Assembly (NCBI GenBank): GCA_030699005.1
Contig: JAUYLQ010000018.1
Span: 1-41,272 of the forward strand
Reading direction: 5' to 3'
Source of the DNA: an archaeon
Lineage (GTDB): Archaea; Nanobdellota; Nanobdellia; Pacearchaeales; GW2011-AR1
DNA length: 41,272 nucleotides
Numbering within the stretch: the stretch's first letter is position 1; the number at the start of each line of letters is the position of its first letter. The notes beneath the pieces were generated by a model that saw nothing but the letters and a program-made list of their open reading frames with translations, had not been told where the DNA came from and did not search any database. The translations under genes were made by a program, and so were the position numbers. This document shows, one piece after another, positions 1 to 41,272 of this stretch.

Positions 1-2
1 TG

Positions 3-614
3 ATGTGGAAGGGGTTTTACAGCTTGCAAAAAACCGGGCCTATCAAAAAAAAATTGCATACAAATGTGGGGGTTCATGAAAGAGTTGCAAAAAAACTTCA
101 TTTTCTTATAGACCAATATTTTGATTATCTCGATACAGACTATTCTTTATCAGTCGAAGGCAAAATAAGTGAATCAAAATTAATGGAAAACTTGTCTAGG
201 AAATTTAATTATCCTAAAAAAAGTTTAAAAAAGTTTTACATAGATTCTTATAAAAAGATGTACGGGAAGAACAGGTTTCTTATAAAATTTGCAAAGAAGT
301 TAAAAAATAAAGGATTCAGGATTGCAATTCTTTCAGACCAGTGGCATTTATCCAATCCGGCTTTAATCCCAAAAAAATTTCATAAAATTTTTAGTCCAGT
401 TTTAGTTTCATGTTCGGTTGGAGTAAGAAAGCCTGATCCAAGGATTTATAAAATTCTAATTAAAAAATTAAAAGTGAGACCCGAGGAAATTCTTTTTATT
501 GATGACCGGCCGTGGAATTTGGATCCTGCAAGGAAACTTAGAATTAAGACTCTTGCTTTCACTGGCAATGAAAATTTTGAAAAGCAAATAAAAAAATTTG
601 GATTAAAAATATAA
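3..614 (+). CDS. HAD-superfamily hydrolase (IA-like), 5' end cut by the window edge
   Basis: The ORF is open at the window start. HAD motifs II-IV are visible ('IAILSDQ', 'RKPDPRIY', 'LFIDDRPWN'). Motif I (DxD) is not in the window. Confidence 0.65.
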   Translation: MWKGFYSLQKTGPIKKKLHTNVGVHERVAKKLHFLIDQYFDYLDTDYSLSVEGKISESKLMENLSRKFNYPKKSLKKFYIDSYKKMYGKNRFLIKFAKKLKNKGFRIAILSDQWHLSNPALIPKKFHKIFSPVLVSCSVGVRKPDPRIYKILIKKLKVRPEEILFIDDRPWNLDPARKLRIKTLAFTGNENFEKQIKKFGLKI

Positions 615-618
615 ATCT

Positions 619-1449
619 ATGAATAAAGAGGATTTTTTAAAAAAAATTGAAATAGAGCTCAAAATTTCCAAAAATTCAGTGTATACTATAAAAAATTACC
701 TTAAATCAAATAAGACACTTCTTGAATTCACAAAGAAAAAACCGGAAGAAGTGAATGAAGACGACGTAAAGGAGTATATTGCCGAAAATTTATCTGAGCG
801 CTCCGCAATTTCAATTATAATGTTTCTTGCCGCCGTAAAATTTGCGTATTCCTCAATTTTGAAAAAAGATTTAACCGCAAACATAAAAAGACCAAAAAGA
901 GAAAAGAAAATTCCGACAGTTTTAACCAAAAAAGAGGTGAAAAGCCTTTTTGATGCTTTAATCTCAAAAAAGTCCAGGCTCATGGTTTCTTTGATGTATG
1001 CGGCGGGTTTGAGAGTTTCAGAACTCTCTTACCTTAAAGTTGAAAATTTGAACTTTGAGGAGAAAATAGGGATGATAAAACAGGCAAAGGGCAAAAAGGA
1101 CAGGACTTTTAATATTCCAACATTTCTTTTTTTAAAATTAAAAAAACAGGTGGAAAGGCAAAAGAAAGTGGGAGAAGTTTACCTTTTTTCGGGAAGAAAT
1201 GGAAAGAAGATGTCTGAAAGAAATCTACAAAAGATTGTAAGAAATGCTGGAATAAAAGCTGAAATAAAAAAAGAGGTTCACTGTCACACTCTTAGGCACT
1301 CTTTTGCAACACATCTTTTAGAAAATGGCACTGACATCCGGCATATACAGGTTCTTCTGGGGCACTCGGACCTTAGTACCACTCAGATATATGCCCATGT
1401 TTCCAACGAAGAAATAAAGAAAATAAAAAGTCCGATTGATACATTATAA
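619..1449 (+). CDS. xerA: Tyrosine recombinase, archaeal XerA/XerCD-like
   Basis: C-terminal catalytic box 'AGLRVSEL...HTLRHSFATHLLENGTDIRHIQVLLGHSDLSTTQIYAHV' fits the R..HxxR..H..Y pattern. An N-terminal core-binding-like region is present. Confidence 0.8.
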   Translation: MNKEDFLKKIEIELKISKNSVYTIKNYLKSNKTLLEFTKKKPEEVNEDDVKEYIAENLSERSAISIIMFLAAVKFAYSSILKKDLTANIKRPKREKKIPTVLTKKEVKSLFDALISKKSRLMVSLMYAAGLRVSELSYLKVENLNFEEKIGMIKQAKGKKDRTFNIPTFLFLKLKKQVERQKKVGEVYLFSGRNGKKMSERNLQKIVRNAGIKAEIKKEVHCHTLRHSFATHLLENGTDIRHIQVLLGHSDLSTTQIYAHVSNEEIKKIKSPIDTL

Positions 1450-1450
1450 A

Positions 1451-1873
1451 ATGAATGAAATAGGAGAACTGAAGAAAGAGAATGAAAAGTTAAGAAGCGA
1501 ACTTGAAAAATTAAAGTCTGAGAAAGAAAGGCATAAGAGGGGGATGGCAAAAAAAGCAGGTGAAGGGGGAATCGTGGCAAGACCCCCGTTTGGTTACAAG
1601 GTTGTCGACGGAAAATTGGTAAAGGCAGAAAATTCTCAGGTTGTTGAAAATATCTTTCTTGAGTTTCAAGGTAATGAGGTAAGTTTAAACAAGTTGGGAA
1701 AAAAGTATGGATTTTCTGTAAATGGGATAAAAAAAATTCTTAAGAATTTCTCATATCTTGGAAAGGTAAAGTTTGCAGGAGTCGTATATAATGGAACTCA
1801 TGAGCCAATTGTTTCCTCCACGCTTTTTAATCATGTCCAGGATAAACTGGAAAGGTTGGGAATAAAAAGTTAA
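1451..1873 (+). CDS. Stand-alone 'Recombinase' domain protein (central domain of large serine recombinases) with an N-terminal coiled coil and no resolvase catalytic domain
   Basis: 'PPFGYKVVDGKLVKAENSQVVENIF..LNKLGKKYGFSVNGIKKILKNFSYLGKV..GTHEPIVSSTLFNHVQDKL' follows the pattern of the domain after the catalytic domain of large serine recombinases. The ATG at 1451 lies 1 nt after the xerA-like stop. The track start at 1436 is a TTG. Confidence 0.5.
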   Translation: MNEIGELKKENEKLRSELEKLKSEKERHKRGMAKKAGEGGIVARPPFGYKVVDGKLVKAENSQVVENIFLEFQGNEVSLNKLGKKYGFSVNGIKKILKNFSYLGKVKFAGVVYNGTHEPIVSSTLFNHVQDKLERLGIKS

Positions 1874-2284
1874 TTATCTGTAACTTGTCTGTCTTTTTGC
1901 CCTTGCTTTAGAATCTCCAGGTTTTCTTGTTTCTTTACGCCTGACGTCTGCTACAAGGAGGTTTCTGTCATACTCAAGGTAAGCTCTTTTCAATTCATCA
2001 GACTTTGAAAATTCAACGATTGCTTTTGCAATTGAAAGCCTTGCCGCTTCAATTTGGCCTTTTTCTCCTCCGCCTCGCACATTTGCTTCAATATCAAAGT
2101 TTATTTTTCCAAGAATCTTTTCAGCAATTCTTATTGGTTCCTCAATACTTAATCGATTTAAGATTTCAAGATTCTTATAGTTTTTTCCATTCACAGTAAT
2201 TTTTCCGTCGCCTTCATATAAAACCGCTCTTGCAACTGCAGACTTTCTTTTTCCTGATGAGTGAATTTTTAATTTTTCTGCCAT
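1874..2284 (-). CDS. rps9: 30S ribosomal protein uS9
   Basis: 'GKRKSAVARAVL..RGGGEKGQIEAARLSIAKAIV..KARAKRQTSYR'. Conserved order after uL13. Confidence 0.93.
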   Translation of the reverse strand: MAEKLKIHSSGKRKSAVARAVLYEGDGKITVNGKNYKNLEILNRLSIEEPIRIAEKILGKINFDIEANVRGGGEKGQIEAARLSIAKAIVEFSKSDELKRAYLEYDRNLLVADVRRKETRKPGDSKARAKRQTSYR

Positions 2285-2285
2285 T

Positions 2286-2690
2286 TTAATTTAATTTATT
2301 TTTTGTGAAATTTTTAACTTCTGAATATTTCTTTTTTTTGTCTTCTGAAATTTTTAGGGCTTTTGAACTTTCCAGTTCTTTTGGAACTTTCGAATAGCAT
2401 CTTATCTTTTGGAATGCAATTTTTCCACGACCCATCCTCGCATCTGGAAGCATGCCCCTTATCGTTCTTTTTACGATTTTTTCGCTTGTTGCATGGTGTT
2501 TCGGACCTTTTTGGCCACTTCCAACTCTTCCTCTTTGTTCTTCAAAATCCCTTTTTATTGATTCAAAGTTTCCTGTAATTATTACATTCTCACAGTTTAT
2601 GATGGAAATCTCTTCGCCTTTCAAGGATTCCTTTGCCGCATAACTTGCAAGTCTTCCAAGAGTGGCTCCAGCTCCGTCTATTACCTTCAT
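2286..2690 (-). CDS. rpl13: 50S ribosomal protein uL13
   Basis: 'MKVIDGAGATLGRLASYAAKESLKGEEISIINCENVIITG'. Lies between eL18 and uS9. Confidence 0.93.
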   Translation of the reverse strand: MKVIDGAGATLGRLASYAAKESLKGEEISIINCENVIITGNFESIKRDFEEQRGRVGSGQKGPKHHATSEKIVKRTIRGMLPDARMGRGKIAFQKIRCYSKVPKELESSKALKISEDKKKKYSEVKNFTKNKLN

Positions 2691-3049
2691 TTGATTATTT
2701 TTACCTCTTTTGCGTCTTTATTCTTTTCTATTTCTTCTGACAATTTTTTTACCTCACACCCGGCTTTCAGCAGCTTTTCCTTAGCTTTTTCTGAAAAAGA
2801 AAGTGCCACGACTTTTAGTTTTTTTGGAGCGTCTCCCCCGCTCAAAACTTTTCCGCACACAACAACGGTTCCTGAATATTTTTGAAGCTCACTCAAATTA
2901 ACATCTTTTCTTTTTCTCCTAGGTCCAGTAAGGAGGCTTGCAACTTCAACCCATTTAGGATTCTTATTTGCAAGAAGAATAGTTTCGACTAAAAAGGGAT
3001 TTGTCTTTCTTGTGGCTTGCTTTTTTACTTTGGTTTTTGATTTTATCAT
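2687..3049 (-). CDS. rpl18e: 50S ribosomal protein eL18 (L18e)
   Basis: 'GPRRKRKDVNLSELQKY..VVVCGKVLSGGDAPKKLKVVALSFSEKAKEKLLKAGCEV'. Overlaps rpl13 by 4 nt. Confidence 0.85.
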   Translation of the reverse strand: MIKSKTKVKKQATRKTNPFLVETILLANKNPKWVEVASLLTGPRRKRKDVNLSELQKYSGTVVVCGKVLSGGDAPKKLKVVALSFSEKAKEKLLKAGCEVKKLSEEIEKNKDAKEVKIIK

Positions 3050-3165
3050 TTTTTAAAATAACGAGAAAAAATTTCCCGCTAATGCGCTAAGTTGTCTCAA
3101 CTCGCAGGTAAACTTTCGAGATTAGTTTATTTTATAAATGTTTGTGTTATCTGAATTTTAATTAA

Positions 3166-3277
3166 GTGGATTTGCTGAAGGCTGTTAATATTCTTTGGCT
3201 TACCCGCAAAATAAAAACTGGCGTGGATGTGCCGGATGTCACCAATATTCTTTGGTTCGTCCAGCACTCTCGATAGT
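3166..3277 (+). repeat. Two tandem 55-57 nt units, each carrying a copy of the 5' end of tRNA-Leu(CAA) followed by a CCAA-N6-TTGG hairpin/palindrome
   Basis: The degenerate copy GTGGATTTGCTGAAGG is at 3166. The exact copy GTGGATGTGCCGGA is at 3223-3236. The real tRNA starts at 3278. The hairpins are GTTAA-TATTCT-TTGGC (3184-3199) and ACCAA-TATTCT-TTGGT (3241-3256). Confidence 0.85.
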
Positions 3278-3360
3278 GTGGATGTGCCGGAGTGGTCAAA
3301 CGGGAGGGACTCAAGATCCCTTAGCTTATGCTTACCTAGGTTCGAATCCTAGCATCCACA
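3278..3360 (+). tRNA. tRNA-Leu(CAA), class II with a long variable arm
   Basis: Hand-folded cloverleaf: acceptor GTGGATG/CATCCAC, anticodon stem AGGGA/TCCCT, loop CTCAAGA, variable arm TAGCTTATGCTTAC, T arm CTAGG-TTCGAAT-CCTAG, discriminator A. Confidence 0.9.
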
Positions 3361-3454
3361 TAGAATTTTGATTTGAACCATGTCTTGGTCAATTGAATCC
3401 CGAAAATCTTTTGGCATTATCCTTACAAATTTCAAGATGGCAGTAGTTTGAGCC

Positions 3455-3475
3455 AGCATCCACATAGAATTTTGA
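3455..3475 (+). repeat. Direct repeat of the 3' end of tRNA-Leu(CAA) plus trailer
   Basis: AGCATCCACATAGAATTTTGA occurs at 3351-3371 and again at 3455-3475. The preceding AGTTTGAGCC resembles a decayed T arm (GGTTCGAATCC). Confidence 0.85.
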
Positions 3476-3665
3476 CTTTAAAGTCTTGGGTTTTTCACTC
3501 GCATTCTCGTCCAAAATTTCATTCCTAAAGGGTGTTACTTCTTAAAAAGACCATTACTCCAAAATCTTTAAATTTCCAAAATATCTCTAAATTTTAGAAA
3601 TTGTTACCTTTCTTGAATTACTACCGGAGAGAAAGGTTTATAAGTAACTATTAAGTGGTAAACAA

Positions 3666-4133
3666 ATGGAAAATGAGGTCAAAGATGCAATAAAGAAGGG
3701 TTTTTCAGAGTTGGGACTGGGGAAAAACCATGAAATACCCCTCCTTTCAGAAGATTCCTTCGATGAAATTGGAAAATCAAAAGTTGATGCCTTGAAAAAT
3801 TCAATCGAGGAAATTCATGAGATGATAAGGGGAAGAGAAAGACTAAGCAGAAAAATTCACGATGAAGGTGAAACTCTGAAGTCTGAAATAAAAGGATATT
3901 TGTCTGAAAATGAAAAAATGCAGATTGCGTCTTCAGACCCGACAAGAGAAAAAAATGATTTGCGGCACAAAAAAATAGAGATTTCTGAACTTCAGATGAA
4001 TGAAAAAATAGGGTGCTGGAAAGATGTTGCTCTTTTAAAAAAAGAGCTTAGAGAGTACGAAAGGGAACTTCTTGAAAAGGAAGAACGTCTAAAAATTTTC
4101 AATAAAATTTTGAAGGAGGAAAAATTGAATTAA
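3666..4133 (+). CDS. Hypothetical coiled-coil protein, E/K-rich
   Basis: 155 aa ORF with heptad-like charged sequence. TTTATAA at 3637-3643 lies about 26 nt upstream of the ATG, which suggests a leaderless transcript. It is the first gene of the tightly spaced cassette. Confidence 0.6.
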   Translation: MENEVKDAIKKGFSELGLGKNHEIPLLSEDSFDEIGKSKVDALKNSIEEIHEMIRGRERLSRKIHDEGETLKSEIKGYLSENEKMQIASSDPTREKNDLRHKKIEISELQMNEKIGCWKDVALLKKELREYERELLEKEERLKIFNKILKEEKLN

Positions 4134-4134
4134 A

Positions 4135-4962
4135 ATGTCAAACTTAACTAATTCAGAATTAATGAGGAGATTAGATTGCGGAAACTCAGTAACATCAAAT
4201 GAAGCGGCAGATGAATTAATTGACCGTTACCTTGTTAATAAGTATAAACCATCCCTTGAAAAAGTGTCTGAAAAGGTAGAACCTACAAAGAGAGGGTTGC
4301 CGGAATCCAATTCAAATGTAAAAGTGGGGGTTTTGGAAAATTTAATTTTTGTAACAAATAAAGAACTCTACACAGAAATCGTCGGGTATATGGATAAAAC
4401 TTTTCCTGAATCAAAAAGATATCTTTCGGGGATGCTGGCTTTTGACGATGGAGTAATGAAAGGTTCAAATCCCTATGTTGTCGTAGGAACAGACATGTTT
4501 TTAAGAAAAGTAAATTCAGGGTATAGGGTCGCAACCCAGGCAGACTTAGAAAAGAATTTAGATATGTTTTCAGGGTTTTACGTTGATTCTGGCTTAGCAA
4601 TAAGAGACTCCAGCGTATTAAAAGGACTGAAAATAAGTAATGATAACCTCCCCGTATTTATTAATTTAAGAGGTTTGGAAATAAATAATAATTTCGGGTT
4701 TACGCTCTCTAAAGAATCTTTGATTAAGAGGGCAAAATGTTTAAACTGGACTAATGGAACTCACTTTTCAAAAATAAATGATTATGGGCTTCCTAAAGAA
4801 GAAGATAAATCTTCTAAAAGACAAATTCGGACTGGAAACTCTGCTTTGTCTAGGGTTTACCTCTACGGGGGTGGTTACCTGGATGTCGGGGACGGCGATC
4901 TCGGGGACTCTAGTGACTATGGTCGGGTGGTTCTTGCAAAAGTAAATGGGGGGAAATATTAA
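4135..4962 (+). CDS. Hypothetical protein; distant paralog of the ORF at 35575-36294
   Basis: AAGGAGG lies upstream and the ATG is 1 nt after the previous stop. Shares the motifs 'G.l.F..G...GSNP' and 'GLP....R(T)...LSR..L..GG' with the second ORF. No family recognised. Confidence 0.6.
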   Translation: MSNLTNSELMRRLDCGNSVTSNEAADELIDRYLVNKYKPSLEKVSEKVEPTKRGLPESNSNVKVGVLENLIFVTNKELYTEIVGYMDKTFPESKRYLSGMLAFDDGVMKGSNPYVVVGTDMFLRKVNSGYRVATQADLEKNLDMFSGFYVDSGLAIRDSSVLKGLKISNDNLPVFINLRGLEINNNFGFTLSKESLIKRAKCLNWTNGTHFSKINDYGLPKEEDKSSKRQIRTGNSALSRVYLYGGGYLDVGDGDLGDSSDYGRVVLAKVNGGKY

Positions 4963-4963
4963 A

Positions 4964-6931
4964 ATGAATTCAGGAATATCTGTTGAAGAAATTGCAAGAA
5001 AGTTAAAACCAATACTCGGAAAAAAAATTGATGAGATTTATTTTAGATATATGAATAGTGAAAGCTATGAGGAAAAGGGGGAGATTACCCAGTTTTTAAC
5101 AGCACTTTACCAGAAGCATTTGAATCAACTTTTAGATAAAGATTTTTTACTTGAACCTCCAAAGGAAGAAATTCTTCAAGGGGAATATTCGCTTGCGAAA
5201 GTAAGTTATGCCGGAAAAACTCTTTTTCCATTTTACTTAAGAGAAAAAGACTGGCCAAGGCACGTATGTGTCACAGGTATGAGCGGAAGTGGAAAAACAA
5301 CTTTTGCATTAAATATTTTAAACAAATTTATAGAGAAAGATAAGCCTTTTTTAGTTTTTGACTGGAAAAAAAGTTTTAGGCCTTTAATGAAGATGGACAA
5401 TTCTGTTATGTGTTTTACGGTCGGAAACGAGGGGGTAAGTAACCTATTTAAAACAAACATAAACAGGCCTCCAAAAGGAGTTTCACCTAAAGAGTGGATT
5501 AATACTCTTTGTGATTTACTCACTGAAAGTTTTAATGTTTCATACGGAGTTCATAAGATTCTTCTTGAAACATTAGATGAGACTTTTAGGGGATGGGGAG
5601 TTTACGAAGGCTCTAACCTTTATCCAAACTGGGAGCATGTAAGAAGGATGCTTGAAGTAAAAGCAAGAGATTCCAAGGGAAGGGAAACAGGGTGGTATGA
5701 AAGTGCATTAAGGGTCGCAACCGTTCTCACTTTTGGGGACTTTGGAAAAGTTATAAACTACGACGGAAAAAAGAGCCTTTCAGTAGATGAGTTATTTAAT
5801 AAAAAAGTAGTTTTCGAGTTAAATTCATTGTCAAACATAGAGAAAAAGTTTTTTTGTGAATACATTTTAACTTATATCTACAAATTAAAAAAGGCCGGAA
5901 GTGAAAAAAATAATGGAGATTTCAATCACGCAATTTTAGTTGACGAAGCTCATAACATTTTCTTAAAGAAAAGAACGAGCTTTATGTCAGAATCAGTAAC
6001 GGACATGATTTACCGTGAAATGCGTGAATATGGAACAAGTTTGATTTGTTTGGATCAGCATATTTCAAAATTGAGTGATACAGTCGTGGGAAACAGTGCT
6101 TGTCACGTTGCATTCCAGCAACAGCTTCCAGAAGACGTTGATGAAATAAGTTCATTAATGCAGTTAAAGCAAAAAAAAGAAATTTTTACTCAACTTTCTG
6201 TAGGTTCAGCAATCGTAAAACTTTCAGAAAGGTACACATCCCCGTTTTTAGTGGAAGTTCCATTTACTGATTTAAGAAATGCAACTTTTGAAGACTCAAA
6301 AATAAGAAGCAAGATGGGAGCAGTTATCGAAGGATATGAAATTGAAAAAAATAACCCCGAGTTTAAGAAAGAGTTAATTGGAGAAAGTGAAGAGGAAGCA
6401 ATGAAAAGAGTTGATATCCGCCAAGTAAAAACAAGGAAAAAGGAATTTCAGGAAGTTAGAGAGTTCACAAAAACCCAAAAAGTTTTGTATGACTTTGTTA
6501 TTTCAAAGCAAAAAGAAAATAAAAAATTAAATGAAATTGAAAGGCTTCTTGACTCAGGGATTTCTTCAGGGTATTATACGAAAAAAGATGTGTTAATTGT
6601 AATAAATAAGACTTTAAGTGAGAAATTAAATAAAGGAAATGAAAAGAAAGAAGAAGGTTTAGAAGCTCCATTCATTCCATCCGACTTGTCCAAGGAAGAG
6701 CTTTTGTTTGTAGACTTTCTAAAAAGTTCTCCGAACCATGGCCTGTCAACAGTTGAAATTTACAAAGAACTTGGGTTATCATCAAGAAAAGGAAATGTTG
6801 TAAAAAAGAAACTCACAGAAAAAGGATTAGTAGAAATAGTTGAAGAGAGAAGTCCAAAAGGCTGGAAAAAATTACTAAAATTATCACATTCAAATTCAAA
6901 TAACTTAAACGAAATTTCAACAAACAACTAA
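4964..6931 (+). CDS. HerA/FtsK-superfamily (DUF87/AAA_10-like) P-loop ATPase with a charged linker and a C-terminal winged-helix DNA-binding region
   Basis: Walker A 'VCVTGMSGSGKTT', Walker B 'AILVDEAHNIF', and downstream 'LICLDQH'. The C-terminus 'LFVDFLKSSPNHGLSTVEIYKELGLSSRKGNVVKKKLTEKGLVEIVEE' is wHTH-like. The start at 4964 is preferred because a GGGGGG SD lies 10-16 nt upstream. An alternative ATG is at 4946. Confidence 0.75.
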   Translation: MNSGISVEEIARKLKPILGKKIDEIYFRYMNSESYEEKGEITQFLTALYQKHLNQLLDKDFLLEPPKEEILQGEYSLAKVSYAGKTLFPFYLREKDWPRHVCVTGMSGSGKTTFALNILNKFIEKDKPFLVFDWKKSFRPLMKMDNSVMCFTVGNEGVSNLFKTNINRPPKGVSPKEWINTLCDLLTESFNVSYGVHKILLETLDETFRGWGVYEGSNLYPNWEHVRRMLEVKARDSKGRETGWYESALRVATVLTFGDFGKVINYDGKKSLSVDELFNKKVVFELNSLSNIEKKFFCEYILTYIYKLKKAGSEKNNGDFNHAILVDEAHNIFLKKRTSFMSESVTDMIYREMREYGTSLICLDQHISKLSDTVVGNSACHVAFQQQLPEDVDEISSLMQLKQKKEIFTQLSVGSAIVKLSERYTSPFLVEVPFTDLRNATFEDSKIRSKMGAVIEGYEIEKNNPEFKKELIGESEEEAMKRVDIRQVKTRKKEFQEVREFTKTQKVLYDFVISKQKENKKLNEIERLLDSGISSGYYTKKDVLIVINKTLSEKLNKGNEKKEEGLEAPFIPSDLSKEELLFVDFLKSSPNHGLSTVEIYKELGLSSRKGNVVKKKLTEKGLVEIVEERSPKGWKKLLKLSHSNSNNLNEISTNN

Positions 6932-7013
6932 TAATCGACATTGACTGCATAAAAATAAGGCTTAACAAAATAACCTTAAAAATGTGTCAAAAAAGATTTT
7001 TAGAAAAATGCTT

Positions 7014-7176
7014 GAAATACCTTTAAAGTCGAAAAAGACTTTGAAGAAAAACCCTCGCGGTCGCTCAAAAGACCAAGAGAAATACCTTTGAACAAGAAGT
7101 TCAAAGAATGAAAAATCCTACTTTTAGGTATTTCCCCTTCTGAAATACCCCCGAAATACCCTGAAATTTGGTATTT
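7014..7176. repeat. Iteron/palindrome array built on the 8-mer GAAATACC
   Basis: Direct copies at 7014, 7079, 7142 and 7153. Inverted copies GGTATTTC at 7127-7134 and GGTATTT at 7170-7176. Also inverted repeats AAAGTC/GACTTT (7025-7042) and CTTTGAAC/GTTCAAAG (7086-7106). Confidence 0.85.
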
Positions 7177-7230
7177 AACGACGTTCTTTAGTAATTATTT
7201 TCTTTATTAATTAAATAAAAAGGTTTGCAA

Positions 7231-7932
7231 ATGAAACAAATTCTCAGTTTTATTAAAAATCAATGGGTCGAAATTCTTTTCTGGCTTCAAATAATCATGT
7301 CCTGGATTTACACTATCCCCTTAGTCATTCAAATCATCTCAGGAAAAACTGGTGGCCTAAACCTTGCAACATATTCTATTTACCTGATTTACCTTGGGTT
7401 AAGTCTCTCTTTAGCTTTTTCTTCCTTCTTCTCGCTTAAGAAAGAAATAGGAAACTTGCCAAATTTTCAACAGCAAAAAGCGTTAAAGGCAAGAAAGCAG
7501 ACAATAATCATCTTTTCACAATGGGCCTTTTTAGTAAGCCTTGTCTTATTATTTGGATTAAGAAATATAGTCTGGAAAGAGAGAGATACCGTCATCTGCT
7601 TGATTATCTTAGTTTTATCGCTTTTAACGCTAATTAAATATAAAGGATTGAAAGACCCATATTCAAAAGGGTTTCTTAATGTTTGGTGCAAATCCGTTCC
7701 TCAATTGTGGCTTGGCTATACAATTTTTGCAGACGCTAGTTCAGAGGGCCTTCCATTTTTGACCTTATTTTTTGGATATCTTACTGCTCTTCAAAGATTA
7801 ATTCAAGTCTGGATTGCAGGAAGAAGGGGGATTTGGGATAAGTCAACAAAGGGGCTAATGATGGGAGAAGGATCGAATGTTCTTTCTTGGAGTATTGTAG
7901 TCGTTCTTTGGGTAGTTTTCAGGCTAAATTAA
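7231..7932 (+). CDS. Seven-TM membrane protein, possibly PQ-loop repeat family (3+1+3 architecture)
   Basis: Two PQ-loop-like segments sit at the expected TM1 and TM5 positions: 'IPLVIQIISGKTGGLNLATY' and 'SVPQLWLGYTIFADASSEGLPFLTL'. The ATG at 7231 follows AAAAAGG. The track start at 7225 is a TTG. Confidence 0.45.
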   Translation: MKQILSFIKNQWVEILFWLQIIMSWIYTIPLVIQIISGKTGGLNLATYSIYLIYLGLSLSLAFSSFFSLKKEIGNLPNFQQQKALKARKQTIIIFSQWAFLVSLVLLFGLRNIVWKERDTVICLIILVLSLLTLIKYKGLKDPYSKGFLNVWCKSVPQLWLGYTIFADASSEGLPFLTLFFGYLTALQRLIQVWIAGRRGIWDKSTKGLMMGEGSNVLSWSIVVVLWVVFRLN

Positions 7933-7963
7933 AATAATTAATAAATAAAAAGGAGTGTGTGAG

Positions 7964-8164
7964 ATGATGTTTCAAGGGCCATCAATTCCAATCGCAATAT
8001 TCACATCTAGTTTATCTCTTATTGTTTATCTTTGTTCTACTCTAGCTTTTTCCCTGTTTTATGAAGGAACTTCCGATATTCCCAGGATAATTACAGCAAT
8101 TTCAATTGTTCCAAGTTTCTATTTTTCAATAAAAATAGTTGAAAAATTACAAAAAATTAACTAA
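7964..8164 (+). CDS. Small two-TM membrane protein
   Basis: 66 aa hydrophobic ORF with an AAAGGAG SD about 9 nt upstream of the ATG at 7964. The track start at 7955 is a GTG. Confidence 0.5.
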   Translation: MMFQGPSIPIAIFTSSLSLIVYLCSTLAFSLFYEGTSDIPRIITAISIVPSFYFSIKIVEKLQKIN

Positions 8165-8201
8165 CAATTTTTAATAAATTAAAAAATTAAAGAGGTGTTA
8201 A

Positions 8202-8816
8202 ATGAATTCTTTTATTCTCCTCATTCTTTTATTAATCAATTTTTCAATATCTTGGTTCAATGCTTGGTCAGCCGGCAGATTTTGGACTGAGTCAAAAATA
8301 ATGGGTGGTTGGACACGCTTACTCATATGGTGTGCTGTTATTATGTCCGCATGTGGCTTTACTTGGGTTTATTTAACAATAATCACTGCAATTTTATTAG
8401 GTTTTGGATGGCTTTCTCCACGGGCAGGGGAAGTAATGTTTAGTCTGGGTTACTTAATTATAATTGGTCCGGTAATTGGTTCGGGATTTGGGATTTGGAT
8501 TCATTCATTAGTTCAGGCATATAAAACAAAAAGGTTTGGGGATGTTGCTGTTGCAGGGTGGAATACTTTTGCACAAGTCCATAATATTTACAATGCAGCA
8601 AAGGAGGTTCCTAGTGCATGGAAGAGTGTTGTTGATGGTCTGAAGGGGGATTCCGATGATACTAAAGGAGTCGCAATTTTACTAATAGTCATTTTGGCTG
8701 TTGCAGGAGGAGCATTAACGACTGCAGGAATTGCAAGAAGAGCAGATCGCACACATGTTATAAATTTTTCACGAAGCATGAAAAACCTGAATAAAAAATC
8801 TCGCGATTCTTATTAA
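8202..8816 (+). CDS. Polytopic membrane protein (about 5 TM), no recognised family
   Basis: 204 aa with an AGAGGTG SD upstream. Hydrophobic segments are rich in W and G. Confidence 0.6.
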   Translation: MNSFILLILLLINFSISWFNAWSAGRFWTESKIMGGWTRLLIWCAVIMSACGFTWVYLTIITAILLGFGWLSPRAGEVMFSLGYLIIIGPVIGSGFGIWIHSLVQAYKTKRFGDVAVAGWNTFAQVHNIYNAAKEVPSAWKSVVDGLKGDSDDTKGVAILLIVILAVAGGALTTAGIARRADRTHVINFSRSMKNLNKKSRDSY

Positions 8817-8841
8817 ATTAAAATTTTAAATGTCCATTTTT

Positions 8842-8931
8842 TACCCCCGCAAGCACCCCAAATTTATTATCAGTTCATTCTGGGCGGGGGTTCTAATTAA
8901 TTTTTTATTAACTAAACAAAAAGGTGAAAAA
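8842..8931 (+). promoter_or_regulatory. Copy A of a conserved hairpin / AT-rich promoter-like / SD cassette
   Basis: 8-bp GC stem ACCCCCGC (8843-8850) / GCGGGGGT (8884-8891). This is followed by CTAATTAATTTTTTATTAA and AAAAGGTGAAAAAATG. It aligns over its full 93 nt with copy B at 10092-10184. Confidence 0.7.
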
Positions 8932-9186
8932 ATGCCAACTCAAATGGTTTTTTTAGTGTTAATCTTCTTAATTCTTGTCTTGTTTACCTCTATAAGGTAT
9001 AAAAAATTTACCTTTAGAGGATTCTTTTTAAGTGTTTTAATGGGTGTGGGAGTATATTTCTTCCTATTCATTTTCTCCACCTCAACTCCACCTACTGGGT
9101 TTTTTATATGGGTAGTCTCAATTTTAACAGCATTTATTTCCGGGATTATTTATGGACTGTTTTCCGAACAGTTTCTTTATCGCTAG
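8932..9186 (+). CDS. Small three-TM membrane protein
   Basis: The internal ATG at 8932 (MPTQMVF...) is preceded by AAAAGGTGAAAAA, identical to the leader of the gene at 10182. Confidence 0.55.
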   Translation: MPTQMVFLVLIFLILVLFTSIRYKKFTFRGFFLSVLMGVGVYFFLFIFSTSTPPTGFFIWVVSILTAFISGIIYGLFSEQFLYR

Positions 9187-9230
9187 GGTGAAAAAATTTA
9201 ATCAAAATTTAAAATAATGAGAGGGCAGTC

Positions 9231-9518
9231 ATGAAAAAATCAAAAATGAATCAACAAGTTTCCGCACTTATACTTTTATTGGTCTTGGGAATGGTGATTC
9301 TTGGAGTAGCAAAGTATTATTTATGGTCTTTTGATCAAATCATGCTGAGTTTTTTAATCGAAGGCTTTCTTTGTTTTGCGCTTTCAGTTCTTTTCGCAAG
9401 ATTTTCAAAAAATAAAGAGGTCTTTTGGACGGATAGTTCTATCGGGGCATCTATTTTTTTAATAACAGTCGTTGTAGTCTGGGTTCTAGGCAGAATTTAT
9501 CTGGCTCAATTTCAATGA
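9231..9518 (+). CDS. Small three-TM membrane protein
   Basis: 95 aa. Its first 15 nt, ATGAAAAAATCAAAA (MKKSK), are identical to the start of the next gene at 9553. Confidence 0.55.
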   Translation: MKKSKMNQQVSALILLLVLGMVILGVAKYYLWSFDQIMLSFLIEGFLCFALSVLFARFSKNKEVFWTDSSIGASIFLITVVVVWVLGRIYLAQFQ

Positions 9519-9552
9519 AATAACTTAATTTTAATTAATTAAAGGCAGAATT

Positions 9553-10083
9553 ATGAAAAAATCAAAATCTTTTAGTTTAGCATTTCTCTTGCTTGGAGCA
9601 TTAATCGCGATTTCTTTATTGGCATACTCCGTGAAAAATTTGTATGAAGAAATGAATGTTGAAATGGTAGTTTTCTGGTTAGTCCTAAATCTGTTCTCTA
9701 TAGTGTTAGGATATTCTTCGCTTGAATCTCTTGTAAAAATATTGAGAGAAGATCAGGGTGGAATTAAAAAGAAGTTCATTTTTGTTCTTAAGATGGTTTA
9801 TCAGGGAAGTTTATCCCTCATCTTGTTTTTGCTCGGGGCTTTTTTATTGTTAATTACCTTTTTAGTCTGCTTTTCTGAAGTTTTTAAGGAGTACTTACCT
9901 TTTTTGGATAACCCAAAAAATGGAGAGTTCCCCGTTTTAGTTATCTCCGTACTTGTCCTATTATCCGGATCAATTTCCATAATCAAGTACTCTTTCTTGT
10001 TCGAAAGATCTTTTGAAAAAAATATTTCAAAATTTAAAAAAGGGGAGATAGAAGAATTTGAGTTTTTGAAAGCCAATAATTAA
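9553..10083 (+). CDS. Membrane protein (4-5 TM), no recognised family
   Basis: 176 aa with an MKKSK N-terminus, hydrophobic segments and a charged C-terminal tail. Confidence 0.55.
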   Translation: MKKSKSFSLAFLLLGALIAISLLAYSVKNLYEEMNVEMVVFWLVLNLFSIVLGYSSLESLVKILREDQGGIKKKFIFVLKMVYQGSLSLILFLLGAFLLLITFLVCFSEVFKEYLPFLDNPKNGEFPVLVISVLVLLSGSISIIKYSFLFERSFEKNISKFKKGEIEEFEFLKANN

Positions 10084-10091
10084 AAATTCTT

Positions 10092-10181
10092 TACGCCCCC
10101 GAAAGAGCTTCAATTTTCTGTCTAGTTCGTTCTGGACGGGGGCACTAATTTATTTTTAATTAATAATTAAAAGGTGAAAAA
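10092..10181 (+). promoter_or_regulatory. Copy B of the conserved hairpin / promoter-like / SD cassette
   Basis: 7-bp GC stem GCCCCCG (10095-10101) / CGGGGGC (10137-10143). The loop ends in AGTTCGTTCTGG (copy A has AGTTCATTCTGG). It is followed by CTAATTTATTTTTAATTAA and AAAAGGTGAAAAAATG. Confidence 0.7.
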
Positions 10182-10718
10182 ATGAAAAAGAAAATTTTCT
10201 GGGGGATTGTCATAGGTCTAACTATAATCGGAACATGGGGAGGAAGTGAAAAAACTTTTTTATTTTATAATGTGAAGTCAGGAACAAGCTGGGGGATAAA
10301 TTTGGGGTTTCTGAATCAATTTCAAGAAGGTTCGATTCATAATGGATTAAATATCTCTGTTGCTGCATATATGGGAGAAGGTTCGATTCATAATGGGATA
10401 AATCTTTCCATTTTTACTATTATGAAAAAGGATTCAAAGGTTAGGGGAGTGAATCTTTCACTGTTTAGTTTTCCCCCAGAAGGAAGTGAAGGAGGAGTTG
10501 TTGAAGGAGTTGAAATAGGAATCATTGGCGTAGCAAACAATGATTCTGAACCTATAGCAAACAATGAATCTTCTGGACCTATCTCTCGAAAAGTGGAGGG
10601 GGTTCAAATAAATTTGCTGTATAACACTTCTATAGAAGGACCAACAGTTCAAATTGGGGTCTATAATGCCATTTATAAAAATGAAAAATGGCATGAATCA
10701 CTTTTATGCAATTTCTGA
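10182..10718 (+). CDS. N-terminally anchored or secreted repeat protein with degenerate G-[VI]-N-[LI]-[SG] repeats
   Basis: N-terminal hydrophobic segment 'IFWGIVIGLTIIG'. Repeats include 'EGSIHNGLNISV', 'EGSIHNGINLSI', 'RGVNLSLF' and 'EGVQINLLYN'. An exact 20-nt DNA repeat occurs at 10326 and 10377. Confidence 0.6.
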   Translation: MKKKIFWGIVIGLTIIGTWGGSEKTFLFYNVKSGTSWGINLGFLNQFQEGSIHNGLNISVAAYMGEGSIHNGINLSIFTIMKKDSKVRGVNLSLFSFPPEGSEGGVVEGVEIGIIGVANNDSEPIANNESSGPISRKVEGVQINLLYNTSIEGPTVQIGVYNAIYKNEKWHESLLCNF

Positions 10719-10736
10719 TAATCCATTTTATCTCAA

Positions 10737-10774
10737 AAAACCTCCCCATTCTGCCCTTCTTCGGGGGAGGTTTT
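10737..10774 (+). terminator. Stem-loop followed by a T-run just after the stop of the repeat-protein gene
   Basis: AAAACCTCCCC (10737-10747) pairs with GGGGAGGTTTT (10764-10774) across a 16-nt loop, and the stem runs into TTTTT. Confidence 0.6.
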
Positions 10775-10979
10775 TGCTTACAATTAAAAATCAAACCCAA
10801 AAACTCTTCTTTTTACAAACCTTAGGCAAGTCCTTGCCAAACAAAATCCAAAATTTAAAATGCAAAAGCTAAGTTTTAGAATAATCTAAAAATCAGGTTA
10901 AACAATATTTTTTTTGCAAAATTTTCAGGATATTTTTGCATTCCACTACATTTTTATAGATGTTTTTTTGTTTTTTAAT

Positions 10980-12020
10980 GTGAAAAGAGTGGTGATAATC
11001 GGAGGAGGTTTTACCGGGGCAAATACCGCAAAAATTTTAGAGAAAAATTTTGAGGTAATGCTAATTGATACAAAAGACTATTTTGAGTTCACTCCATCTA
11101 TTTTAAAGACTTTGACAAATCCCGAATTATTTAATAAGATTAAATTAAACCACCGGGATTACCTAAAAAAATCTCGTCTTGTTTTGGGAAAAGCAGAAAA
11201 AATTTCAAAAAATTCCGTTTTTGTCAATGGAAGAGAAATTTTTTTTGATTATCTTGTCATTGCAGCAGGTTCTTCTTATGAGACCCCATTAAAAAACCAT
11301 AATTCTTCTCCAATTTCAAAGTTAAACAATATAGAGGGGATTCATAAAAAAATTGAATTTTTTAAAAAAATTGTTATTGTTGGAGGAGGCCCGGTCGGAG
11401 TAGAGCTCGCTTCAGAATTAATAACTTTTTATCCGGGTAAGGAAGTGGTTCTTTTCACTTCATCCGGAAGTCTTATACCGAGGAATAGTCAAAAAAGCCA
11501 AAAAATTGCTCAAGATTTTTTGAAAAAAAAAGGGGTAAAAATAAACCTCAATAAACGAATTATTTCAAAAGAAAACACTTCTATTCTAGAAAATGGAAAG
11601 GTCATAACAGGAGACTATTTTTTTCTCTGCACTGGAATAAAAAATAATTCCGGTTTCATAGAAAAAAGCACGAAAGAAATGCTAAATGAAAAAAATCAGG
11701 TGAAAGTCAACAGTTTTTTGCAGGTTAGGGGATTTAAAAATATCTTTGCCGGGGGAGATATAATTGACACCGATGAAGAGAAAACCGCGCAATCTGCAGT
11801 TCTGCATTCATGGATAATTAACCGGAATATTATAAACATGGAAAAAAGAAAGAGTTTGATTAAGTATAAAATAAAGAAGCGCCTGACATTAATCAGCCTC
11901 GGAAGGGCCAACGGGATATTAGAGTATAAGGGCTTTAGCCTGGGGGGTTTAATTCCCGCAATTTTAAAAAAGATTATTGAAAAAAGGCAGTTAATCGGTC
12001 TTAAAACAAGATTATTTTAA
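10980..12020 (+). CDS. FAD-dependent pyridine nucleotide-disulfide oxidoreductase, type II NADH dehydrogenase-like
   Basis: Rossmann motifs 'VVIIGGGFTGANTA' and 'IVIVGGGPVGVELASEL', plus 'IFAGGDI'. The likely start is the GTG at 10980, with TTTTATAG about 25 nt upstream (leaderless). The track start at 10914 is a TTG. Confidence 0.75.
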   Translation: MKRVVIIGGGFTGANTAKILEKNFEVMLIDTKDYFEFTPSILKTLTNPELFNKIKLNHRDYLKKSRLVLGKAEKISKNSVFVNGREIFFDYLVIAAGSSYETPLKNHNSSPISKLNNIEGIHKKIEFFKKIVIVGGGPVGVELASELITFYPGKEVVLFTSSGSLIPRNSQKSQKIAQDFLKKKGVKINLNKRIISKENTSILENGKVITGDYFFLCTGIKNNSGFIEKSTKEMLNEKNQVKVNSFLQVRGFKNIFAGGDIIDTDEEKTAQSAVLHSWIINRNIINMEKRKSLIKYKIKKRLTLISLGRANGILEYKGFSLGGLIPAILKKIIEKRQLIGLKTRLF

Positions 12021-12722
12021 TTTTTTTGAAATTAATTCAATCTCTTTTTTAAGAACCTCTGTTGTTTTCTTAAAAATTTCTTCCGGTTCCATCTGACCGA
12101 AAGATTCAACTGTGAAAAGTAAGCTGTCCGTTTCTTTTACTTCAATATTTTTTTTGCCTTTTTGAGCAAGACCTTCGCAAAAATCAAGGATGGTTTTTTC
12201 TTTATCATCAAGGACCACAATTTTATTTCCTTTTGTTTTTATTTCATTTTTCGGGAAAGCATTTGAAATGTCCTTTTCACATTCTTTATCAAGAGTTATT
12301 TCGGTAACATCTCTGTAAAAAAGAATGCCTGGCGAAAATTTAGCGTGTTCCCTTCCAATCCCCATTTTTGTTGTCCCTTTTAACTTTAATTCTTGGTTAG
12401 TGTTTAAAAGAGTAAGAGGGATTTTATCATAAACAACTTCAAACTCACCTTTTATGCTGTCGGAATAAACTGTTCCTTCCTTTTTTGCGTCAATTTTGAA
12501 CTTTAGAACAGAATCTTTCTTCCAGGATTTTTCATATTTTATTGGAACAAGACCAAGCCTATGTGCAAGAGTCTCATCGTAAAGGGGAGAATCATTTCTT
12601 GAAATTTCAACTTCATCAATTGCCATAGTCGGAATTAGTCCTATACTTCTTCTGATTGCATTTGCAAGGCTTTCATTAGTCTTCAATTCGAAGGAAATTT
12701 TAGCTGGATTTTCTTTTTTCAT
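12012..12722 (-). CDS. rpoD: DNA-directed RNA polymerase subunit Rpo3 (RpoD)
   Basis: 'SLANAIRRSIGLIPTMAIDEVEISRNDSPLYDETLAHRLGLVPI'. Follows rps11 as in the conserved cluster. It has only two Cys, so there is no Fe-S domain. Confidence 0.88.
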   Translation of the reverse strand: MKKENPAKISFELKTNESLANAIRRSIGLIPTMAIDEVEISRNDSPLYDETLAHRLGLVPIKYEKSWKKDSVLKFKIDAKKEGTVYSDSIKGEFEVVYDKIPLTLLNTNQELKLKGTTKMGIGREHAKFSPGILFYRDVTEITLDKECEKDISNAFPKNEIKTKGNKIVVLDDKEKTILDFCEGLAQKGKKNIEVKETDSLLFTVESFGQMEPEEIFKKTTEVLKKEIELISKKLK

Positions 12723-12753
12723 CTTATTTTATTTTTTCGTGGTTTTTTAACTC

Positions 12754-13263
12754 TTATGGTCTCCTTCCTCTTCGTCCCCCTTTCACCTTTGGCCCTCCTC
12801 TGGGCATTCTTGTTGTGTCAAGGATGTTTAGAATTTTAAATCCATCTCTTGTAAGGCTTTTAACAATGCTGTGTGCTCCGGGACCCGGTGCAGGATTTCT
12901 TGTTTTTGCCCGTATACGGACATAAAAAGATTTTATCCCGAGGTCTTTAACTTCTTCTGCAATTCTTTTTGAAATAAACATGGCAATTGTCGGGTTTGCT
13001 TTAAGTCGGTTATGCTTCGTAATCATCCCGCCCGTAACTTTGGAGATAGTCTTTCCGGACATGTCCGTCACATGAACAATTGTATTATTAAATGAAGTGT
13101 AAATATTCATGATAGCTTCAGATTCTTTGCTAACTGTTGCTTTTCTAGACCCCGTCTCTTTTTCTCCTTCTGTTTTTTCCTTAGGTGCTTCTTCAATTTC
13201 CACCTCTTCAACTTCCTCTTTTTCCCTTTCTTTTTCGGATTCTTTTAATTTTTTTTCTGCCAT
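12754..13263 (-). CDS. rps11: 30S ribosomal protein uS11 with an E/K-rich N-terminal extension
   Basis: Core 'IMNIYTSFNNTIVHVTDMSGKTISKVTGGM..RIRAKTRNPAPGPGAHSIVKSLTRDGFKI'. Confidence 0.92.
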   Translation of the reverse strand: MAEKKLKESEKEREKEEVEEVEIEEAPKEKTEGEKETGSRKATVSKESEAIMNIYTSFNNTIVHVTDMSGKTISKVTGGMITKHNRLKANPTIAMFISKRIAEEVKDLGIKSFYVRIRAKTRNPAPGPGAHSIVKSLTRDGFKILNILDTTRMPRGGPKVKGGRRGRRP

Positions 13264-13731
13264 TTAATTTTCAGCCTCGCTTTTTACTTTCTTTTTTATT
13301 TCAATTTTATTTTCAAGTTCAACAGGAACTATGTAAGACGGACTGTCTACAACTCCCCCGTTGACAATTACTTTTTTATGGGTAATCATTTGCCTTGATG
13401 TTTTGATGGTTGGCGAAATTTTCTTTTTAAAAACAACTGTCTGAAGCCTTCTTTCAAGGTAATCAGTCTTGTCAAGTCCAAGAACGTCGGATATTGAAGA
13501 AACTTTGAGTCCCATTTTTTGCAGTCTCAAAAAAAGAGTTTTCTGCTCTTCAGGGTTTGCTTTAATGAGCTTTTTTGCTTTTTGTCTCATTACCCTTACT
13601 TTTGCATCAGCTTTCCAAATTTCTTTTTTGTTTTTCAGCCCATATTTCTTCTTTATAACTGCTTCCTCTTCAATTCTTGCTTTGTCAAAAGGTCTTTTTG
13701 GTCTTGAATATTTTTTATGCTTTCTTTTCAT
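13264..13731 (-). CDS. rps4: 30S ribosomal protein uS4
   Basis: 'YSRPKRPFDKARIEEEAVIKKKYGLKNKKEIWKA'. Position in the cluster. Confidence 0.92.
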   Translation of the reverse strand: MKRKHKKYSRPKRPFDKARIEEEAVIKKKYGLKNKKEIWKADAKVRVMRQKAKKLIKANPEEQKTLFLRLQKMGLKVSSISDVLGLDKTDYLERRLQTVVFKKKISPTIKTSRQMITHKKVIVNGGVVDSPSYIVPVELENKIEIKKKVKSEAEN

Positions 13732-13732
13732 T

Positions 13733-14254
13733 TTACTTTCCTCCTTTCGCAGGTTTCTTTCCCTTAAGAGCGGGTTCTCCCTTTACTGTTTTTTCTGCCT
13801 TTTTCTGAATTCCTGAACTTTTTCTCCTGTTTTTTCTGAAGTGGGATTGCGTTCTTTGACCTCTTGTAGGAAGGCCGAGAGTGTGTCTTATTCCTCTGTA
13901 ACTTTTAATCTTCTTTAATTTTTTAATATCAAATTCATTTCTTAGTTCAAGGTCAACACCAATTAGATGCTGGTTCTCTCCTGTTTCAGGGTCTCTTCGC
14001 CTATTTATAAGAAATTCCGGAGCGTTTGGGTTTTTTAGAAATTTGGTTATTTTTTCCATTTCAGGATCGGTCAGTTCACCGATTTTTTTCAGTTTATCTA
14101 TTCCAAGAATGCTGCAGGCTGCATTAGAAAGAGCCCATGAAACCCCTTTAATTTTTGTTAACCCAGGGTAAACTTTCATTTTACCCTCTATATCTTTAGA
14201 GAGGATTCTGACGATTCTCTCCTGGCTTTTTTGCTGTAATTCTGTTTTTTCCAT
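13733..14254 (-). CDS. rps13: 30S ribosomal protein uS13
   Basis: 'KIKGVSWALSNAACSILGID..YRGIRHTLGLPTRGQRTQSHFR'. Confidence 0.92.
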   Translation of the reverse strand: MEKTELQQKSQERIVRILSKDIEGKMKVYPGLTKIKGVSWALSNAACSILGIDKLKKIGELTDPEMEKITKFLKNPNAPEFLINRRRDPETGENQHLIGVDLELRNEFDIKKLKKIKSYRGIRHTLGLPTRGQRTQSHFRKNRRKSSGIQKKAEKTVKGEPALKGKKPAKGGK

Positions 14255-14255
14255 T

Positions 14256-14792
14256 TTATGCTGTGAATAAATTATATTTCTCCATTTCTGTCAATTCCTG
14301 AAAAATTCTTTTTTCGGCTGCTTTTTCAGGGTCAGGAAGATTTGGAATCCTTTCCTTCATTTCTTTGAAAGATTCGAAAGGTTTTTCTTCCCTTTGCTTC
14401 AAAATTTCACTCATGTGCTTTTTTCCGATTCCCGGTAAAAGCTCGATTTGATGAAGTCTTTTGTTTATTGCGAGAGATTCATTAAAAAACTTAACTATTT
14501 TTGTTTCGTTTTCTTTGACCTTTTTTGCAATCACTTCCTGAAGTTGGTTTTTGGCAGTTTCAGTCAACTTTTCTCTCTTCAGTCTTCCAAGGATGTAATA
14601 AACTTTGTCTCTTCTTCCTTCGCCTATGTAGAGATCTTCGTTTATTTCAATACTAACTCCTCTCCTGGGAACAAGTTCCAGAAGAGTAAAATTTTCTTTA
14701 CCAATAGCCTGGACTATGGGCATCATTTTCTTTTCCAAGGGATACCCGTTTGGTAAATATTCTAGCACTGTTGCATAATCTTCTTTTGCCAT
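14256..14792 (-). CDS. DUF655-type RNA-binding protein (OB-like N-terminus plus helix-hairpin-helix)
   Basis: 'DYATVLEYLPNGYP..LLPGIGKKHMSEILKQREEKPFESFKEMKERI'. The archaeal neighbourhood rpl21e-rpoF-DUF655 is conserved. Confidence 0.75.
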   Translation of the reverse strand: MAKEDYATVLEYLPNGYPLEKKMMPIVQAIGKENFTLLELVPRRGVSIEINEDLYIGEGRRDKVYYILGRLKREKLTETAKNQLQEVIAKKVKENETKIVKFFNESLAINKRLHQIELLPGIGKKHMSEILKQREEKPFESFKEMKERIPNLPDPEKAAEKRIFQELTEMEKYNLFTA

Positions 14793-14797
14793 TTTCT

Positions 14798-15088
14798 TTA
14801 TTTGTGTTCTTTAATTGTCGATAAAATTGTATTTGTTTCATTTTCATCAAGGTTTGAATCAGGTAATATTTTTGATAATTCGTCCTTATCTTCAGGAAGA
14901 AAATCAAGGATTTTTGAAAGGTGTTTATCATTTAATTTGATTAGGTTTAGTGAATTCAGTTTGCCTCTTAGTTCATCTGCCTTCTTGTCGCTCAAAGCAG
15001 TAAACTTTTTCATAAAAGTTTTTATTTCTGGATCCTTGACATAGGAAATTGATTCAGCAATACTAAGAGGAGTTGTTTTTCTTATCAT
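14798..15088 (-). CDS. rpoF: RNA polymerase subunit Rpo4 (RpoF, Rpb4-like)
   Basis: Size (96 aa), helical K/E/L-rich sequence, and conserved position between rpl21e and DUF655. Overlaps rpl21e by 4 nt. Confidence 0.65.
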   Translation of the reverse strand: MIRKTTPLSIAESISYVKDPEIKTFMKKFTALSDKKADELRGKLNSLNLIKLNDKHLSKILDFLPEDKDELSKILPDSNLDENETNTILSTIKEHK

Positions 15089-15357
15089 TTTATTTTTCCG
15101 GCAATATGTTTTATTTTTTTTAAATGAACGGCCTCAATTAAAAATGTTTTTTCAAGGTTCTGGTCATTCAATTTCACAAGGTAGGACTTTCCTCTTTTTC
15201 CCTGAATGAGCCCAGTTCTACCCTGAATCCTTCTTGGAAAATGTGAAGCAAGTGAAATTTCTCTTTTTACTGCAACCGGTTCATCTTTTTCAAATTTTTG
15301 AAAGTATTCACTGAGTCTGATTTTACCTCTAAGTCTTATGTTTTTCCTTCTTACCAT
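15085..15357 (-). CDS. rpl21e: 50S ribosomal protein eL21 (L21e)
   Basis: 'FPRRIQGRTGLIQGKRGKSYLVKLNDQNLEKTFLIEAVHLKKI'. Confidence 0.88.
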   Translation of the reverse strand: MVRRKNIRLRGKIRLSEYFQKFEKDEPVAVKREISLASHFPRRIQGRTGLIQGKRGKSYLVKLNDQNLEKTFLIEAVHLKKIKHIAGKIK

Positions 15358-15411
15358 AAATATTGAGAAAAAGAACTCATTTAAAAACTTATCTTTTAAA
15401 TAAAAAAGGGG

Positions 15412-15561
15412 TTAGATGTCTCCTTGGCTGTGGGAGGTTTCCATTTTTTCGAGTATAGTGTTAAACATTTTTTCTCCCCATACTCCCTTCCCGCATCTCT
15501 CACAAAAATCAATGATGCTATCCTCAGAAATATTCTCTTTGCAATAAAGGCATTTTCTCAT
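15412..15561 (-). CDS. Small (49 aa) zinc-ribbon protein, not on the ORF track
   Basis: Hand translation gives MRKCLYCKENISEDSIIDFCERCGKGVWGEKMFNTILEKMETSHSQGDI, with two CxxC pairs. It fills an otherwise empty gap. Confidence 0.45.
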   Translation of the reverse strand: MRKCLYCKENISEDSIIDFCERCGKGVWGEKMFNTILEKMETSHSQGDI

Positions 15562-15679
15562 TTTTTGTCCCTCTTTTAGAATAATTGGTTCGTTTTATTT
15601 TTAAATATTTATATTTTTTAAAAATCACTTCAAAAAAGAAATTCGTAAGCTTTAAAAACTAAAAGTAGTGAACTTATAT

Positions 15680-15877
15680 ATGATAATTCCAGTCAGATGT
15701 TTTTCCTGCGGAAAGCCACTTGGGCACTTGTGGGAAGAATATAAAAAAAGAATCGAAGCCGGAGAAGAAAAAAAGAAAGTTTTGGATGAATTTGGACTAG
15801 AAAGGTTCTGTTGCAGATCTGTCTTTTTAGGGCAGGCAGACACCCTAGAGCTTGTTAGTCGGTTTAAGAAAGCTTAA
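15680..15877 (+). CDS. rpoN: RNA polymerase subunit Rpo10 (RpoN)
   Basis: 'MIIPVRCFSCGKPLGHLWEEY..FGLERFCCR'. TTTAAAAA lies about 25 nt upstream of the ATG at 15680 (leaderless). The track start at 15668 is a GTG. Confidence 0.9.
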   Translation: MIIPVRCFSCGKPLGHLWEEYKKRIEAGEEKKKVLDEFGLERFCCRSVFLGQADTLELVSRFKKA

Positions 15878-15932
15878 ATTTAATACGATTTTTTTAATTT
15901 TTTATCTTACCCGAAACCTTTTCGGGAAATGA

Positions 15933-16193
15933 TTAGATTTTAATCCTTTTAATTTTTCCGCAATTTTTGCATACAATTGTTTTGAAACCGTTTTTTATTC
16001 TTATTTTTTCATTTCCCTGGAAAGGGAAGAGGCACTTCTTACAGAATGTTTTTTTGTATATGTTTAGGGAAATTTTTTGATTTGCAGATAATTTTTTTAT
16101 TTTTTTTATTTCCTTCGGGGTTTTGTCTGACATATCTTTGAAGAAATCTTTGATTTTTTCTTTTGCATCTGATTTAGAAATCTTCTTTTTCAT
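15933..16193 (-). CDS. rnp4: RNase P protein component 4 (Rpp21/Rpr2 family zinc ribbon)
   Basis: Basic 86 aa protein with 'CKKCLFPFQGNEKIRIKNGFKTIVCKNCG', a CxxC...CxxC arrangement typical of Rpp21. Confidence 0.65.
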   Translation of the reverse strand: MKKKISKSDAKEKIKDFFKDMSDKTPKEIKKIKKLSANQKISLNIYKKTFCKKCLFPFQGNEKIRIKNGFKTIVCKNCGKIKRIKI

Positions 16194-16205
16194 TTACATT
16201 AAAAA

Positions 16206-16297
16206 TGCGTCGGCCGGGATTCGAACCCGGGTCAACTGGTCACTTCGCAATTTAATTGCCTGGAAGCCAGTTATACTGACCACTGTACTACCAACGC
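16206..16297 (-). tRNA. tRNA-Gly(TCC) with a 20-nt intron at the canonical 37/38 position
   Basis: Acceptor GCGTTGG/CCGACGC, anticodon stem ACTGG/CCAGT, loop CTTCCA|A. The intron is GGCAATTAAATTGCGAAGTG (plus-strand 16241-16260). T arm CCGGG-TTCGAAT-CCCGG. Confidence 0.85.
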
Positions 16298-16311
16298 ACA
16301 TATCTAATTAC

Positions 16312-16761
16312 TCAGATTTTCTTTAATAAACTTTTTTGTTTTCTTAAAAACTCCTTATGGGGAGGGGCCGTATTCTCAGGAATATCTTTACGAAAGTTGA
16401 AATCTTCAGATTCTTCATTAAGTTTAACTTCAACGGACAAAGGTTCCGCAAGAAATACAAGCGAAACAGAGTGCCTCTCGAATCCGAGAACTTTTTCATG
16501 AGGAAATTCTATGTAACCTAAAAATTTCTTTATTTCAATGTTTAAACCTGTCTCCCTTTTTGCGATTCGTTTTCCAGCCTCCTCAAGACTCTCATTTAAA
16601 AGGACACCTCCTCCTGGCAAGTGCCACATTCCTCTAAATGGTTCAATAGCTCTTTTTGTGAATAAAATCCCCTCTTTAGACTTAATCAATAAATCTATTG
16701 TTAAGCGGGGAACTCTTGAATAAATTGATTTAAATTCTTCATGGGAAAATTCTTTTGGCAT
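16312..16761 (-). CDS. NUDIX hydrolase
   Basis: Nudix box 'GGGVLLNESLEEAGKRIAKRETGL' (GX5EX7REUXEEXGU-like). Confidence 0.8.
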   Translation of the reverse strand: MPKEFSHEEFKSIYSRVPRLTIDLLIKSKEGILFTKRAIEPFRGMWHLPGGGVLLNESLEEAGKRIAKRETGLNIEIKKFLGYIEFPHEKVLGFERHSVSLVFLAEPLSVEVKLNEESEDFNFRKDIPENTAPPHKEFLRKQKSLLKKI

Positions 16762-16798
16762 TTAAACCTGAAAAGAAATGCCTTAATAAAATTTTTGG

Positions 16799-16816
16799 AC
16801 GCCCGAGGCAGGATTT
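16799..16816 (-). repeat. Direct repeat of the 3' end of tRNA-Arg
   Basis: ACGCCCGAGGCAGGATTT occurs at 16799-16816 and at 16867-16884. The second copy is the T-loop/acceptor 3' strand of the real tRNA. Confidence 0.85.
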
Positions 16817-16867
16817 TGCCCTTTAGGGTACACCTTGTGTGGCACCTGCGAGCAGGTTCTTGAAAAA

Positions 16868-16942
16868 CGCCCGAGGCAGGATTTGAACCTGCGACCTACG
16901 CATTAGGAGTGCGTCGCTCTATCCAGGCTGAGCTACCCAGGC
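16868..16942 (-). tRNA. tRNA-Arg(CCT)
   Basis: Acceptor GCCTGGG/CTCGGGC (with G-U pairs), D arm GCTC..GAGC, anticodon stem ACGCA/TGCGT, loop CTCCTAA, T arm GCAGG-TTCAAAT-CCTGC. Confidence 0.88.
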
Positions 16943-16946
16943 AAAT

Positions 16947-17029
16947 TGCGAGGACTAGGATTCGAACCTAGGTAAGGATAAACCACTAGAGCCTTAATCT
17001 AGCCCGTTTGACCACTCCGGCATCCCCGC
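16947..17029 (-). tRNA. tRNA-Leu (class II); the anticodon loop TTAAGGC reads AAG in the canonical register
   Basis: Same length (83 nt) and arm layout as the Leu(CAA) gene. Acceptor GCGGGGA/TCCTCGC, anticodon stem CTAGA/TCTAG. Lies 4 nt upstream of tRNA-Arg. Confidence 0.85.
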
Positions 17030-17050
17030 ATGTACGATGATGATGGATGA

Positions 17051-17087
17051 GCCAAAGAATATTGGCGACCTCCGGCATCCCCGCATG
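17051..17087 (-). repeat. Partial copy of the tRNA-Leu 5' end plus a CCAA-N6-TTGG hairpin, 55 nt upstream of the real 5' end
   Basis: CTCCGGCATCCCCGCATG occurs at 17015-17032 and 17070-17087 (plus strand). The hairpin GCCAA-N6-TTGGC is at 17051-17066. Confidence 0.85.
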
Positions 17088-17147
17088 AATTTCTTATAAA
17101 CCGGCGGTATAAAAAGTTTTATAAACTGGGCTAATCTTCAAAAATTG

Positions 17148-17259
17148 AAGACGGCCCTAGTAGGTTGGAAACACCTGTTCTCTTTCCGAACACAGAAGTT
17201 AAGCTTCCTACGTTACTGGCTTTAGTGTCCGACAAGATGCGAAACCAATAAGTCGTCTT
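17148..17259 (+). rRNA. 5S rRNA (ends approximate, +/- 5 nt)
   Basis: Hallmark 'CCGAACACAGAAGTTAAGC'. Terminal helix AAGACGGC (17148-17155) / GTCGTCTT (17252-17259). TATAAAAA lies upstream at about 17108. Confidence 0.8.
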
Positions 17260-17321
17260 TCATTTTCTTTTAAATTCCTTTGATTAACAAACTTTATATA
17301 TCAAAAAATTTTCAAGTTTGA

Positions 17322-18236
17322 ATGGAAGAAGGAGAGACAAGTAAAAAAAACTGGCACGATAAGCACTATAAATTACTTCTTTTAATACCCCTTATTCTGA
17401 TAGTCGGTTCCTTCATATATATCGGGCTTACTTATGTGAACACGGGGGACTTTATCTATAAAGACATTTCTCTTACGGGGGGAACTTCTATCACAATTTA
17501 TGATGGAAACATTTCCCTCAGTGATTTGGAAAGTGATCTTTCTTCAAGCCTGGAAAAGTTATCAACAAAAAGTCTTTACGAATTTGGAACAAATAACCAA
17601 GTAGCAGTCGTTGTTGAAACAACTCTTAATCCGGAAGAAGCGAAGAGTATTTTGGAGAACTATCTTGGATACGAACTTATTGAAGGGGAAAATTCAGACA
17701 TTACTTTTACAGGCTCGGTTTTGAGTGAAAGTTTTTATAGTCAGCTTTTAATCGCAATTTTGATTGCTTTTTTTTTCATGGCTGTTGTGGTTTTTATAAT
17801 TTTTAGAAGCTTTGTTCCTTCCGCTGTAGTTATCTTCTCCGCCTTTGCAGACATTTTAATGACTCTTGCTGTTGTTGACGTTTTAGGAATAAAAATGTCC
17901 ACTGCGGGAATAGTTGCTTTTCTTATGCTTATTGGTTACTCAGTAGACACAGACATCCTCCTTACAACAAGGATATTAAAAAGACACGAAGGAAGTTTAA
18001 ATGAGAGGACTTTCGGTGCATTTAAAACCGGAATGACAATGACCCTCACATCCTTATTTGCAGTCATTGTCGCTTTAGTTATTGTTCAATCTTTTTCAGT
18101 TGTTTTGGCTCAAATTTTCACGATTCTCTTAATAGGATTAGTGTTTGATATGGTAAACACATGGGTAACAAACGTTTCAATATTAAAGTGGTATGTTAAA
18201 AAGAAGGAGGAAATAAAAGATGAAATTAGGGTTTAG
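17322..18236 (+). CDS. secF: Protein-export membrane protein SecF
   Basis: N-terminal TM, a periplasmic-like loop, then a C-terminal 5-TM block 'GYSVDTDILLTTRILK'. Overlaps secD. Confidence 0.8.
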   Translation: MEEGETSKKNWHDKHYKLLLLIPLILIVGSFIYIGLTYVNTGDFIYKDISLTGGTSITIYDGNISLSDLESDLSSSLEKLSTKSLYEFGTNNQVAVVVETTLNPEEAKSILENYLGYELIEGENSDITFTGSVLSESFYSQLLIAILIAFFFMAVVVFIIFRSFVPSAVVIFSAFADILMTLAVVDVLGIKMSTAGIVAFLMLIGYSVDTDILLTTRILKRHEGSLNERTFGAFKTGMTMTLTSLFAVIVALVIVQSFSVVLAQIFTILLIGLVFDMVNTWVTNVSILKWYVKKKEEIKDEIRV

Positions 18237-19752
18237 GATATGGCTTTTAATCTTCGTGCTCATTTTTTCACTTATTCTTATTTTTGGACTTCCTCCAAAA
18301 GTTTTCCAGTCCGGGGTAGTTGTAACAGATTTAGATTCAAATTCAAGTTTGTTTGATCAAGGGTTAAGGTCTGGAGAGATTATAACATCGATAAATGACA
18401 AACCCATAAAAAATTTAGAAAGTTATTCAGAAGCAATTTCATTAAATCTCGTTCCAGGTGTCAATTCGAGTTTAATTTTTTCGACTGACAAGGGGGAATA
18501 CTCTTTTTATGGAAGCAAGCTTCCAAATTTGACTGTTGAAGAAATTCCAGATACAAATTTGAAACTGGGGCTTGACCTCGCTGGAGGTGCAAGGGCACTT
18601 ATTAAAGCAGAAAACAAATCTTTATCCGGGAGTGAATTAAATGACCTTGTTCAGATTACTCAGAACAGGCTGAATGCTTTTGGTTTAACAGATTTGACTG
18701 TTTCCCCTGTAAGCGACCTTTCGGGAAACAATTTTATGTTAATCGAGATTGCGGGTGCAACCCCAAAAGATTTAAGGGAGTTAATTTCTGAACAAGGAAA
18801 GTTTGAAGCAAAAATAGGAAATGAGACAGTTTTTGTCGGGGGCAAAAGGGATATTGCCTCTGTTGGAAGAGACGCCCAAAATGCAAGAATTGAAGGATGC
18901 AACGAAGACGCCGGAGGGTATATCTGTCGGTTTAGTTTTTCTGTTACTCTTAGTCCCGAAGCTGCAGAAAGGCACGCGGAAATAACAAAAGACATACCAG
19001 TTAATGTTACCCCGGAGGGAAATTATCTTTCCAAAAAATTAGATTTATATTTGGATGACAATCTTGTGGATAGTCTTCTTATAAGTGAAGGGCTTAAAGG
19101 GATTGTTACAACCCAAATTTCTATTTCAGGTTCAGGAACAGGGTCAACTGAAGAGGCAGCTATTTCTGACACCAAAAATCAAATGAAAAAACTCCAGACA
19201 ATATTAATCACGGGGAGCCTCCCTTACAAACTCGAAATAATTAAACTCGATACTATCTCCCCTCTTCTTGGAGAAGAATTCATAAAGTTTATTTTAATTG
19301 CAGGAGTAGCTGCTATCTTAGTGATTTCAATAACTGTCTTTGTAAGATATAGAAAAATTAAGTCTTCAATTGCAATGGTTGGAACGTCTGTTTCAGAACT
19401 GGTAATTATTCTTGGAGTTGCAGCATTAATTCAGTGGAATCTTGACTTGCCTTCAATTGCAGGAATTCTTGCAGGGATTGGAACAGGAATTGATGATGTA
19501 ATTGTATTAATGGATGAAACAGCAAGTAAAGTAGTTCTTAGTATCGGGCAAAAGATAAAGAGGGCTTTTGCAATTATTTTAGGGGCATATTTTACCTCAC
19601 TGGTTTCACTTCTCCCTCTAATGTGGGCAGGAGCAGGACTCTTGAAAGGATTTGCTTTGACGACAATAATAGGAATTTCTGTCGGAGTATTTATTACCCG
19701 TCCTGCATTTGGAGAAATGCTTAGGAGATTTAGTAACAAAGAACAAAACTAA
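18220..19752 (+). CDS. secD: Protein-export membrane protein SecD
   Basis: 'LKLGLDLAGGARALIKAE' and the C-terminal 'GIGTGIDDVIVLMDE' TM block. An AAGGAGG SD lies upstream. Confidence 0.82.
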   Translation: MKLGFRIWLLIFVLIFSLILIFGLPPKVFQSGVVVTDLDSNSSLFDQGLRSGEIITSINDKPIKNLESYSEAISLNLVPGVNSSLIFSTDKGEYSFYGSKLPNLTVEEIPDTNLKLGLDLAGGARALIKAENKSLSGSELNDLVQITQNRLNAFGLTDLTVSPVSDLSGNNFMLIEIAGATPKDLRELISEQGKFEAKIGNETVFVGGKRDIASVGRDAQNARIEGCNEDAGGYICRFSFSVTLSPEAAERHAEITKDIPVNVTPEGNYLSKKLDLYLDDNLVDSLLISEGLKGIVTTQISISGSGTGSTEEAAISDTKNQMKKLQTILITGSLPYKLEIIKLDTISPLLGEEFIKFILIAGVAAILVISITVFVRYRKIKSSIAMVGTSVSELVIILGVAALIQWNLDLPSIAGILAGIGTGIDDVIVLMDETASKVVLSIGQKIKRAFAIILGAYFTSLVSLLPLMWAGAGLLKGFALTTIIGISVGVFITRPAFGEMLRRFSNKEQN

Positions 19753-19902
19753 TTTTGATTATAGATTTTATCCAATTCTAAAAAAATCCTAAAATCCTCA
19801 AAAATTCACCTGAAGAAATGATACCAAAAGAATTGAATAGAGATTCTCTCCCTGAGATTCTTAATAAACAAACTTTAAAAAAGGTTTTTTCTTGGTATTT
19901 TG

Positions 19903-22599
19903 ATGGATGAAGTGAAGCCTGAAGAGATTCATCATAAGGACAAGGATGAAACTTCAAAAGAGAAAAGTGATTCAATAAAGTTTAATCTGGAATTCCTAAA
20001 AAATAAAAAATTTCAGATTGCATTAACTTTAGTTATTTTTTTGGTAATTTTGTTCAGCTCTGTTTCAATCAGACTTTCTGGATTGCCCAATTTGATAGAT
20101 CAAACAACCGGAAAATATATTTTTTCAGACCCAGATGCGTATTATGAATACCGGGTTGCGGAAACAATTGTGAATACGGGGGACATAAGTGGCGTAGATT
20201 CAATGAGAAACCCCGGATTAAATTTAGGGTACACCCAGGAAATGCTCCCTAAAGTTCTCGCTTTTTCATATGACTTTTTCCATTTCTTTGGAAGTTCAAT
20301 AACCCTTGATTATATTGATGCTCTTTATCCGGTTGTTGCTTTTGCACTTAGTTTAATTCTCTTTTTTGTTTTATGCTGGTACCTTTCTAAATCAAAATTC
20401 TTTTCTTTATTAGCTACATTAATGCTAGCTTATTCCCCATCATACCTTCAGAGGACAGGGGCAGGAGTTTCAAGTCACGAAGCACTCGGGATTGTCTTTA
20501 TTTTTTTGGCTTTCCTAACCTATATGTTTTCAATAAACCATTATAAAAAGAACTGGAAATGGTCGATTTCTCTAGGGTTTTTTACAGGTGCCGCTTTAGC
20601 ACTCTCTGCATTCTCATGGTCAGGAGGTTCAGTTTTTGTTTTGATTATCATTTCTCTAGCATCATTAATCTATTATCTGTTTGGATTAAAAGGAGAAGAG
20701 CTGGAAATTAAAAAGAAGTTTATCAGTTTTAATTTAATTTGGGTAGTTTCATCAGTAATTTTAATGCCTCTTTTTGGATATTCTTTAAGTTCTATGATCC
20801 TTAGATTCTTCTCTAATTATGGAGTAGTTGTTCCTTTCTTTTTGATATTTATCTCTTTAGATTTTATTCTGGAAAAATATGCAGGCAAAATAAAAATTGT
20901 TAAAAATAATTATCGGGCGCTGTATTCACTCGGGGGAACAATTCTTCTGGGAATTATTGGACTTTTCGTTATTGGAAAAAATCCATTTGAATTAATTGGG
21001 GGAATTTACTCGACATTGCTCCATCCTTTTGACCCCGGAAGAGTTGGGTTAACTGTTGCATATTATGCTCAGCCATACTTAACAGATCTTATCAATCAAG
21101 TTGGAGCTTCAGTTTTCTGGATTTTCTTTGCAGGGCTTCTTTTCTTAGGATTTGAATTTGGGAAAAATATAAAAGTAAAAAAACATAGAGTGTATTTCTG
21201 TCTAATCTGGATACTTTCTCTTTCTGGAATTTTATTCTCAAGAATTTCTTCTTTAAGTAAAATATGGGATGGCGCAACTTTTGTAAGTCAATTAGTATAT
21301 ATCCTTTCTTTTTTGGTTCTTGGCTTTTGTTTTATCTGGTTTTCTTTAAAAGAAAAAAGTCCTGTAGAGAACAAAATAATCTTTCTAACTTCATGGATGA
21401 TGATGATCCTTGTCAGTGTAAGGTCAGCAGTTAGAGTAATGTTTTTTTTGGCCCCATTCGTCTTCTTAATTGCTTCTTTTTTTACTCTAAAGTCATATGA
21501 ATATGGGAAAAAGGCAAAAGATGAACTCTTAAAATACACATTTTACATTTTGTCTTTTTTATCTTTAATTTTGATTATAGGCTTTGTTTTTGGAAACCCT
21601 TTTGCTGGGAGCCCAGGGGCATATCAGATAAGTTCTTATTCCTCCTCTAATACGGGTCCTGTTGCAAATACAGATTGGCAGGATGCAATGAGCTGGGCAA
21701 GAAATAATACCCCTGTGAATAGCGTATTTTTGCATTGGTGGGATTATGGTTACCTTGTTCAGACTGTTGGAAATAGAACAACTGTTCTGGATGGGGGAAA
21801 TGCAAATGCTTATTGGGATCACTTGATGGGAAGGTATGTATTGACTACCCCCCACCCTGAGACCGCAAAGAGTTTCATGAAGGCTCATAACGTCTCATAT
21901 CTTTTAATAGACCCAACAGACCTTGGAAAATATTCTGCCTATTCATCAATTGGGGACGATGAAGAGATTTCAGACAGGGCATCTTACCTCCCTACATTTT
22001 TGTCAGACCAATCTCAAATTCAAGAAACAGATAACCGGACCATTAGAGTTTACCAGGGAGGTTTTGGTCTTGATTCTGATTTGGTTATAGAAAGTGAAGG
22101 GAGGGAAGTTTTACTCCCTAGAGGAAAAGCCGGACTTTTTGCAATAGCACTTGGAATTCGAAATGGGACTTATGAACAGCCAGTAGGAATTTTTGTTTTT
22201 AATAATAAACAGTATACGGCGCCTTTAAGGTACCTTTTCATTTCAAACCAGCTCATAGATTTTGGTTCCGGAATTGAGTCAACTGTTTATGTTTATCCAA
22301 ATGTAGTTGGTCAGCAGTTTGACATGAGTGGGGCAGCAATCTACTTATCTGAAAAAACAATGAACAGCCTTTTTGCTAAACTCTATTTAATGAATGACCC
22401 AAATAATGAGTACCCCGAACTTGATTTAATTAAAGAGGCGGGTCCTTACCCCTTTAATTTCTATTATGGTGGATTTAGGGCACCAATAAGAATCTGGAAA
22501 GTGAATTCTGAGGAAATGACCAATATTATTGCAAGAGACGAATTTTTGAGGCCCGATGGAAAATATGGAGAATTTGATGATTTGGACTTTACTAAATAA
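19903..22599 (+). CDS. aglB: Archaeal oligosaccharyltransferase AglB (STT3 family)
   Basis: 'FLHWWDYGYLV' (WWDYG motif), an N-terminal 'SDPDAYY' acidic loop motif, about 13 TM segments and a large C-terminal soluble domain. The track start at 19900 is a TTG. Confidence 0.88.
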   Translation: MDEVKPEEIHHKDKDETSKEKSDSIKFNLEFLKNKKFQIALTLVIFLVILFSSVSIRLSGLPNLIDQTTGKYIFSDPDAYYEYRVAETIVNTGDISGVDSMRNPGLNLGYTQEMLPKVLAFSYDFFHFFGSSITLDYIDALYPVVAFALSLILFFVLCWYLSKSKFFSLLATLMLAYSPSYLQRTGAGVSSHEALGIVFIFLAFLTYMFSINHYKKNWKWSISLGFFTGAALALSAFSWSGGSVFVLIIISLASLIYYLFGLKGEELEIKKKFISFNLIWVVSSVILMPLFGYSLSSMILRFFSNYGVVVPFFLIFISLDFILEKYAGKIKIVKNNYRALYSLGGTILLGIIGLFVIGKNPFELIGGIYSTLLHPFDPGRVGLTVAYYAQPYLTDLINQVGASVFWIFFAGLLFLGFEFGKNIKVKKHRVYFCLIWILSLSGILFSRISSLSKIWDGATFVSQLVYILSFLVLGFCFIWFSLKEKSPVENKIIFLTSWMMMILVSVRSAVRVMFFLAPFVFLIASFFTLKSYEYGKKAKDELLKYTFYILSFLSLILIIGFVFGNPFAGSPGAYQISSYSSSNTGPVANTDWQDAMSWARNNTPVNSVFLHWWDYGYLVQTVGNRTTVLDGGNANAYWDHLMGRYVLTTPHPETAKSFMKAHNVSYLLIDPTDLGKYSAYSSIGDDEEISDRASYLPTFLSDQSQIQETDNRTIRVYQGGFGLDSDLVIESEGREVLLPRGKAGLFAIALGIRNGTYEQPVGIFVFNNKQYTAPLRYLFISNQLIDFGSGIESTVYVYPNVVGQQFDMSGAAIYLSEKTMNSLFAKLYLMNDPNNEYPELDLIKEAGPYPFNFYYGGFRAPIRIWKVNSEEMTNIIARDEFLRPDGKYGEFDDLDFTK

Positions 22600-22637
22600 T
22601 TCAAAATTCTTTTAAATATAGGGAATGTCCTACTTTT

Positions 22638-23711
22638 ATGATTTCAAAGAAAAGGTTCATCCTAAAAAGAATAATTGATGATACATTTGGAAAGGCTCTT
22701 TTTACGGTTTTTAGTCTAAGAAGTAAAAGATCTATTCCAAAAAAAGTGAATAAGGTTGTTATTTTTAAATTGAGTACTTTAGGAGATTCGCTTCTTTCAC
22801 TCCCCGCAATAAAAAAATTAAAAGAAGACACGGGTGCAAAAATAGTTCTTGTTCATTCGGGAGACAATAAAGTAATCTTTGAAAACCAGGGGTTTATAGA
22901 CGAAAAAATCTTTCTTGATGTCTCAAGAAATAATCTCTTTGGATTTTTAAAGGCATTATTTAAAATAAAAAAAGTGAATGCAGATTTTGCAGTTGATTTA
23001 AGCCATACGGGATACCTTTCTGCAATTTTTTCAATGGTTTCGGGAAAGTTTCTAATTGGATTTTTTAATCCCGATGTCCCATTAAGAAAAGGGTTTTTTG
23101 ACTTTGAATTTCCAATTGGGGGTAATCACATGGTTGCGAATTATTTTGGGATTTTTTCAAAGATAAATAAAAAAGAGATTTTGGGAGAGTTCACCTTAAT
23201 TAGCCCATCTGTAGATAAAAGAGCCCGCCAAAAAATCGAAAAGGTTTTAAGAGGCAAAAAGAATCTCGTCGGGGTTCATCCATGCCATGAAATAAATGAG
23301 AAGTCATGGTCGAAAGAAAATTTTGCAGAGATAATTAATTACATTATTCTTAAAGGAAAGGTTCCAGTAATTCTAGGAAGCCCAAAAGAAAAACCGAAAG
23401 TTCAAAAACTTCTTCAATTAGTCAAAAATAGGAGCAAAATATTGGATTTATCCGGAAAGTTAAATGTGTCTGAAGTTTTCGGATTAATGAAACACCTTGA
23501 ATTTTTCGTTTCAAATGACGGAGGAATAATGCACATTTCTGGATCATTTGGCATTCCGACTCTTGGAATTTTTAGCGCTGAAAACCCAAAAAAATATGCC
23601 CCCTATAACAAAAAAAGTTATGCAATTGATGCAAGAAGAGTTTCAAAAGAAGAGTCGCTCAAGACGGCAAAGAAAGTAATTGATATTTTCTTAAAACAAA
23701 TTAAAAAATGA
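22638..23711 (+). CDS. Glycosyltransferase family 9 (heptosyltransferase-like)
   Basis: 'VVIFKLSTLGDSLLSLPAIKKLKE' and 'FVSNDGGIMHISGSFGIPTLGIFS', the two GT9 signature regions. Confidence 0.75.
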   Translation: MISKKRFILKRIIDDTFGKALFTVFSLRSKRSIPKKVNKVVIFKLSTLGDSLLSLPAIKKLKEDTGAKIVLVHSGDNKVIFENQGFIDEKIFLDVSRNNLFGFLKALFKIKKVNADFAVDLSHTGYLSAIFSMVSGKFLIGFFNPDVPLRKGFFDFEFPIGGNHMVANYFGIFSKINKKEILGEFTLISPSVDKRARQKIEKVLRGKKNLVGVHPCHEINEKSWSKENFAEIINYIILKGKVPVILGSPKEKPKVQKLLQLVKNRSKILDLSGKLNVSEVFGLMKHLEFFVSNDGGIMHISGSFGIPTLGIFSAENPKKYAPYNKKSYAIDARRVSKEESLKTAKKVIDIFLKQIKK

Positions 23712-24562
23712 AAGAAAAATTAGTTTCAATAAACATTCCAACATATAATTCAAAAAAAACTATTCGAAAAACGCTTGAGAGCTTAAAAAATCAGACTTAC
23801 AAAAATATAGAAATAATTGTTGTAGACTCAAACAGCACCGACGGCACCCTTAACATAATTAAAGAATTTAAGGAAATTAAAGTTTATCAGTACGAAGGAA
23901 CCCTTCTTGGTGCTAGGGAATTGGGGGCAAGAAAATCTAAAGGAAAATTTATAGCTCTTGTAGACTCGGATCACATCTTAGAAAAAAGAACAATAGAAAG
24001 GGCTGTGAAACTTATGAATAAATTTGATATGCTCTTTTTTTATGAGAGGAGTTACAAACCAAAAAAACTTCTTGAATTTCTTTATGATGCTGACAGAAGG
24101 CTCACACAGAATTATTTATCTGATTACGTTGAGCCCGTTGGAGGAACAGTCCTTCCACGTTTTTACAAAAGAGAAATTCTTCTCAAGGCTTTTAAAAGTA
24201 TTCCCAAAAAAATACTTTCCCTTTGTGTTGCCCATGACCACGCAATAATTTATTATGAGGCGAGAAAACTTTCAAAAAGAGTTGAAATGCTGGGGGATGA
24301 AAATAATCCCGCAATTTGGCATCAGGAGCCTTGGAGCTGGAGAAATCTTTTCAAAAAAACATACAGGTATGGAGTTACAACAAGAAAATTAATTGAGAAC
24401 AAAGTTTACCCCCAAATATTGAAATCAAAAAACAAAGGAAGAAAGATAAAATTTGGAAGTCTCGGTTTATCCATAAAAAGCAATATTTTGCGTCTTGTTA
24501 GAGAGATTCCTTATTTTTACGGGTACTTAACCGGAAAAAATAAACAAATTCCAGGTTTGTAA
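23708..24562 (+). CDS. Glycosyltransferase family 2
   Basis: 'VSINIPTYNSKKTIRKTLESLKNQTYKNIEIIVVDSNSTDGT'. ATGA overlap with the upstream gene. Confidence 0.8.
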   Translation: MKEKLVSINIPTYNSKKTIRKTLESLKNQTYKNIEIIVVDSNSTDGTLNIIKEFKEIKVYQYEGTLLGARELGARKSKGKFIALVDSDHILEKRTIERAVKLMNKFDMLFFYERSYKPKKLLEFLYDADRRLTQNYLSDYVEPVGGTVLPRFYKREILLKAFKSIPKKILSLCVAHDHAIIYYEARKLSKRVEMLGDENNPAIWHQEPWSWRNLFKKTYRYGVTTRKLIENKVYPQILKSKNKGRKIKFGSLGLSIKSNILRLVREIPYFYGYLTGKNKQIPGL

Positions 24563-24604
24563 GAGAGTAATTAAATTTAAAAATGGGGAGTTTTTGTGTA
24601 AATT

Positions 24605-25528
24605 ATGGACTGGAAAAATAAAAAAGTGCTTGTAACAGGGGCAAGAGGTTTTATTGGGTGTAATCTTTCAAAGGAATTGTTAAAGCGTGGCTCCGAAGTT
24701 TATTCTATTAGCCGTTCTCTTGAGGAGCCAAAAAAGAGGGGGAACCTAGAAGAAGTAATTTTTATTGATGGAGATGTTTCAAAAAAAGAGGTCTGGGAAA
24801 GGGTCCCAAAAAATATAGAATATGTTTTTCATTTTGCAGCCCCTTCTTCAGTCAATCTTTTTAAAAAAGAACCTGAAAAGTGTTTTAATGAAACTTTTTT
24901 TGGTTTATACAATGCGCTTGAATTTGCGAAAAGGAATAATTTAAAAAAAGTAATTTATCCTTCAACGGGAAATGTTTATGCTGGAAATGAGGTCCCCCAT
25001 ATAGAAACAGTAATCCCTAAGCCGACGAACCTTTATACGGTTTCAAAAGTAGCCTGTGAATCTCTTGCAAGCTCTTATTCAGATTTTGTTAATTCAATTG
25101 GACTTAGAATTTCAGCCGGATATGGTCCAGGTGAAGAAGGAAAAATTGGATTTGGAAGCCCTCCTTTTTTATTTATAAGAGATTTTCTAAATGGAAAATC
25201 TCCAGAAGTATGGGGAGATGGAAGTCAGACTAGAGACTTTCTTTACATAGATGATTTGACTAAAATGATTATAAAATCAGCTGAAGCAGATTACACAGGA
25301 ATAATCAATGTTGCATCCGGAGAATTTGTAAATTTCAAAGAACTCCTTGGAAAAATAAAGAATATACTCCAGTCAGACATTGAGCCAGTTTTTATTCCAA
25401 AAAAAGGTAATTATGTCGAAAAAATAGAAATGGACACAACTCTTAACAAAAAAATACTTGGAGTAAAACCAATTTCCCTTGAAGAAGGTTTAGCTAAGTT
25501 TATCAATTACCTTAAAGCTTCTTCATAA
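24605..25528 (+). CDS. NAD-dependent sugar epimerase/dehydratase (extended SDR)
   Basis: 'KVLVTGARGFIGCNL' and a 'YTVSK' catalytic YxxxK. Confidence 0.8.
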   Translation: MDWKNKKVLVTGARGFIGCNLSKELLKRGSEVYSISRSLEEPKKRGNLEEVIFIDGDVSKKEVWERVPKNIEYVFHFAAPSSVNLFKKEPEKCFNETFFGLYNALEFAKRNNLKKVIYPSTGNVYAGNEVPHIETVIPKPTNLYTVSKVACESLASSYSDFVNSIGLRISAGYGPGEEGKIGFGSPPFLFIRDFLNGKSPEVWGDGSQTRDFLYIDDLTKMIIKSAEADYTGIINVASGEFVNFKELLGKIKNILQSDIEPVFIPKKGNYVEKIEMDTTLNKKILGVKPISLEEGLAKFINYLKASS

Positions 25529-26634
25529 ATTTTCCTTAACTTTTTGTTTCTTTCATTTATTGAAAGTTTTCCGGAGTCTACAGTTTTAAATGCATTTTCT
25601 CCGATTTTTTTTCTTAAATTTTTGTTTTCAATTAAAAGGGAGAGTTTTTTTACAAGGTCTTCAACCATTTCAGGGTGAATTTTTGAGGCATCTTTATTAA
25701 ACTGTTTATAACTTGGATCGCGTTTCACATATCTATCCCAATGCATTTTTGTTTTTATTAAAAATCCGTTTTTACCTTCGTCGATTATTTCTTTCATTGC
25801 AAACATATCTGTTGCAACAACGGGGAGTCCAACAGACATGGCTTCAATGACCGCTATTGCAAAAGTGTCAACAAGTGTTGGCTGAACATAAATATTGGGT
25901 TTGTATAAAAACTCTTCATAAAATTTTTCTCGTGGCAGGTTTTCCTCAGTAAAAGTTACATTATGCAAGTTATTTCTAAGGTGAAGAGGGATGGTCCCTT
26001 TTATTTTCAAATGGACATTTTTGTATTTTTTATTTAGTATTTCAAAGGCTTTTAGTAAATCGTGTCCACCTTTTTGGTAAAAGTCAAGGGGGTCTGGAGA
26101 AGTTCTGCATATAAATGAAATTACAACCTTATCTGTATGTTTTCTTTTAATTTTTGTTGGGTGGTATGCAGCATGCACGACCTCTATTTTATCTTTGAAT
26201 TTAGAACAGTCAATCCATTCCATTAAATTTTTCTTTGCGGCTTCCGAGTATGGGAGTATTTTTTTGCAGTAAGGTGAAGAGAGATATCTTGTTATAATCC
26301 ATTTTGTGAGGGGGTTCTTTAAGTTTTTCCAGTTTAAGCTCGTAAACGAGGAAGCCATCTCAATGTCAAGAACCCATGGTTTTTTGTTTGTAATCAAAAT
26401 CCCCCTTGTTGAGTGGATAAGCTCTGAATTTCCTTTTGAATGCATCATTCTTGGAAGTTTTAAAATGCTCTGAATTAAAGTTATCATCCCTTTTATTCTT
26501 CTAGACAAAAAATTGTTATAAGTATTGTTTGGAATTACTTTTACATTATATTTTACATTTTTAGGGGGGTAATTTGAGATCTCTTTAAACAAAGGATGGG
26601 GCCCAGCTATAAGCTCAACATTGAGTTTTTTCAT
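25507..26634 (-). CDS. Glycosyltransferase group 1 (GT4)
   Basis: 'VDTFAIAVIEAMSVGLPVVATDMFAMKEIIDEGKNGFLI' (E-x7-E region). Confidence 0.75.
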   Translation of the reverse strand: MKKLNVELIAGPHPLFKEISNYPPKNVKYNVKVIPNNTYNNFLSRRIKGMITLIQSILKLPRMMHSKGNSELIHSTRGILITNKKPWVLDIEMASSFTSLNWKNLKNPLTKWIITRYLSSPYCKKILPYSEAAKKNLMEWIDCSKFKDKIEVVHAAYHPTKIKRKHTDKVVISFICRTSPDPLDFYQKGGHDLLKAFEILNKKYKNVHLKIKGTIPLHLRNNLHNVTFTEENLPREKFYEEFLYKPNIYVQPTLVDTFAIAVIEAMSVGLPVVATDMFAMKEIIDEGKNGFLIKTKMHWDRYVKRDPSYKQFNKDASKIHPEMVEDLVKKLSLLIENKNLRKKIGENAFKTVDSGKLSINERNKKLRKIYEEALR

Positions 26635-26684
26635 TATATTTAACTGACAATTATGCTTTTAAAGTTTGTCCGTCTTCTTTAAAA

Positions 26685-27596
26685 ATGGGAAAAAAAGCCA
26701 TAGTCGAAGGAAAAAAACAACCCAAAGTTGCAATAATAATAACTACTTACAATCAGGAAGAACTCCTTGAAGTTTCACTTGACTCAGTTTTCAAAAAAAC
26801 AGATTACAAAAATTATAAAGTTTTTCTTGTGGATGATTCCGGCAAAGGAGAAATAGGTAAAAAAATAAAAAAGAAATTTAAAAAAGTTGAAGTAATAACA
26901 AACAATAATAATCTTGGGTTTTCAAAATCTAACAATCTTGGAATAAAGAATGCAATAAAAAATTACAATCCGGATTATTTTCTTTTATTAAACGATGACA
27001 CCGAGGTGACAAGTAAAAATTGGATATCCAGGATAGTTGAAGTCGGGGAAAATGACAAAACCATCGGGATTATTGGGTTAAAAATAATTTATCCCGATGG
27101 AAGTCTTCAGAATATCGGGGGGTACATGAAAGGCTGGGAAATAGTAAAAGAGCTTGATGGAGAGAGAAAAAAGCCTTTTGAAGTAGATCACGTTATGGGG
27201 GCATGTATGCTCATAAAAAGAAAGGTCACCTCAAAAATAGGGATACTTGACGAAAATTATTCTCCATATCTGCTTGAAGACACAGATTATTGTCTTCAGG
27301 CAAAAAAATCCGGATTCAAAATTGTGAGTGTTCCAGATGTAAAGATAATTCACAAAAAAGGAAAGTCAATAGATTCTCTGAAAAATAAAGAGATTTTTAA
27401 AGTAAGAATGAAGAATGATATTTATTTCTCAAGAAAGAATTTAGGAAGATTCAATAAAATTTTTAGAATTTTCCTCTATCTGCCAATGGTGTGTATTTTC
27501 AAAAAGGGAAAAGATGAGGATTCACTAAATCCTAAGAATTTCAGACTAAGAAAAGATTTTTTAAAAAATTTGGCTATTTACCTAACATCATTTTAA
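26685..27596 (+). CDS. Glycosyltransferase family 2
   Basis: 'VAIIITTYNQEELLEVSLDSV..VFLVDDSG', 'LLLNDDTEV', 'EDTDYCLQAKKSGFKI'. Confidence 0.8.
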   Translation: MGKKAIVEGKKQPKVAIIITTYNQEELLEVSLDSVFKKTDYKNYKVFLVDDSGKGEIGKKIKKKFKKVEVITNNNNLGFSKSNNLGIKNAIKNYNPDYFLLLNDDTEVTSKNWISRIVEVGENDKTIGIIGLKIIYPDGSLQNIGGYMKGWEIVKELDGERKKPFEVDHVMGACMLIKRKVTSKIGILDENYSPYLLEDTDYCLQAKKSGFKIVSVPDVKIIHKKGKSIDSLKNKEIFKVRMKNDIYFSRKNLGRFNKIFRIFLYLPMVCIFKKGKDEDSLNPKNFRLRKDFLKNLAIYLTSF

Positions 27597-27597
27597 A

Positions 27598-28740
27598 ATG
27601 GAAAAAAATAAGAAAATATGTTTTGTTACAATAAACAGTCCTCCTGACTTTTTAGGAGGGTATGTTCTTTATCACAAGAATCTTATAGAATATCTCAAAA
27701 AAAGATATAAACATCTTGAAATAAACTGGGTTTATTTTGGGAAGGAAAATAAAAGTTATAAAAAAGACGGAATAAATTATTTTGAGCTGGATGGGGAAGG
27801 GGCAATTTCTTCTTTCACATTTGGAAGGAGTTTCAAACTTTACAGGTTTTTCACCAAAAATTACTTTGATATAATAAACTCCATTGGGGGATTATGGACT
27901 TATCTTTACAAAAAGAAAGAAGGTCAAAAAATAATTCAGACTTCTCATGGAGCTATTTACTATTTTAATAGAAATCATCTTAGGAGATTCAGTTTTTTTA
28001 AAAAGATTCTTTTTTTTCCATTGCTTCCTTTAAGCTGGATTTTGGAAAGGCCCCATAAAGAGACAGATAAAATAATTTGTGTTTCTGATAAAGTGAAGCT
28101 TCAGGTGGAGAAATTATATGGAAGAAGAAAAAATATTTATGTTGTAAGGACGGGGGTCGATTTAAAAGTCTTTAAACCAGGGAATAAAAGTGAAAACAGG
28201 AAAAAATTGAAATTAGAGGATAAAAAGCTTTATGGCCTTTATGTGGGGGGAGGAGGTTATTGGACTAAAGGGCTCGATAGAGCAGTGAGCCTTGGAAGAG
28301 AAATTTACAACCTAAATAAAAATTTTAGGCTTTTGTTAATTGGTCCCAATTATAAAAAAGTAAAACATCTGATAAATGAGCCTTTTATTAAATTTTTAAA
28401 GGATGTCGAACGAGAAAAAATGCCACTTTATTATTCAGCGTCGGACATGTTCTTTAATATGTCCAGGTATGAGGGGGGAGCTCCAACTCTTGTGACAAGC
28501 GAGGCGATGGCTTCAGGTTGCCTTATTGTTTGTTCAAAAGATTCAGAACAGGAGATAGTAAAAGACAACGAAAATTCACTTATAATCTCAGAATTCGGAA
28601 AAAAAGATGCAAAAAGAATTTTAGAGACTTTTAATGATAAAAAGTTAAGAGAAAAAATTATAAAAAGATCAATGGAAACAATTAAAGAATTTTCCCTTGA
28701 GAAATGGGGTAAAAGAACTTCCGAGGTTTTGTTGAAATGA
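27598..28740 (+). CDS. Glycosyltransferase group 1 (GT4)
   Basis: 'SRYEGGAPTLVTSEAMASGCLIVCSKDSEQEIVKDNENSLII'. Confidence 0.75.
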   Translation: MEKNKKICFVTINSPPDFLGGYVLYHKNLIEYLKKRYKHLEINWVYFGKENKSYKKDGINYFELDGEGAISSFTFGRSFKLYRFFTKNYFDIINSIGGLWTYLYKKKEGQKIIQTSHGAIYYFNRNHLRRFSFFKKILFFPLLPLSWILERPHKETDKIICVSDKVKLQVEKLYGRRKNIYVVRTGVDLKVFKPGNKSENRKKLKLEDKKLYGLYVGGGGYWTKGLDRAVSLGREIYNLNKNFRLLLIGPNYKKVKHLINEPFIKFLKDVEREKMPLYYSASDMFFNMSRYEGGAPTLVTSEAMASGCLIVCSKDSEQEIVKDNENSLIISEFGKKDAKRILETFNDKKLREKIIKRSMETIKEFSLEKWGKRTSEVLLK

Positions 28741-29666
28741 AAAAACTAAAAAATTGTCCATTATGTGGTTCCTCAAAAATTCATTTTTTATATAAAAATC
28801 AAGACAAGAATTTAGGGTCAAAAGGGAGTTTTAATCAGGATTTATGTGAAATTTGTAACTGCATTTTTTTGAATCCGCAGCCAGAAAAAAAAGAAGTTTT
28901 AGGGTTTTACCCAAAAGACAAATATTATTCTCTTCAAAGAATTGATAAGGGAAGTAAGGCAAATCTAAAAATTGAATTATGCAAAACTTATTTTGGAGGA
29001 GGAAATCAACTTAAAAAAATTCTCTTTTCTCCGATAAGTTTTCTTGCAAGAGGAGCCAAAATGAAAAAAGGTTTGAAAGTATTAGACATTGGTTCCGGTT
29101 CAGGTCAGTTTCTTTACGAAATGAAAAAATTTGGGTTAGATGTTTATGGCCTTGAGCCAGGGGAATTTAATCGGGATGAAACAAAAAAAGAAGGACTTAA
29201 AATAGAAAATAAACCACTTGAAAAAACAAAATACAAAAAAGAATCCTTTGACCTAATAACCTTGAACCATGTCCTTGAACACCTTGAAAATCCGGGTCTT
29301 GCCCTCTCTAAGATAAAATCTCTTTTAAAAAAAGATGGACTTTTTATAGTTGCAGTCCCAAATTCAAGAAGTCTTGCACATTTCCTTTTCCGTAAAAACT
29401 GGTATCAACTAGACACTCCTAGGCATTTAATAAATTATTCAGACAAAAATTTAAATAGGACTTTAAAGAAAAGCGGATTTAGGATTTTGAGGGTGCGGTA
29501 TAACTCAAGACCAAGCCAGTTCTCAGTTTCGTTTAGGTACCTCTTTGGTTTCAAAGGTAAAAGCATCGATAAAATTTTAGATGTAATTTTTCTTCCTTTA
29601 ACCTGGATTGTAAACGCTTTAAAACTCGGAGATCAGATTGAAATTTGGTGTGAAAAGGCACATTAA
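28737..29666 (+). CDS. Class I SAM-dependent methyltransferase with an N-terminal zinc ribbon
   Basis: 'CPLCGSSK...CEICNC', then 'LKVLDIGSGSGQFL' and 'ITLNHVLEHLENP'. Confidence 0.78.
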   Translation: MKKLKNCPLCGSSKIHFLYKNQDKNLGSKGSFNQDLCEICNCIFLNPQPEKKEVLGFYPKDKYYSLQRIDKGSKANLKIELCKTYFGGGNQLKKILFSPISFLARGAKMKKGLKVLDIGSGSGQFLYEMKKFGLDVYGLEPGEFNRDETKKEGLKIENKPLEKTKYKKESFDLITLNHVLEHLENPGLALSKIKSLLKKDGLFIVAVPNSRSLAHFLFRKNWYQLDTPRHLINYSDKNLNRTLKKSGFRILRVRYNSRPSQFSVSFRYLFGFKGKSIDKILDVIFLPLTWIVNALKLGDQIEIWCEKAH

Positions 29667-30613
29667 AAAATTTTCTCCCTCAAAAACTTGATAAAACTCT
29701 TAGGAAAAAAACTTAAGATGTAATAAATGGCATAATGCTTGTTTAGTCCATAAATTTTGAAGTAATCTTTTATTTCTCTTCGAACATTTTCCATTTGGTT
29801 GTCTTGGAATTTGGCGAGGATTCTTGCCCCTAAATATAACTTTCTAAAATCCTGTTTTTCCTTTTTCCATGAAAAAGGATTAAAATTTTCATAATCCTCT
29901 TTTCCATATTTTTTTCTTTGAAGATAAAATTCTTTTGCCTTATCAAAAAAAGCTCTTTGATTAGGCCTTGTGGCCATAAGAGAACCTCTTCTAATGCGAT
30001 ATTTCATAAGGATGTCTGGCAAATTGGTCATTATCTTTTTTTCAGTTAAAAGTCTTAAGTATAGATCATAATCCTCAGAGATAATGAATTTTTCTCTATA
30101 GAATAATTCTTTTAGGTTGTAGTACATTATAGAAGAGTGGATAAAAGGATTTGATTTCATAAGTTTTTTTCTTATTTTTTTGGGATTGTTAAATTTTTTA
30201 AAAACTCCAATTTTCTCCCCCCCTTCCCCGATTATCTCCGCAGAACTCCCGACCAAAAAAATTTTTGGATGTTTTTCAAGATATTCGTACTGGACTTTGA
30301 GCTTATTTGGAAGGTATATGTCATCCGCATCAATTTTGCAAATATATTTTCCTCGGGCAAATTTAAGCCCTTCGTTTGCCGAGCCGACTGCGTCAGGATC
30401 TTTTCGAATTTTGAGAATAAACCTTTTGTCTTTTTTGGAATATTCTTTTAAAATTTTTAAGGAAGAGTCTGTCGAACCATTCTCAACAATAATCAGCTCA
30501 AAATCTTTGAATGTTTGGTTTCTTATGGAATCCAAGGTGTCTTCTAGAAATTTTTCCATATTGTAAACTGGAACAACAAGGGAGATCTTCGGGATATCTT
30601 TTTTTTTGGCCAT
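29663..30613 (-). CDS. Glycosyltransferase family 2
   Basis: 'ISLVVPVYNMEKFLEDTLDSIRNQTFKDFELIIVENGSTDSS', 'KIDADDIY'. Confidence 0.8.
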   Translation of the reverse strand: MAKKKDIPKISLVVPVYNMEKFLEDTLDSIRNQTFKDFELIIVENGSTDSSLKILKEYSKKDKRFILKIRKDPDAVGSANEGLKFARGKYICKIDADDIYLPNKLKVQYEYLEKHPKIFLVGSSAEIIGEGGEKIGVFKKFNNPKKIRKKLMKSNPFIHSSIMYYNLKELFYREKFIISEDYDLYLRLLTEKKIMTNLPDILMKYRIRRGSLMATRPNQRAFFDKAKEFYLQRKKYGKEDYENFNPFSWKKEKQDFRKLYLGARILAKFQDNQMENVRREIKDYFKIYGLNKHYAIYYILSFFPKSFIKFLREKIF

Positions 30614-30643
30614 GATTATAAGGGAAAGGCATTCTTTTTAAAA

Positions 30644-31594
30644 TTATTTAAACAAGTAGGAACTTCCATGGAGGTTCTTGATTGGGATTATTTTTAGAGA
30701 ATTTTTCTTTGCATAATCAATTATAGGGGATGCATTGAAATTTTCATCAATTTTATTCTGAATGGCCAATAACTGGTTTTTTGATCCAAACCATTTATTT
30801 TTTATTACATAATTTTGGGAATATTCTGAACTCTCATTCAAAGCCCAGGTAGAAATGAATAAATCTGCGTGTAGTTTAATTTTTTCCAAGAAACAAATTG
30901 GAAGGATATTTATCTTGCCTTCTTCTATTTTGTCTTTTATAGAGGCTATAAAATTAATCTTCTTTTCTCCAAAAACCGAACTTAAGTAAACCCATTGTAT
31001 GCAACTGAATGTAGGCAAATCGATTATTGTGTAAGTTTGGAAAGGATTGAATTTTTTAAAAATTCTTGCCAAATTGCCGTACCCCCCGCCCCATTCAACG
31101 ACTCTTTTCACTTTGCCAAAGTTAACTTTAGATGCCTCCGAATAGAATATCAGGTGATAGAGTTGATGGATTGTATTGTGGGATGTTCTATATTTGTTAT
31201 TTGAAAGAATGGGGTTTCCAATGTTCTCTTCCTCGAGTAGGTATTTTAGTTTTCCTTCGGAGATTTTCTCCTCTAAGAATCTTATCTCATTTCTCATCAA
31301 TTTACCTTCTTTTGTTGTAAACATGGTTTCTCTAATCACGGGATTGCGTAAAAAAGAAAAACCTGAATCTAAGAAAGTTTCCTTCATTCTTTGGTAATCT
31401 TTTTTCCATAGTGGCTGTATGAATTTGTCTAATTTTTCAGTCTCAAGATTCTTTTCAAATCTTTTGAATAAATGAATATTTTTTGCAAAATTTTTTTCTT
31501 GATAGCGTTTATATCTCCTTAAATAATTTCTGGATTTTTCTGTTCTTAAATCTCTAAGTTTTTCATAAAAGGAGTAGAGTGTTTTTTTTAACAT
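30644..31594 (-). CDS. Probable methyltransferase (sugar O-methyltransferase-like)
   Basis: 'VVEWGGGYGNLARIFKKFNPFQTYTIIDLP' resembles a SAM-binding glycine motif. The context is glycan biosynthesis. Confidence 0.45.
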   Translation of the reverse strand: MLKKTLYSFYEKLRDLRTEKSRNYLRRYKRYQEKNFAKNIHLFKRFEKNLETEKLDKFIQPLWKKDYQRMKETFLDSGFSFLRNPVIRETMFTTKEGKLMRNEIRFLEEKISEGKLKYLLEEENIGNPILSNNKYRTSHNTIHQLYHLIFYSEASKVNFGKVKRVVEWGGGYGNLARIFKKFNPFQTYTIIDLPTFSCIQWVYLSSVFGEKKINFIASIKDKIEEGKINILPICFLEKIKLHADLFISTWALNESSEYSQNYVIKNKWFGSKNQLLAIQNKIDENFNASPIIDYAKKNSLKIIPIKNLHGSSYLFK

Positions 31595-31596
31595 TT

Positions 31597-33375
31597 TTAT
31601 TTTTTGTCAGCAAGAAGGGGAATAATCATTTCCTTTTTAAACTCTTCACGATCTAGAAAAGGTGCAGGGTCTTCAATTGGTCTCCCATATTCTAATTTTG
31701 GTCTTATTTTTTCTCCTTTTTTAAGTTCAACGCTGCAAAGAATGGGACCTTTACTGTAACCTAAAATTTCTCTTACCTTTTTTGGCATCTCATAATGGCT
31801 GTTAATTTGAGTTGCAGGAATTCCAAATGAATTTGCAACAGACATCAAGTCGGATTCTCCAAGACCCCCTTCATAGGAGGTTGCTTTGTATCTTGATCCA
31901 AAGAGAGTATCCTGGAACTGTTTTATAATCCCGTATTCATGGTTGTTTATCAAGAATATTTTTATGGGGAGGTTATGTCTCACAATTGTTTCTAGTTCAT
32001 TTATGTTCATCTTTATCCCCCCGTCCCCTATTATACATGTTACGGGACCATTGTTTGATGCAATTGATGCACCGATACTCGCGGGCAATGAATACCCCAT
32101 CGGAGAATTCCCAAAAGCCGAAAAAAGCTTCTGATTCTCCTTGACCTTCCAGCTTTGCATAGTCCAAGTAAGATTGCTTCCGGCGTCAGTAATTATTATG
32201 TCTCCCTCTTTTGATTCTTTTGAAAGAGATTCCATAAAAACATATGGATTTACTTTTTCTGTTTGATGAAAGTATTCGGGCTTGCAGATTGGAAATTTTC
32301 CCTTCCATTCATTTATTTTACTTTTCCATTTTGTTAAGTCTTTAGTTTTTACAAAATCTAATTTCTCAGAGAAAGCATCAATAAAATCCTTAAGGTCATA
32401 ATTTATGTCCACATCTATTTTTACCCCTCTTTCTTTGTATAATTCTCCAGAATCAATGTCGACAACCACTTTTTTTGCTCCTCTTGCAAAAGTTTCCGGT
32501 CTTCCGCCAGTTTCCCTTGTATCAAGTCTTGCTCCAAGACTTATCAATAAGTCCGAGTTTTGGACTGTAAAATTTCCGGCCCTGTTATGGGATACTCCAA
32601 ATCCTTCTACAAAGAGTGGGTGGTTATAAGGTAGAACATCCATTGCTCCCCATGTTTGAAGTACCGGAATCCCAAGTTTTTCCACCAAGTCTTTTGTTCT
32701 TTTTTGAGTTTTTCCAAGCTTGACCCCTGCTCCAAGAATGAGAACGGGTCTTTCTGATTCTTTGATCAATTCAATTGTCTGTTCAATTTTTCTTGAAAGG
32801 AGTTGATAATCTACCTCTTTTTTTTCTGGATAGTATCCCGGCAATTCTTCAGGATTTATGTCTGTTCTCTGAACATCCATTGGAAGGTCAAGAAGCACAG
32901 GTCCAGGCCTTCCCGATTTTGCAAGATATATCGCTTTTTCCAGTTCATATTTAATTGAGTTTGGATTTTTAACCTGCTTTGAATATTTTGTTATGGGTTT
33001 TACTATGCTTGCAATATCAGTTTCTTGGAATCCAACCTGCCGTGGACCCCCTCTCCATGTTAGTTCATGGGTTGGAACTTGCCCTGTAATGTAAAGAGTG
33101 GGAATTGAATCAAAATAGGCACATCCAATACCCGTTATTAAATTCGTTGCTCCAGGACCACTAGTCGCAATTGCAACTCCAAGGTTTTCCGTTACTCTAG
33201 AATATGCCTCTGCGGCAATTGCGGCTCCTTGTTCATGCGTGGTACATATAAATTCCAAATTTTCCTTTTTATCAAAAGCGTCAATAACAGGTGCAATAAC
33301 GCCCCCATTAATTAGAAAAGCATGTTTGACTCCTTCTTCTTTTAAATGGTTTACAATATATTTTGCAGCTTCCAT
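31597..33375 (-). CDS. Thiamine-diphosphate-dependent enzyme, acetolactate-synthase large-subunit-like
   Basis: N-terminal 'THEQGAAIAAEAYSRVTENLGVAIATSGPGATNLITG'. ThDP motif 'GDGGIKMNINELETIVRHNLPIKIFLINNHEYG'. Confidence 0.82.
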   Translation of the reverse strand: MEAAKYIVNHLKEEGVKHAFLINGGVIAPVIDAFDKKENLEFICTTHEQGAAIAAEAYSRVTENLGVAIATSGPGATNLITGIGCAYFDSIPTLYITGQVPTHELTWRGGPRQVGFQETDIASIVKPITKYSKQVKNPNSIKYELEKAIYLAKSGRPGPVLLDLPMDVQRTDINPEELPGYYPEKKEVDYQLLSRKIEQTIELIKESERPVLILGAGVKLGKTQKRTKDLVEKLGIPVLQTWGAMDVLPYNHPLFVEGFGVSHNRAGNFTVQNSDLLISLGARLDTRETGGRPETFARGAKKVVVDIDSGELYKERGVKIDVDINYDLKDFIDAFSEKLDFVKTKDLTKWKSKINEWKGKFPICKPEYFHQTEKVNPYVFMESLSKESKEGDIIITDAGSNLTWTMQSWKVKENQKLFSAFGNSPMGYSLPASIGASIASNNGPVTCIIGDGGIKMNINELETIVRHNLPIKIFLINNHEYGIIKQFQDTLFGSRYKATSYEGGLGESDLMSVANSFGIPATQINSHYEMPKKVREILGYSKGPILCSVELKKGEKIRPKLEYGRPIEDPAPFLDREEFKKEMIIPLLADKK

Positions 33376-33478
33376 TTTTTTAGTTGGAACATTTGATTTA
33401 AAAAGATTTATGTGAAAAATATCTAAAAATAAAGTAAAGCCCAGTAAAATTTAAAAACAAGCATTAAGCTAAATTTGT

Positions 33479-34417
33479 ATGGATTTGAATGGGAAAAGAA
33501 TTTTAGTAACGGGTGCAAATAGTTTTTTAGGAAAGTCTTTAGTTCCATCCCTTAAGGATAGGGATTTAGAGGTTATTACATTCGGGTCAAAAGAATACAA
33601 TTTAAAAAAAGAGGAAGAAGTTAAAAGTCTTTTTGAAAATGTAAGGCCGGAGGTAGTCATTCATATGGCGGTAGATAATGGGGGAATTGAATACACCAAA
33701 AATAACTGTGGGAGTATTTTTTATAATAATCTCATTATGAACACTCTTGTCCAGGAATATTCGAAGAGTTGCGGTGTTGAAAAATTTATAGGAATCGGGA
33801 CGGCTGCTTCTTATCCTAAAGACGCAAAATCCCCCCTTAAAGAGGACTATTTATGGAATGGGCTTCCTGACGAGATTCATTCTTCCATAGGAGTATCCAA
33901 GAGGATAATGCTCTTTCAGTCTAAAATTTATAGGGAGCAGTATGGGTTTAACTCAATTAATTTACTCCTTCCAAACTTATACGGCCCAGATTATTCCATG
34001 GATGCAAAATCAATGAGAATTATCCCACTCTTAATAAAAAAGATTTTTGAAGGGAAGAAAGAAGGAAAGAATGAGATAATGCTTTCAGGAACTCCTGATT
34101 CTTTTATGGAATTTCTCTATGTAGAAGACTGTTCTGAGGCAGTTATAAAAGCAACAGAATTATATGGCAAATCAGATCCAGTTAATATAGGAAGTGGAAA
34201 AGATGCAAAAATAAGGAATTTAGCGGAAAAGGTTAAAGAAGTGGTGGGTTTTCATGGAGAAATTATTTGGAAGTCTCCTAATTATGTAGATGAAAGACCG
34301 AGAAGAGTTATGGATGTTTCAAAAGCGGAAAAAGAGTTTGGATTTAAGGCAATGACCAGTCTAGATGAGGGTTTAAGGAAAACTGTTGAGTGGTATTCTA
34401 AAAACTTTTATAAATAA
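33479..34417 (+). CDS. fcl: GDP-L-fucose synthase-like SDR (Fcl/GER1 pattern)
   Basis: 'KRILVTGANSFLG', 'IGTAASYPKDAKSPLKEDYLWNGLPDE..IGVSK', 'YREQYGFNSINLLLPNLYGP' parallel the Fcl consensus. Confidence 0.6.
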   Translation: MDLNGKRILVTGANSFLGKSLVPSLKDRDLEVITFGSKEYNLKKEEEVKSLFENVRPEVVIHMAVDNGGIEYTKNNCGSIFYNNLIMNTLVQEYSKSCGVEKFIGIGTAASYPKDAKSPLKEDYLWNGLPDEIHSSIGVSKRIMLFQSKIYREQYGFNSINLLLPNLYGPDYSMDAKSMRIIPLLIKKIFEGKKEGKNEIMLSGTPDSFMEFLYVEDCSEAVIKATELYGKSDPVNIGSGKDAKIRNLAEKVKEVVGFHGEIIWKSPNYVDERPRRVMDVSKAEKEFGFKAMTSLDEGLRKTVEWYSKNFYK

Positions 34418-34430
34418 AAAATTTATTTTT

Positions 34431-35504
34431 CTACTTTTTATTTACCAAGATTTCATCCTCGGCCCATTTAATAAATCTTTTTATCCCAAAAACAAGGTTT
34501 ACTTTTGGATTATAATGCAAAATGTTTCTACTTTTTGTCAAGTCCGGACATCTTCTGCTTGGGTCAGATTTGTTTCCATAAACGCCCATTTTATCTTCTT
34601 TGTATTCAACTGACGAATTTTTATTTCCAACTAATCCCAAAACAAGATCTCCCAAATGTTTCATTTTAATTTCCTGGTCATCGTTTCCTATATTGAATAT
34701 TCTCTCGCTTTCCGAAGAAAGCAATGCTTTAATCCAACCTGACGTGGCATCAGAGATATAGCAAAAAGTTCTTGTTTGGTCTCCATCCCCATACATAGTT
34801 ATTTTTTCTCCATTTATCGCAGAAGAAACGAAATTAGGAATGACTCTCCCATCATCAAGCCTCATCCCAGGACCATACACATTAAAAGGTCTGACTATTT
34901 TTATTGGAATATTGTGGATGTCTCCATAATTCACACAAAGGGTCTCACCTATTCTTTTTGGTTCATCATAACATGATCTTGGACCATTGCACGAAACATT
35001 TCCTCTGTATTCCTCAGGTGTTGGAATAAATTTTGAATCAGGATCTCCATAAACTTCACTTGAACTAAAAAACAGAAAATTTTTCACATTTTTTTCTTTA
35101 GCAATCTCAAGAAGATTTCTTGTTCCAAGGAAACCCGCGTTAATCGTCTCTAATCTGAATTTATTGTAAAATTTTGGAGAGGCCAGACTTGCTGCATGTA
35201 TTATATAATCCACATCCCCCTCCAGAATGAATTCTTTTGAAATGTCTTGTTTTATCACTGATATGTTTTCATTTTCTTCAATTTTTCTTTCAAGACCTGT
35301 TATAAAGTTGTCAGCAACGATTACTTTGCAAGGTTTTTCAAGGGAGTTTTTATTAAGATAATCCAAGGTAGAAACAAGGTATTTCCCCAAAAATCCTGCT
35401 CCCCCCGCAATAAAAATCGTTTCCCCATTAAGCTTGTGAGAAATATCTCTGATTTCGTTAGATATTTCTTCAAGATCCTCCGAAATAATTTTGTGACTCC
35501 CCAT
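34431..35504 (-). CDS. UDP-glucuronate decarboxylase (UXS)-like SDR
   Basis: 'IFIAGGAGFLGKYL', 'SSSEVYGDP', 'GPRSCYDEPKRIGETL', 'RPFNVYGPGMRLDDGRVIPNF', 'YGDGDQTRTFCYISD'. Confidence 0.72.
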   Translation of the reverse strand: MGSHKIISEDLEEISNEIRDISHKLNGETIFIAGGAGFLGKYLVSTLDYLNKNSLEKPCKVIVADNFITGLERKIEENENISVIKQDISKEFILEGDVDYIIHAASLASPKFYNKFRLETINAGFLGTRNLLEIAKEKNVKNFLFFSSSEVYGDPDSKFIPTPEEYRGNVSCNGPRSCYDEPKRIGETLCVNYGDIHNIPIKIVRPFNVYGPGMRLDDGRVIPNFVSSAINGEKITMYGDGDQTRTFCYISDATSGWIKALLSSESERIFNIGNDDQEIKMKHLGDLVLGLVGNKNSSVEYKEDKMGVYGNKSDPSRRCPDLTKSRNILHYNPKVNLVFGIKRFIKWAEDEILVNKK

Positions 35505-35574
35505 TTTAAAATCCTTTATGGTTTTCTAGGGCTGCTTATTTAAAAAGATTGTTGTTAAAAAAACAGTGAATTTT

Positions 35575-36294
35575 TTATTTACTTAGAAAGATCATTCTAC
35601 TATAAATGTCGGGGTCTTCACAAACAAAATCAGCAAGATTGCTAAAATGACAGAATAACCCCCCTTCTCTCAGCATAATTCTGGATAATCCATCCTCTCT
35701 TGTTCGAAATTTCAGCGGACCTTCGTCTCTTTTTAATTCCTCAAGAAGAGGCAATCCTCTTTCATCAAAAGTTTTAAATTTTTTCCCATCATATTTTATG
35801 GAAAGCCGATCATCTTCAATTATCTTAAAATTTGATCCGGGAGTAATCTTCACCCCATATTCAGGTTCACTTTTATCAGAGAAGGTATAAAATCCTTGAA
35901 TTATGAAGGGGAAATTTGCATGTCCATTTTCTTCTTCTGCCAATTCAACCATTTTTACCCATAAATTATGGTTTCTAAGGTAAGAAGGTGGATTTCCTTG
36001 GACAACTAAAGCATTAAAATCGGTTGTATATTTATTCCCAAGGAGGTTGTAGATTTTCCCTTTTGAATTATCCTCTGGGACAGCAATCCTTAATTCGGAA
36101 TCTTTTAATAACCTATTAATTTGCCCAGTTCTTAACGGATTTGAACCTCGGATTTCGCCTGAATAGAAGTCTATGAACCCCAAATTAAATTGTCCGAAAA
36201 ACTTATCATCTTCTCGAATATTTTCATAAATCTCTTTTGAATTTTCAAAATTTGAAATAATTGAGGACTTTTTTAAAATAAAATCTATTCCCAT
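35575..36294 (-). CDS. Hypothetical protein; distant paralog of the ORF at 4135-4962
   Basis: Shares the motifs 'GFIDFYSGEIRGSNPL' and 'ERGLPLLEELKRDEGPLKFRTREDGLSRIMLREGG'. The ATG at 36294 is preferred because the track start at 36357 is a TTG overlapping the GT10 gene. Confidence 0.55.
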   Translation of the reverse strand: MGIDFILKKSSIISNFENSKEIYENIREDDKFFGQFNLGFIDFYSGEIRGSNPLRTGQINRLLKDSELRIAVPEDNSKGKIYNLLGNKYTTDFNALVVQGNPPSYLRNHNLWVKMVELAEEENGHANFPFIIQGFYTFSDKSEPEYGVKITPGSNFKIIEDDRLSIKYDGKKFKTFDERGLPLLEELKRDEGPLKFRTREDGLSRIMLREGGLFCHFSNLADFVCEDPDIYSRMIFLSK

Positions 36295-36349
36295 TTCTTC
36301 TTCGAGATTGAATCTCTTTAAAAAGATTGTTATAAGGGGGGTGATATAT

Positions 36350-37357
36350 CTAATCAAAAATCTTTTTTAATCTTTTAAAGAATCTGTTATTATCAAAATC
36401 TTTTGGCATTTTACTATCTTTGTACCAAGGAGCCCTTAAAATTTCCTTATAAAGATTTTCATCCTGGTCTACTTTTATTATATACTTGATAAAATCTTTC
36501 ATGTTTCCAAAATCCTGGAAATTGATAAAACTCTTTGTATTAAAATCTTTATTCACATCTTTATGTCCTACATAGAGGGGTATGCTGTTTACAAGCATCG
36601 GATGAGTCAGTTTTTCAGTAGTCCACCCCGGGGCCGAAAAGTTCTCAAAAGCTATCGTGAATTTATACCTTCTCAAAAAATCAAGTTTGGTTAAAACCCA
36701 GTTTTCAGATCTTCTTGATTCTCTTGCATTTTTTGCTTTTATGGGAGACATATTTGTCATACATCTCCCGGGAGCATCTATTTTTTTATATTTGCTAAGC
36801 TCCTTAAAAAAATTGTTTCTTGCGGGAATATCTTGAGAATAAATGAAATTGCAAAACTTTGTTTTTTCTTTTTTTATTTTTTTAAAGTCAATTTTCTTTT
36901 CTTCAGGAGGAAATCCAAAATTAGGTAATTGATAATCGGTAATTCTGTTTGACATTCTCATATATCTTGGATTTTTAATTTCTTCTTCAAAATGTAGGCC
37001 AAATGCCCAATCACATTCTTTCATATTTGGTTTTCCATATTCGAGTCCGACAAAAATTTTTTTATAATTTCCTGGAGGTAGGGGAAGTTTTCCTTTTATG
37101 GAGAAATTAACAATTTTTGAATAGGATTTCCTTAAAGCACCATATAATCTGGGAGAGATTCTTTTGATCAAATCTCCTTCTTTTGAAACATCGTGTTTAA
37201 TATTTTTTTCAGGATAAATAGAATAGAATAAATAATCCGGCTTTTCGCTTATTATAACTTTATAAAATTTTCTTAAAGAATTCGTAAAAAGATTATCTTC
37301 AGGATTAAATACATCTCCAAAGTACTTGAAGTTTATCTTTATTACTTTTTTATACAT
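36350..37357 (-). CDS. Glycosyltransferase family 10 (alpha-1,3/4-fucosyltransferase-like)
   Basis: 'YKFTIAFENFSAPGWTTEKLTHPMLVNSIPLYVG' matches the GT10 FxxxFEN..(Y/W)xTEK motif. Confidence 0.72.
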   Translation of the reverse strand: MYKKVIKINFKYFGDVFNPEDNLFTNSLRKFYKVIISEKPDYLFYSIYPEKNIKHDVSKEGDLIKRISPRLYGALRKSYSKIVNFSIKGKLPLPPGNYKKIFVGLEYGKPNMKECDWAFGLHFEEEIKNPRYMRMSNRITDYQLPNFGFPPEEKKIDFKKIKKEKTKFCNFIYSQDIPARNNFFKELSKYKKIDAPGRCMTNMSPIKAKNARESRRSENWVLTKLDFLRRYKFTIAFENFSAPGWTTEKLTHPMLVNSIPLYVGHKDVNKDFNTKSFINFQDFGNMKDFIKYIIKVDQDENLYKEILRAPWYKDSKMPKDFDNNRFFKRLKKIFD

Positions 37358-37421
37358 AAAAGTCTTTGTAAAAGAGAATTTATTAATTTTGCTTATTTTT
37401 AAAAATAAAATAATCTTCAGT

Positions 37422-38942
37422 TCAATTTTTTCTAATCAAGGTTTTCAAAAGGTCCCAGTCGTCTTTATTCAATCCGCCCAACCAAACTAGAACTCCAAAA
37501 TAAATTCCTGCTCCAAGGATAATTTCTATAATTCCTGTAAATAGGTTTATGTCAATAAACTGGTTAAAGGCATATAAAAACATACTCATAACCACCGTTG
37601 ATAAGATTGGTACCCGGAGACCAATTCCTTTAATTTTAAGACCCAAATACTTTCTTGAATAGAAGACCAAAATCAAAAGAAGAGCTGTTCTACTAAGTAC
37701 AGTTGCAAATCCCACCCCTGCAATAACCATGAGTGGTTCTTTCATAAAAATTTTTATTGCGGCATAATTTAAAATTACGTTAAAGGCGAGAGAAATAAGA
37801 ACGGCATATCCTACGATTTTTGGTCTTTCTTTAGATTCAAGGACTGTTGAATATAGTGAGATTAGAGAAGAAGTGATGACCAATAAAGATAAAAAATAAA
37901 CTGAAGAAGTTGCAGGCAAATAAGCTTCTCCATAGATTAAGAATATTAAATGTTTTGCAATGAAAACTACTCCCATTGTTGCGGGAATTGAAAATATTAA
38001 GAGGTATCTTATTGTTTTTTGAAAACCCCGTACAAACCTTTTTTTATTTATTTGAGTAAAAATGGGGAGAAATATGCTTGACAAAGGAAAAATTGCGGCA
38101 ATAGCAAGAATTAAGCTTAAGGCCGCACGGTAATAACCAAGATATTCTGTGGAAACAAACCCTCCTAGCATCAAGGTGTCAATTGAGCCAAAGAAAGCTA
38201 GGGACAAGGTCGCAATTGCCATGTATTTCCAGTAAGTGTTTACTTTAGATTTGTCTTTGATTTTTTCTGAATGTCCAAAAAGAATTTCCTTGTCTTTTCT
38301 TCTTAAAACAAAAAAAGAAATCAATGAGGTTATAAAGCTGGAAATAAAAAAGGCAATGAAAATTCCAGAAATTTTAAAATCAGTTGCGAAGATTAAAAGG
38401 GCAATTACTGAAAAAACTATCTTAGACAATTGAGAAATGAGGTCAAAAAACACGTTTGGCTTCAAATCTTTTCTTGCAACAAAGAGGAATCCAAAAAATT
38501 CCCTGAAGGACTCTGAAATTATGAAAAGGCATGAAAAAATAAGGGGGTAATAAATTAAAGGATTTTGGTAAATTGAAAAAGATAAATATTTGGATATCCC
38601 AAGTAAGGCTACGACTGCAATAAAAATTAAAATTAATTTTCTCTTGAAAAAGTATCTTACATAACTTCTAGCCATTTTTTTATTTCTTCTTCCAAGCGAA
38701 TCAGAAATATATCGCACAGAAGCGGTGGATATCCCGAGATCAGTAAATGTCATAACTATCGTAAACACTGAAAGAACAAGGGCATAAACCCCAAAAAGTT
38801 CGGGCAGGAGTATTCTTGCAAGAATAATCGTAAAAATAAGGCCGCCCAATTTAAGAATGACTAAAGAAAGTATGTTGTAAATTGAGCCTTTCGCCGCGAC
38901 CTCAGAAAGATTATTTTTATCCCTCTTCATACGCTCTTTCAT
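37422..38942 (-). CDS. Polysaccharide/oligosaccharide flippase (MOP superfamily, Wzx-like)
   Basis: 506 aa with about 14 TM segments and typical Wzx architecture, in a glycan cluster. Confidence 0.72.
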   Translation of the reverse strand: MKERMKRDKNNLSEVAAKGSIYNILSLVILKLGGLIFTIILARILLPELFGVYALVLSVFTIVMTFTDLGISTASVRYISDSLGRRNKKMARSYVRYFFKRKLILIFIAVVALLGISKYLSFSIYQNPLIYYPLIFSCLFIISESFREFFGFLFVARKDLKPNVFFDLISQLSKIVFSVIALLIFATDFKISGIFIAFFISSFITSLISFFVLRRKDKEILFGHSEKIKDKSKVNTYWKYMAIATLSLAFFGSIDTLMLGGFVSTEYLGYYRAALSLILAIAAIFPLSSIFLPIFTQINKKRFVRGFQKTIRYLLIFSIPATMGVVFIAKHLIFLIYGEAYLPATSSVYFLSLLVITSSLISLYSTVLESKERPKIVGYAVLISLAFNVILNYAAIKIFMKEPLMVIAGVGFATVLSRTALLLILVFYSRKYLGLKIKGIGLRVPILSTVVMSMFLYAFNQFIDINLFTGIIEIILGAGIYFGVLVWLGGLNKDDWDLLKTLIRKN

Positions 38943-38981
38943 AAGATAGCTAGGAAGAAGAGATTTTTAAATTGTATGAAC

Positions 38982-40025
38982 TCAAAGGGTTCCTGTTTCT
39001 TCATAATGCGATTTTATTCTTAACAATCCCTCTTCGAGGTTTATTTTTGGCTTAAATCCCAATCCTTTTAATTTTGTAATGTCAGGATATCTTATGTATC
39101 CCTTTGAAGAATTCCCTTCTGAATAAATCGGAGCGACAATTGTCCCATTACTCTGTACGTTTCCTATACTGAGAGCCAAATCTTTTATGCTTACTGGGGG
39201 GAAACCACTCCCAATATTATAAGCTTCACCCGAATTTCCTTTAAACATCACTTTTAAAATTCCTCTTATTACGTCAGAGATATAACAATAAGAAAGTTTT
39301 GCCTCTCCAGAATCTCTTAAATCTATTTTTTTCGAGTTAATGCTCTTTCTGAAAAATTCATTTATTGCCTTGTCCTCCCTTAATCCTGGGCCATATGTGT
39401 GCCCTATCCGGAGTATTTTTGCCGGAACTTTGAAATTTCTAAAAAAGACGGAGCATAAAGTTTCTGAAAATCTTTTTGATTCGGAATAGCATGATCGCGG
39501 ATTTGTTGGATCAACATTTCCGTTATACAATTCGGATGTTGGAAGAAATTCTTTTGGAGGGTTTCCATAAACATCCACACTGCTAAATAATAGAAAATTT
39601 TCAATATGATTCTCTTTTGAATATTCAAGAAGGTTCCTTGTTCCGTTTATGTTAGAGTCAATGGTCTCCAGGGGGTTTTTCATAAAAGAAATCGGGCTTG
39701 CATTCGAAGCAGCATGAAAAATTATATTAATCCCTTTAGGTAAATTCAGGGGTTTTCCAATGTCTTGTTCCATAAAGAGGATATTTTTATTTCCAATTAA
39801 ATGAGAGAGTCTTGACTTTGGATTTAGTTTATTCCTGTTTATCACATAAATTTTAATCGGATTCTTTAATTTTTCACTTAATTCTACAAAAAGATCAACT
39901 AAGTAGCTTGCAATGAAGCCGTTTCCCCCCGTAATAAGGATTTTTTTGCCTGAAAGATCTTTTAACTCTTCTTCAAGTTCTAGGAGTATGTTTCTTACAT
40001 CTTCTTTTATTACATTTGAAATCAT
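38982..40025 (-). CDS. UXS-like / NAD-dependent sugar dehydratase (second copy)
   Basis: 'KKILITGGNGFIASYL', 'FSSVDVYGNP', 'NPRSCYSESKRFSETL', 'YGPGLRED', 'SYCYISD'. Confidence 0.7.
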   Translation of the reverse strand: MISNVIKEDVRNILLELEEELKDLSGKKILITGGNGFIASYLVDLFVELSEKLKNPIKIYVINRNKLNPKSRLSHLIGNKNILFMEQDIGKPLNLPKGINIIFHAASNASPISFMKNPLETIDSNINGTRNLLEYSKENHIENFLLFSSVDVYGNPPKEFLPTSELYNGNVDPTNPRSCYSESKRFSETLCSVFFRNFKVPAKILRIGHTYGPGLREDKAINEFFRKSINSKKIDLRDSGEAKLSYCYISDVIRGILKVMFKGNSGEAYNIGSGFPPVSIKDLALSIGNVQSNGTIVAPIYSEGNSSKGYIRYPDITKLKGLGFKPKINLEEGLLRIKSHYEETGTL

Positions 40026-40127
40026 TAAATAACGATTTAAGGTAAATTTTTAAAGTTTTATGTTTTATTTTCAGATATTTCCTCTCTCTATATAAAAGCT
40101 TTTAAAGTGGTACTTTTTGATTAAAAA

Positions 40128-41272
40128 ATGAAAGTTGCAGATTATGTTCTCAATCATTTGGAAAATGAAGGTGTTAAACATGTTTTTGTTGTAAATGGTG
40201 CTGCAAATGCAATCTTGATTGATGCTTTTTACAGAAACAAAAAAGTAAAACATATTGCAGTCATGCACGAGCAGGCCGGAGGTTTTGTAGCTGAAGGCTA
40301 TGCAAAAATAAGTGAAAATTTAGGGGTGGCTTTTGTTACAAGTGGACCAGGGGCTCAAAATCTTGTCACTCCAATTTCTAATTTTTATTTTGATTCAGTG
40401 CCAGGTTTATTTATTTCGGGTCAGGTAAATTCAAATTTTTTAAGACCAGAACCTGAAATAAGGCAAGTCGGATTTCAGGAATCTCCAACAGTAGAATTGG
40501 TTTCTCCGGTAACTAAATATGCAAAAATGATCACAAATCCAAGTTCAATAAAATATGAATTGGAGAAAGCAACATTTCTGGCTAAAGAGGGTCGTCCAGG
40601 ACCCGTTCTACTGGACATTCCCATAAATATTCAAAAATCAGAAATAATTCCGGAATCTTTAGAAGGGTTTAATCCCCTTTCTTATCAAGGAGGATATGAC
40701 TCTTATTTAGTCGATGAAAAAATACGAGTTTATTTGGATGATTTAAAGAATGCAAAAAGACCCGTAATTTTGGTTGGTGCGGGAGTAAGGCATTCTAAAG
40801 GAATTGAGGAATTGCTACACGCAGGAAAAAAATTAAAAATACCTATGTTCCCGACATGGAATGCTTTAGACATAGTAACATCTGATTACGAATATTATGG
40901 GGGAAGGGTTGGAACTTATGGGGGGAAAGGGAGAAATTTCGGAATTCAAAATTCAGACCTCCTTTTAGCAATTGGAAGCAGAATTTCAGGACGTATCACT
41001 GGGGGGAAACCCGAGAGCTTTGCAAGAGAAGCTAAAAAATATGTTGTTGATATCGATAAATACCTTCTTCAAAGAAAAACTCAGCAAGTTCCTTTTGATG
41101 AAAGTATTTTGTGCGATGCAAAAGTTTTTTTAGATAGGATGAACTTAAAACTTGACTCCATGGGAAGCATTCCCGATTTTTCTGAATGGAATGGGAAGGT
41201 TTTTGAATGGCGTGACAAGTATGACCCGGTTTTAAAAGAGTATTATGGAGAAAAAGAATTTGCAAACCCTTA
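40128..41272 (+). CDS. Second ThDP-dependent acetolactate-synthase-like enzyme, 3' end beyond the window; absent from the supplied ORF track
   Basis: Hand translation from the ATG at 40128 stays open to the window end: 'MKVADYVLNHLENEGVKHVFVVNGAANAILIDAF..MHEQAGGFVAEGYAKISENLGVAFVTSGPGAQNLVTP..GRPGPVLLDIP'. It is paralogous to the ORF at 31597-33375. Confidence 0.85.
   Translation, partial: MKVADYVLNHLENEGVKHVFVVNGAANAILIDAFYRNKKVKHIAVMHEQAGGFVAEGYAKISENLGVAFVTSGPGAQNLVTPISNFYFDSVPGLFISGQVNSNFLRPEPEIRQVGFQESPTVELVSPVTKYAKMITNPSSIKYELEKATFLAKEGRPGPVLLDIPINIQKSEIIPESLEGFNPLSYQGGYDSYLVDEKIRVYLDDLKNAKRPVILVGAGVRHSKGIEELLHAGKKLKIPMFPTWNALDIVTSDYEYYGGRVGTYGGKGRNFGIQNSDLLLAIGSRISGRITGGKPESFAREAKKYVVDIDKYLLQRKTQQVPFDESILCDAKVFLDRMNLKLDSMGSIPDFSEWNGKVFEWRDKYDPVLKEYYGEKEFANP

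Follow-up and report, generated by a model that had tools for sequence, protein, structure and literature searches.

The window, by which we mean the whole 41,272-nt stretch of DNA analysed, is a metagenome-assembled contig of a member of the Pacearchaeota (DPANN). Two minus-strand gene blocks, rps13-rps4-rps11-rpoD and rpl18e-rpl13-rps9, are separated by an interval of 8,962 bp (3050-12011) that carries genes on the plus strand only (Table 1). The Pfam identities of both blocks agree with those of the first-pass annotation, as does their tight packing, with spacers of at most 31 nt and, at the other extreme, an overlap of 4 nt. The content previously described for the interval was also recovered: a tRNA-Leu gene, an ATPase gene, seven genes for membrane or secreted proteins (m235, s69, m204, m118, m95 and m176 have TM-like segments; s178 has none at the threshold used and is probably secreted), and an NDH-2-like flavoprotein gene that converges on rpoD and overlaps its stop by 9 nt. 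The rpoN gene had rightly been placed on the other strand, away from its canonical position after rps9. Beyond the opposite block lie the two recombinase genes noted earlier, of which one is of the XerC/D type and the other encodes a 145-aa protein with a 'Recombinase' domain only, without the resolvase catalytic domain; the end of the latter ORF at 1873 abuts the convergent rps9 stop at 1874, the zero spacer that had been reported.

Table 1. Positions of genes and other features in the window.
Feature	Position	Strand	Basis or remark
XerC/D-type tyrosine recombinase	619-1449	+	Pfam Phage_integrase 9.5e-44; outside the interval
145-aa 'Recombinase'-domain protein	1436-1873	+	Pfam PF07508 1.8e-07
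rps9-rpl13-rpl18e block	1874-3049	-	Pfam; conserved in 36 linked loci
rps9	1874-2284	-	Pfam
rpl13	2286-2690	-	Pfam
rpl18e	2687-3049	-	Pfam
Two tandem ~57-nt units upstream of tRNA	3166-3255	+	Repeat searches
tRNA-Leu(CAA)	3277-3361	+	ARAGORN; Rfam tRNA 58 bits
Partial tRNA 3'-end copy plus flank	3455-3481	+	104 nt downstream of the original
o155 (155-aa ORF)	3666-4133	+	No Pfam family
o275 (275-aa ORF)	4135-4962	+	No Pfam or PDB match
DUF87/HerA-type ATPase, 661 aa	4946-6931	+	Pfam DUF87 9.2e-10, above cut-off
Conserved structured element	7009-7180	+	No Rfam match
GAAATACC repeats	7013, 7078, 7127, 7141, 7152, 7170	+, +, -, +, +, -	Motif search
Array of seven small genes	7225-10718	+	TM-like segments in six; one probably secreted
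Pyr_redox_2 flavoprotein (NDH-2-like)	10914-12020	+	Pfam 1.6e-37
rps13-rps4-rps11-rpoD block	12012-14254	-	Pfam; order identical in all relatives
rpoD	12012-12722	-	Pfam
rps11	12754-13263	-	Pfam
rps4	13264-13731	-	Pfam
rps13	13733-14254	-	Pfam
rpoN	15668-15877	+	Pfam RNA_pol_N 1.6e-25; displaced from canonical place after rps9

Because the window is a metagenome-assembled contig, two unrelated contigs might in principle have been joined at 3050 and/or 12011. However, contig L001 from an independent Logan assembly matches the window at 100% identity over 11836-16144, crossing the right junction, and both junction adjacencies are found again in dozens of independent assemblies. The chance of such a chimera is negligible.

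Distribution and age of the split

Of the GTDB species-representative loci, 59 extend far enough upstream to be informative, and in 36 of these rpl18e is divergent to the o155-ATPase pair. The distance from rpl18e to rpoD is 5.3-12.7 kb in 14 of the linked loci, more than 12.8 kb in 9, and 25.6 kb in JANLHM010000005; the interval length ranges from 5.3 to ~25.6 kb among relatives that are MAG contigs, in which 10-kb flanks miss long intervals. The split layout was also present in all seven rpoD or ATPase homologues with fetched contigs, down to 52-54% rpoD identity, and comparison of the rpoD-rpl18e junction in the closest genomes found the cluster split there throughout the lineage. In a neighbour-joining tree of the ATPase, all linked loci fall in one clade and all unlinked loci in the other; the monophyly of the split rests on this midpoint-rooted tree of one protein, and loci whose upstream sequence is too short for scoring are present in both clades. 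In the sister clade, the same module is located after rpl35Ae-rpl10e-methyltransferase. Therefore, the module predates the split and was placed once between rpoD and tRNA-Leu.

The part of the interval proximal to rpl18e is conserved to the same degree as the ribosomal proteins: in close relatives, o155 is 69-86% and the ATPase 70-82% identical, compared with 72-79% for rpoD and 58-71% for rpl18e. The flavoprotein adjoining rpoD has a counterpart only in two loci of the nearest relatives, L004 (61%) and L011 (51%), at the same position. The composition of the interval is the same as that of its flanks (GC 0.337 vs. 0.338), and its tetranucleotide distance is below average, with 58 of 65 equal-length segments at least as distant.

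We conclude that the S13-S4-S11-rpoD-(tRNA-Leu)-L18e-L13-S9 cluster was interrupted long ago by the 8.96-kb interval, which has since been inherited vertically, and that the split is common to a large Pacearchaeota/Woesearchaeota clade. The fixed part of the interval comprises tRNA-Leu(CAA), the o155 and ATPase pair, and the element directly 3' of the ATPase. Its fluid part, which differs between species, comprises the slot between o155 and the ATPase (occupied here by o275) and the co-directional array of genes for small membrane or secreted proteins. The junction is therefore an old, fixed split with a middle that changes fast. Taken whole, with a conjectural motor-protein function, we consider this explanation highly probable. 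The first-pass annotation had regarded the locus as an insertion or rearrangement hotspot with probably accessory genes. A recent accessory insertion is not borne out by the species distribution, the single ATPase-tree clade and the native composition; the accessory description holds for the middle, where o275 and the small-gene array are without counterparts in the relatives' loci compared, but not for the conserved ends or the interval as a whole.

The tRNA-Leu gene and the question of a mobile element

The order rpoD-tRNA(Leu)-L18e has been reported as canonical for DPANN AR10 (PMC10833476). In the linked loci, tRNA-Leu(CAA) is placed between rpl18e and o155, on the minus strand, which is that of rpl18e, in 31 and on the plus strand in 10. 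The gene occupied the rpoD/L18e junction ancestrally and has been locally inverted in this sublineage.

The duplicated tRNA ends described earlier are real. GTGGATGTGCCGGA occurs at both 3223 and 3278 (5' end) and AGCATCCACATAGAATTTTGA at both 3351 and 3455 (3' end), in each case far above shuffle expectation. Each of the ~57-nt units upstream of the tRNA consists of a partial copy of its 5' end and, after it, the promoter-like box AATATTCTTTGG at -33 to -28. Since L009 carries the same 3'-end copy, that copy predates the species split.

These end duplications, together with the recombinase genes close by, might suggest a recent mobile or accessory island that was inserted at tRNA-Leu through those recombinases and whose cargo would be specific to the strain or species. 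Mobile elements commonly carry ATPases of this family, with weak matches to Zot, A32, terminase, VirB4 and TraD; the middle genes are not common to relatives; and the nearest relatives of m204 (8202-8816; at most 59% identity) are in CPR bacteria and phages, with a match to phrog_37671 at 1.2e-43. However, the same split with the same end genes is found in 36 species representatives, and the composition is native. No flanking att repeats were found, the far boundary of the interval has no tRNA-end repeat, and no further copy of the 3'-end repeat occurs anywhere in the window. The tandem 5'-copy units are common to L009 and L011, and the same design of 5' copy and box lies upstream of the unrelated tRNA-Leu(AAG), at 17031-17087. 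Pfam and further profile searches found no integrase among the interval ORFs. We rejected the Xer and 'Recombinase' genes as island integrases, given that both are conserved chromosomal neighbours of rps9: copies of the former, 60-79% identical, occupy the same place in linked loci, and the latter is kept beside Xer in relatives at 45-75% identity. The displaced rpoN likewise has the same position and opposite strand in relatives. Neither recombinase gene marks a mobile element here. For the whole interval, a recent island is contradicted by these observations, and we regard it as very improbable.

The ATPase pair and the genes around it

The o155 gene lies upstream of the ATPase gene in almost all of the 80 loci compared. 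It is the first gene of the module, and its product, which has no TM segment, is a soluble, probably coiled-coil protein. The ATPase, with a likely true start at 4964, has relatives in 213 species representatives; its Walker A (GMSGSGKT) and Walker B (VDEAH) motifs are invariant among the homologues aligned, and the mean column identity is 65% (21 homologues). The AlphaFold model (pLDDT 74.7) gives its best Foldseek matches to DndH-C (TM 0.72 on target), the VirB4 C-terminal domain (0.68-0.70) and HerA, and a C-terminal winged helix is backed by phrog_11046 (residues 595-646). The protein is a HerA/VirB4-like P-loop ATPase that belongs to the FtsK-HerA superfamily and carries a winged helix at its C-terminus.

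The same fold class is common to VirB4, DndH and packaging ATPases, which, with the adjoining tRNA gene and the many small membrane protein genes downstream, would also fit an ancient conjugative or viral element that was integrated once by tRNA-Leu in the clade ancestor and then fixed. The module moved at least once, since the sister clade carries it elsewhere on the chromosome. However, the module lies among translation genes in both clades and is strongly conserved, profile searches of the interval ORFs found no integrase, relaxase, capsid or replication gene, and the ATPase tree divides cleanly by context, as vertical descent predicts. We consider such a domesticated element unlikely.

Across loci, the slot between o155 and the ATPase spans 0-2.7 kb, and its 65 ORFs fall into 45 clusters. 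Neither o275 nor any of the seven array ORFs has a counterpart in the relatives' loci compared (6 at E<=1e-3, 80 at E<=1e-5), and a search of 1.84 billion representatives gave 108 distant relatives of o275. Across the loci compared, 671 ORFs lie 3' of the ATPase, of which 480 are singletons, 564 are co-directional and 429 have TM-like segments; array content is lineage-specific. A hypervariable gene immediately 5' of a HerA-like ATPase recalls the SIR2-HerA and DUF4297-HerA anti-virus systems, in which case o275 would be the effector, and Foldseek does match the ATPase to SIR2-HerA, DUF4297-HerA, TdpAB and DndH. Nevertheless, PADLOC returned weak ATPase-domain matches only (<=41 bits) and no effector match, approximately half of the loci are without any slot gene, and core-like conservation with fixed synteny is unlike patchy defence islands; a defence function is improbable.

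Immediately 3' of the ATPase, 7009-7180 is a newly noticed, conserved, structured RNA-like element built on the repeat GAAATACC, with three covarying hairpins followed by two palindromic hairpins. A near-copy, GAAAAACC, was seen by eye at ~7051. Of 229 matches to GAAATACC/GGTATTTC in 1.19 Mb, 137 fall within 500 nt past the ATPase stop (3.26 per kb vs. 0.078 per kb), and exact copies of the 8-mer in the 41-kb window, on either strand, are confined to 7013-7160 and 3732. A structure-blind alignment of 8 sequences has compensatory changes at 13 of 33 pairs, compared with 4.9 +/- 1.6 in shuffles; the count rises to 30 of 33 in 25 covariance-model hits, an alignment biased towards the model's own structure. 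Almost no covariation is seen in the closing helix GAAAUAC/GUAUUUC, and folding gives a z-score of -6.2 for the plus strand vs. -3.0 for the minus strand. Of 46 in-frame EIP tripeptides, 34 are encoded with GAA-ATA and 35 with the ATA codon, although ATA makes up only 34% of the Ile codons in these genes. The element might work at the DNA level as an operator array, or it might be a 5' leader, a 3' UTR or an RNA of its own.

Proposed function and comparison with known systems

Because the array genes have no detectable homology to VirB6/CedA-type or pilin components and the ATPase scores fall far short of the family cut-offs (CedD 55/600, HerA 20/800, VirB4 19/643), we infer a function from fold and neighbourhood only. 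The ATPase may be a hexameric nucleic-acid translocase that, with its coiled-coil partner and the array membrane proteins, would power membrane-associated transfer or uptake at the symbiont surface. GAAATACC, located downstream of the ATPase gene, within the 5' part of o155 and also in the linker of the ATPase, would be its cis signal and might be recognised by the winged helix or an RNA-binding partner. We offer translocation, membrane transfer or uptake and signal reading jointly as a possible but doubtful proposal.

The locus shares genes, internal order and junction tRNA-Leu with the canonical archaeal alpha-operon-like/L18e cluster, S13-S4-S11-rpoD-[tRNA-Leu]-L18e-L13-S9-rpoN (PMC10833476). 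It differs in having 5-25 kb of opposite-strand genes after rpoD, in the inversion of the tRNA in this sublineage, and in the position of rpoN, which has moved upstream of L21e-Rpb4-DUF655-S13 on the other strand. Asgard archaea split the cluster elsewhere, at S11|rpoD. As in tRNA-targeted integrative elements and genomic islands, there are an edge tRNA gene, partial tRNA copies, variable cargo and nearby recombinases; unlike those islands, the interval has conserved ends and native composition without a far-edge att repeat or island integrase, and its partial copies lie only 55-104 nt from the tRNA and are common to relatives.

With HerA/VirB4/DndH-type ATPases, the protein shares the RecA-like P-loop core and DUF87 signature, and small multi-TM protein genes lie downstream, as for Ced and T4SS ATPases, including CedB/CedD of Sulfolobales DNA import (PMC11868833). 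Unlike those systems, the locus has no NurA, Mre11/Rad50, SIR2 or DUF4297 partner; the ATPase has a C-terminal winged helix and a 155-aa coiled-coil-like partner and is core-like, vertically inherited and set among translation genes. Nanohaloarchaea, also DPANN, have VirB4/TraG-like ATPases tied genomically to surface proteins, a proposed host-interaction secretion system in which the ATPase domain either adjoins giant Ig-repeat proteins or is fused to them, and in which a VirB4 N-terminal domain can be recognised (PMC10266531). The gene described here instead encodes a stand-alone soluble ATPase, and the genes after it encode many small membrane proteins that are unrelated to each other.

In FtsK/SpoIIIE, the gamma winged helix reads 8-nt KOPS/SRS motifs. 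Although the present ATPase has no membrane anchor and no FtsK_SpoIIIE Pfam match, and its 8-nt motif, with putative winged-helix recognition, is confined to the module rather than chromosome-wide, it resembles FtsK/SpoIIIE in combining a motor domain, a linker and a C-terminal winged helix with an associated, oriented 8-nt motif.

The split ribosomal protein cluster

In the canonical archaeal L18e (alpha-like) cluster, the order S13-S4-S11-rpoD-(tRNA-Leu)-L18e-L13-S9-rpoN is contiguous (PMC10833476), and the segment rpoD-tRNA(Leu)-L18e is likewise contiguous in the DPANN archaeon AR10 (PMC10833476). In contrast, the cluster in the window is divided into two minus-strand blocks, identified by Pfam, with a gap of 8,962 bp between rpoD and rpl18e and with rpoN on the other strand. 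Within the blocks, the spacers range from a 4-nt overlap up to 31 nt. The observation of the first-pass annotation, which had reported the split and the displaced rpoN, is thereby confirmed. All called genes between the blocks are on the plus strand, six small ORFs contain TM-like segments and a seventh probably encodes a secreted protein, both partial duplications of the tRNA ends are real, and an Xer-type gene is followed by a 145-aa 'Recombinase'-domain gene that ends exactly at the rps9 stop. The nearest relatives of the rpoD product (72-85% identity) are labelled Pacearchaeota or Nanoarchaeota, and the GC content is approximately 0.34 throughout the window.

Coordinates of the cluster blocks, the interval genes in their order and the tRNA-Leu features
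Feature	Coordinates	Strand	Identification
rps9	1874-2284	minus	Pfam
rpl13	2286-2690	minus	Pfam
rpl18e	2687-3049	minus	Pfam
tRNA-Leu(CAA) upstream 5'-copy region	3166-3255	plus	
tRNA-Leu(CAA)	3277-3361	plus	
o155	3666-4133	plus	
o275	4135-4962	plus	
ATPase	4946-6931	plus	DUF87/HerA-type, 661 aa
Structured element	7009-7180	plus	
Seven small ORFs	7225-10718	plus	
Flavoprotein gene		plus	Pyr_redox_2
rpoD	12012-12722	minus	Pfam
rps11	12754-13263	minus	Pfam
rps4	13264-13731	minus	Pfam
rps13	13733-14254	minus	Pfam
rpoN	15668-15877	plus	
tRNA-Leu(AAG)	16946-17030	minus	
tRNA-Leu(AAG) upstream 5'-copy region	17031-17087	minus	

The first-pass annotation had further interpreted the interval between rpl18e and rpoD (3050-12011) as probably accessory DNA at an insertion or rearrangement hotspot. 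Contigs were fetched for rpoD homologues at 79%, 78%, 73%, 54% and 52% identity and for ATPase homologues at 82%, 75% and 70%, and a single layout was found in every one of them. At its left end are Xer(+), a Recombinase fragment(+) and rps9-rpl13-rpl18e(-), preceded in some contigs by a HAD hydrolase gene; the middle holds a tRNA-Leu(CAA) wherever the region was scanned, then o155(+), one or more optional genes, the ATPase(+) and a run of plus-strand genes; and the right end consists of rpoD-rps11-rps4-rps13-DUF655-Rpb4-L21e(-), followed by rpoN(+). A scan with an ATPase profile, using one genome per GTDB species, identified a relative in 213 species, from which 80 loci were retained. Scanning genome contigs with the rpoD protein alone returned no relative. 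Among the 59 loci where the sequence upstream of o155 extends for 3 kb or more, rpl18e-rpl13-rps9 is divergent to o155 in 36, which we call linked. The distance from rpl18e to rpoD in these 36 is 5,344-12,676 bp in 14 and extends past the fetched flank (>12.8 kb) in 9. In JANLHM010000005, rpl18e and rpoD are 25.6 kb apart; the 8,962 bp of the window fall within the range of its relatives. In a neighbour-joining tree of the ATPase, the scored linked loci form one clade and the scored unlinked loci the other, and loci too short to be scored occur in both. Because of the shared layout, the 36 of 59 loci and the ATPase tree, the cluster must be regarded as routinely split at this point across the lineage, the very finding that the first-pass annotation had named as refuting its reading, and the split is not peculiar to this genome. 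It is an ordinary lineage-wide synteny trait with a variable middle.

The properties of the interval itself agree with this conclusion. Its GC content (0.337 vs. 0.338 for the rest) is not atypical, and in tetranucleotide content it is no more distant than 58 of 65 equal-length segments. The 21-nt repeat of the tRNA 3' end occurs at 3351 and 3455 only, 104 nt apart, with no copy elsewhere in the 41 kb when up to three mismatches were allowed and none at the far interval boundary. No integrase, relaxase, replication or capsid family was found among the interval ORFs, and the Xer and 'Recombinase' genes lie outside the interval and are kept beside rps9 in the relatives. Thus, the interval differs from tRNA-integrated genomic islands, as it has neither a distal att repeat nor mobility genes nor atypical composition. 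With regard to chimerism, a contig of a separate Logan assembly is identical to the window over 11836-16144, and both junction adjacencies were seen again in many independent assemblies. It was also considered whether the split arose by inversion between the two tRNA-Leu genes, which are inverted relative to each other; this was rejected, because reversing such an inversion would leave rpoD and rpl18e apart. For genome scanning, this case indicates that where a ribosomal cluster is interrupted next to a tRNA and recombinase genes, the interruption can be a long-standing trait fixed in the lineage and need not be an island. The interest lies in the occupants of the split and not in the split itself.

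The conserved gene pair and the structured element

The accessory or hotspot reading is supported for part of these occupants. No counterpart of o275 or of any of the seven small genes (7225-10718) was found in the loci of the relatives compared, so that their presence among close relatives is patchy. It is not patchy for the other occupants: most or all of the linked loci compared have the tRNA-Leu, o155 and the ATPase, and likewise the structured element. Against close relatives, identity is 69-86% for o155, 70-82% for the ATPase, 72-79% for rpoD and 58-71% for rpl18e; judged by these values, o155 and the ATPase are as conserved as rpoD and more conserved than rpl18e. The flavoprotein gene adjoining rpoD has a counterpart only in loci L004 (61%) and L011 (51%).

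In 21 diverse homologues of the ATPase, the Walker A (GMSGSGKT) and Walker B (VDEAH) motifs are invariant and the mean column identity is 65%. The Pfam DUF87 domain is found at its centre (39.4 vs. cut-off 23.2) and is the sole HerA-side model passed; the scores of the HerA model NF040937 (20.2 bits vs. cut-off 800), the VirB4 model TIGR00929 (19.1 vs. 643) and the CedD model (54.9 vs. 600, over the ATPase core only) fall far below their cut-offs. The AlphaFold model (mean pLDDT 74.7) has its best Foldseek matches in DndH-C, HerA and VirB4, and a C-terminal winged helix is predicted; a PDB sequence search with the ATPase profile yielded only a marginal HerA match. PADLOC assigned no system: its HerA models reached at most 41 bits over approximately 100 residues of the ATPase, and o155 and o275 had no match. 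Neither the 155-aa o155 nor the 275-aa o275 belongs to a Pfam or NCBIfam family, and the same is true of the ATPase neighbours in the relatives. Because the curated cut-offs are not reached and no typical partner is present, we assign the ATPase no further than to the FtsK-HerA superfamily, with a DUF87 core.

In the sister clade, which lacks the split (L047-L078; for example, 5273-9969 of L052), a nucleotidyltransferase gene, rpl35Ae, rpl10e and a UPF0020 methyltransferase gene precede o155-ATPase on the same strand, and copies of GAAATACC follow the ATPase in several of these loci too. The location of the pair among translation genes in both clades argues for a housekeeping-like, vertically inherited unit. 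The module is older than the split, and its location also argues for a single event that brought it between rpoD and tRNA-Leu. For DPANN biology, the pair is as conserved as ribosomal proteins, occurs in at least 213 species representatives and resides among translation genes in two clades.

The third component, a structured element absent from the first-pass annotation, follows the ATPase, where DNA similarity to relatives extends past the stop (6931) to approximately 7180-7233. Here GAAATACC occurs six times within 166 nt; elsewhere in the window, on either strand, the 8-mer recurs exactly only at 3732. Across 71 loci, 137 of the 229 occurrences on either strand are within 500 nt after the ATPase stop (3.26 per kb vs. 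0.078 per kb elsewhere); 58 loci have one copy or more, and 44 have two or more. RNAalifold, applied to a MAFFT alignment, predicts three hairpins inside a GAAAUAC/GUAUUUC helix. When 8 sequences were aligned blind to structure, compensatory changes were seen at 13 of the 33 pairs, compared with 4.9 +/- 1.6 in shuffles (0/500) and at most 4 in a slid-partner control. A covariance model located the element in 25 loci of relatives, and 24 of these hits immediately follow the ATPase on the plus strand; in the window it found a single copy. On the alignment fitted to this model, which leans towards the structure, 30 of 33 pairs are compensatory. The fold z-score is -6.2 for the plus strand and -3.0 for the minus strand, and G-U pairs are frequent. 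The arms of the closing helix look like a sequence motif in two orientations rather than a proven helix, since they barely covary. Searching Rfam 15 over 2900-12200 gave tRNA as the only match at E<=1 and none over 7009-7180, and the putative structured RNA is apparently new. A conserved small peptide was considered for the 35-aa ORF at 6984-7091 and was rejected in view of the non-triplet indels of the relatives and the covarying hairpins. A conserved AAAGATTTT box approximately 25-30 nt before the first repeat could be the promoter of the element.

Moreover, GAAATACC is found in frame, often in tandem (EIP, EIPEIP), in the N-terminal part of o155 and in a linker of the ATPase, both of which are poorly conserved: at 3732 (o155) in the window, at codons ~6-26 of the relatives' o155 and at ATPase residues ~487-528. 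EIP is encoded as GAA-ATA-CCN in 34 of 46 cases, and the ATA codon is used in 35 of 46, compared with 34% of the Ile codons in these genes. This excess of approximately six standard deviations points to selection on nucleotides inside the coding sequence.

Variable genes and the tRNA-Leu partial copies

The slot between o155 and the ATPase, occupied by o275 in the window, is empty in about half of the loci and otherwise holds up to 2.7 kb with one to several unrelated small genes; across loci, its 65 ORFs fall into 45 clusters, and Pfam recognized almost nothing in ten slot genes from relatives. The o275 family is sparse, with 108 distant relatives among 1.84 billion representatives and no Pfam or PDB link. 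Of the 671 ORFs that follow the ATPase in the loci compared, 564 share its direction, TM-like segments were seen in 429, and 480 are singletons; small multi-TM and single-TM ORFs are present in nearly all loci, with no detectable VirB6/CedA-like or pilin-like homology. The 204-aa, four-TM protein of the window (8202-8816) matches phrog_37671 at 1.2e-43, and its nearest relatives (59% identity or less) are in CPR bacteria, Verrucomicrobia and phages; the matches to hypothetical proteins of CPR bacteria and of diverse phages, T5-like and jumbo Burkholderia phages among them, are at 40-59%. No close orthologue was found in the related Pacearchaeota loci. This distribution fits horizontal acquisition. 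In the secreted-protein ORF at 10182-10718, a 51-nt tandem duplication (10325-10426, 73% identity) repeats the motif EGSIHNG(L/I)N(I/L)S.

In the linked loci, the tRNA-Leu(CAA) that separates rpl18e from o155 has its canonical orientation, on the rpl18e strand, in 31 and is inverted in 10, the latter including the window and its nearest relatives; inverted copies are those of L009-L014, L017, L030 and L063. Placed on the ATPase tree, inversion is seen in the subclade of the window and once more in L017 and L030, so that two or three branches outside this sublineage have it. Given this scatter, the inversion arose more than once or reverted. In each of the two tRNA-Leu genes of the window, the first 14-16 nt are duplicated exactly approximately 54 nt upstream of the gene, and the duplicate is followed by a shared box, CCAATATTCTTTGG. 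Such 5' copies, each matching its own tRNA, were found at 7 of 45 CAA and 2 of 10 AAG tRNA-Leu genes, and none was found at other tRNAs in the loci examined. At tRNA-Leu(CAA), the 5' copy is common to the window, L009 and L011, and the 3' copy to the window and L009. The possibility that the partial copies are att sites of the interval was rejected, because they are only 55-104 nt from the tRNA, they are shared with relatives and the 5' design is repeated at the unrelated tRNA-Leu(AAG). The partial copies are old local features of tRNA-Leu promoter regions.

The tRNA-Gly(TCC) at 16205-16298(-) is 94 nt long in the window, 89-92 nt in L002 and L017 and 71-73 nt in other relatives, and this length difference indicates that it is probably intron-bearing in some lineages. 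A 12-nt exact copy of the 3' end of tRNA-Arg(CCT) is present 56-85 nt downstream of the gene in the window (~16800, minus strand), L004 and L090.

Possible function and comparison with known systems

The loci share a fixed module, comprising o155, the winged-helix ATPase and the GAAATACC element, which is followed by a fluid array of membrane proteins. We tentatively suggest, as a possibility rather than an expectation, that the ATPase would be a ring translocase of nucleic acid, by analogy with its structural relatives; that its winged helix or a partner may read GAAATACC; and that the array may supply fast-evolving membrane components of a putative surface apparatus. It is more doubtful that o155, the ATPase, the GAAATACC structured RNA and the hypervariable array together form one undescribed apparatus of Pacearchaeota and Woesearchaeota that translocates nucleic acid at the symbiont-host interface. 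If so, the RNA or DNA motif would serve as a loading or regulatory signal, and the membrane parts would evolve quickly with the host.

In any case, a conserved pair is associated here with an 8-nt motif specific to the module, with fast-evolving membrane proteins and with a putative structured RNA that is apparently new, and a literature search found no description of the module. These organisms depend on host contact, and transport across that contact is little known; the module is a concrete, testable candidate.

The FtsK gamma domain and its KOPS motif provide one of the nearest functional analogies. Other functional analogies are the Ced DNA-import ATPases CedB and CedD (PMC11868833) and the VirB4-like ATPases proposed for host interaction in nanohaloarchaea (PMC10266531). 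The module was not found to belong to the Ced, nanohaloarchaeal VirB4-like or FtsK families. HerA-NurA systems have the nuclease partner NurA or a Mre11-Rad50 operon, whereas neither adjoins the ATPase of the window. Unlike the HerA-based defence systems (SIR2-HerA, DUF4297-HerA and Dnd/TdpAB), the locus has no recognized effector, and no SIR2 or DUF4297 gene is a neighbour here. Although the ATPase differs from FtsK/SpoIIIE in having neither an FtsK_SpoIIIE Pfam match nor a TM segment, it would resemble these translocases in its predicted C-terminal winged helix and in the enriched 8-nt motif beside its gene.

Follow-up and report, generated by a model that had tools for sequence, protein, structure and literature searches.

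Transposons and MITEs are recognised by terminal inverted repeats, by target duplications of fixed length (14-15 bp in casposon-like duplications) and by copies that are dispersed, in a lineage that has a transposase or Cas1. An integrative element would encode an identifiable integrase or be moved by one, would have relatives or attP sites on viruses or plasmids, and would show constant repeat borders set by a fixed crossover region. Archaeal bulge-helix-bulge introns carry two 3-nt bulges, with a 4-bp helix between them, at their splice sites, and trp-type attenuators and T-box leaders switch between alternative pairings of their segments (1:2/3:4 versus 2:3). In Nanoarchaeum equitans the tRNA genes are reportedly leaderless, as Randau et al. 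are said to have described in 2008. RNA processing in that archaeon is covered in PMC3491384. Integrative viruses, plasmids and islands leave partial copies of tRNA genes as attL and attR (van der Gulik et al. 2023, PMC9897764), and the archaeal tyrosine recombinases have been reviewed (PMC8371274).

Although tRNA genes are highly conserved and well studied, we find that in one clade of archaea they carry small structured cassettes at their ends, which are built from the gene's own terminal sequence in both orientations. Full-text literature searches in a limited collection returned no description of such cassettes. Like att-site copies, they place a direct repeat of the tRNA end on either side of inserted DNA and leave the intact gene functional; arrays can occur at one tRNA, and presence differs among relatives. 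Unlike att-site elements, the inserts measure 40-110 bp and have neither an ORF nor a linked recombinase (the two recombinase genes of the host are not adjacent to cassettes), their repeat borders vary, they hold a complementary strand tailored to the tRNA, and their 5' families are amino-acid-specific. In contrast with transposons and MITEs, the palindrome is internal rather than terminal, there are no copies apart from tRNAs, and an interior strand co-varies with the target. Compared with bulge-helix-bulge introns, a self-complementary tetramer is found in the Leu and Phe cassettes but not in the Ser cassettes, and the flanking helices are absent. As in N. equitans, most tRNA genes of the host have a box at a fixed distance and would start at or near tRNA +1, but the host keeps an RNase P RNA gene, and a subset of its genes appears to have a long structured leader between the start and the tRNA. 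As in attenuators, three to four segments of cassette and tRNA are predicted to pair in two exclusive, near iso-energetic ways, but the cassette leader lacks a terminator, leader peptide, specifier or other sensing element, and the downstream "gene" is a tRNA.

The reading that we favour, with a probability of about one half, is that the units at the locus studied here are tandem "self-copy hairpin cassettes", specific to this lineage and situated between the promoter and tRNA-Leu, which would be a tolerated, self-folding leader repeat and not a required part of the tRNA, and which would grow, shrink and be homogenised through their direct repeats.

Two tandem cassettes precede the tRNA-Leu(CAA) gene

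The window, by which we mean the whole stretch of 41,272 nucleotides that was analysed, comes from an assembly of 570 kb in 60 contigs with 34% G+C, and archaeal ribosomal protein genes adjoin its tRNA-Leu(CAA) locus. Since related contigs are labelled as Nanoarchaeota or Woesearchaeota MAGs, we take the host to be a DPANN archaeon. The features of the locus and of a second site in the window are as follows.

3130-3139, + strand: TATA-like box TTTTATAAAT, a putative promoter 27-36 nt 5' of the first cassette base
3166-3222, + strand: cassette A (distal, older), with a decayed copy of tRNA nt 1-14, an inner hairpin and a linker ending in ATAAAAACTGGC
3166-3179, + strand: copy A of tRNA nt 1-14, 11/14 identical
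3184-3199, + strand: inner hairpin of cassette A, GTTAA / TATTCT / TTGGC
3223-3277, + strand: cassette B (tRNA-proximal), with an exact copy of tRNA nt 1-14, a three-tier hairpin and a linker
3223-3236, + strand: copy B of tRNA nt 1-14, 14/14 identical
3241-3256, + strand: inner hairpin of cassette B, ACCAA / TATTCT / TTGGT
3258-3267, + strand: 3' strand of cassette B, CGTCCAGCAC, from predicted folds
3278-3360, + strand: tRNA-Leu(CAA) gene (Rfam, 58 bits; ARAGORN gives 3277-3361)
3361-3454, + strand: 3' module whose family also occurs after tRNA-Gln(TTG), Leu(TAG), Met and Ser(TGA)
3455-3481, + strand: repeated tRNA 3' end with the adjoining 18 nt of trailer, a direct repeat of 3351-3377
16800-16867, - strand: 3' module after tRNA-Arg(CCT), with a 17-nt copy of the tRNA 3' end at its end (16800-16816)
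17030-17084, - strand: Leu-type cassette (68.9 bits) 5' of tRNA-Leu(AAG), whose nt 1-15 it repeats exactly

A first-pass annotation, made from the letters of the window, had reported that the 5' end of tRNA-Leu(CAA) recurs upstream of the gene. The first 14 bases, GTGGATGTGCCGGA, are indeed present exactly at 3223-3236 and 3278-3291, at a spacing of 55 nt, and the decayed copy that it had placed further upstream, GTGGATTTGCTGAA at 3166-3179, has 3 mismatches and lies 57 nt from the next copy. Matches to the 14-mer with at most 3 mismatches numbered 5 in the window, compared with a mean of 0.93 in shuffled windows. The palindrome that had been noticed after each copy (GTTAA-TATTCT-TTGGC and ACCAA-TATTCT-TTGGT) was likewise found at both positions. 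The further claim that similarity to the tRNA runs on into the D-loop (TGTCACCAA versus GTGGTCAAA) did not hold up, since the similarity between the cassette interior and the rest of the tRNA was not significant against shuffles (P = 0.10-0.65); the stretch of the cassette in question forms the 5' side of the inner hairpin, which is conserved.

With a covariance model, R1, that was built from nine Leu cassettes, cassette A scored 55.8 bits and cassette B 66.1 bits, and the predicted fold of cassette B has an energy of -21.0 kcal/mol (z = -3.7). Its inner hairpin is closed by an A-U pair where other members of the family have G-C, and its 3' strand has the same complementarity to the real tRNA 5' end as to copy B. 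When Rfam 15 was searched over 3100-3560, the tRNA was the sole match and everything else had E >= 1.7, so the cassettes correspond to no known RNA family.

On the other side of the gene, the module at 3361-3481 is the mirror image of the 5' cassette design. The repeat that brackets it (3351-3377 and 3455-3481), which the first-pass annotation had missed, spans 27 nt at 93% identity, with its copies 104 nt apart, and the module at 3361-3454 is 86% identical over 57 nt to the module after tRNA-Gln(TTG).

Elsewhere in the window, at 619-1873 and just past the rps9-rpl13-rpl18e operon, a gene for a Xer-like tyrosine recombinase (276 aa) overlaps a 145-aa ORF at the latter's start. The product of this ORF weakly matches the "Recombinase" domain of serine recombinases.

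The same layout recurs at other tRNA genes of the host

The first-pass annotation had proposed a survey of the tRNA genes of this genome and its relatives, and such a survey found the same cassette layout at further tRNA genes. When the flanks of all host tRNA genes were inspected, 5' cassettes were also present before Leu(AAG), Leu(TAA), Ser(TGA), Ser(GCU), Ser(GGA) and Phe(GAA), with two units each at Ser(GCU) and Phe(GAA). Copies of the tRNA 3' end were found 45-120 nt downstream of the Phe, Gly(GCC), Arg(CCU), Leu(CAA), Gln(UUG) and Ser(UGA) genes, and in decayed form at Thr(CGU). A pattern confined to this one locus, the outcome that the first-pass annotation had named as speaking against its idea, is thus not what we saw, since the pattern recurs at many tRNAs in many genomes.

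We then scanned the host, a congener (G007) and a genome from another genus of the family (G024) systematically for each tRNA's own terminal 14-mer, allowing at most 2 mismatches within 250 nt of the tRNA. The 5' 14-mer recurred upstream of 6/26 tRNAs in the host, 4/27 in the congener and 0/30 in the other genus, and the 3' 14-mer recurred downstream of 5/26, 8/27 and 0/30 tRNAs, respectively. Wrong-side controls gave 1 match, to a neighbouring paralogous tRNA-Ser, and 0. Cassette interiors had no copies that we could find apart from tRNA genes; a 16-mer match on contig C49 was set aside as a chance match inside a coding region.

The 3' modules mirror the layout of the 5' cassettes: after a spacer comes a stretch with complementarity to the tRNA's T-arm/3' strand, then one hairpin or two, and the tRNA 3' end is repeated last, in a copy that reaches 0-25 nt, often 8-25 nt, into the trailer. 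One family of 3' modules is common to tRNAs of differing identity, namely Leu(CAA), Gln(UUG), Leu(UAG), Met and Ser(UGA). In the congener G007, 3' units also form perfect tandems, such as two 73-nt units after Arg(CCU).

Outside the window, at ~13,890-15,958 of contig C54 of the host genome (G000), a tRNA-Met gene is followed by a 1.9-kb insert with ORFs of 252 aa and 296 aa, the latter with a DDxxD-like motif. The insert is followed by 14 nt that exactly repeat the tRNA 3' end, then by a 3' module of the Leu/Gln family and finally by another copy of 9 nt. This arrangement may be a cargo-bearing relative of the small modules.

Cassette stems show compensating changes

Four elements make up a 5' cassette, namely a direct copy of tRNA nt 1-14/15, a conserved core hairpin, a strand that is complementary to the copy and so amounts to an inverted copy, and a single-stranded linker of 5-15 nt. 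All of those examined, whether of the Leu, Ser or Phe type, are predicted to fold into a closed irregular hairpin, in which the copy of nt 1-15 provides the 5' strand of the closing helix, its partner lies near the 3' end of the cassette and the unpaired linker runs on to tRNA +1. The core reads GTC(R)CCAATAT..TTTGG(Y)TC(R)TCCA in Leu cassettes and AAGCAGGAC...GTCCTTCGCAAATGCT in Ser cassettes, and the Phe cassette is distinct from both. In most of the ~35 cassettes collected, which cover at least 14 acceptor sequences, the copy equals nt 1-14 of the neighbouring tRNA, and rare D-stem variants appear in both copy and tRNA (GCCAGA at L088, GTCGGA at L103).

In an alignment that was fitted to the model and whose sequences are related to one another, 89.7% of stem cells were paired, compared with 81.2 ± 1.1% in shuffles, and 29 cells were double changes compared with 10.6 ± 2.5 in shuffles, a value that 0/500 shuffles reached. 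The first pair of the inner hairpin (19-96) is formed in every sequence, as G-C in 16 and as A-U in 8. The outer 3' strand pairs better with the copy in its own cassette than with the copies in other cassettes (29/5000 permutations). The orthologous Leu(TAA) cassettes illustrate compensation, with GTGG/CCAC in the host versus GTTGG/CCAAC in G007, and the G007 cassette stays paired though its copy no longer matches the tRNA. G-U and A-C mismatches are equally frequent in the modelled pairs (10 each), and therefore do not tell apart which strand or molecule is under selection; in folding calculations the sense strand was more stable than the antisense strand in 21/28 cassettes. Conservation of the core across genera is greater than expected for a neutral repeat, unless the cassettes spread laterally or detection was biased to conserved copies.

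We also considered whether the units are remnants of a tandem tRNA-Leu duplicate, whose upstream copy would have kept the promoter and shrunk to a mini-helix with both acceptor strands. The Phe cassette does resemble tRNA-Phe to ~nt 38, the order GGTTCG-TCC-AGCA in the Leu cassette follows that of the T-arm and 3' acceptor strand, a second unit in G161 has tRNA nt 1-15 and 17-32, and a copy in G016 extends to nt 21. We nonetheless consider such an origin improbable: the alignments are suggestive but the interior similarity is not significant, as reported above, the pairing of copy nt 8-15 has no tRNA counterpart, and four Leu isoacceptors whose acceptor stems differ have one homologous core, an outcome that independent decay would not yield.

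Promoter-like boxes precede the cassettes

In 13 of the 16 cassette-less tRNA genes of the host, a TATA-like hexamer starts 29-36 nt before +1, with examples at 16205-17030 of the window, an arrangement that implies leaderless or near-leaderless transcription for most host tRNA genes, probably as in Nanoarchaeum. The cassette-bearing genes have no TATA-like box within 70 nt of +1, and in 5/6 of them a box is found 29-37 nt before the first cassette base (42-61 nt at Phe). This arrangement does not fit the "stuttered promoter" duplication that the first-pass annotation had considered, in that no TATA-like box occurs inside the units or within 70 nt of the tRNA +1.

Since the distance from box to first cassette base equals the distance from box to +1 in cassette-less genes, we infer that a structured leader of 112 nt, with its own start site, precedes tRNA-Leu(CAA) and would be cleaved by RNase P. 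The host has an RNase P RNA gene (133.6 bits, C11:1645-1960), and therefore such a leader could be removed. This gene is located ~400 nt from the cassette-bearing tRNA-Phe. Among the interpretations in the first-pass annotation, "decoy acceptor strands in a long leader" comes nearest to our data: a box precedes the first unit and the units are most likely leader, and each copy is predicted to be paired inside its own hairpin.

If the units are a tolerated leader repeat, as we favour, transcription would begin near the first base of the first cassette, and each cassette would fold as it is made, such that its decoy 5' strand would be occupied before the tRNA 3' strand emerges; RNase P would then cut away the leader. 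The hairpin would be kept because an unpaired decoy 5' strand or anti-5' strand would disturb folding of the tRNA.

The position of the box could also be read in another way, in which the tRNA's real first exon is the copy, an intron for the archaeal splicing endonuclease comprises the remainder of the cassette together with the second copy, and the tRNA is leaderless and needs no RNase P. The +1 of the copy falls where the +1 of leaderless tRNAs falls, and the repeat has, shortly before its end, a self-complementary tetramer (CCGG at Leu nt 10-13, AGCT at Phe nt 9-12) that would fit the central helix of a bulge-helix-bulge. This palindrome is missing from Ser cassettes, however, as are the flanking helices from the predicted folds; the host has an RNase P RNA gene, and decayed copies (cassette A and those at the G007 Leu AAG and TAA genes) would be unable to give a working tRNA. 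We therefore regard splicing as very improbable.

The precursor has two competing predicted folds

Modelling of the leader structure, another check proposed in the first-pass annotation, bore out the pairing of the copy within its own hairpin but also revealed that the full precursor is bistable in a nearest-neighbour energy model, with an alternative fold that makes the acceptor stem from the copy and not from the real 5' end. In this model, which ignores tertiary structure, the alternative fold lay -5 to +2 kcal/mol from the canonical one in the nine precursors that were folded. At the locus studied here, the minimum-energy fold has copy B as the acceptor strand, with the real nt 1-21 paired with the cassette. 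Since bistability arises automatically from a direct-inverted-direct layout, "self-insulation" of the cassettes would rest on the order of co-transcriptional folding and on tertiary contacts that are not modelled. The near-equal predicted folds leave room for a regulatory or folding-switch role.

We accordingly weighed whether the cassettes are a functional RNA device that, as a folding switch or as a mimic of the acceptor stem, helps tRNA-Leu, Ser and Phe to mature or controls this step. A switch would have one state in which the copy pairs with the complement and the real 5' strand with the 3' strand, and a second in which the complement pairs with the real 5' strand and the copy with the 3' strand. 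The compensatory conservation of stems across genera, the tailoring of the outer stem to its own tRNA and the greater stability of the sense fold in 21/28 cassettes are in keeping with such a device, as are the near iso-energetic precursor folds, which resemble those of attenuator-type leaders, and the presence of a cassette at all Leu genes found in the host and in G007. In contrast, orthologous genes in the close relatives G009 and G012 lack a cassette, copies decay while the tRNA stays (G007 Leu AAG and TAA), there is no evident ligand, protein partner or sensing element, and any direct-inverted-direct arrangement is bistable anyway. On balance, a device of this kind seems rather unlikely.

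If the cassettes are transcribed, pre-tRNAs with two competing folds would raise questions about co-transcriptional folding and substrate choice by RNase P, and would bear on the shift between leaderless and leader-bearing tRNA genes.

Unit number varies among congeners at the orthologous Leu(CAA) site

Flanked by the rpl18e operon and a conserved downstream gene, the orthologous site holds 2 units in the host, 1 in each of G007, G003 and G022, and 0 in G009 and G012. The unit is decayed in G005 and of a longer type in G011, and G016, G008 and G004 have long, deleted and empty forms, respectively. In the cassette-less G009 and G012, a promoter-like box lies ~24 nt before +1. The tail of cassette A, ATAAAAACTGGC, is identical to that of the single G003 cassette, and cassette B is like the G022 and G007 units; therefore either an ancestor had both units or units have been added beside the tRNA. 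In arrays, the distal copy is decayed as much as the proximal copy or more, never less.

Under the reading of a tolerated leader repeat, the 14-15 nt direct repeats would permit slipped-strand or unequal recombination by which units are added or precisely deleted, and the same recombination would hold the proximal copy identical to the tRNA while distal copies decay. Slippage on 14-nt repeats accounts for homogenisation of the direct copy but not for the complementary strand keeping pace with it. It is conceivable, if doubtful, that the cassettes represent a new kind of element made of a direct and an inverted copy of the end of a structured-RNA gene, which would be either a two-state pre-tRNA leader or trailer, acting as a folding switch or acceptor-helix mimic, that governs maturation of particular tRNAs in organisms whose other tRNAs are made leaderless, or a micro-element that spreads by a copy process in which the target tRNA gene is the template for both strands of the closing stem.

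The differences among congeners in presence and absence are also what would be expected if the units were miniature integrative or mobile elements, or their scars, inserted at the 5' or 3' part of a tRNA gene by a site-specific recombinase or a transposase, in which case the repeat would be an att core or target-site duplication. Integration into tRNA genes is classically recognised by partial copies of the tRNA at the borders of the element (PMC9897764). One family of 3' modules occurs at Leu, Gln, Met and Ser tRNAs, a 1.9-kb two-gene insert separates tRNA-Met from a 14-nt copy of its 3' end, and the genome encodes two tyrosine recombinases. However, units of 55-73 bp are too small for plausible recombination circles. 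The 5' repeats extend from between ~-10 and +1 to between +8 and +21, and the 3' repeats reach 0-25 nt into the trailer, borders too variable to fit a fixed crossover or a target-site duplication of set length. The complementary strand inside each unit is tailored to its tRNA and cannot arrive with an inserted element, the 5' families are each tied to one amino-acid type, no copies were found apart from tRNAs, two 3' module motifs had no match in a viral contig collection, and neither Cas1 nor reverse transcriptase was found in the 79%-complete assembly. We judge a mobile element unlikely. Recombination as the origin, which the first-pass annotation had raised in the form of scars, is possible, but a simple att or target-site scar fails to account for the co-varying complementary strand and the compensating stems.

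Should the cassettes be repeats at the level of DNA, they would provide a clean natural system in which to follow how very short direct and inverted repeats evolve in concert, as well as a caution for tRNA annotation and for island finders based on att sites.

Two further candidate origins were rejected. A casposon, CRISPR-like or retro-element origin was discarded since the "spacers" are homologous between loci and the assembly yielded no Cas1 or reverse transcriptase at the completeness given above, and a homing-nuclease cassette of the GIY-YIG type was discarded since, of 12 GIY-YIG loci fetched, only 1 has any tRNA nearby. Small stand-alone GIY-YIG genes (81-104 aa, e.g. C8:7886-8068 of G000) occur in most genomes of the genus; a GIY-YIG match of some size was present in 18/22 genus genomes, and sampling of two further genera of the family gave none.

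Leu cassettes occur in several genera of one archaeal family

With model R1, the Leu cassette was detected 5' of genes for Leu CAA, TAA, AAG and TAG, in at least 6 genera of one Woesearchaeota-type family. The model matched 8 of the 105 family genomes sampled and 0 of 45 genomes from other families of the order. A scan of all GTDB species and of metagenome contigs with a degenerate pattern hit only contigs labelled Nanoarchaeota or Woesearchaeota, or unlabelled environmental contigs. A strict Leu pattern, when applied to 40 relatives, had no match outside the host genome, such that the covariance model was required, and the exact Ser-type pattern was confined to the host genus among 201 family genomes.

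Several variant arrangements were seen in these genomes. At L075 (contig C25 of G019), two near-identical Leu-type cassettes stand in tandem 5' of tRNA-Leu(AAG), from which a run of N separates them. A different leader hairpin, GGGAAACC..GGTTTCC followed by ATTAT or TAATAG, lies directly 5' of some tRNA-Leu genes, as at L010 (tRNA-Leu(CAA) of G010) and also at L102, L110 and L111; it has no copy of the tRNA end and is at times located between a Leu-type cassette and the tRNA. Second-unit types with longer tRNA copies were found at L078 (G161, 5' of tRNA-Leu(TAG)) and at L114/L116. One of these consists of nt 1-15, an insert of ~55 nt and nt 17-32, and another of nt 1-21 plus a 39-nt tail, so that they resemble partial tRNA duplicates with an insert in the D-loop.

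What the first reader, a model, noticed from the sequence alone, without database searches (positions are those of the whole stretch)
3666..6931. Orphan three-gene cassette: coiled-coil protein, unknown protein, and a HerA/FtsK-type ATPase fused to a C-terminal winged helix
The three plus-strand genes are joined by spacers of 1 nt, so they probably form an operon. They are bracketed by the two longest noncoding stretches in the window (3361-3665 and 6932-7230). The ATPase has clear Walker A/B and DUF87/HerA-like features. It lacks TM segments and ends in a roughly 200 aa charged linker plus at least one wHTH. That motor-plus-DNA-reader layout recalls FtsK with its gamma domain. I recognise no family for the two partner proteins. 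No NurA-like partner is evident, so it does not look like the housekeeping HerA-NurA pair. Candidate roles are DNA translocation or packaging by an integrated plasmid or virus remnant, segregation, or a defence module. All of these are inference.
Basis: partly seen in the sequence, partly recalled or inferred. Interest (0 to 1): 0.75.

Follow-up and report, generated by a model that had tools for sequence, protein, structure and literature searches.

The report
Conserved archaeal DNA-motor gene pair
The "orphan three-gene cassette" is really a two-gene operon (a small helical protein plus a HerA-type ring ATPase with a DNA-reading tail), inherited vertically across the ultra-small Nanoarchaeota, more conserved than nearby ribosomal proteins and followed by its own conserved repeat-and-hairpin element; the middle gene is a recent passenger.

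Summary
The three ORFs, their 1-nt spacers, the Walker motifs, the absence of TM segments and the C-terminal wHTH are all real. The cassette is neither orphan nor a trio. Gene A (3666-4133) lies upstream of a gene C homologue (4964-6931 here) in 75 of 75 informative Nanoarchaeota loci. Gene B (4135-4962) occurs in none. It sits in a hypervariable slot between A and C that is empty in 35 loci and holds unrelated genes in 40. C's ATPase domain averages 72% identity, above the neighbouring S9, L13 and L18e (59-66%), and tracks their divergence. The pair lies inside the ribosomal-protein/RNA-polymerase gene cluster. This argues for a vertically inherited housekeeping gene and against a mobile-element remnant or defence module. 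C has a HerA/VirB4-clade fold (Foldseek E about 1e-13) but meets no characterised family's cut-off and has no nuclease or membrane partner. A new finding is a conserved cis element just downstream of C (7011-7178): oriented GAAATACC copies, 35-fold enriched, plus a covarying hairpin. The same 8-mer is embedded in A and C through synonymous codon choice. My best reading, which is inferred, is a sequence-guided DNA translocase working like FtsK/KOPS or TraB/clt. An RNA-level role for the element remains open.

The parts
3666..4133 (+). Gene A: 155-aa E/K/L-rich helical (coiled-coil-like) protein, the obligate partner of the ATPase
   Evidence: A homologue (42-86% id) lies upstream on the same strand in 75/75 loci with upstream DNA. 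132 homologues were found, none with a Pfam domain. The C-terminal half is conserved, with W118, D120 and L124-R129 invariant. Heptad periodicity spans residues 36-90 and 115-154.
3732..3739 (+). In-frame copy of the 8-mer GAAATACC (codons E-I-P) in the poorly conserved 5' part of gene A
   Evidence: Across loci, EIP in the A N-terminus or C linker is encoded by GAAATACC in 32/41 cases, against 9/72 elsewhere (Fisher p=3e-12).
4135..4962 (+). Gene B: 275-aa passenger gene occupying the hypervariable slot between A and C; not part of the conserved module
   Evidence: Absent from all 80 related loci. Only 18 homologues exist (42-50% id), all in other contexts. Its first 31 residues are 52% identical to the N-termini of unrelated slot genes in L005 and L007. 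The core fold (residues 70-235, pLDDT 80-90) has no match in PDB or BFVD.
4964..6931 (+). Gene C: 655-aa soluble HerA/VirB4-clade P-loop ATPase with an N-terminal helical domain, ATPase core, linker plus three-helix domain, and a C-terminal wHTH
   Evidence: The ATPase domain averages 72% identity across 80 loci.
5246..6268 (+). ATPase core (residues about 95-435), including Walker A at 5276-5299 and Walker B at 5933-5956
   Evidence: Foldseek: DndH-C 8e-14, HerA 4d2i 1e-13, VirB4 4ag6 1e-10. HMM against PDB: HerA 7e-5. Motifs checked by translation.
6692..6883 (+). C-terminal winged helix-turn-helix (residues 577-640); recognition helix SSRKGNVVKKK and wing GWKK
   Evidence: AF2 secondary structure is H-H-H-beta-beta. 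S606, R608, G610, N611, K614, G633, W634 and K636 are invariant in 22 diverse homologues. Weak MarR/TrmB, PHROG regulator and Csa3 hits. Sequence confirmed by translation.
7011..7056 (+). First GAAATACC copy followed by a 10-bp hairpin with a conserved C-G-N4-A-G apex
   Evidence: Covariance-model hit of 48 bits. All 33 hits in 1.29 Mb are on the + strand, and 32 lie just after gene C. The apical helix is 87.5% paired, with compensatory changes in 5 of 5 pairs.
7013..7178 (+). Array of six 8-mer sites (7013+, 7078+, 7126-, 7141+, 7152+, 7169-) interleaved with hairpins at 7021-7046, 7059-7074, 7086-7106, 7127-7149 and 7154-7176
   Evidence: RNA fold z = -6.2 on the + strand and -3.0 on the - strand. 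Architecture is conserved in relatives. 35-fold enrichment across loci.
3362..3665 (+). Upstream intergenic region, presumed to hold the operon promoter; also holds a 27-nt duplicate of the tRNA-Leu 3' end (3455-3481)
   Evidence: No promoter was verified.

Best explanation
Genes A and C form a vertically inherited, housekeeping two-gene operon of Nanoarchaeota (Woesearchaeales/Pacearchaeales-type DPANN archaea). C is a soluble HerA/VirB4-clade P-loop ATPase, expected to work as a ring, with a flexibly tethered C-terminal wHTH. A is its translationally coupled helical partner. Immediately downstream lies a conserved cis element made of mostly co-oriented GAAATACC 8-mers interleaved with hairpins, and further copies are written into A and C by synonymous codon choice. 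I propose that the wHTH reads these 8-mers and loads or orients the motor at this chromosomal site. The motor then translocates the chromosome for segregation or clearance at division, as FtsK does with KOPS, SpoIIIE with SRS and Streptomyces TraB with the 8-bp repeats of clt. A would act as a tether or regulator. Gene B is an unrelated passenger that replaced the body of an earlier gene in a fast-turnover slot between A and C. Shown here: the pairing, synteny, conservation, fold, motif array, codon bias and hairpin covariation. Inferred: the ring assembly, DNA translocation, wHTH-to-8-mer recognition and the cellular role.
For: A-C pairing holds in 75/75 loci, and the junction is almost always TAAAATG with a GGAGG-like site about 10 nt upstream. 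213 species-representative genomes matched the scan. The pair sits between S9-L13-L18e and RpoD-S11-S4-S13. C's ATPase domain averages 72% identity against 66/59/59% for S9/L13/L18e, with Spearman 0.72-0.79 against S9 and L13. The fold is HerA/DndH/VirB4-like with intact Walker A and B. The wHTH has an invariant recognition helix and wing. GAAATACC occurs at 2.79/kb in the 700 nt after C and 0.08/kb elsewhere, 86% in the + orientation, with recurrent 10-11 nt pairs. At least three sites (<=1 mismatch) occur in 56/70 loci against 4.3% of background windows. Codon test p=3e-12. A more distant high-GC homologue keeps an A-like gene upstream and has CGATACC three times downstream. TraB reads direct 8-bp clt repeats through a C-terminal HTH (PMC4447253, PMC5365140).
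Against: Nothing here shows that the wHTH binds the 8-mer. The element also carries hairpins with compensatory and G-U changes, found only on the + strand, which points to an RNA (or single-strand) structure rather than duplex binding sites. Unlike KOPS, the 8-mer is concentrated at one locus; its genome-wide distribution could not be checked. C has no membrane anchor and no identified link to a division apparatus. Ring assembly was not modelled. 14 of 70 loci have fewer than three sites. More distant family members occur in mobile-element-like contexts.
Confidence: 0.42

Rival explanations
1. The downstream element acts as RNA. It is a structured 3' UTR or a separate small RNA whose GAAAUACC motifs and hairpins are bound by a protein, possibly A or C, to control the stability or translation of the operon's own mRNA. 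The in-gene copies serve the same purpose. The ATPase's cellular job is then not revealed by the element.
For: The window's + strand folds with z = -6.2 against -3.0 for the - strand. Across 39 loci, mean z is -2.8 on the + strand and -1.8 on the - strand (p=0.005). The hairpin after the first motif covaries, with many G-U pairs. All 33 covariance-model hits are on the + strand, and 86% of motif copies are in the + orientation.
Against: Some copies are inverted and form palindromic pairs. The 10-11 nt helical-repeat spacing and a conserved wHTH encoded right next to the array fit duplex recognition. No Rfam family matches. Short 34-nt flanks fold about as well on the reverse strand. This reading does not exclude the DNA-loading model.
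Confidence: 0.25
2. The pair is a cell-to-cell DNA transfer motor. It exports or imports chromosomal DNA starting at the repeat array, as with TraB/clt in Streptomyces, TdtA in Thermus or Ced in Sulfolobales. This could serve exchange between these episymbiotic cells or with their hosts.
For: The architecture is the same as TraB: a motor, a C-terminal HTH and direct 8-bp repeats beside the gene (PMC4447253). HerA-like TdtA donates DNA (PMC5365140). The best NCBIfam ATPase-domain hit after an unrelated serine-rich protein family is CedD (PMC11868833). More distant relatives sit in element-like contexts with an integrase, RadC and a toxin-antitoxin pair.
Against: A, B and C have no TM segment and there is no conserved membrane neighbour. 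The CedD score is 55 bits against a cut-off of 600. Conservation above that of ribosomal proteins and strict vertical inheritance are unusual for transfer functions.
Confidence: 0.12
3. C is a divergent DNA-repair HerA helicase that works with a nuclease encoded elsewhere in the genome.
For: The only significant sequence match in PDB is HerA, and the top Foldseek hits include HerA-NurA complexes.
Against: No NurA, Mre11 or Rad50 gene lies within +/-10 kb in any locus. NCBIfam HerA models score 20-21 bits against a cut-off of 800. The N-terminal region is modelled as a helical bundle with one beta-hairpin; by my own knowledge HerA has a beta-barrel there. The wHTH, the A partner and the cis element have no counterpart in HerA-NurA.
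Confidence: 0.08
4. One reading: a remnant of an integrated plasmid or virus (packaging or transfer ATPase), or an anti-phage defence module, with all three genes working together.
For: PADLOC HerA and mad8 models and a PHROG terminase model hit the ATPase domain. A tRNA gene with a duplicated 3' end lies just upstream. HerA-like ATPases are common in archaeal 'dark matter' islands (PMC4158269).
Against: All those hits cover only the P-loop core. The tRNA-Leu is itself syntenic in about 25 of 40 loci, and its repeat pair encloses only about 100 nt. IMG/VR has no relative, and only 22-27% identity ATPase-domain matches occur in plasmids and phages. The gene is at a fixed chromosomal position, more conserved than ribosomal proteins, and its divergence tracks theirs. 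B is absent from every related locus.
Confidence: 0.04

Closest known systems
Streptomyces TraB with its clt locus (FtsK-like conjugative dsDNA translocase)
   Same: A ring-type FtsK-HerA-superfamily motor with a C-terminal HTH and an array of direct 8-bp repeats next to its own gene, which in TraB serves as the loading site (PMC4447253, PMC5365140). Here there is an oriented 8-mer array within 300 nt of the stop codon.
   Different: TraB is plasmid-borne, builds a channel in the membrane (PMC4447253) and belongs to the FtsK branch. C is chromosomal, soluble and of the HerA/VirB4 branch. It has an obligate helical partner, and its element also contains covarying hairpins. Binding is untested.
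FtsK/SpoIIIE with KOPS/SRS
   Same: A motor, a flexible linker and a winged-helix reader of polar 8-mers, serving a housekeeping chromosome-handling role (own knowledge of the family). C is very highly conserved.
   Different: Pfam FtsK_SpoIIIE scores 14.6 bits against a cut-off of 24. There is no gamma-domain hit, no TM domain, and the 8-mer is clustered at one locus rather than known to be spread over the chromosome.
Archaeal/bacterial HerA (HerA-NurA end-resection helicase)
   Same: The closest solved folds and the only significant PDB sequence hit. DUF87 is the HerA central domain.
   Different: No NurA, Mre11 or Rad50 neighbour. The N-terminal domain is modelled as helical rather than the beta-barrel I recall for HerA. 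C has an added wHTH and scores far below the family cut-offs.
VirB4 / CedB / CedD (type IV secretion-like and Ced DNA-import ATPases)
   Same: ATPase-domain similarity: VirB4 4ag6 TM-score 0.70 on the target and CedD E 6e-15.
   Different: CedD and CedB have TM and VirB4-like N-terminal domains and act with membrane CedA/CedE (PMC11868833). None of these features is present here.
Defence HerA systems (SIR2-HerA/Nezha, DUF4297-HerA, DndFGH DndH, TdpAB)
   Same: The same ATPase fold; DndH-C is the top Foldseek hit at 8e-14. PADLOC HerA models hit at 1e-11 to 1e-5.
   Different: No effector partner (SIR2, DUF4297, DndFG, nuclease). Not patchy: the gene has a fixed position and is vertically inherited.

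Membership tests
FtsK-HerA superfamily (P-loop pumping ATPases) | P-loop ATPase core with Walker A and Walker B and the HerA/FtsK-type fold | tested here: met
   GMSGSGKT and ILVDEAHN. DUF87 scores 39.4 bits against a cut-off of 23.2. Foldseek to HerA, DndH and VirB4 gives E 1e-13 to 1e-10.
FtsK-HerA superfamily (P-loop pumping ATPases) | Hexameric ring with a central DNA channel | not testable with these tools
   Only a monomer could be predicted.
HerA (HerA-NurA) | Score above the curated HerA family cut-offs | tested here: not met
   NF040937 scores 20.2 and NF042943 scores 21.5 bits, against cut-offs of 800.
HerA (HerA-NurA) | Adjacent NurA nuclease (often with Mre11/Rad50) | tested here: not met
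   No such Pfam family appears in the called genes of L001-L003. No conserved neighbour other than gene A exists in 80 loci.
HerA (HerA-NurA) | N-terminal beta-barrel (HAS) domain (feature recalled from own knowledge of HerA structures) | tested here: not met
   In the model, residues 7-62 are helical, followed by a single beta-hairpin at 75-92.
FtsK/SpoIIIE | FtsK_SpoIIIE motor domain above the Pfam cut-off | tested here: not met
   14.6 bits against 24, over 30 residues around the P-loop only.
FtsK/SpoIIIE | N-terminal membrane domain | tested here: not met
   Maximum 19-residue hydropathy is 0.91.
FtsK/SpoIIIE | C-terminal winged helix that reads polar 8-mers | tested here: inconclusive
   A wHTH is present and an oriented 8-mer array lies next to the gene, but no gamma-domain profile hit was found and no binding data exist.
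VirB4 / conjugative coupling ATPases | Family score, and neighbouring T4SS membrane components | tested here: not met
   TIGR00929 scores 19 bits against 643 and TraD 16 against 366. There are no T4SS genes nearby.
CedD/CedB (Ced DNA import) | Family score, a TM segment and a VirB4-like N-terminal domain | tested here: not met
   NF053655 scores 54.9 bits against 600 and matches only the C-terminal ATPase part. No TM segment is present. Family features are taken from PMC11868833.
Defence HerA systems (SIR2-HerA, DUF4297-HerA, Dnd, MADS mad8) | Effector partner gene, and patchy, island-like distribution | tested here: not met
   The only partner is the helical protein A. The chromosomal position is fixed and divergence tracks that of ribosomal proteins. 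PADLOC hits are limited to the ATPase core.
TraB/clt-type sequence-guided translocase (functional class, not a homology family) | Motor plus C-terminal HTH plus direct 8-bp repeats beside the gene | tested here: met
   Features of the class are taken from PMC4447253.
TraB/clt-type sequence-guided translocase (functional class, not a homology family) | Specific binding of the HTH to the repeats, and DNA pumping | not testable with these tools
   Needs biochemistry.

The most novel reading that the evidence does not exclude
Nanoarchaeota possess a previously unrecognised, phylum-wide and probably essential chromosome-handling machine. It is a soluble HerA-clade ring translocase that is loaded or oriented by its own winged helix on a dedicated GAAATACC array beside its gene, with a coiled-coil partner. 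It would be the first archaeal counterpart, of independent origin, to sequence-directed translocases such as FtsK/KOPS and TraB/clt. Its operon also carries an internal fast-turnover slot for accessory genes.
Probability: 0.25. Interest if true: 0.85.

Novelty: new variant of a known kind. Interest (0 to 1): 0.66.

Why it matters
To my knowledge, how archaea segregate and clear their chromosomes at division is poorly understood, and no sequence-directed DNA translocase has been described in them. DPANN archaea are uncultured for the most part, so their conserved unknown genes are the main route into their cell biology. This analysis identifies a concrete, testable protein-plus-site pair. The protein is more conserved than neighbouring ribosomal proteins across a whole phylum. 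The candidate recognition sequence is defined (TGAAATACCT), and a 47-nt motif-plus-hairpin element can be synthesised and tested in vitro without cultivating the organism. The A-C slot, where unrelated genes are swapped in and out with the translational-coupling junction preserved, is also an unusual pattern of operon evolution. On the practical side, databases label this family only as 'DUF87 domain-containing protein', and the partner and the cis element are unannotated.

Tried and rejected
1. Integration at the tRNA. The tRNA-Leu 3' end is duplicated (3351-3377 and 3455-3481), but the copies enclose only about 100 nt, no third copy exists downstream of the cassette, and the tRNA is itself syntenic. 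I rejected it as an element boundary.

2. B as a functional partner. It has no family in Pfam, PADLOC, NCBIfam or PHROGs, no structural match in PDB or BFVD and is absent from all related loci.

3. A shared C-terminal docking motif (P-x-K/N-L-x-x-L) on slot proteins. It is enriched (13/63 against 0.85%), but much of this is explained by homology within two clusters and by residues encoded by the GGAGG/TAAAATG junction. I downgraded it to a note.

4. CedD membership, suggested by the NCBIfam hit. Rejected on score and architecture (PMC11868833).

5. A C/D-box sRNA reading of 7111-7166. The Rfam match is 20 bits at E 0.25, and the putative C box is not conserved in relatives.

6. A dif-like or origin-like reading of the array. 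There is no Orc1/Cdc6 among the conserved neighbours, and by my recollection of dif and ORB sites there is no resemblance. It cannot be excluded, because no closed genome was available.

7. Covariation between the recognition helix and the motif variant. Loci L063, L068 and L080 carry GGAATACC and a SSRKGNK helix, which is too few to conclude anything.

8. Literature. Searches for DPANN/HerA/DUF87/FtsK found no description of this family.


Full report
OBSERVATION. The window carries three plus-strand ORFs at 3666-4133 (A, 155 aa), 4135-4962 (B, 275 aa) and 4946/4964-6931 (C). Homologue N-termini and the deposited 655-aa protein place C's start at 4964, so both spacers are 1 nt. With ORFs of at least 45 aa and the RNA genes masked, the two longest empty stretches in the 41-kb window are 3372-3665 and 6932-7224; the next longest is 195 nt. 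C has Walker A GMSGSGKT and Walker B ILVDEAHN, a DUF87 hit above the Pfam cut-off and no TM-like segment. It ends in a modelled wHTH at residues 577-640. The 'linker' is about 135 aa and contains a small three-helix domain. A's coiled-coil nature is only weakly supported. A tRNA-Leu(CAA) gene lies at 3277-3361, directly upstream.

NOT ORPHAN, AND NOT A TRIO. One search with C returned 791 proteins. The best 120 are full-length and 57-82% identical, from Pacearchaeota, Woesearchaeota and Nanoarchaeota MAGs. An exhaustive profile search found 398 representatives (50%-identity clusters) at E<=1e-30. A scan of one genome per GTDB species found relatives in 213 stretches, and I kept 80 loci with up to 10 kb of flank. 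An A homologue (42-86% id) lies upstream on the same strand in all 75 loci that have upstream DNA. B was found in none. The distance from the end of A to the start of C is under 100 nt in 35 loci, 100-500 nt in 21 and at least 500 nt in 19. The gaps are filled by co-oriented, tightly packed ORFs of 60-260 aa. Sixty-three such ORFs (including the window's B) fall into 41 BLAST clusters, and nearly all lack a family assignment; the exceptions are an isochorismatase pair and an FHA domain next to kinase-like proteins. Whatever gene precedes C, the junction is almost always TAAAATG with a GGAGG-like site about 10 nt upstream. Translational coupling is therefore preserved through the turnover. The closest relative (L004; C 82% and A 86% identical) has A and C directly adjacent.

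GENE B. B has 18 homologues (42-50% id). In other DPANN contigs these occur as tandem paralogues beside a MoxR-type AAA_5 ATPase and a protein of about 600 aa carrying a vWA-like VDDSGSM motif (my reading of the sequence). They are never found with A and C. B's first 31 residues are 52% identical to the N-termini of otherwise unrelated slot genes in L005 and L007. B therefore looks chimeric: an old slot gene's start fused to an imported body. Its confident core has no structural match in PDB or BFVD. I conclude that B is a passenger.

HOUSEKEEPING CONTEXT. In about 35 loci the order is as follows: a Xer-like tyrosine recombinase plus a protein of about 142 aa; then S9-L13-L18e on the opposite strand; then tRNA-Leu(CAA), A, the slot and C; then a variable 5-8 kb; then RpoD-S11-S4-S13 on the opposite strand. 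The pair thus sits antisense between two ribosomal-protein/RNA-polymerase gene blocks that, by my recollection, are contiguous in most archaea. In the other loci the neighbours are again housekeeping genes: what look, on inspection of the sequences, like a THUMP-type tRNA methyltransferase, L35Ae and L10e. Measured against the window, C's ATPase domain averages 72% identity (minimum 64%). S9 averages 66%, L13 59% and L18e 59%. C's divergence correlates with theirs (Spearman 0.72 and 0.79 against S9 and L13). No relative exists in 2.9 million IMG/VR contigs. Plasmid and phage collections give only 22-27% identity matches to the ATPase core. Together these results argue strongly against a mobile-element remnant or a defence island. 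More distant family members (210-390 bits) are a mixed group. Two keep an A-like gene upstream (E 2.5e-9 and 7e-5). Some lie beside an integrase, an AbiE toxin-antitoxin pair, RadC or a second DUF87 ATPase, so element-borne paralogues also exist.

WHAT C IS. The model has pLDDT 78. It shows an N-terminal helical bundle (7-62), a beta-hairpin (75-92), the ATPase core (95-435), a long helix, a disordered stretch, a three-helix domain (503-557), a second disordered stretch and the wHTH. Foldseek places the core with DndH-C (8e-14), HerA (1e-13), the SIR2-HerA, DUF4297-HerA and TdpA defence ATPases, and VirB4 (1e-10). By sequence, only S. solfataricus HerA is significant in PDB (7e-5). Every curated family model falls far below its cut-off: HerA about 20 against 800 bits, CedD 55 against 600, VirB4 19 against 643, and FtsK_SpoIIIE 14.6 against 24. 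There is no nuclease, SIR2, T4SS or membrane partner. C is thus a distinct branch of the HerA/VirB4 clade with its own partner (A) and an added wHTH. The wHTH's recognition helix (S606, R608, G610, N611, K614) and wing (G633, W634, K636) are invariant in 22 diverse homologues, even though the C-terminal region overall is only about 41% identical.

A CONSERVED CIS ELEMENT. Five of the window's seven GAAATACC copies lie within 7014-7160, in the 'empty' stretch after C. Allowing two mismatches to TGAAATACCT gives six sites: 7013+, 7078+, 7126-, 7141+, 7152+ and 7169-. Across 73 loci the exact 8-mer occurs at 2.79/kb in the 700 nt after C and at 0.080/kb elsewhere. Of 226 copies, 133 fall in the first 500 nt after the stop codon. 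Of the 133 copies in the 700-nt region that could be typed with their flanks, 86% are in the + orientation. Pairs 10-11 nt apart and a spacing of about 64 nt recur. With one mismatch allowed, 56 of 70 loci have at least three sites in 500 nt, against 4.3% of 2207 background windows. The same 8-mer also occurs in frame, often in tandem, in the weakly conserved 5' part of A (3732-3739 here) and in C's linker in other lineages. There, the tripeptide E-I-P is encoded by GAAATACC in 32 of 41 cases, against 9 of 72 elsewhere in the same loci (Fisher p=3e-12). Selection is therefore acting on the nucleotides and not on the peptide.

The element is also structured. Region 7005-7185 folds as five hairpins on the + strand (z = -6.2; z = -3.0 on the - strand). 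In 39 loci, mean z is -2.8 on the + strand and -1.8 on the - strand (p=0.005). The hairpin that follows the first 8-mer has an invariant C-G-N4-A-G apex and stems that differ between lineages. In 24 diverse loci the apical helix is 87.5% paired, with compensatory changes in all five pairs. Its covariation score is 0.49 against 0.22 in shuffles (0 of 500 reach it). One caveat is that these sequences were chosen for folding well. A 47-nt covariance model found 33 hits in 1.29 Mb searched on both strands. All are on the + strand, 32 lie just after C, and 8 of those are in loci that were not used to build the model. No Rfam family matches.

MECHANISM. The combination matches the logic of three known systems: FtsK with KOPS, SpoIIIE with SRS, and most closely Streptomyces TraB, whose C-terminal HTH reads direct 8-bp repeats in the clt locus (PMC4447253, PMC5365140). 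The elements in common are a ring-motor fold, a tethered and highly conserved wHTH, and a polar 8-mer array beside and inside the motor's own operon. Given the vertical inheritance and extreme conservation, I favour a housekeeping chromosome-handling role, such as loading or orientation at a defined site for segregation or clearance at division, with A as a tether or regulator. This is inference. Ring assembly, DNA pumping and wHTH-to-8-mer binding were not and could not be tested here. The strand-specific covarying hairpins are better explained by an RNA (or single-strand) structure, so an RNA-level regulatory role for the element is a serious rival and may coexist with the DNA model. Cell-to-cell DNA transfer and a NurA-less repair role are less likely. 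Defence or element-remnant readings are very unlikely.

NOVELTY. I found no paper describing this family, and databases call it 'DUF87 domain-containing protein'. It belongs to a known superfamily and probably works along known lines, but it has a new partner, a new domain combination, a new cis element and an unusual operon-internal variable slot. I rate it a new variant of a known kind, with interest 0.66.

Noticed in passing
window 4134-4963; gaps between the A and C homologues in L005-L082: The space between A and C is a hypervariable gene slot. It is empty in 35 loci and filled in 40 by 1-6 co-oriented ORFs from about 40 unrelated clusters. These include a Cys/His hydrolase-like family, kinase-like proteins with an FHA protein, and isochorismatases. 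The TAAAATG coupling junction is always preserved.
   Followed up: yes
window 3166-3255 and 3455-3481, around tRNA-Leu at 3277-3361: The tRNA-Leu(CAA) gene is flanked by partial copies of itself. Its first 14 nt recur at 3223-3236, with a weaker copy at 3166-3179, and its 3' end plus flank recurs at 3455-3481 (27 nt, 93%). The tRNA is on the + strand in the window's clade but on the - strand in most other lineages, which suggests a local inversion or recombination scar.
   Followed up: partly
window 619-1449 and 1436-1873: A Xer-like tyrosine recombinase and an overlapping 145-aa coiled-coil/'Recombinase'-domain protein are syntenic with the A-C pair in about 35 loci. The recombinase averages 67.5% identity, which is also above the neighbouring ribosomal proteins. 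A functional link to the translocase, as between FtsK and XerCD, is unexplored.
   Followed up: partly
L086 2281-7697; L088 1878-6786; L084 6001-8372: Outside this window, the family that gene B belongs to occurs as tandem paralogues (one is a fused double copy). They lie next to a MoxR-type AAA_5 ATPase and a protein of about 600 aa with a vWA-like DxSGS motif. This is an uncharacterised DPANN module in its own right.
   Followed up: partly
L090 1-16587; L091 5216-13427: More distant relatives of C (about 210-390 bits) sit in mobile-element-like surroundings. L090 has a second DUF87 ATPase, a Cdc6 winged-helix fragment, an AbiEi/AbiEii pair and an integrase. L091 has RadC and DUF2958. The chromosomal core gene therefore has element-borne cousins.
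   Followed up: partly
L089 10023-10294: A 61% GC, more distant homologue keeps an A-like gene upstream. The intergenic region after its C gene has CGATACC three times, sharing the ATACC core with GAAATACC. This hints that the site co-evolves with the protein.
   Followed up: no
C-termini of slot proteins, e.g. L006 2429-2728, L008 6963-7388, L019 9667-9984: Thirteen of 63 slot proteins carry P-x-[KNTR]-[LM]-x-x-[LIMF] in their last 25 residues, against 0.85% of other ORFs. Part of this enrichment is due to homology within clusters and part to residues dictated by the ribosome-binding site of gene C.
   Followed up: partly
window 7225-12020: The region downstream of the cis element encodes small proteins with no Pfam family (at least the first is strongly hydrophobic) and differs between related genomes. 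One ORF contains a 51-nt tandem duplication (10325-10426).
   Followed up: no
window 16205-17261: An RNA gene cluster: tRNA-Gly(TCC), which at 94 nt is long enough to contain an intron, tRNA-Arg(CCT), tRNA-Leu(AAG) and a 5S rRNA. The same tRNA set reappears downstream in several related loci.
   Followed up: no

Follow-up and report, generated by a model that had tools for sequence, protein, structure and literature searches.

In Streptomyces, the clt locus lies at or just past the 3′ end of traB. Its clustered direct 8-bp repeats, a cis locus on the same replicon, are recognised by the C-terminus of TraB (PMC4447253). In FtsK, the extreme C-terminal winged helix, FtsKγ, reads KOPS, a short (7-8 bp) oriented word, and loads or orients the hexameric motor of the FtsK-HerA superfamily (PMC3384302). 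In a 41,272-nucleotide stretch of archaeal DNA (hereafter the window), we find an array of 8-mers directly 3′ of a gene for a P-loop ATPase with a C-terminal winged helix (wHTH). As in FtsK-KOPS (and SpoIIIE/SRS), the word is of the same length and strongly oriented, and the ATPase domain precedes the wHTH. As in TraB-clt, direct 8-bp repeats share one cis locus by a translocase-type gene, the motor gene coming first and the repeat array following. Unlike KOPS, which is chromosome-wide and skewed, the array words are gathered in two local clusters, show no surplus over the rest of the 41 kb apart from a coding-strand bias, and are helically phased and interleaved with hairpins. Unlike FtsK, the DPANN ATPase is HerA/VirB4-like and lacks a membrane anchor. 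Whereas TraB is FtsK-like, membrane-anchored and carried on conjugative plasmids or AICEs, the DPANN ATPase is a soluble member of the HerA/VirB4 clade, is encoded in the core chromosome beside ribosomal protein genes and has no known transfer function.

The array is not a product of chance; it is real, of iteron type, conserved over deep divergences and linked to the ATPase-wHTH gene. We regard as about evenly balanced the proposal that a conserved chromosomal module of DPANN archaea, comprising a 155-residue coiled-coil protein and the soluble HerA/VirB4-clade ATPase with its C-terminal winged helix, has this phased array as its cognate DNA site in cis.

The gap between the ATPase gene and the next gene (6932-7230, 299 bp) contains no ORF of at least 40 amino acids. 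Its + strand carries four exact copies of GAAATACC: iteron 1 (7014-7021), the first copy and kept in homologous loci; iteron 3 (7079-7086), which forms an invariant block; iteron 4 (7142-7149), invariant in 9 loci; and iteron 5 (7153-7160), 11 nt past iteron 4. Iteron 2 (7046-7053, + strand) is the degenerate form GAAAAACC, 32 nt past iteron 1 and 33 nt before iteron 3, and is kept in 8/9 close loci. A weak degenerate copy, GAAAAATCC (7110-7118, + strand), lies in phase 31 nt past iteron 3 and is not conserved in relatives, and a further degenerate copy, GAAATTTG, follows iteron 5 at 7163 on the + strand. On the − strand, GGTATTTC (7127-7134) is an exact inverted copy of GAAATACC, of which relatives keep only TATTTC and which is out of helical phase, and the poorly conserved 7-mer GGTATTT (7170-7176; TAAATACC) matches at 7/8 positions. 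Counting both strands of the window, exact GAAATACC occurs 7 times against 1.5 expected, and 5 of the 7 copies fall inside about 150 bp of array. The preliminary description had given the four direct copies (7014, 7079, 7142 and 7153), the inverted ones at 7127 and 7170, an extended form GAAATACCTTT(A/G)AA with copies separated by 65 nt, and about 300 bp without a credible ORF; each of these coordinates and features was reproduced, and the local enrichment that it had proposed to test was seen within the window. The in-phase degenerate copies at 7046 and 7110, a middle hairpin (7054-7079) and a second word cluster (3699-3739) had been overlooked.

Word density was counted in 75 homologous DPANN loci over the 450 nt downstream of the ATPase stop, with coding sequence as a control. 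Per locus there are 3.47 sense and 0.44 antisense copies, a ratio of about 8:1, compared with 0.09 in the control; 62/75 loci contain at least two sense copies and 51/75 at least three. Homologous loci thus do carry the array, the absence of which had been named beforehand as grounds for abandoning the idea. The array adjoins homologous ATPases in most of 80 loci at protein identities of only 50-82%. Since nhmmer on sequence alone reached just 16 loci, a covariance model was needed, which places the element at the same position and on the same strand in about 40 loci, with no other convincing match in 0.92 Mb. The element appears to be single-copy, as neither the 41-kb window nor the 14-kb loci gave a second convincing match. 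The A-rich non-coding stretch of 300-450 bp contains additional conserved words (TCATATTCAC, CATTTCAAA and AAATCGACA). In locus L041, an inversion has moved the element 4.5 kb away across ribosomal genes; it is nevertheless conserved, with entirely different stem sequences, and is therefore autonomous of the ATPase transcript. Outside the two clusters, the + strand of the 41 kb holds 9 words against 7.1 expected, no excess, and the − strand 20 against 9.5, an excess that tracks the coding strand; KOPS-like over-representation or skew beyond this bias was not found within the 41 kb. Literature searches with the GAAATACC 8-mer returned primer-type matches only, and those combining DPANN with HerA/DUF87 or with structured RNA yielded no description of the element, which appears to be previously undescribed.

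The ATPase gene (4946-6931, + strand) encodes 661 residues with a Pfam DUF87/HerA match. Its structural model (pLDDT 78) retrieves HerA, VirB4 and DndH-C as best Foldseek matches (E ~1e-12), and no Pfam match to FtsK_SpoIIIE is obtained; on the strength of the DUF87/HerA match and the top Foldseek matches, we assign the protein to the HerA/VirB4 clade and not to the FtsK clade. As its maximal 19-residue hydropathy is 0.91, no transmembrane (TM) segment is predicted and the ATPase is taken to be soluble. The predicted wHTH spans residues 583-646 (pLDDT 82-88; coded at ~6692-6883), and its similarities are weak and confined to the duplex-DNA-binding families MarR, TrmB, F-93 and LexA. Among the 119 other homologues listed, ATPase identity is 57-82%. 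The partner gene (3666-4133, + strand), present in 74/80 loci, encodes the soluble 155-residue coiled-coil protein, for which no homologue above noise was detected in Pfam, PDB or PADLOC. Both are core chromosomal genes beside L18e-L13-S9 in dozens of lineages. An operator, partition or loading site with the wHTH as putative reader is still the leading candidate; the reader could also be a protein other than the ATPase. In the sole co-variation signal, a change from RKGN to RKGT in the wHTH goes along with a shift from A to G at word position 2 (N-type, 273 A to 47 G; T-type, 32 A to 58 G). Although strong in the raw counts, this co-variation was rejected as proof of the reader, because it is confounded by clade and reduces to one or two clade-level events. 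To our knowledge, no sequence-specific loading sites are known for HerA or VirB4 ATPases.

The spacing between copies follows a period of 10.6-10.7 nt (R = 0.72), so that direct repeats stand at integer multiples of ~10.5 bp. For spacings of at least 36 nt, R is 0.64, compared with 0.37 at the 99.9th percentile of the null, and the signal persists when clades are collapsed to 41 clusters (R = 0.63; null 99th percentile 0.34) or 18 clusters (R = 0.51; 0.44). Individual clades are found at 7, 8, 9 and 10 turns, and in locus L002 an insertion of 11 nt corresponds to one turn. A 10.6-nt period implies that the copies share a single face of the double helix, the arrangement that a bound protein would call for; some of the periodicity might stem from building blocks that happen to be commensurate, namely a 32-nt module and a 10-11-nt tandem. 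In phased iteron centromeres and origins, such as ParR-parC of plasmid R1 and plasmid Rep iterons, direct repeats recur at ~11 bp or multiples thereof, and many protein copies coat one DNA face and assemble into a higher-order complex. The array resembles these systems in its whole-turn direct repeats near the gene of a putative cognate system; it differs in having no ParA/ParM-type or Rep-type partner, repeats of only 8-11 nt, covarying hairpins in between and a second site within coding sequence.

This second site (3699-3739, + strand) lies at about codons 10-25 of the 155-residue protein gene and consists of an inverted partner, GGTTTTTC (3699-3706), followed by GAAAAACC (3722-3729) and GAAATACC (3732-3739). 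In the 75 loci, the first 100 nt of this gene contain 1.75 sense copies per locus, compared with 0.09 in the control. The motif occurs in all three reading frames, with 72, 23 and 17 copies, and the peptides that it specifies are unrelated; it is hence kept independently of the frame. The inverted partner is matched to the form of the word found beside it (GGTTTTTC with GAAAAACC); its distance varies between 6, 7, 10 and 15 nt, upstream or downstream. Word and partner occur together in 34/75 loci, compared with 2.3 in shuffles.

The array is bracketed by promoter-like sequences. Upstream, a conserved BRE/TATA-like element, AAAAAAG-ATTTTTAG (6989-7003, + strand), ends 11 nt before iteron 1 and fits the promoter form found before 5S rRNA, tRNA-Gly, the 155-residue protein gene and SecF; AAGATTTT is conserved in relatives and stayed with the element through the L041 inversion. 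Downstream, T-rich runs that may act as an archaeal terminator are followed by a putative promoter of the membrane-protein genes, C-TTTATTAA (7184-7211, + strand). From these elements, we infer that the array region is probably transcribed. The tandem words are located 55-90 nt upstream of the membrane-protein gene start, just ahead of its TATA. The cluster that begins there (7231-10083, + strand) encodes small multi-TM proteins (1-6 TM), and co-oriented membrane-protein genes lie 3′ of the element in almost all loci; the type of cluster is conserved, the sequences are not. The archaeal DNA import systems Ced and Ted encode a VirB4/HerA-like ATPase along with small proteins of 2 TM segments and a larger one of 6-7 (PMC9905601); they are not known to us to have a cis-acting site. 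The combination of a HerA/VirB4-like ATPase with small membrane proteins, which at our locus follow it and have 1-6 TM segments, is shared. Unlike in Ced/Ted, the DPANN ATPase has a wHTH and a coiled-coil partner, and by sequence comparison the membrane proteins show no detectable similarity to Ced/Ted components.

Hairpins alternate with the words. H1 (7021-7030/7037-7046, + strand) has a 10-bp stem and the 6-nt loop GAAAAA; H2 (7054-7056/7077-7079 and 7059-7062/7071-7074, spanning 7054-7079, + strand) contains an internal mismatch; and H3 (7086-7093/7099-7106, + strand) has an 8-bp stem and the 5-nt loop AAGAA. All three covary. In a model-fitted alignment of 26 sequences, 37/42 pairs of H1-H3 have changed on both sides, including 10/10 in H1, where 89% of cells are paired; the covariation score of 0.356 compares with 0.132 in shuffles and at most 0.083 in slid controls. 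An independent MAFFT alignment of 9 sequences yields 13 pairs with double changes. The inverted repeats noted earlier behind the first two 8-mers, with loops of 6 and 5 nt, are therefore not only present but are in addition covarying hairpins. The two palindromes described earlier fared differently. Their geometry was verified, as H4 (7127-7134/7142-7149, 7-nt spacer) takes GGTATTTC as its 5′ arm and iteron 4 as its 3′ arm, and H5 (7154-7160/7170-7176, 9-nt spacer) pairs iteron 5 as 5′ arm with the inverted 7-mer as 3′ arm. As protein sites they were not upheld: covariation is not supported, no compensatory change was found in H4 or H5, and the inverted arms are poorly conserved and out of phase. 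The + strand folds better than its complement (z-score −3.5 versus −1.6; better in 22/26 loci), with the words as unpaired linkers in the predicted fold. The hairpins are probably a second, single-strand layer on the array, and this layer is probably RNA. An unbiased scan of mismatches counts G:T and A:C at 63:62, without strand asymmetry; RNA as opposed to single-stranded DNA is therefore not established, and the asymmetry suggested by H1 alone, which is not general, was discarded as proof of RNA. In Rfam 15, the best match scores 21.9 bits against a threshold of 90 bits, and the gathering scan gave no match at the element. C/D-box and H/ACA sRNAs, RNase P and SRP RNA were rejected, as their boxes and helices are not conserved and the sole weak Rfam match is to a C/D family (E = 0.4).

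In the mechanism that we propose, T-GAAATACC-Y words would be read on duplex DNA. Their placement at whole turns (one in the tandem tail, three per hairpin module and 4 to 10 in other clades) would let an oligomeric ATPase align a number of its winged helices on one DNA face, and these may seed one joint nucleoprotein complex immediately 3′ of the operon. The second word pair occupies +56 to +73 in the gene of the 155-residue protein, which comes first in the operon, just past its putative promoter; occupancy there would feed back on the operon, with the two sites bracketing it. Binding to the first word, which lies between the BRE/TATA-like element and the predicted start, may gate transcription across the array toward the membrane-protein genes. 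Three covarying hairpins alternate with the words, and partner arms might sequester words. Such single-strand structure would most simply act in a small + strand transcript of ~170-200 nt. The biological output may be autoregulation, the loading of a DNA translocase or both. A bolder version, which we consider unlikely, makes the locus a new chromosomal DNA-handling machine of the Pacearchaeota/Woesearchaeota group of DPANN: a soluble motor of the HerA/VirB4 clade, whose winged helix reads sequence, would work with a coiled-coil partner and fast-evolving small membrane proteins and be loaded at the phased 8-mer array, as an archaeal counterpart of FtsK-KOPS or TraB-clt for chromosome segregation or cell-to-cell DNA transfer between symbiont and host, and the hairpins would act on the unwound or transcribed strand.

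A model confined to duplex DNA leaves the covarying hairpins, the sense bias and the variable hairpin of the 5′ site unexplained, and an RNA-level reading fits these better. CsrB/RsmZ-type RNAs carry a short word in many copies, unpaired between their hairpins, and the target mRNA has that word in its 5′ part too. By analogy, a small structured RNA of ~170-260 nt starting from the BRE/TATA-like element, with 5-7 unpaired GAAAUACC words between hairpins, might give an RNA-binding factor a multivalent platform or act as its decoy; early in the coding part of the operon mRNA, this factor would bind these words and the hairpin as well. We consider this titration model possible, if rather doubtful as a whole. 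The strong covariation of H1-H3, the preferred folding of the + strand and the ~8:1 excess of sense copies argue for it, as do the words in the predicted unpaired linkers, the location of the 5′ site within the mRNA with its matched inverted partner at variable distance, the survival of the element apart from the ATPase in L041 with wholly different stems, and the promoter-like element and T-rich runs on either side. On the other hand, a non-integer period of 10.6 nt over 4-10 'turns', with intervening sequence that differs among clades, is unexpected for a folded RNA, and unlike in CsrB/RsmZ the word spacing keeps to the helical repeat of DNA. Moreover, Rfam holds no matching family, the mismatches lack a G-U excess, no CsrA-like protein is known in the DPANN case, and both HerA/VirB4-type ATPases and winged helices like those of MarR and TrmB bind DNA. 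With the proximal TATA in use, the predicted start at ~7022-7028 would leave the first word outside the transcript and cut H1 short.

The site upstream of the membrane-protein genes might instead be an operator or upstream-activating array through which a conventional transcription factor distinct from the ATPase controls both these genes and the 155-residue protein/ATPase operon. The position of the tandem words ahead of the membrane-gene TATA, the co-oriented genes next to them and helical phasing, which is typical for cooperative transcription-factor binding, are in keeping with this explanation. We nonetheless judge it improbable: word-for-word conservation of operators is rare across lineages with only 50-60% protein identity, the element has remained with the ATPase operon through a complete turnover of the genes downstream, and the wHTH-bearing ATPase is the only conserved candidate regulator in the neighbourhood.

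A chromosomal replication origin, or a hairpin-using single-strand initiation or transfer origin, is very improbable. An apparently single-copy locus with iterons, hairpins and additional conserved words in an A-rich non-coding stretch, adjoining an NTPase with a wHTH, would suit such a function. Archaeal oriC, however, is recognised by inverted ORB boxes on both sides of an AT-rich unwinding element, with orc1/cdc6 adjacent; here nearly all words are co-oriented, no inverted boxes surround such an element, and orc1/cdc6 is absent from the window. Furthermore, there is no relaxase or Rep gene, and the second word cluster in coding sequence is unexpected for an origin. In IMG/VR, 55 viral contigs match the tandem-word pattern, at about chance level, and the covariance model detects the element in 0/55. 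The GC-skew signal that the preliminary description had suggested looking for shows no inflection at 7 kb. Of its overall reading, the iteron array tied to the ATPase-wHTH gene stands, as a conserved and phased element; the replication origin is not supported, given the orientation of the words, the lack of orc1/cdc6 in the window and the skew without an inflection.

The least credible explanations are an ATPase 3′ UTR or terminator, suggested by the position directly 3′ of the gene and contradicted by the conserved element 4.5 kb away beyond the ribosomal genes in L041, and a scar left where a mobile element had integrated, at the tRNA-Leu 3.6 kb upstream whose ends are duplicated. The variable downstream genes would speak for such a scar; it was rejected, as the region is not bounded by a direct repeat of the tRNA end and the ATPase and its partner retain their chromosomal synteny.

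DPANN archaea are uncultivated or barely cultivated, host-dependent organisms with minimal genomes, and how they segregate, exchange and regulate their DNA is largely obscure. With the array, a very highly conserved, uncharacterised ATPase gains a concrete candidate partner in cis: an 8-11-nt word with defined phasing and two sites. Culture-free biochemistry thereby becomes possible, by EMSA, footprinting and cryo-EM of the ATPase on a 180-bp fragment. The locus also combines helical phasing with covarying hairpins and provides an example of overlapping codes, in that a DNA word is kept inside coding sequence in all three frames. If the loading-site reading is true, the HerA/VirB4 clade, and archaea with it, would join bacterial FtsK, SpoIIIE and TraB under the principle of 'motor plus guide word'.

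The octamer GAAATACC occurs as exact forward-strand copies at 7014, 7079, 7142 and 7153, as an exact inverted copy at 7127 (-) and as an inverted 7/8 match at 7170 (-), precisely as given in the preliminary description, whose four inverted repeats are likewise all present. It had overlooked two degenerate copies in phase with the others, GAAAAACC at 7046 (+) and another at 7110 (+). On both strands of the whole window, seven exact copies are observed versus 1.5 expected, and five of the seven lie within ~150 bp. The gap from the ATPase stop at 6931 to the next ATG at 7231 measures 299 bp and contains no ORF of at least 40 amino acids (aa), in keeping with the initial estimate of about 300 bp free of a credible ORF.

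The array is real and deeply conserved. Exact GAAATACC recurs within 500 nt past the ATPase stop in most of the homologous DPANN loci, and within each 14-kb locus nearly all exact copies sit in those 500 nt. Counting a nine-word family over the 450 nt past the ATPase stop in 75 loci yields a mean of 3.47 sense versus 0.44 antisense copies, and 0.09 copies in a control of 450 nt inside the ATPase gene. The possibility that homologous loci lack the array, raised at the outset, did not materialize: at least two sense copies are found in 62 of the 75 loci, and at least three in 51. Including its flanking bases, the word reads T-GAAATACC-Y-T. Nine close loci served to build a covariance model which, searched against 0.92 Mb, places the element (E < 0.1) on the + strand directly past the ATPase in ~40 loci, with no convincing match elsewhere in this sequence. 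No Rfam family matches the element and we found no published description of the array, which is apparently undescribed so far. Between the ATPase stop and the array (0-150 nt), many loci carry the conserved non-coding words TCATATTCAC, CATTTCAAA and AAATCGACA (6900-6940 in the window), and an extra hairpin with a covarying stem precedes the array (for example, GGAATTATTCC and AGGTTTACCT; AAGG...CCTT at 6957-6977 in the window). These features may belong to a promoter, to the 5' portion of a longer RNA or to additional protein sites. Across the 80 loci L001-L080, a minor word-family peak inside the ATPase gene, ~500-600 nt before the stop (~0.2 copies per locus per 50 nt), falls where the protein reads VEK-x-DPEF and is probably a by-product of conserved codons.

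The spacings of consecutive sense copies fall into groups at 10-11, 20-21, 31-33, 41-43, 52-55, 63-64, 74, 84-85, 95-96 and 104-106 nt. For all 187 spacings the best period is 10.6-10.7 nt (R 0.72), and the 83 spacings of at least 36 nt give 10.7 nt (R 0.64; null 99.9th percentile 0.37). With one locus per ATPase cluster, the period is 10.7 nt at 75% identity (41 clusters, R 0.63, null 99th percentile 0.34) and 10.9 nt at 65% identity (18 clusters, R 0.51, null 99th percentile 0.44). Copies are spaced by 7, 8, 9 or 10 turns depending on the clade, and locus L002 carries an 11-nt insertion versus its relatives (75 versus 64 nt). For the window's copies at 7014, 7046, 7079, 7110, 7142 and 7153, the separations are 32, 33, 31, 32 and 11 nt; the centres of the inverted copies at 7127 and 7170 are 15 and 17 nt away from those of their direct partners, which puts these copies out of phase. 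A non-integer period of the size of the B-DNA helical repeat is a textbook hallmark of proteins binding cooperatively, and as the observed period equals this repeat, the words share one face of the duplex.

A second sharp density peak is located in the first 100 nt of the gene for the 155-aa partner of the ATPase, with 1.75 sense copies per locus and at least one copy in 67 of 75 loci; in the window, GAAAAACC at 3722 (+) and GAAATACC at 3732 (+) lie within this gene. Selection at this second site acts on nucleotides, since the words use all three reading frames (72, 23 and 17 copies), encode unrelated peptides (KNHEIP, EKPEIT, GNTWNTS, NGIPQ) and fall in an otherwise unconserved N-terminal segment of the protein. 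An inverted partner within 45 nt of a copy is present in 34 of 75 loci, versus 2.3 (maximum 9) in shuffles, and matches the local word variant, as GGTTTTTC (3699) does GAAAAACC in the window and, in the array, GGTATTTC (7127) does GAAATACC. The partner is found either upstream, with a loop of 6, 7 or 15 nt, or downstream, with a 10-nt loop that includes the second word; this varying geometry with preserved complementarity points to a hairpin rather than a fixed dimer site. Three further sense copies of the family (GAAATATC, GAAATACC and GAAAAACC; 35332-35468, -) lie at the 5' end of a gene for an NAD-dependent epimerase (34431-35504), inside its first 175 nt, where ~0.04 are expected by chance; they are not helically phased and may mark an additional target or arise coincidentally from codon usage.

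In the array, the first, second and third words are each followed by a 9-10-bp hairpin on the + strand, H1 (7021-7046), H2 (7054-7079; overlooked initially) and H3 (7086-7106), whose loops have G as their first base and A or AA at their end. When nine loci are aligned independently with MAFFT, 13 pairs display double-sided changes and the covariation score is 0.298, versus 0.202 in shuffles (0/500 reach it) and at most 0.124 in slid controls. In a model-fitted alignment of 26 sequences, which leans towards structure, 37 of 42 pairs show double changes and the score is 0.356 versus 0.132 in shuffles and at most 0.083 in slid controls. The + strand folds better than the - strand in the window (z -6.2 versus -3.0) and in 22 of 26 loci (mean -3.5 versus -1.6). 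In the two palindromic sites of the preliminary description, H4 (7127-7149) and H5 (7153-7176), compensatory changes are absent and the outer pairs are lost in relatives, leaving only TATTTC facing GAAATA. These palindromes are better seen as hairpin arms. A predominance of G-U mismatches as a sign of RNA was dropped once an unbiased scan counted 63 G:T versus 62 A:C; given this balance, the folded single strand could be RNA or DNA.

The two layers conflict, as phasing argues for reading of the duplex, whereas covariation, strand bias and inverted partners of variable geometry argue for single-strand folding. The latter three favour the main rival, an RNA-only model with a multivalent, titrating small RNA, which we consider possible but rather doubtful because the 10.6-nt phasing argues for duplex DNA. 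We put the DNA reading first, since this phasing is hard to explain otherwise, precedents exist, and apart from the wHTH of the ATPase no domain of DNA-binding type is conserved nearby; a separate transcription factor as reader of the array is improbable.

The best structural matches of the ATPase model (pLDDT 78) are HerA, VirB4 and DndH-C (E ~1e-12), in agreement with Pfam (DUF87/HerA) and the PADLOC HerA models. In the predicted model, residues 583-646 form a winged helix similar, always below threshold, only to MarR, TrmB, F-93 and LexA-type DNA-binding domains. The 155-aa partner, which belongs to no recognisable family, is a coiled coil, and neither it nor the ATPase has a predicted transmembrane (TM) segment. 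With the recognition helix S-x-R-K-G-N (58 loci), word position 2 is A in 273 and G in 47 copies; with S-A-R-K-G-T (19 loci), the counts are 32 A and 58 G. Because the T-type loci form one clade and their N-type sister group already prefers G, this co-variation reflects one or two events at most.

The window derives from a DPANN archaeon of ~33% G+C, and its + strand block, flanked by a ribosomal cluster (S13-S4-S11-RpoD on one side and L18e-L13-S9 on the other), opens with the 155-aa gene (3666-4133) and the 661-aa ATPase gene (4946-6931). The ATPase has >760 homologues; 119 others listed share 57-82% identity and are all labelled Pacearchaeota, Woesearchaeota, Nanoarchaeota or Diapherotrites, many on 100-450 kb contigs. 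In our comparison set of 80 loci from species-representative genomes, the 155-aa gene occurs together with the ATPase in 74, L18e-L13-S9 lies divergently upstream in ~38 and a Xer recombinase 3.5-6 kb upstream in 34. This recurrence identifies the two genes as a core chromosomal module and rules out a mobile element. In the window, the Xer-type tyrosine recombinase (619-1449; syntenic in ~35 loci, 3.5-6 kb upstream) is followed by a similarly syntenic gene for a 145-aa protein (1436-1873) with a partial 'Recombinase' and a Mor-like HTH domain. Two contigs with the archaeal module, L016 and L042, were deposited as 'bacterium' and 'Desulfobulbaceae bacterium' MAGs, probably through binning errors. 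A 275-aa ORF (4135-4962) between the two module genes, overlapping the ATPase start by 17 nt, is unique to the window, having no homologue in 80 related loci and no Pfam match; unrelated insertions are present at this junction in several other loci as well, suggestive of a local hotspot for insertion. In nearly every locus, the element is followed by co-oriented genes that start 25-250 nt after it and encode small proteins (1-6 TM segments); none of the genes downstream of the window's array has a homologue in any other locus of the set.

The remaining window encodes 5S rRNA, tRNAs, SecDF, AglB and glycosyltransferases. The solitary 5S rRNA gene (17147-17261) is set apart from any 16S or 23S gene of the window, and tRNA-Gly(TCC) (16205-16298) probably contains an intron, as it is 94 nt long. 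Both tRNA-Leu genes (3277-3361, +; 16946-17030, -) are preceded by a conserved ~35-nt block, GGATGYGCCGGAKGTCRCCAATATTCTTTGG (3166-3291; 16946-17085), which repeats the 5' end of the tRNA itself (GTGGATGTGCCGGA at 3223 and 3278; weaker copy at 3166); the block could serve as an atypical promoter or leader, or be a vestige of tRNA halves that were split or duplicated. A sequence comprising the tRNA-Leu(CAA) 3' end and 10 nt of its flank, AGCATCCACATAGAATTTTGA (3351-3371), is repeated exactly 104 nt downstream (3455-3475), with no third copy in the window, and resembles an att-type scar left by an earlier integration or excision. No orc1/cdc6 gene is present in the window, and the earlier proposal of a replication origin is unsupported and very improbable.

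Least credible of all is a UTR or scar. In locus L041, the S9-to-ATPase segment is inverted, a convergent gene directly follows the ATPase, and the element is kept 4.5 kb away on the opposite strand, downstream of ribosomal genes; it is therefore autonomous and not the ATPase 3' UTR. There it retains the upstream words CATTTCA and AAGATT and three hairpins of the same loop type with wholly different stems (for example, CUUUUCCUC-GAUAAA-GAAGAAAAG). In the window, AAAAAAG-ATTTTTAG (6989-7003), a form shared with the 5S rRNA, tRNA-Gly, 155-aa gene and SecF promoters, lies upstream of the array, and T-rich runs followed by the canonical C-TTTATTAA promoter of a membrane gene lie 3' of it. These flanks give the array the look of a small putative transcription unit, with a predicted start from the proximal TATA at ~7022-7028.

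Two precedents are FtsK-gamma, which reads KOPS (PMC3384302), and TraB, which reads 8-bp repeats in clt (PMC4447253). Membership in either family is ruled out: unlike KOPS, the words have no skewed distribution of the genome-wide type within the 41-kb window and the ATPase falls outside the FtsK clade; unlike TraB, it has no membrane anchor and is not on a conjugative element. Ced/Ted DNA-import systems, as outlined in PMC9905601, comprise an ATPase of VirB4/HerA type together with 2-TM and 6-7-TM proteins; the module is reminiscent of them in gene content (HerA/VirB4-like ATPase and small TM proteins), with no sequence similarity detected between the membrane proteins.

That the neighbouring wHTH reads the iterons, as first proposed, remains plausible and is backed by conservation and phasing, while the identity of the reader, transcription of the array and its biological role are inferred. 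By analogy, module and array would work like FtsK-KOPS and TraB-clt. We consider it about an even call that the wHTH-bearing ATPase of the module has the phased array as its cognate site and that the second site brackets the operon; the hairpins would function either within the transcript or on unwound DNA, and binding at the second site would probably feed back on the operon.

Follow-up and report, generated by a model that had tools for sequence, protein, structure and literature searches.

A conserved hairpin unit carrying a partial copy of the adjoining tRNA lies upstream of tRNA-Leu genes in DPANN archaea

Results

The tRNA-Leu(AAG) locus and its upstream self-copy

The stretch of DNA analysed here, which we call the window, is 41,272 nucleotides long (GCA_030699005.1, JAUYLQ010000018.1:1-41272). 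It derives from a tiny DPANN archaeon of the Pace-/Woesearchaeota type, with a 570-kb assembly in 60 contigs and a GC content of 34%. On its minus strand lies a functional tRNA-Leu(AAG) gene, with tRNA-Arg(CCT), probably co-transcribed with it, a few nucleotides downstream and a 5S rRNA gene diverging on the other side. The features of the locus are as follows, ordered along the minus strand.

17147..17261, plus strand: 5S rRNA gene, divergent from the Leu-Arg unit and given for context only (Rfam RF00001, 55.2 bits)
17108..17119, minus strand: promoter aaacTTTTTATA of BRE/TATA type, ending 23 nt ahead of nt +1 of the copy (5.2 bits, 99.3rd percentile)
17070..17087, minus strand: partial ("decoy") copy of tRNA-Leu(AAG) nt -3..+15, CATGCGGGGATGCCGGAG, exactly identical to 17015-17032; 5' strand of the leader hairpin
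17051..17066, minus strand: apical hairpin of the H1 unit, GCCAA-UAUUCU-UUGGC (sequence and alignment of 21 units)
17033..17050, minus strand: 3' strand of the leader hairpin, antisense segment UCAUCCAUCAUCAUCGUA (predicted pairing with copy nt 12-14, 6-9 and -1..4; covariation of columns 8-15 with 47-54)
17030-17032, minus strand: leader CAT, 3 nt, before tRNA-Leu(AAG) and part of the repeat
16947-17029, minus strand: tRNA-Leu(AAG), functional (ARAGORN and Rfam)
16868..16942, minus strand: tRNA-Arg(CCT), 4 nt downstream of tRNA-Leu(AAG)

Positions 17087..17070 and 17032..17015 both read CATGCGGGGATGCCGGAG, forming a direct repeat with a period of 55 nt and an insert of 37 nt between the two 18-mers. 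The upstream copy spans nt -3 to +15 of the tRNA, and beyond the repeat the flanks diverge abruptly (downstream GTCG vs TGGT, upstream AATT vs CGTA). The promoter aaacTTTTTATA (17119-17108) is thus followed by CATGCGGGGATGCCGGAG (17087-17070), GTC, GCCAATATTCTTTGGC (17066-17051) and TCATCCATCATCATCGTA (17050-17033), after which CATGCGGGGATGCCGGAG-TGGTCAAACGGG opens the tRNA itself. The initial annotation had reported both the exact 18-nt copy 55 nt upstream and the GCCAA-TATTCT-TTGGC element behind it; we confirm the identity of 17070-17087 with 17015-17032 and all other details of that description, and find GTC between the copy and the element at 17066..17051. The distance of "exactly 55 nt" is simply the length of the unit; single units in relatives measure 52-59 nt. 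We estimate the chance of an exact 18-mer recurring within about 100 nt at ~1e-9 per locus, and since the pattern is seen again at three Leu genes here and in numerous related genomes, chance is excluded.

Promoter position and processing context

The unit (17033-17087) sits between the promoter (17108-17119) and nt +1 of the tRNA (17029), on the same strand. Promoters were scored with a 12-nt BRE/TATA matrix derived from 16 unit-free tRNA genes of this genome, whose sites reach 6-12 bits with a median gap of 24 nt between the TATA end and +1. At the three Leu loci the best sites scored 4.7-7.5 bits, at least at the 99th percentile, and lay 23-28 nt before the first copy.

The initial annotation had suggested that CCAA-N6-TTGG could equally be bound by a dimeric protein at tRNA-Leu promoters. 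On a promoter or protein-site reading, CCAATATTCTTTGG would serve as the promoter of tRNA-Leu or as the DNA target of a dimer, and the copy ahead of it would be an untranscribed by-product, as might be argued from the end of AATATTCT at a TATA-like distance of 26 nt before the real tRNA +1 and from the invariant AATAT core. However, the hairpin core reaches only -4.8 to -4.0 bits on the genome's own matrix, around the 80th percentile of random windows, and carries no A-rich BRE, while a canonical BRE/TATA stands before the first copy in every locus examined. Furthermore, the half-sites change together and G.U pairs occur, which fits a nucleic-acid stem and not a protein half-site, and nothing resembling a TATA box stands at the corresponding position in units of Ser, Phe and other genes. 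We therefore consider a promoter or protein-site function very doubtful.

With the sole promoter-like site ahead of the first copy, transcription should start on the decoy, making the unit a 5' leader. This leader would be removable, since the genome encodes an RNase P RNA (RF00373, 133.6 bits, C11:1645-1960). Searches of RNA runs found no usable run with this organism or its H1-bearing relatives; they returned only metagenome contigs of other organisms, which covered the conserved tRNA and 5S parts and not the leader.

Predicted fold of the leader

The 58-nt leader has a predicted minimum free energy of -19.2 kcal/mol (z = -2.55), and 1 of 200 shuffled sequences folds as well. It is predicted to form a single three-tier hairpin: an apical stem GCCAA/UUGGC, a middle tier in which GGA (copy nt 12-14) pairs with UCC, and a basal tier in which copy nt 6-9 (GAUG) pair with CAUC and the first nucleotides with AUCGU. 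As the copy pairs with the downstream antisense segment, the partial tRNA copy is the 5' strand of a hairpin. The hairpin noted initially is real and covarying, but it is only the apex of a longer one whose 5' strand is the tRNA copy, and the stretch behind it (17033-17050), earlier taken as a spacer, turned out to be the 3' strand.

When leader and tRNA were folded together at equilibrium, the decoy of H1 units paired with the 3' acceptor strand of the tRNA with a probability of 0.63-1.0, and two near-isoenergetic folds were predicted. Equilibrium folding gave no insulation of the real tRNA by the leader for H1 or Phe units and supported it for Ser units, in which the real acceptor stem formed with a probability of 0.63-0.70 behind the native leader and 0.05 behind a shuffled one. 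For H1, a model of insulation therefore needs kinetic, co-transcriptional folding or tertiary contacts of the tRNA.

Distribution, covariation and conservation of the H1 family

A covariance model (R1) was built from 8 units and searched in 151 genomes of the order. Matches were found in 10 of these, all of one family and spanning 6 genera, each match being in a leader directly upstream of a tRNA-Leu gene and none inside a tRNA. Overall, H1 occurs in at least 15 genomes and at least 6 genera, nearly always directly upstream of tRNA-Leu, and the genes concerned have the anticodons AAG, CAA, TAA and TAG. A GTDB-wide exact-pattern scan of about 185,000 species genomes gave 11 matches in archaeon-labelled contigs (Woesearchaeota, Pacearchaeota or Nanoarchaeota labels), 10 beside tRNA-Leu and 1 orphan. 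Bacterium-labelled contigs gave 32, of which 1 lay beside tRNA-Leu; this contig (L110, labelled "Parcubacteria") is probably misbinned DPANN. The Pacearchaeota MAG RIFOXYB1_FULL_34_12 is a member of the window's genus; the sequence of L096 is the same as that of L067.

Across 21 distinct H1 units, 86.6% of the cells are paired, compared to 31-51% when the partners are slid, and none of 500 shuffles reaches the observed covariation score; at seven pairs both partners vary. Pairing reaches 95.7% in the inner helices, where G-C is exchanged with A-U, and C-G with A-U and U-A. The closing pair of the apical stem is G-C in 12 units and A-U in 8, the third pair is C-G in 17, A-U in 2 and U-A in 1, and one unit reads GCUUA/UAAGC. 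The 21-unit alignment was fitted to the model and so somewhat favours the structure; a MAFFT alignment of the first 8 units agrees with it. The stem changes in the initial annotation (closing pair G-C or A-T, T.G wobbles in a decayed unit, unit A of the window) are correct. Likewise, the covariance-model check proposed there revealed compensatory changes in the 21 units, and the partial copies are present in related genomes rather than absent from them. G.U cells outnumber A.C cells (33 vs 10, with 15 of the 33 G.U stemming from one inherited U.G pair), which suggests that it is the sense strand that folds, as RNA.

The tip of H1 has the consensus RCCAA-UAUNYU-UUGGY, and four of the six loop positions (1-3 and 6) are invariant in 21/21 units. 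Pairwise identity differs sharply between parts of the unit:

H1 copy nt 9-14: 88%
H1 apical hairpin, each stem strand and the loop: about 80-82%
H1 copy, acceptor portion: 64%
strand paired with the acceptor portion: 60%
final 8 nt ahead of the tRNA: 30%

A core identity of 80-88% beside a spacer at chance level argues that the H1 core is under constraint. These figures also bear on whether H1 might be a dedicated, host-beneficial RNA device, that is, a leader particular to one tRNA family, with an apical hairpin to which a trans factor binds. This factor could be LeuRS or another tRNA-Leu-specific enzyme, for which the tip would imitate the long variable arm, or else a protein involved in processing, and the alternative folds (decoy with antisense, or decoy with 3' strand) would gate or time tRNA maturation. 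The conserved core across genera, the fixed loop positions, the strictly tRNA-Leu context, the near-isoenergetic folds and the possession of an own conserved module by Ser genes all speak for such a device. Its patchy occurrence in 10 of 151 sampled genomes speaks against it, as do unit-free orthologous loci in close relatives, the persistence of units with decayed copies (L003, L095), unrelated inserts at the same locus in sister species, and the presence of units on many tRNA families, which leaves no aaRS-specific logic. On balance we regard a device as unlikely.

Self-copy units on other tRNA genes

The hairpin 14-mer CCAATATTCTTTGG recurs in the window at 3242-3255 on the plus strand, before tRNA-Leu(CAA), with a version carrying 2 mismatches at 3185-3198. 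Furthermore, mirror-image units were found at the 3' ends of tRNA genes.

3131-3138, plus strand: promoter TTTATAAA of the tRNA-Leu(CAA) locus, 27-28 nt before unit A
3166..3277, plus strand: two tandem H1 units before tRNA-Leu(CAA) (3278-3360), unit A at 3166-3222 and unit B at 3223-3277
3361..3475, plus strand: 3' unit of tRNA-Leu(CAA), its insert starting with the antisense T-loop GATTTGAACC and ending with a copy of the tRNA 3' end (3455-3475)
16799..16866, minus strand: mirror-image 3' unit of tRNA-Arg(CCT), a 50-nt insert (16817-16866) and then the end copy (16799-16816)

At tRNA-Leu(CAA), unit A is decayed and unit B carries an exact copy of nt 1-14. The Arg(CCT) insert opens with a T-run and CCUGC-UC-GCAGG and is followed by an exact copy of the last 17 nt of the tRNA plus T; this 3' unit is conserved in the sister species G007, where two identical units stand in tandem, and in G022, G016, G004 and G013. 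The insert family of the Leu(CAA) 3' unit is found again after tRNA-Gln(TTG) on contig C60, with a remoter likeness after tRNA-Ser(TGA) on C45.

When all tRNA genes of the genome were scanned, 5' units were found on seven genes (Leu(AAG), Leu(CAA) x2, Leu(TAA), Ser(TGA), Ser(GGA), Ser(GCT) x2 and Phe) and mirror-image 3' units on six (Phe, Gly(GCC), Arg(CCT), Ser(TGA), Leu(CAA) and Gln(TTG)). Overall, 10 of 25 tRNA genes carry a 5' or 3' self-copy unit, and about 13 of 31 do so in G007, which is better assembled. The initial annotation had described the phenomenon for tRNA-Leu and proposed a comparison of class II tRNAs; the units of the Phe, Arg, Gly and Gln genes show that it is not special to either.

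The design is common to these units. A 5' unit starts with a copy of the tRNA from nt -1..-3 to +14..+22, with the break in the D-loop, and continues with an insert of 37-95 nt, a 7-12-nt segment antisense to the copy, a short linker that is often A/C-rich (clearly so in Ser units), and the real tRNA. In H1 this linker is poorly conserved and, in the predicted fold, mostly unpaired. In a 3' unit, the tRNA is followed, in many cases after a T-run, by a segment antisense to the T-arm, then by an insert and a copy of the last 10-24 nt. BLAST-short searches of the inserts against the rest of the genome matched cognate tRNA loci only.

Concerted change and turnover of the units

All 14 nt of the copy agree with the tRNA behind it in 13 of 20 units, even though 10 acceptor sequences are represented, and within copy nt 1-8 the copies average 0.7 mismatches to their own tRNA, compared to 2.6 to other tRNAs. 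The earlier statement that each partial copy matches its own tRNA thus holds for these 13 units but not for units with decayed or mismatched copies (L003, L095, L070).

The antisense segment changes along with the copy. In a second Leu insert family, the copy ending in GGGGAUGCCGGA in genome G009 is accompanied by the antisense CGGCAUC, and the copy ending in GGGUGUGCCGGA in G007 by CGGCACA, a change that goes with the change of tRNA nt 6-7 between the two genomes. The Ser family is present in G007 and in 5 of the sampled genomes; here the anti-acceptor segment is matched to the copy of its own unit, with a mean duplex energy of -8.6 kcal/mol compared to -4.9 with other copies (permutation p = 2e-4). 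Where a copy differs from the tRNA, the antisense segment follows the copy: in Ser(GGA), U2 of the copy is paired with A, and the Arg unit L018 behaves alike.

Units are also exchanged, lost and replaced. Leu(TAA) of genome G015 is preceded by a unit with a copy of Leu(AAG) type, which is 100% identical to the unit of the Leu(AAG) locus (L070 vs L075). This wrong-paralog copy, together with the decayed ones, indicates that copy identity is common and not obligatory, and that units are exchanged between paralogous loci. In G000 the AAG and TAA units resemble each other more closely than the AAG unit resembles its G003 ortholog, and this similarity points to intragenomic conversion between them. 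CAUCCA(C), a 3' acceptor strand typical of Leu(CAA), is found in the H1 units before Leu(AAG) and Leu(TAA), which suggests that H1 may have arisen at a Leu(CAA)-type gene. At the Leu(AAG) locus beside 5S, H1 is present in G000 and G007, unrelated inserts of 83-107 nt are found in G015, G013, G004 and G014, and G001 has no unit, its promoter being at the normal distance from the tRNA. H1 stands before Leu(AAG) in G003 and G019 as well, the G003 gene at least not lying beside 5S, and in G022 the stretch analysed around Leu(AAG), which did not extend to 5S, holds no unit. Two identical tandem H1 units occur in G019, and two different unit families are stacked in L064 and L065. The initial annotation had offered either a recurrent mechanism or maintenance by selection or gene conversion; the evidence bears out both, with tandem arrays, paralog exchange and pair changes consistent with selection on pairing.

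The units could also be miniature mobile insertions near tRNA gene ends that survive only when an intact gene is regenerated by duplication of their target. This duplication could be a long target-site duplication or come from templated copying in a sense-antisense-sense order. Such insertions would account for the one 3' insert family found after Leu(CAA), Gln(TTG) and remotely Ser(TGA), each with its own 3' end, for the fossil CAUCCAC of Leu(CAA) type in the Leu(AAG) and Leu(TAA) units, for different inserts at one orthologous site in sister species, and for the breakpoints in D-loop and T-loop. Yet the duplication varies between 14 and 25 nt, terminal inverted repeats are absent, no copies lie away from tRNA genes in this genome, and searches of the genome found no reverse transcriptase and just two tyrosine recombinases. 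The wrong-paralog copy L070, moreover, fits recombination and not target duplication. We consider mobile insertion of this kind quite unlikely; a MITE or transposon with target-site duplication was rejected given the absence of TIRs, the 14-25 nt duplications and the confinement to cognate tRNA genes.

Comparison with introns, integration scars and other known classes

An Rfam scan of the window gave only tRNA and 5S at gathering score, with nothing in 17030-17087 even at E <= 1. A C/D box sRNA was rejected for either strand, the boxes not being conserved among units: GAUGAUGA is confined to the unit before tRNA-Leu(AAG), where it lies on the opposite strand, and is absent from other H1 units, and reading of the H1 units showed no CUGA D box after the antisense segments.

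An arrangement of partial tRNA, insert and tRNA raises the question of an intron, in which case the upstream copy would be the true first exon and the sequence up to nt 15 of the downstream copy would be removed by the splicing endonuclease. Equilibrium folding does often pair the upstream copy with the 3' acceptor strand, and the lineage gains and loses tRNA introns, as with the 48-50-nt intron of Arg(CCT) in G004 and G005, none being present here. However, an uninterrupted tRNA follows the unit, and by inspection no bulge-helix-bulge (BHB) can be drawn at the junctions, where the flanking helices fail apart from CCGG self-pairing. Upstream copies are decayed above an intact gene in G007 Leu(AAG), L095, L013 and unit A of the window, and no acceptor stem is possible for the G007, L095 and unit A copies. 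In relatives whose two copies are not identical, the better match to the 3' acceptor strand is the downstream copy, with Watson-Crick pairs against wobbles for the upstream one. As for the 3' units, T5-6 terminators separate them from the tRNA, so an intron reading was rejected there too. A first exon upstream is hardly credible on this evidence.

The 18-nt exact repeat flanking an insert is also the classic signature of integration, in which partial tRNA copies form direct repeats (PMC9897764), and the genome contains two tyrosine recombinase genes. The units might accordingly be attL/attR scars, left when viruses or plasmids inserted by tyrosine recombinases lost nearly all of their sequence. 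Several features argue against this: neither recombinase gene is adjacent to units, the inserts and their surroundings hold no mobile-element genes or ORFs, and the inserts themselves are tiny (37-95 nt), structured, conserved, covarying and confined to cognate tRNA genes. Tandem arrays of units occur, 10 of 25 tRNA genes are affected and none has a gene-carrying, kb-scale element, and 5' integration would cut the gene from its promoter. Att scars are accordingly a very improbable source. The genome, which is 79% complete, yielded no reverse transcriptase; this is weak evidence against an RNA-mediated origin.

Taken together, the evidence rejects intron, att scar and promoter alike as the nature of the cassette.

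Discussion

The feature upstream of tRNA-Leu(AAG) is real, conserved and one instance of a clade-wide class, apparently undescribed in the literature searched. Partial likenesses to known systems exist. Position-specific retroelements such as yeast Ty3 and Dictyostelium TRE insert at the starts of tRNA genes and leave the gene working; the likeness lies in insertion near the transcription start with an intact gene, but Ty3 and TRE are eukaryotic, protein-coding and dependent on reverse transcriptase, which was not found here, and they make short target duplications. Downstream of the E. coli tRNA-Tyr gene at tyrT, tandem 178-bp repeats each contain the last ~19 nt of the tRNA. There, as here, tandem units each repeat one tRNA terminus, and unequal recombination is the likely route of origin and expansion; tyrT is, however, a single bacterial locus, limited to the 3' side and lacking a hairpin-antisense design or a multi-gene family.

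Archaeal and bacterial attL/attR partial tRNA copies likewise place an intact tRNA beside a direct repeat of its 5' or 3' end, the two being separated by foreign DNA (PMC9897764), but the inserts described here are 37-95 nt long, non-coding, folded, covarying and specific to tRNA families, and the cassette stands between promoter and gene with an antisense copy, in tandem arrays and with no integrated element. Disrupted archaeal tRNA genes, a comparison which covers non-canonical BHB introns, split and permuted tRNAs and intron transposition, share with our units short structured inserts that are gained, lost and common to several tRNA genes, as well as complementary leader sequences that pair with tRNA parts (PMC4033280, PMC3978253). 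They differ in that the mature tRNA here is uninterrupted, no BHB motif is present, and the extra piece is redundant and not required. In the related small-genome lineage of Nanoarchaeum equitans, transcription of tRNA genes begins at +1 or no more than a few nt from it (PMC10100707 and references therein). The fixed promoter spacing of these leaderless tRNAs resembles that of the unit-free genes here (median 24 nt), whereas our organism has an RNase P RNA and its cassette genes have a predicted leader of 55 to about 130 nt that opens with a tRNA look-alike. The literature found thus deals with kb-scale integration scars (PMC9897764), introns, and split and permuted tRNAs (PMC4033280, PMC3978253), and no published description of the self-copy cassette layout was found in it.

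Our best explanation, in which we place roughly even confidence, is that the 55 nt before tRNA-Leu(AAG) are a co-transcribed, structured 5'-leader cassette (H1) that arose by partial self-duplication and is removed by RNase P. Transcription would start on the decoy copy, and the hairpin would form co-transcriptionally once its 3' strand is made, tying up the decoy before the real tRNA emerges. The real tRNA would then fold, and RNase P would cut at tRNA +1, releasing the hairpin. The cassette may have originated from a partial self-duplication of the 5' end of the gene in a sense-antisense-sense layout. Its number would grow and shrink by slippage between the direct repeats, it could move among Leu isoacceptor genes by recombination through the common UGCCGGA segment, and gene conversion would keep the copy like the local tRNA. 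As an unpaired decoy or antisense segment would misfold the tRNA, selection would keep the pairing; in other words, loss of either the decoy or the antisense should harm tRNA folding, which would explain selection on pairing.

Two sets of observations call for additions to the leader-cassette explanation. Insulation alone accounts neither for an apical stem conserved at 80% nor for the invariance of four loop positions, and these loop positions suggest that a factor may also recognise the hairpin tip. Simple slippage, in turn, fails to explain why the left edge always lies at -1..-3 and why there are exact mirror-image 3' units. A template-switch type of duplication at gene ends would fit the sense-antisense-sense layout, the D-/T-loop breakpoints and the mirror symmetry. 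The 3' insert family common to Leu, Gln and remotely Ser points to a real insertion mechanism. As to what maintains the cassettes, we lean slightly towards a self-perpetuating passenger over a host-beneficial device.

A further-reaching interpretation, offered tentatively, is that H1, the Ser module and the mirror 3' modules together form an undescribed class of structured RNA cassettes resident at tRNA genes of DPANN archaea. Its members may share a sense-antisense-sense copy of a tRNA terminus, a dedicated mode of spread aimed at the D-loop and T-loop, and an apical hairpin bound by a specific factor. The class may amount to a new miniature mobile element of tRNA leaders and trailers, or to a tRNA-specific maturation switch.

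If this is true, about 40% of the tRNA genes in these ultra-small archaea (10 of 25 here, about 13 of 31 in the sister species) would not be near-leaderless, and their precursors would begin or end with a look-alike of their own terminus locked in a hairpin. This would change the substrate load for RNase P and 3' processing enzymes in organisms thought to be minimal in RNA processing. For genome analysis, the partial copies can mislead tRNA annotation and the callers of att sites and prophages in DPANN genomes. The cassettes would also provide a natural system of concerted evolution among tRNA, decoy and antisense, and a route by which tRNA genes take up insertions without being destroyed, which bears on the origins of tRNA introns and split genes.

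Predicted folding and promoter regions of the leaders

Thermodynamic folding of the leader at 17030-17087 together with its tRNA-Leu(AAG) predicted two states of almost equal energy. In the first, the decoy, i.e., the partial copy of the tRNA 5' end, would pair with the antisense segment complementary to it, leaving the tRNA correctly folded, while in the second the decoy would pair with the 3' strand of the tRNA and the antisense segment with the real 5' end. Only 59 nt (window 17088-17146) lie between this leader and the divergent 5S rRNA gene, and the several overlapping TATA-like words found there on both strands (TTTATAAA, TTTTTATA, TTTATAAG) suggest back-to-back promoters. A tRNA gene without a self-copy unit was also considered:

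C9:1014-1133, minus strand, tRNA-Thr(TGT), on another contig of the assembly

In this gene the best-matching TATA word is located 37 nt ahead of +1 and is followed by an A/C-rich stretch, caaaccaaaaacaacaacc, similar to the linkers that end the Ser units.

Leaders in related genomes

In the related genome G015, approximately 96 nt of the Leu(TAA) leader (L070, C3 ~81400) are identical, in circularly permuted order, to the two-unit Leu(AAG) leader (L075, C3 ~160300). The Leu(TAA) leader includes a Leu(AAG)-type decoy, which has two mismatches to its own tRNA. Separately, a decayed orphan unit of this leader family (H1) was observed at L102, positions 3627-3688, where a tRNA gene is absent within 200 nt downstream.

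Copies of tRNA 3' ends

The mirror-image arrangement, i.e., a tRNA followed by an insert and a copy of its own 3' end, was found at the following sites:

Window 16799-16866, minus strand, 3' unit of tRNA-Arg(CCT)
Window 3361-3475, plus strand; contig C60 near 23130-23230; contig C45 near 7580-7700, 3' insert family

Downstream of tRNA-Arg(CCT), T5 precedes a 50-nt insert, comprising CCUGC-UC-GCAGG and additional hairpins, and then an exact copy of the last 17 nt of the tRNA. This unit is kept in at least five sister genomes, with two copies in G007. The 3' insert family is common to Leu(CAA) and Gln(TTG), with the pattern GATTYRAACC ... GAATCCCGAAAATCTTYTGGC ... AGATGRCAG ... AGTTTG, and contains a fossil T-arm piece, TCGAATCCCG, matching neither tRNA. 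The Ser(TGA) insert resembles this family only loosely; all three inserts terminate in the 3' end of their own tRNA.

Recombinases and tRNA introns

Two tyrosine recombinases were found, the second on contig C49 and the first in the window:

Window 919-1410, plus strand, tyrosine recombinase gene (PF00589, 151 bits, 280-aa frame)

This gene, 1.8 kb upstream of tRNA-Leu(CAA), probably encodes a chromosomal Xer-type enzyme. An intron was seen in a tRNA gene of the window:

Window 16206-16297, minus strand, tRNA-Gly(TCC) with an intron of ~20 nt

Several sister genomes lack this intron, and tRNA-Arg(CCT), intronless in the window genome, has a canonical 48-50-nt intron in G005 and G004. Because the introns of both genes differ between sister genomes (compared loci L011 and L019), tRNA introns have been gained and lost within the genus.
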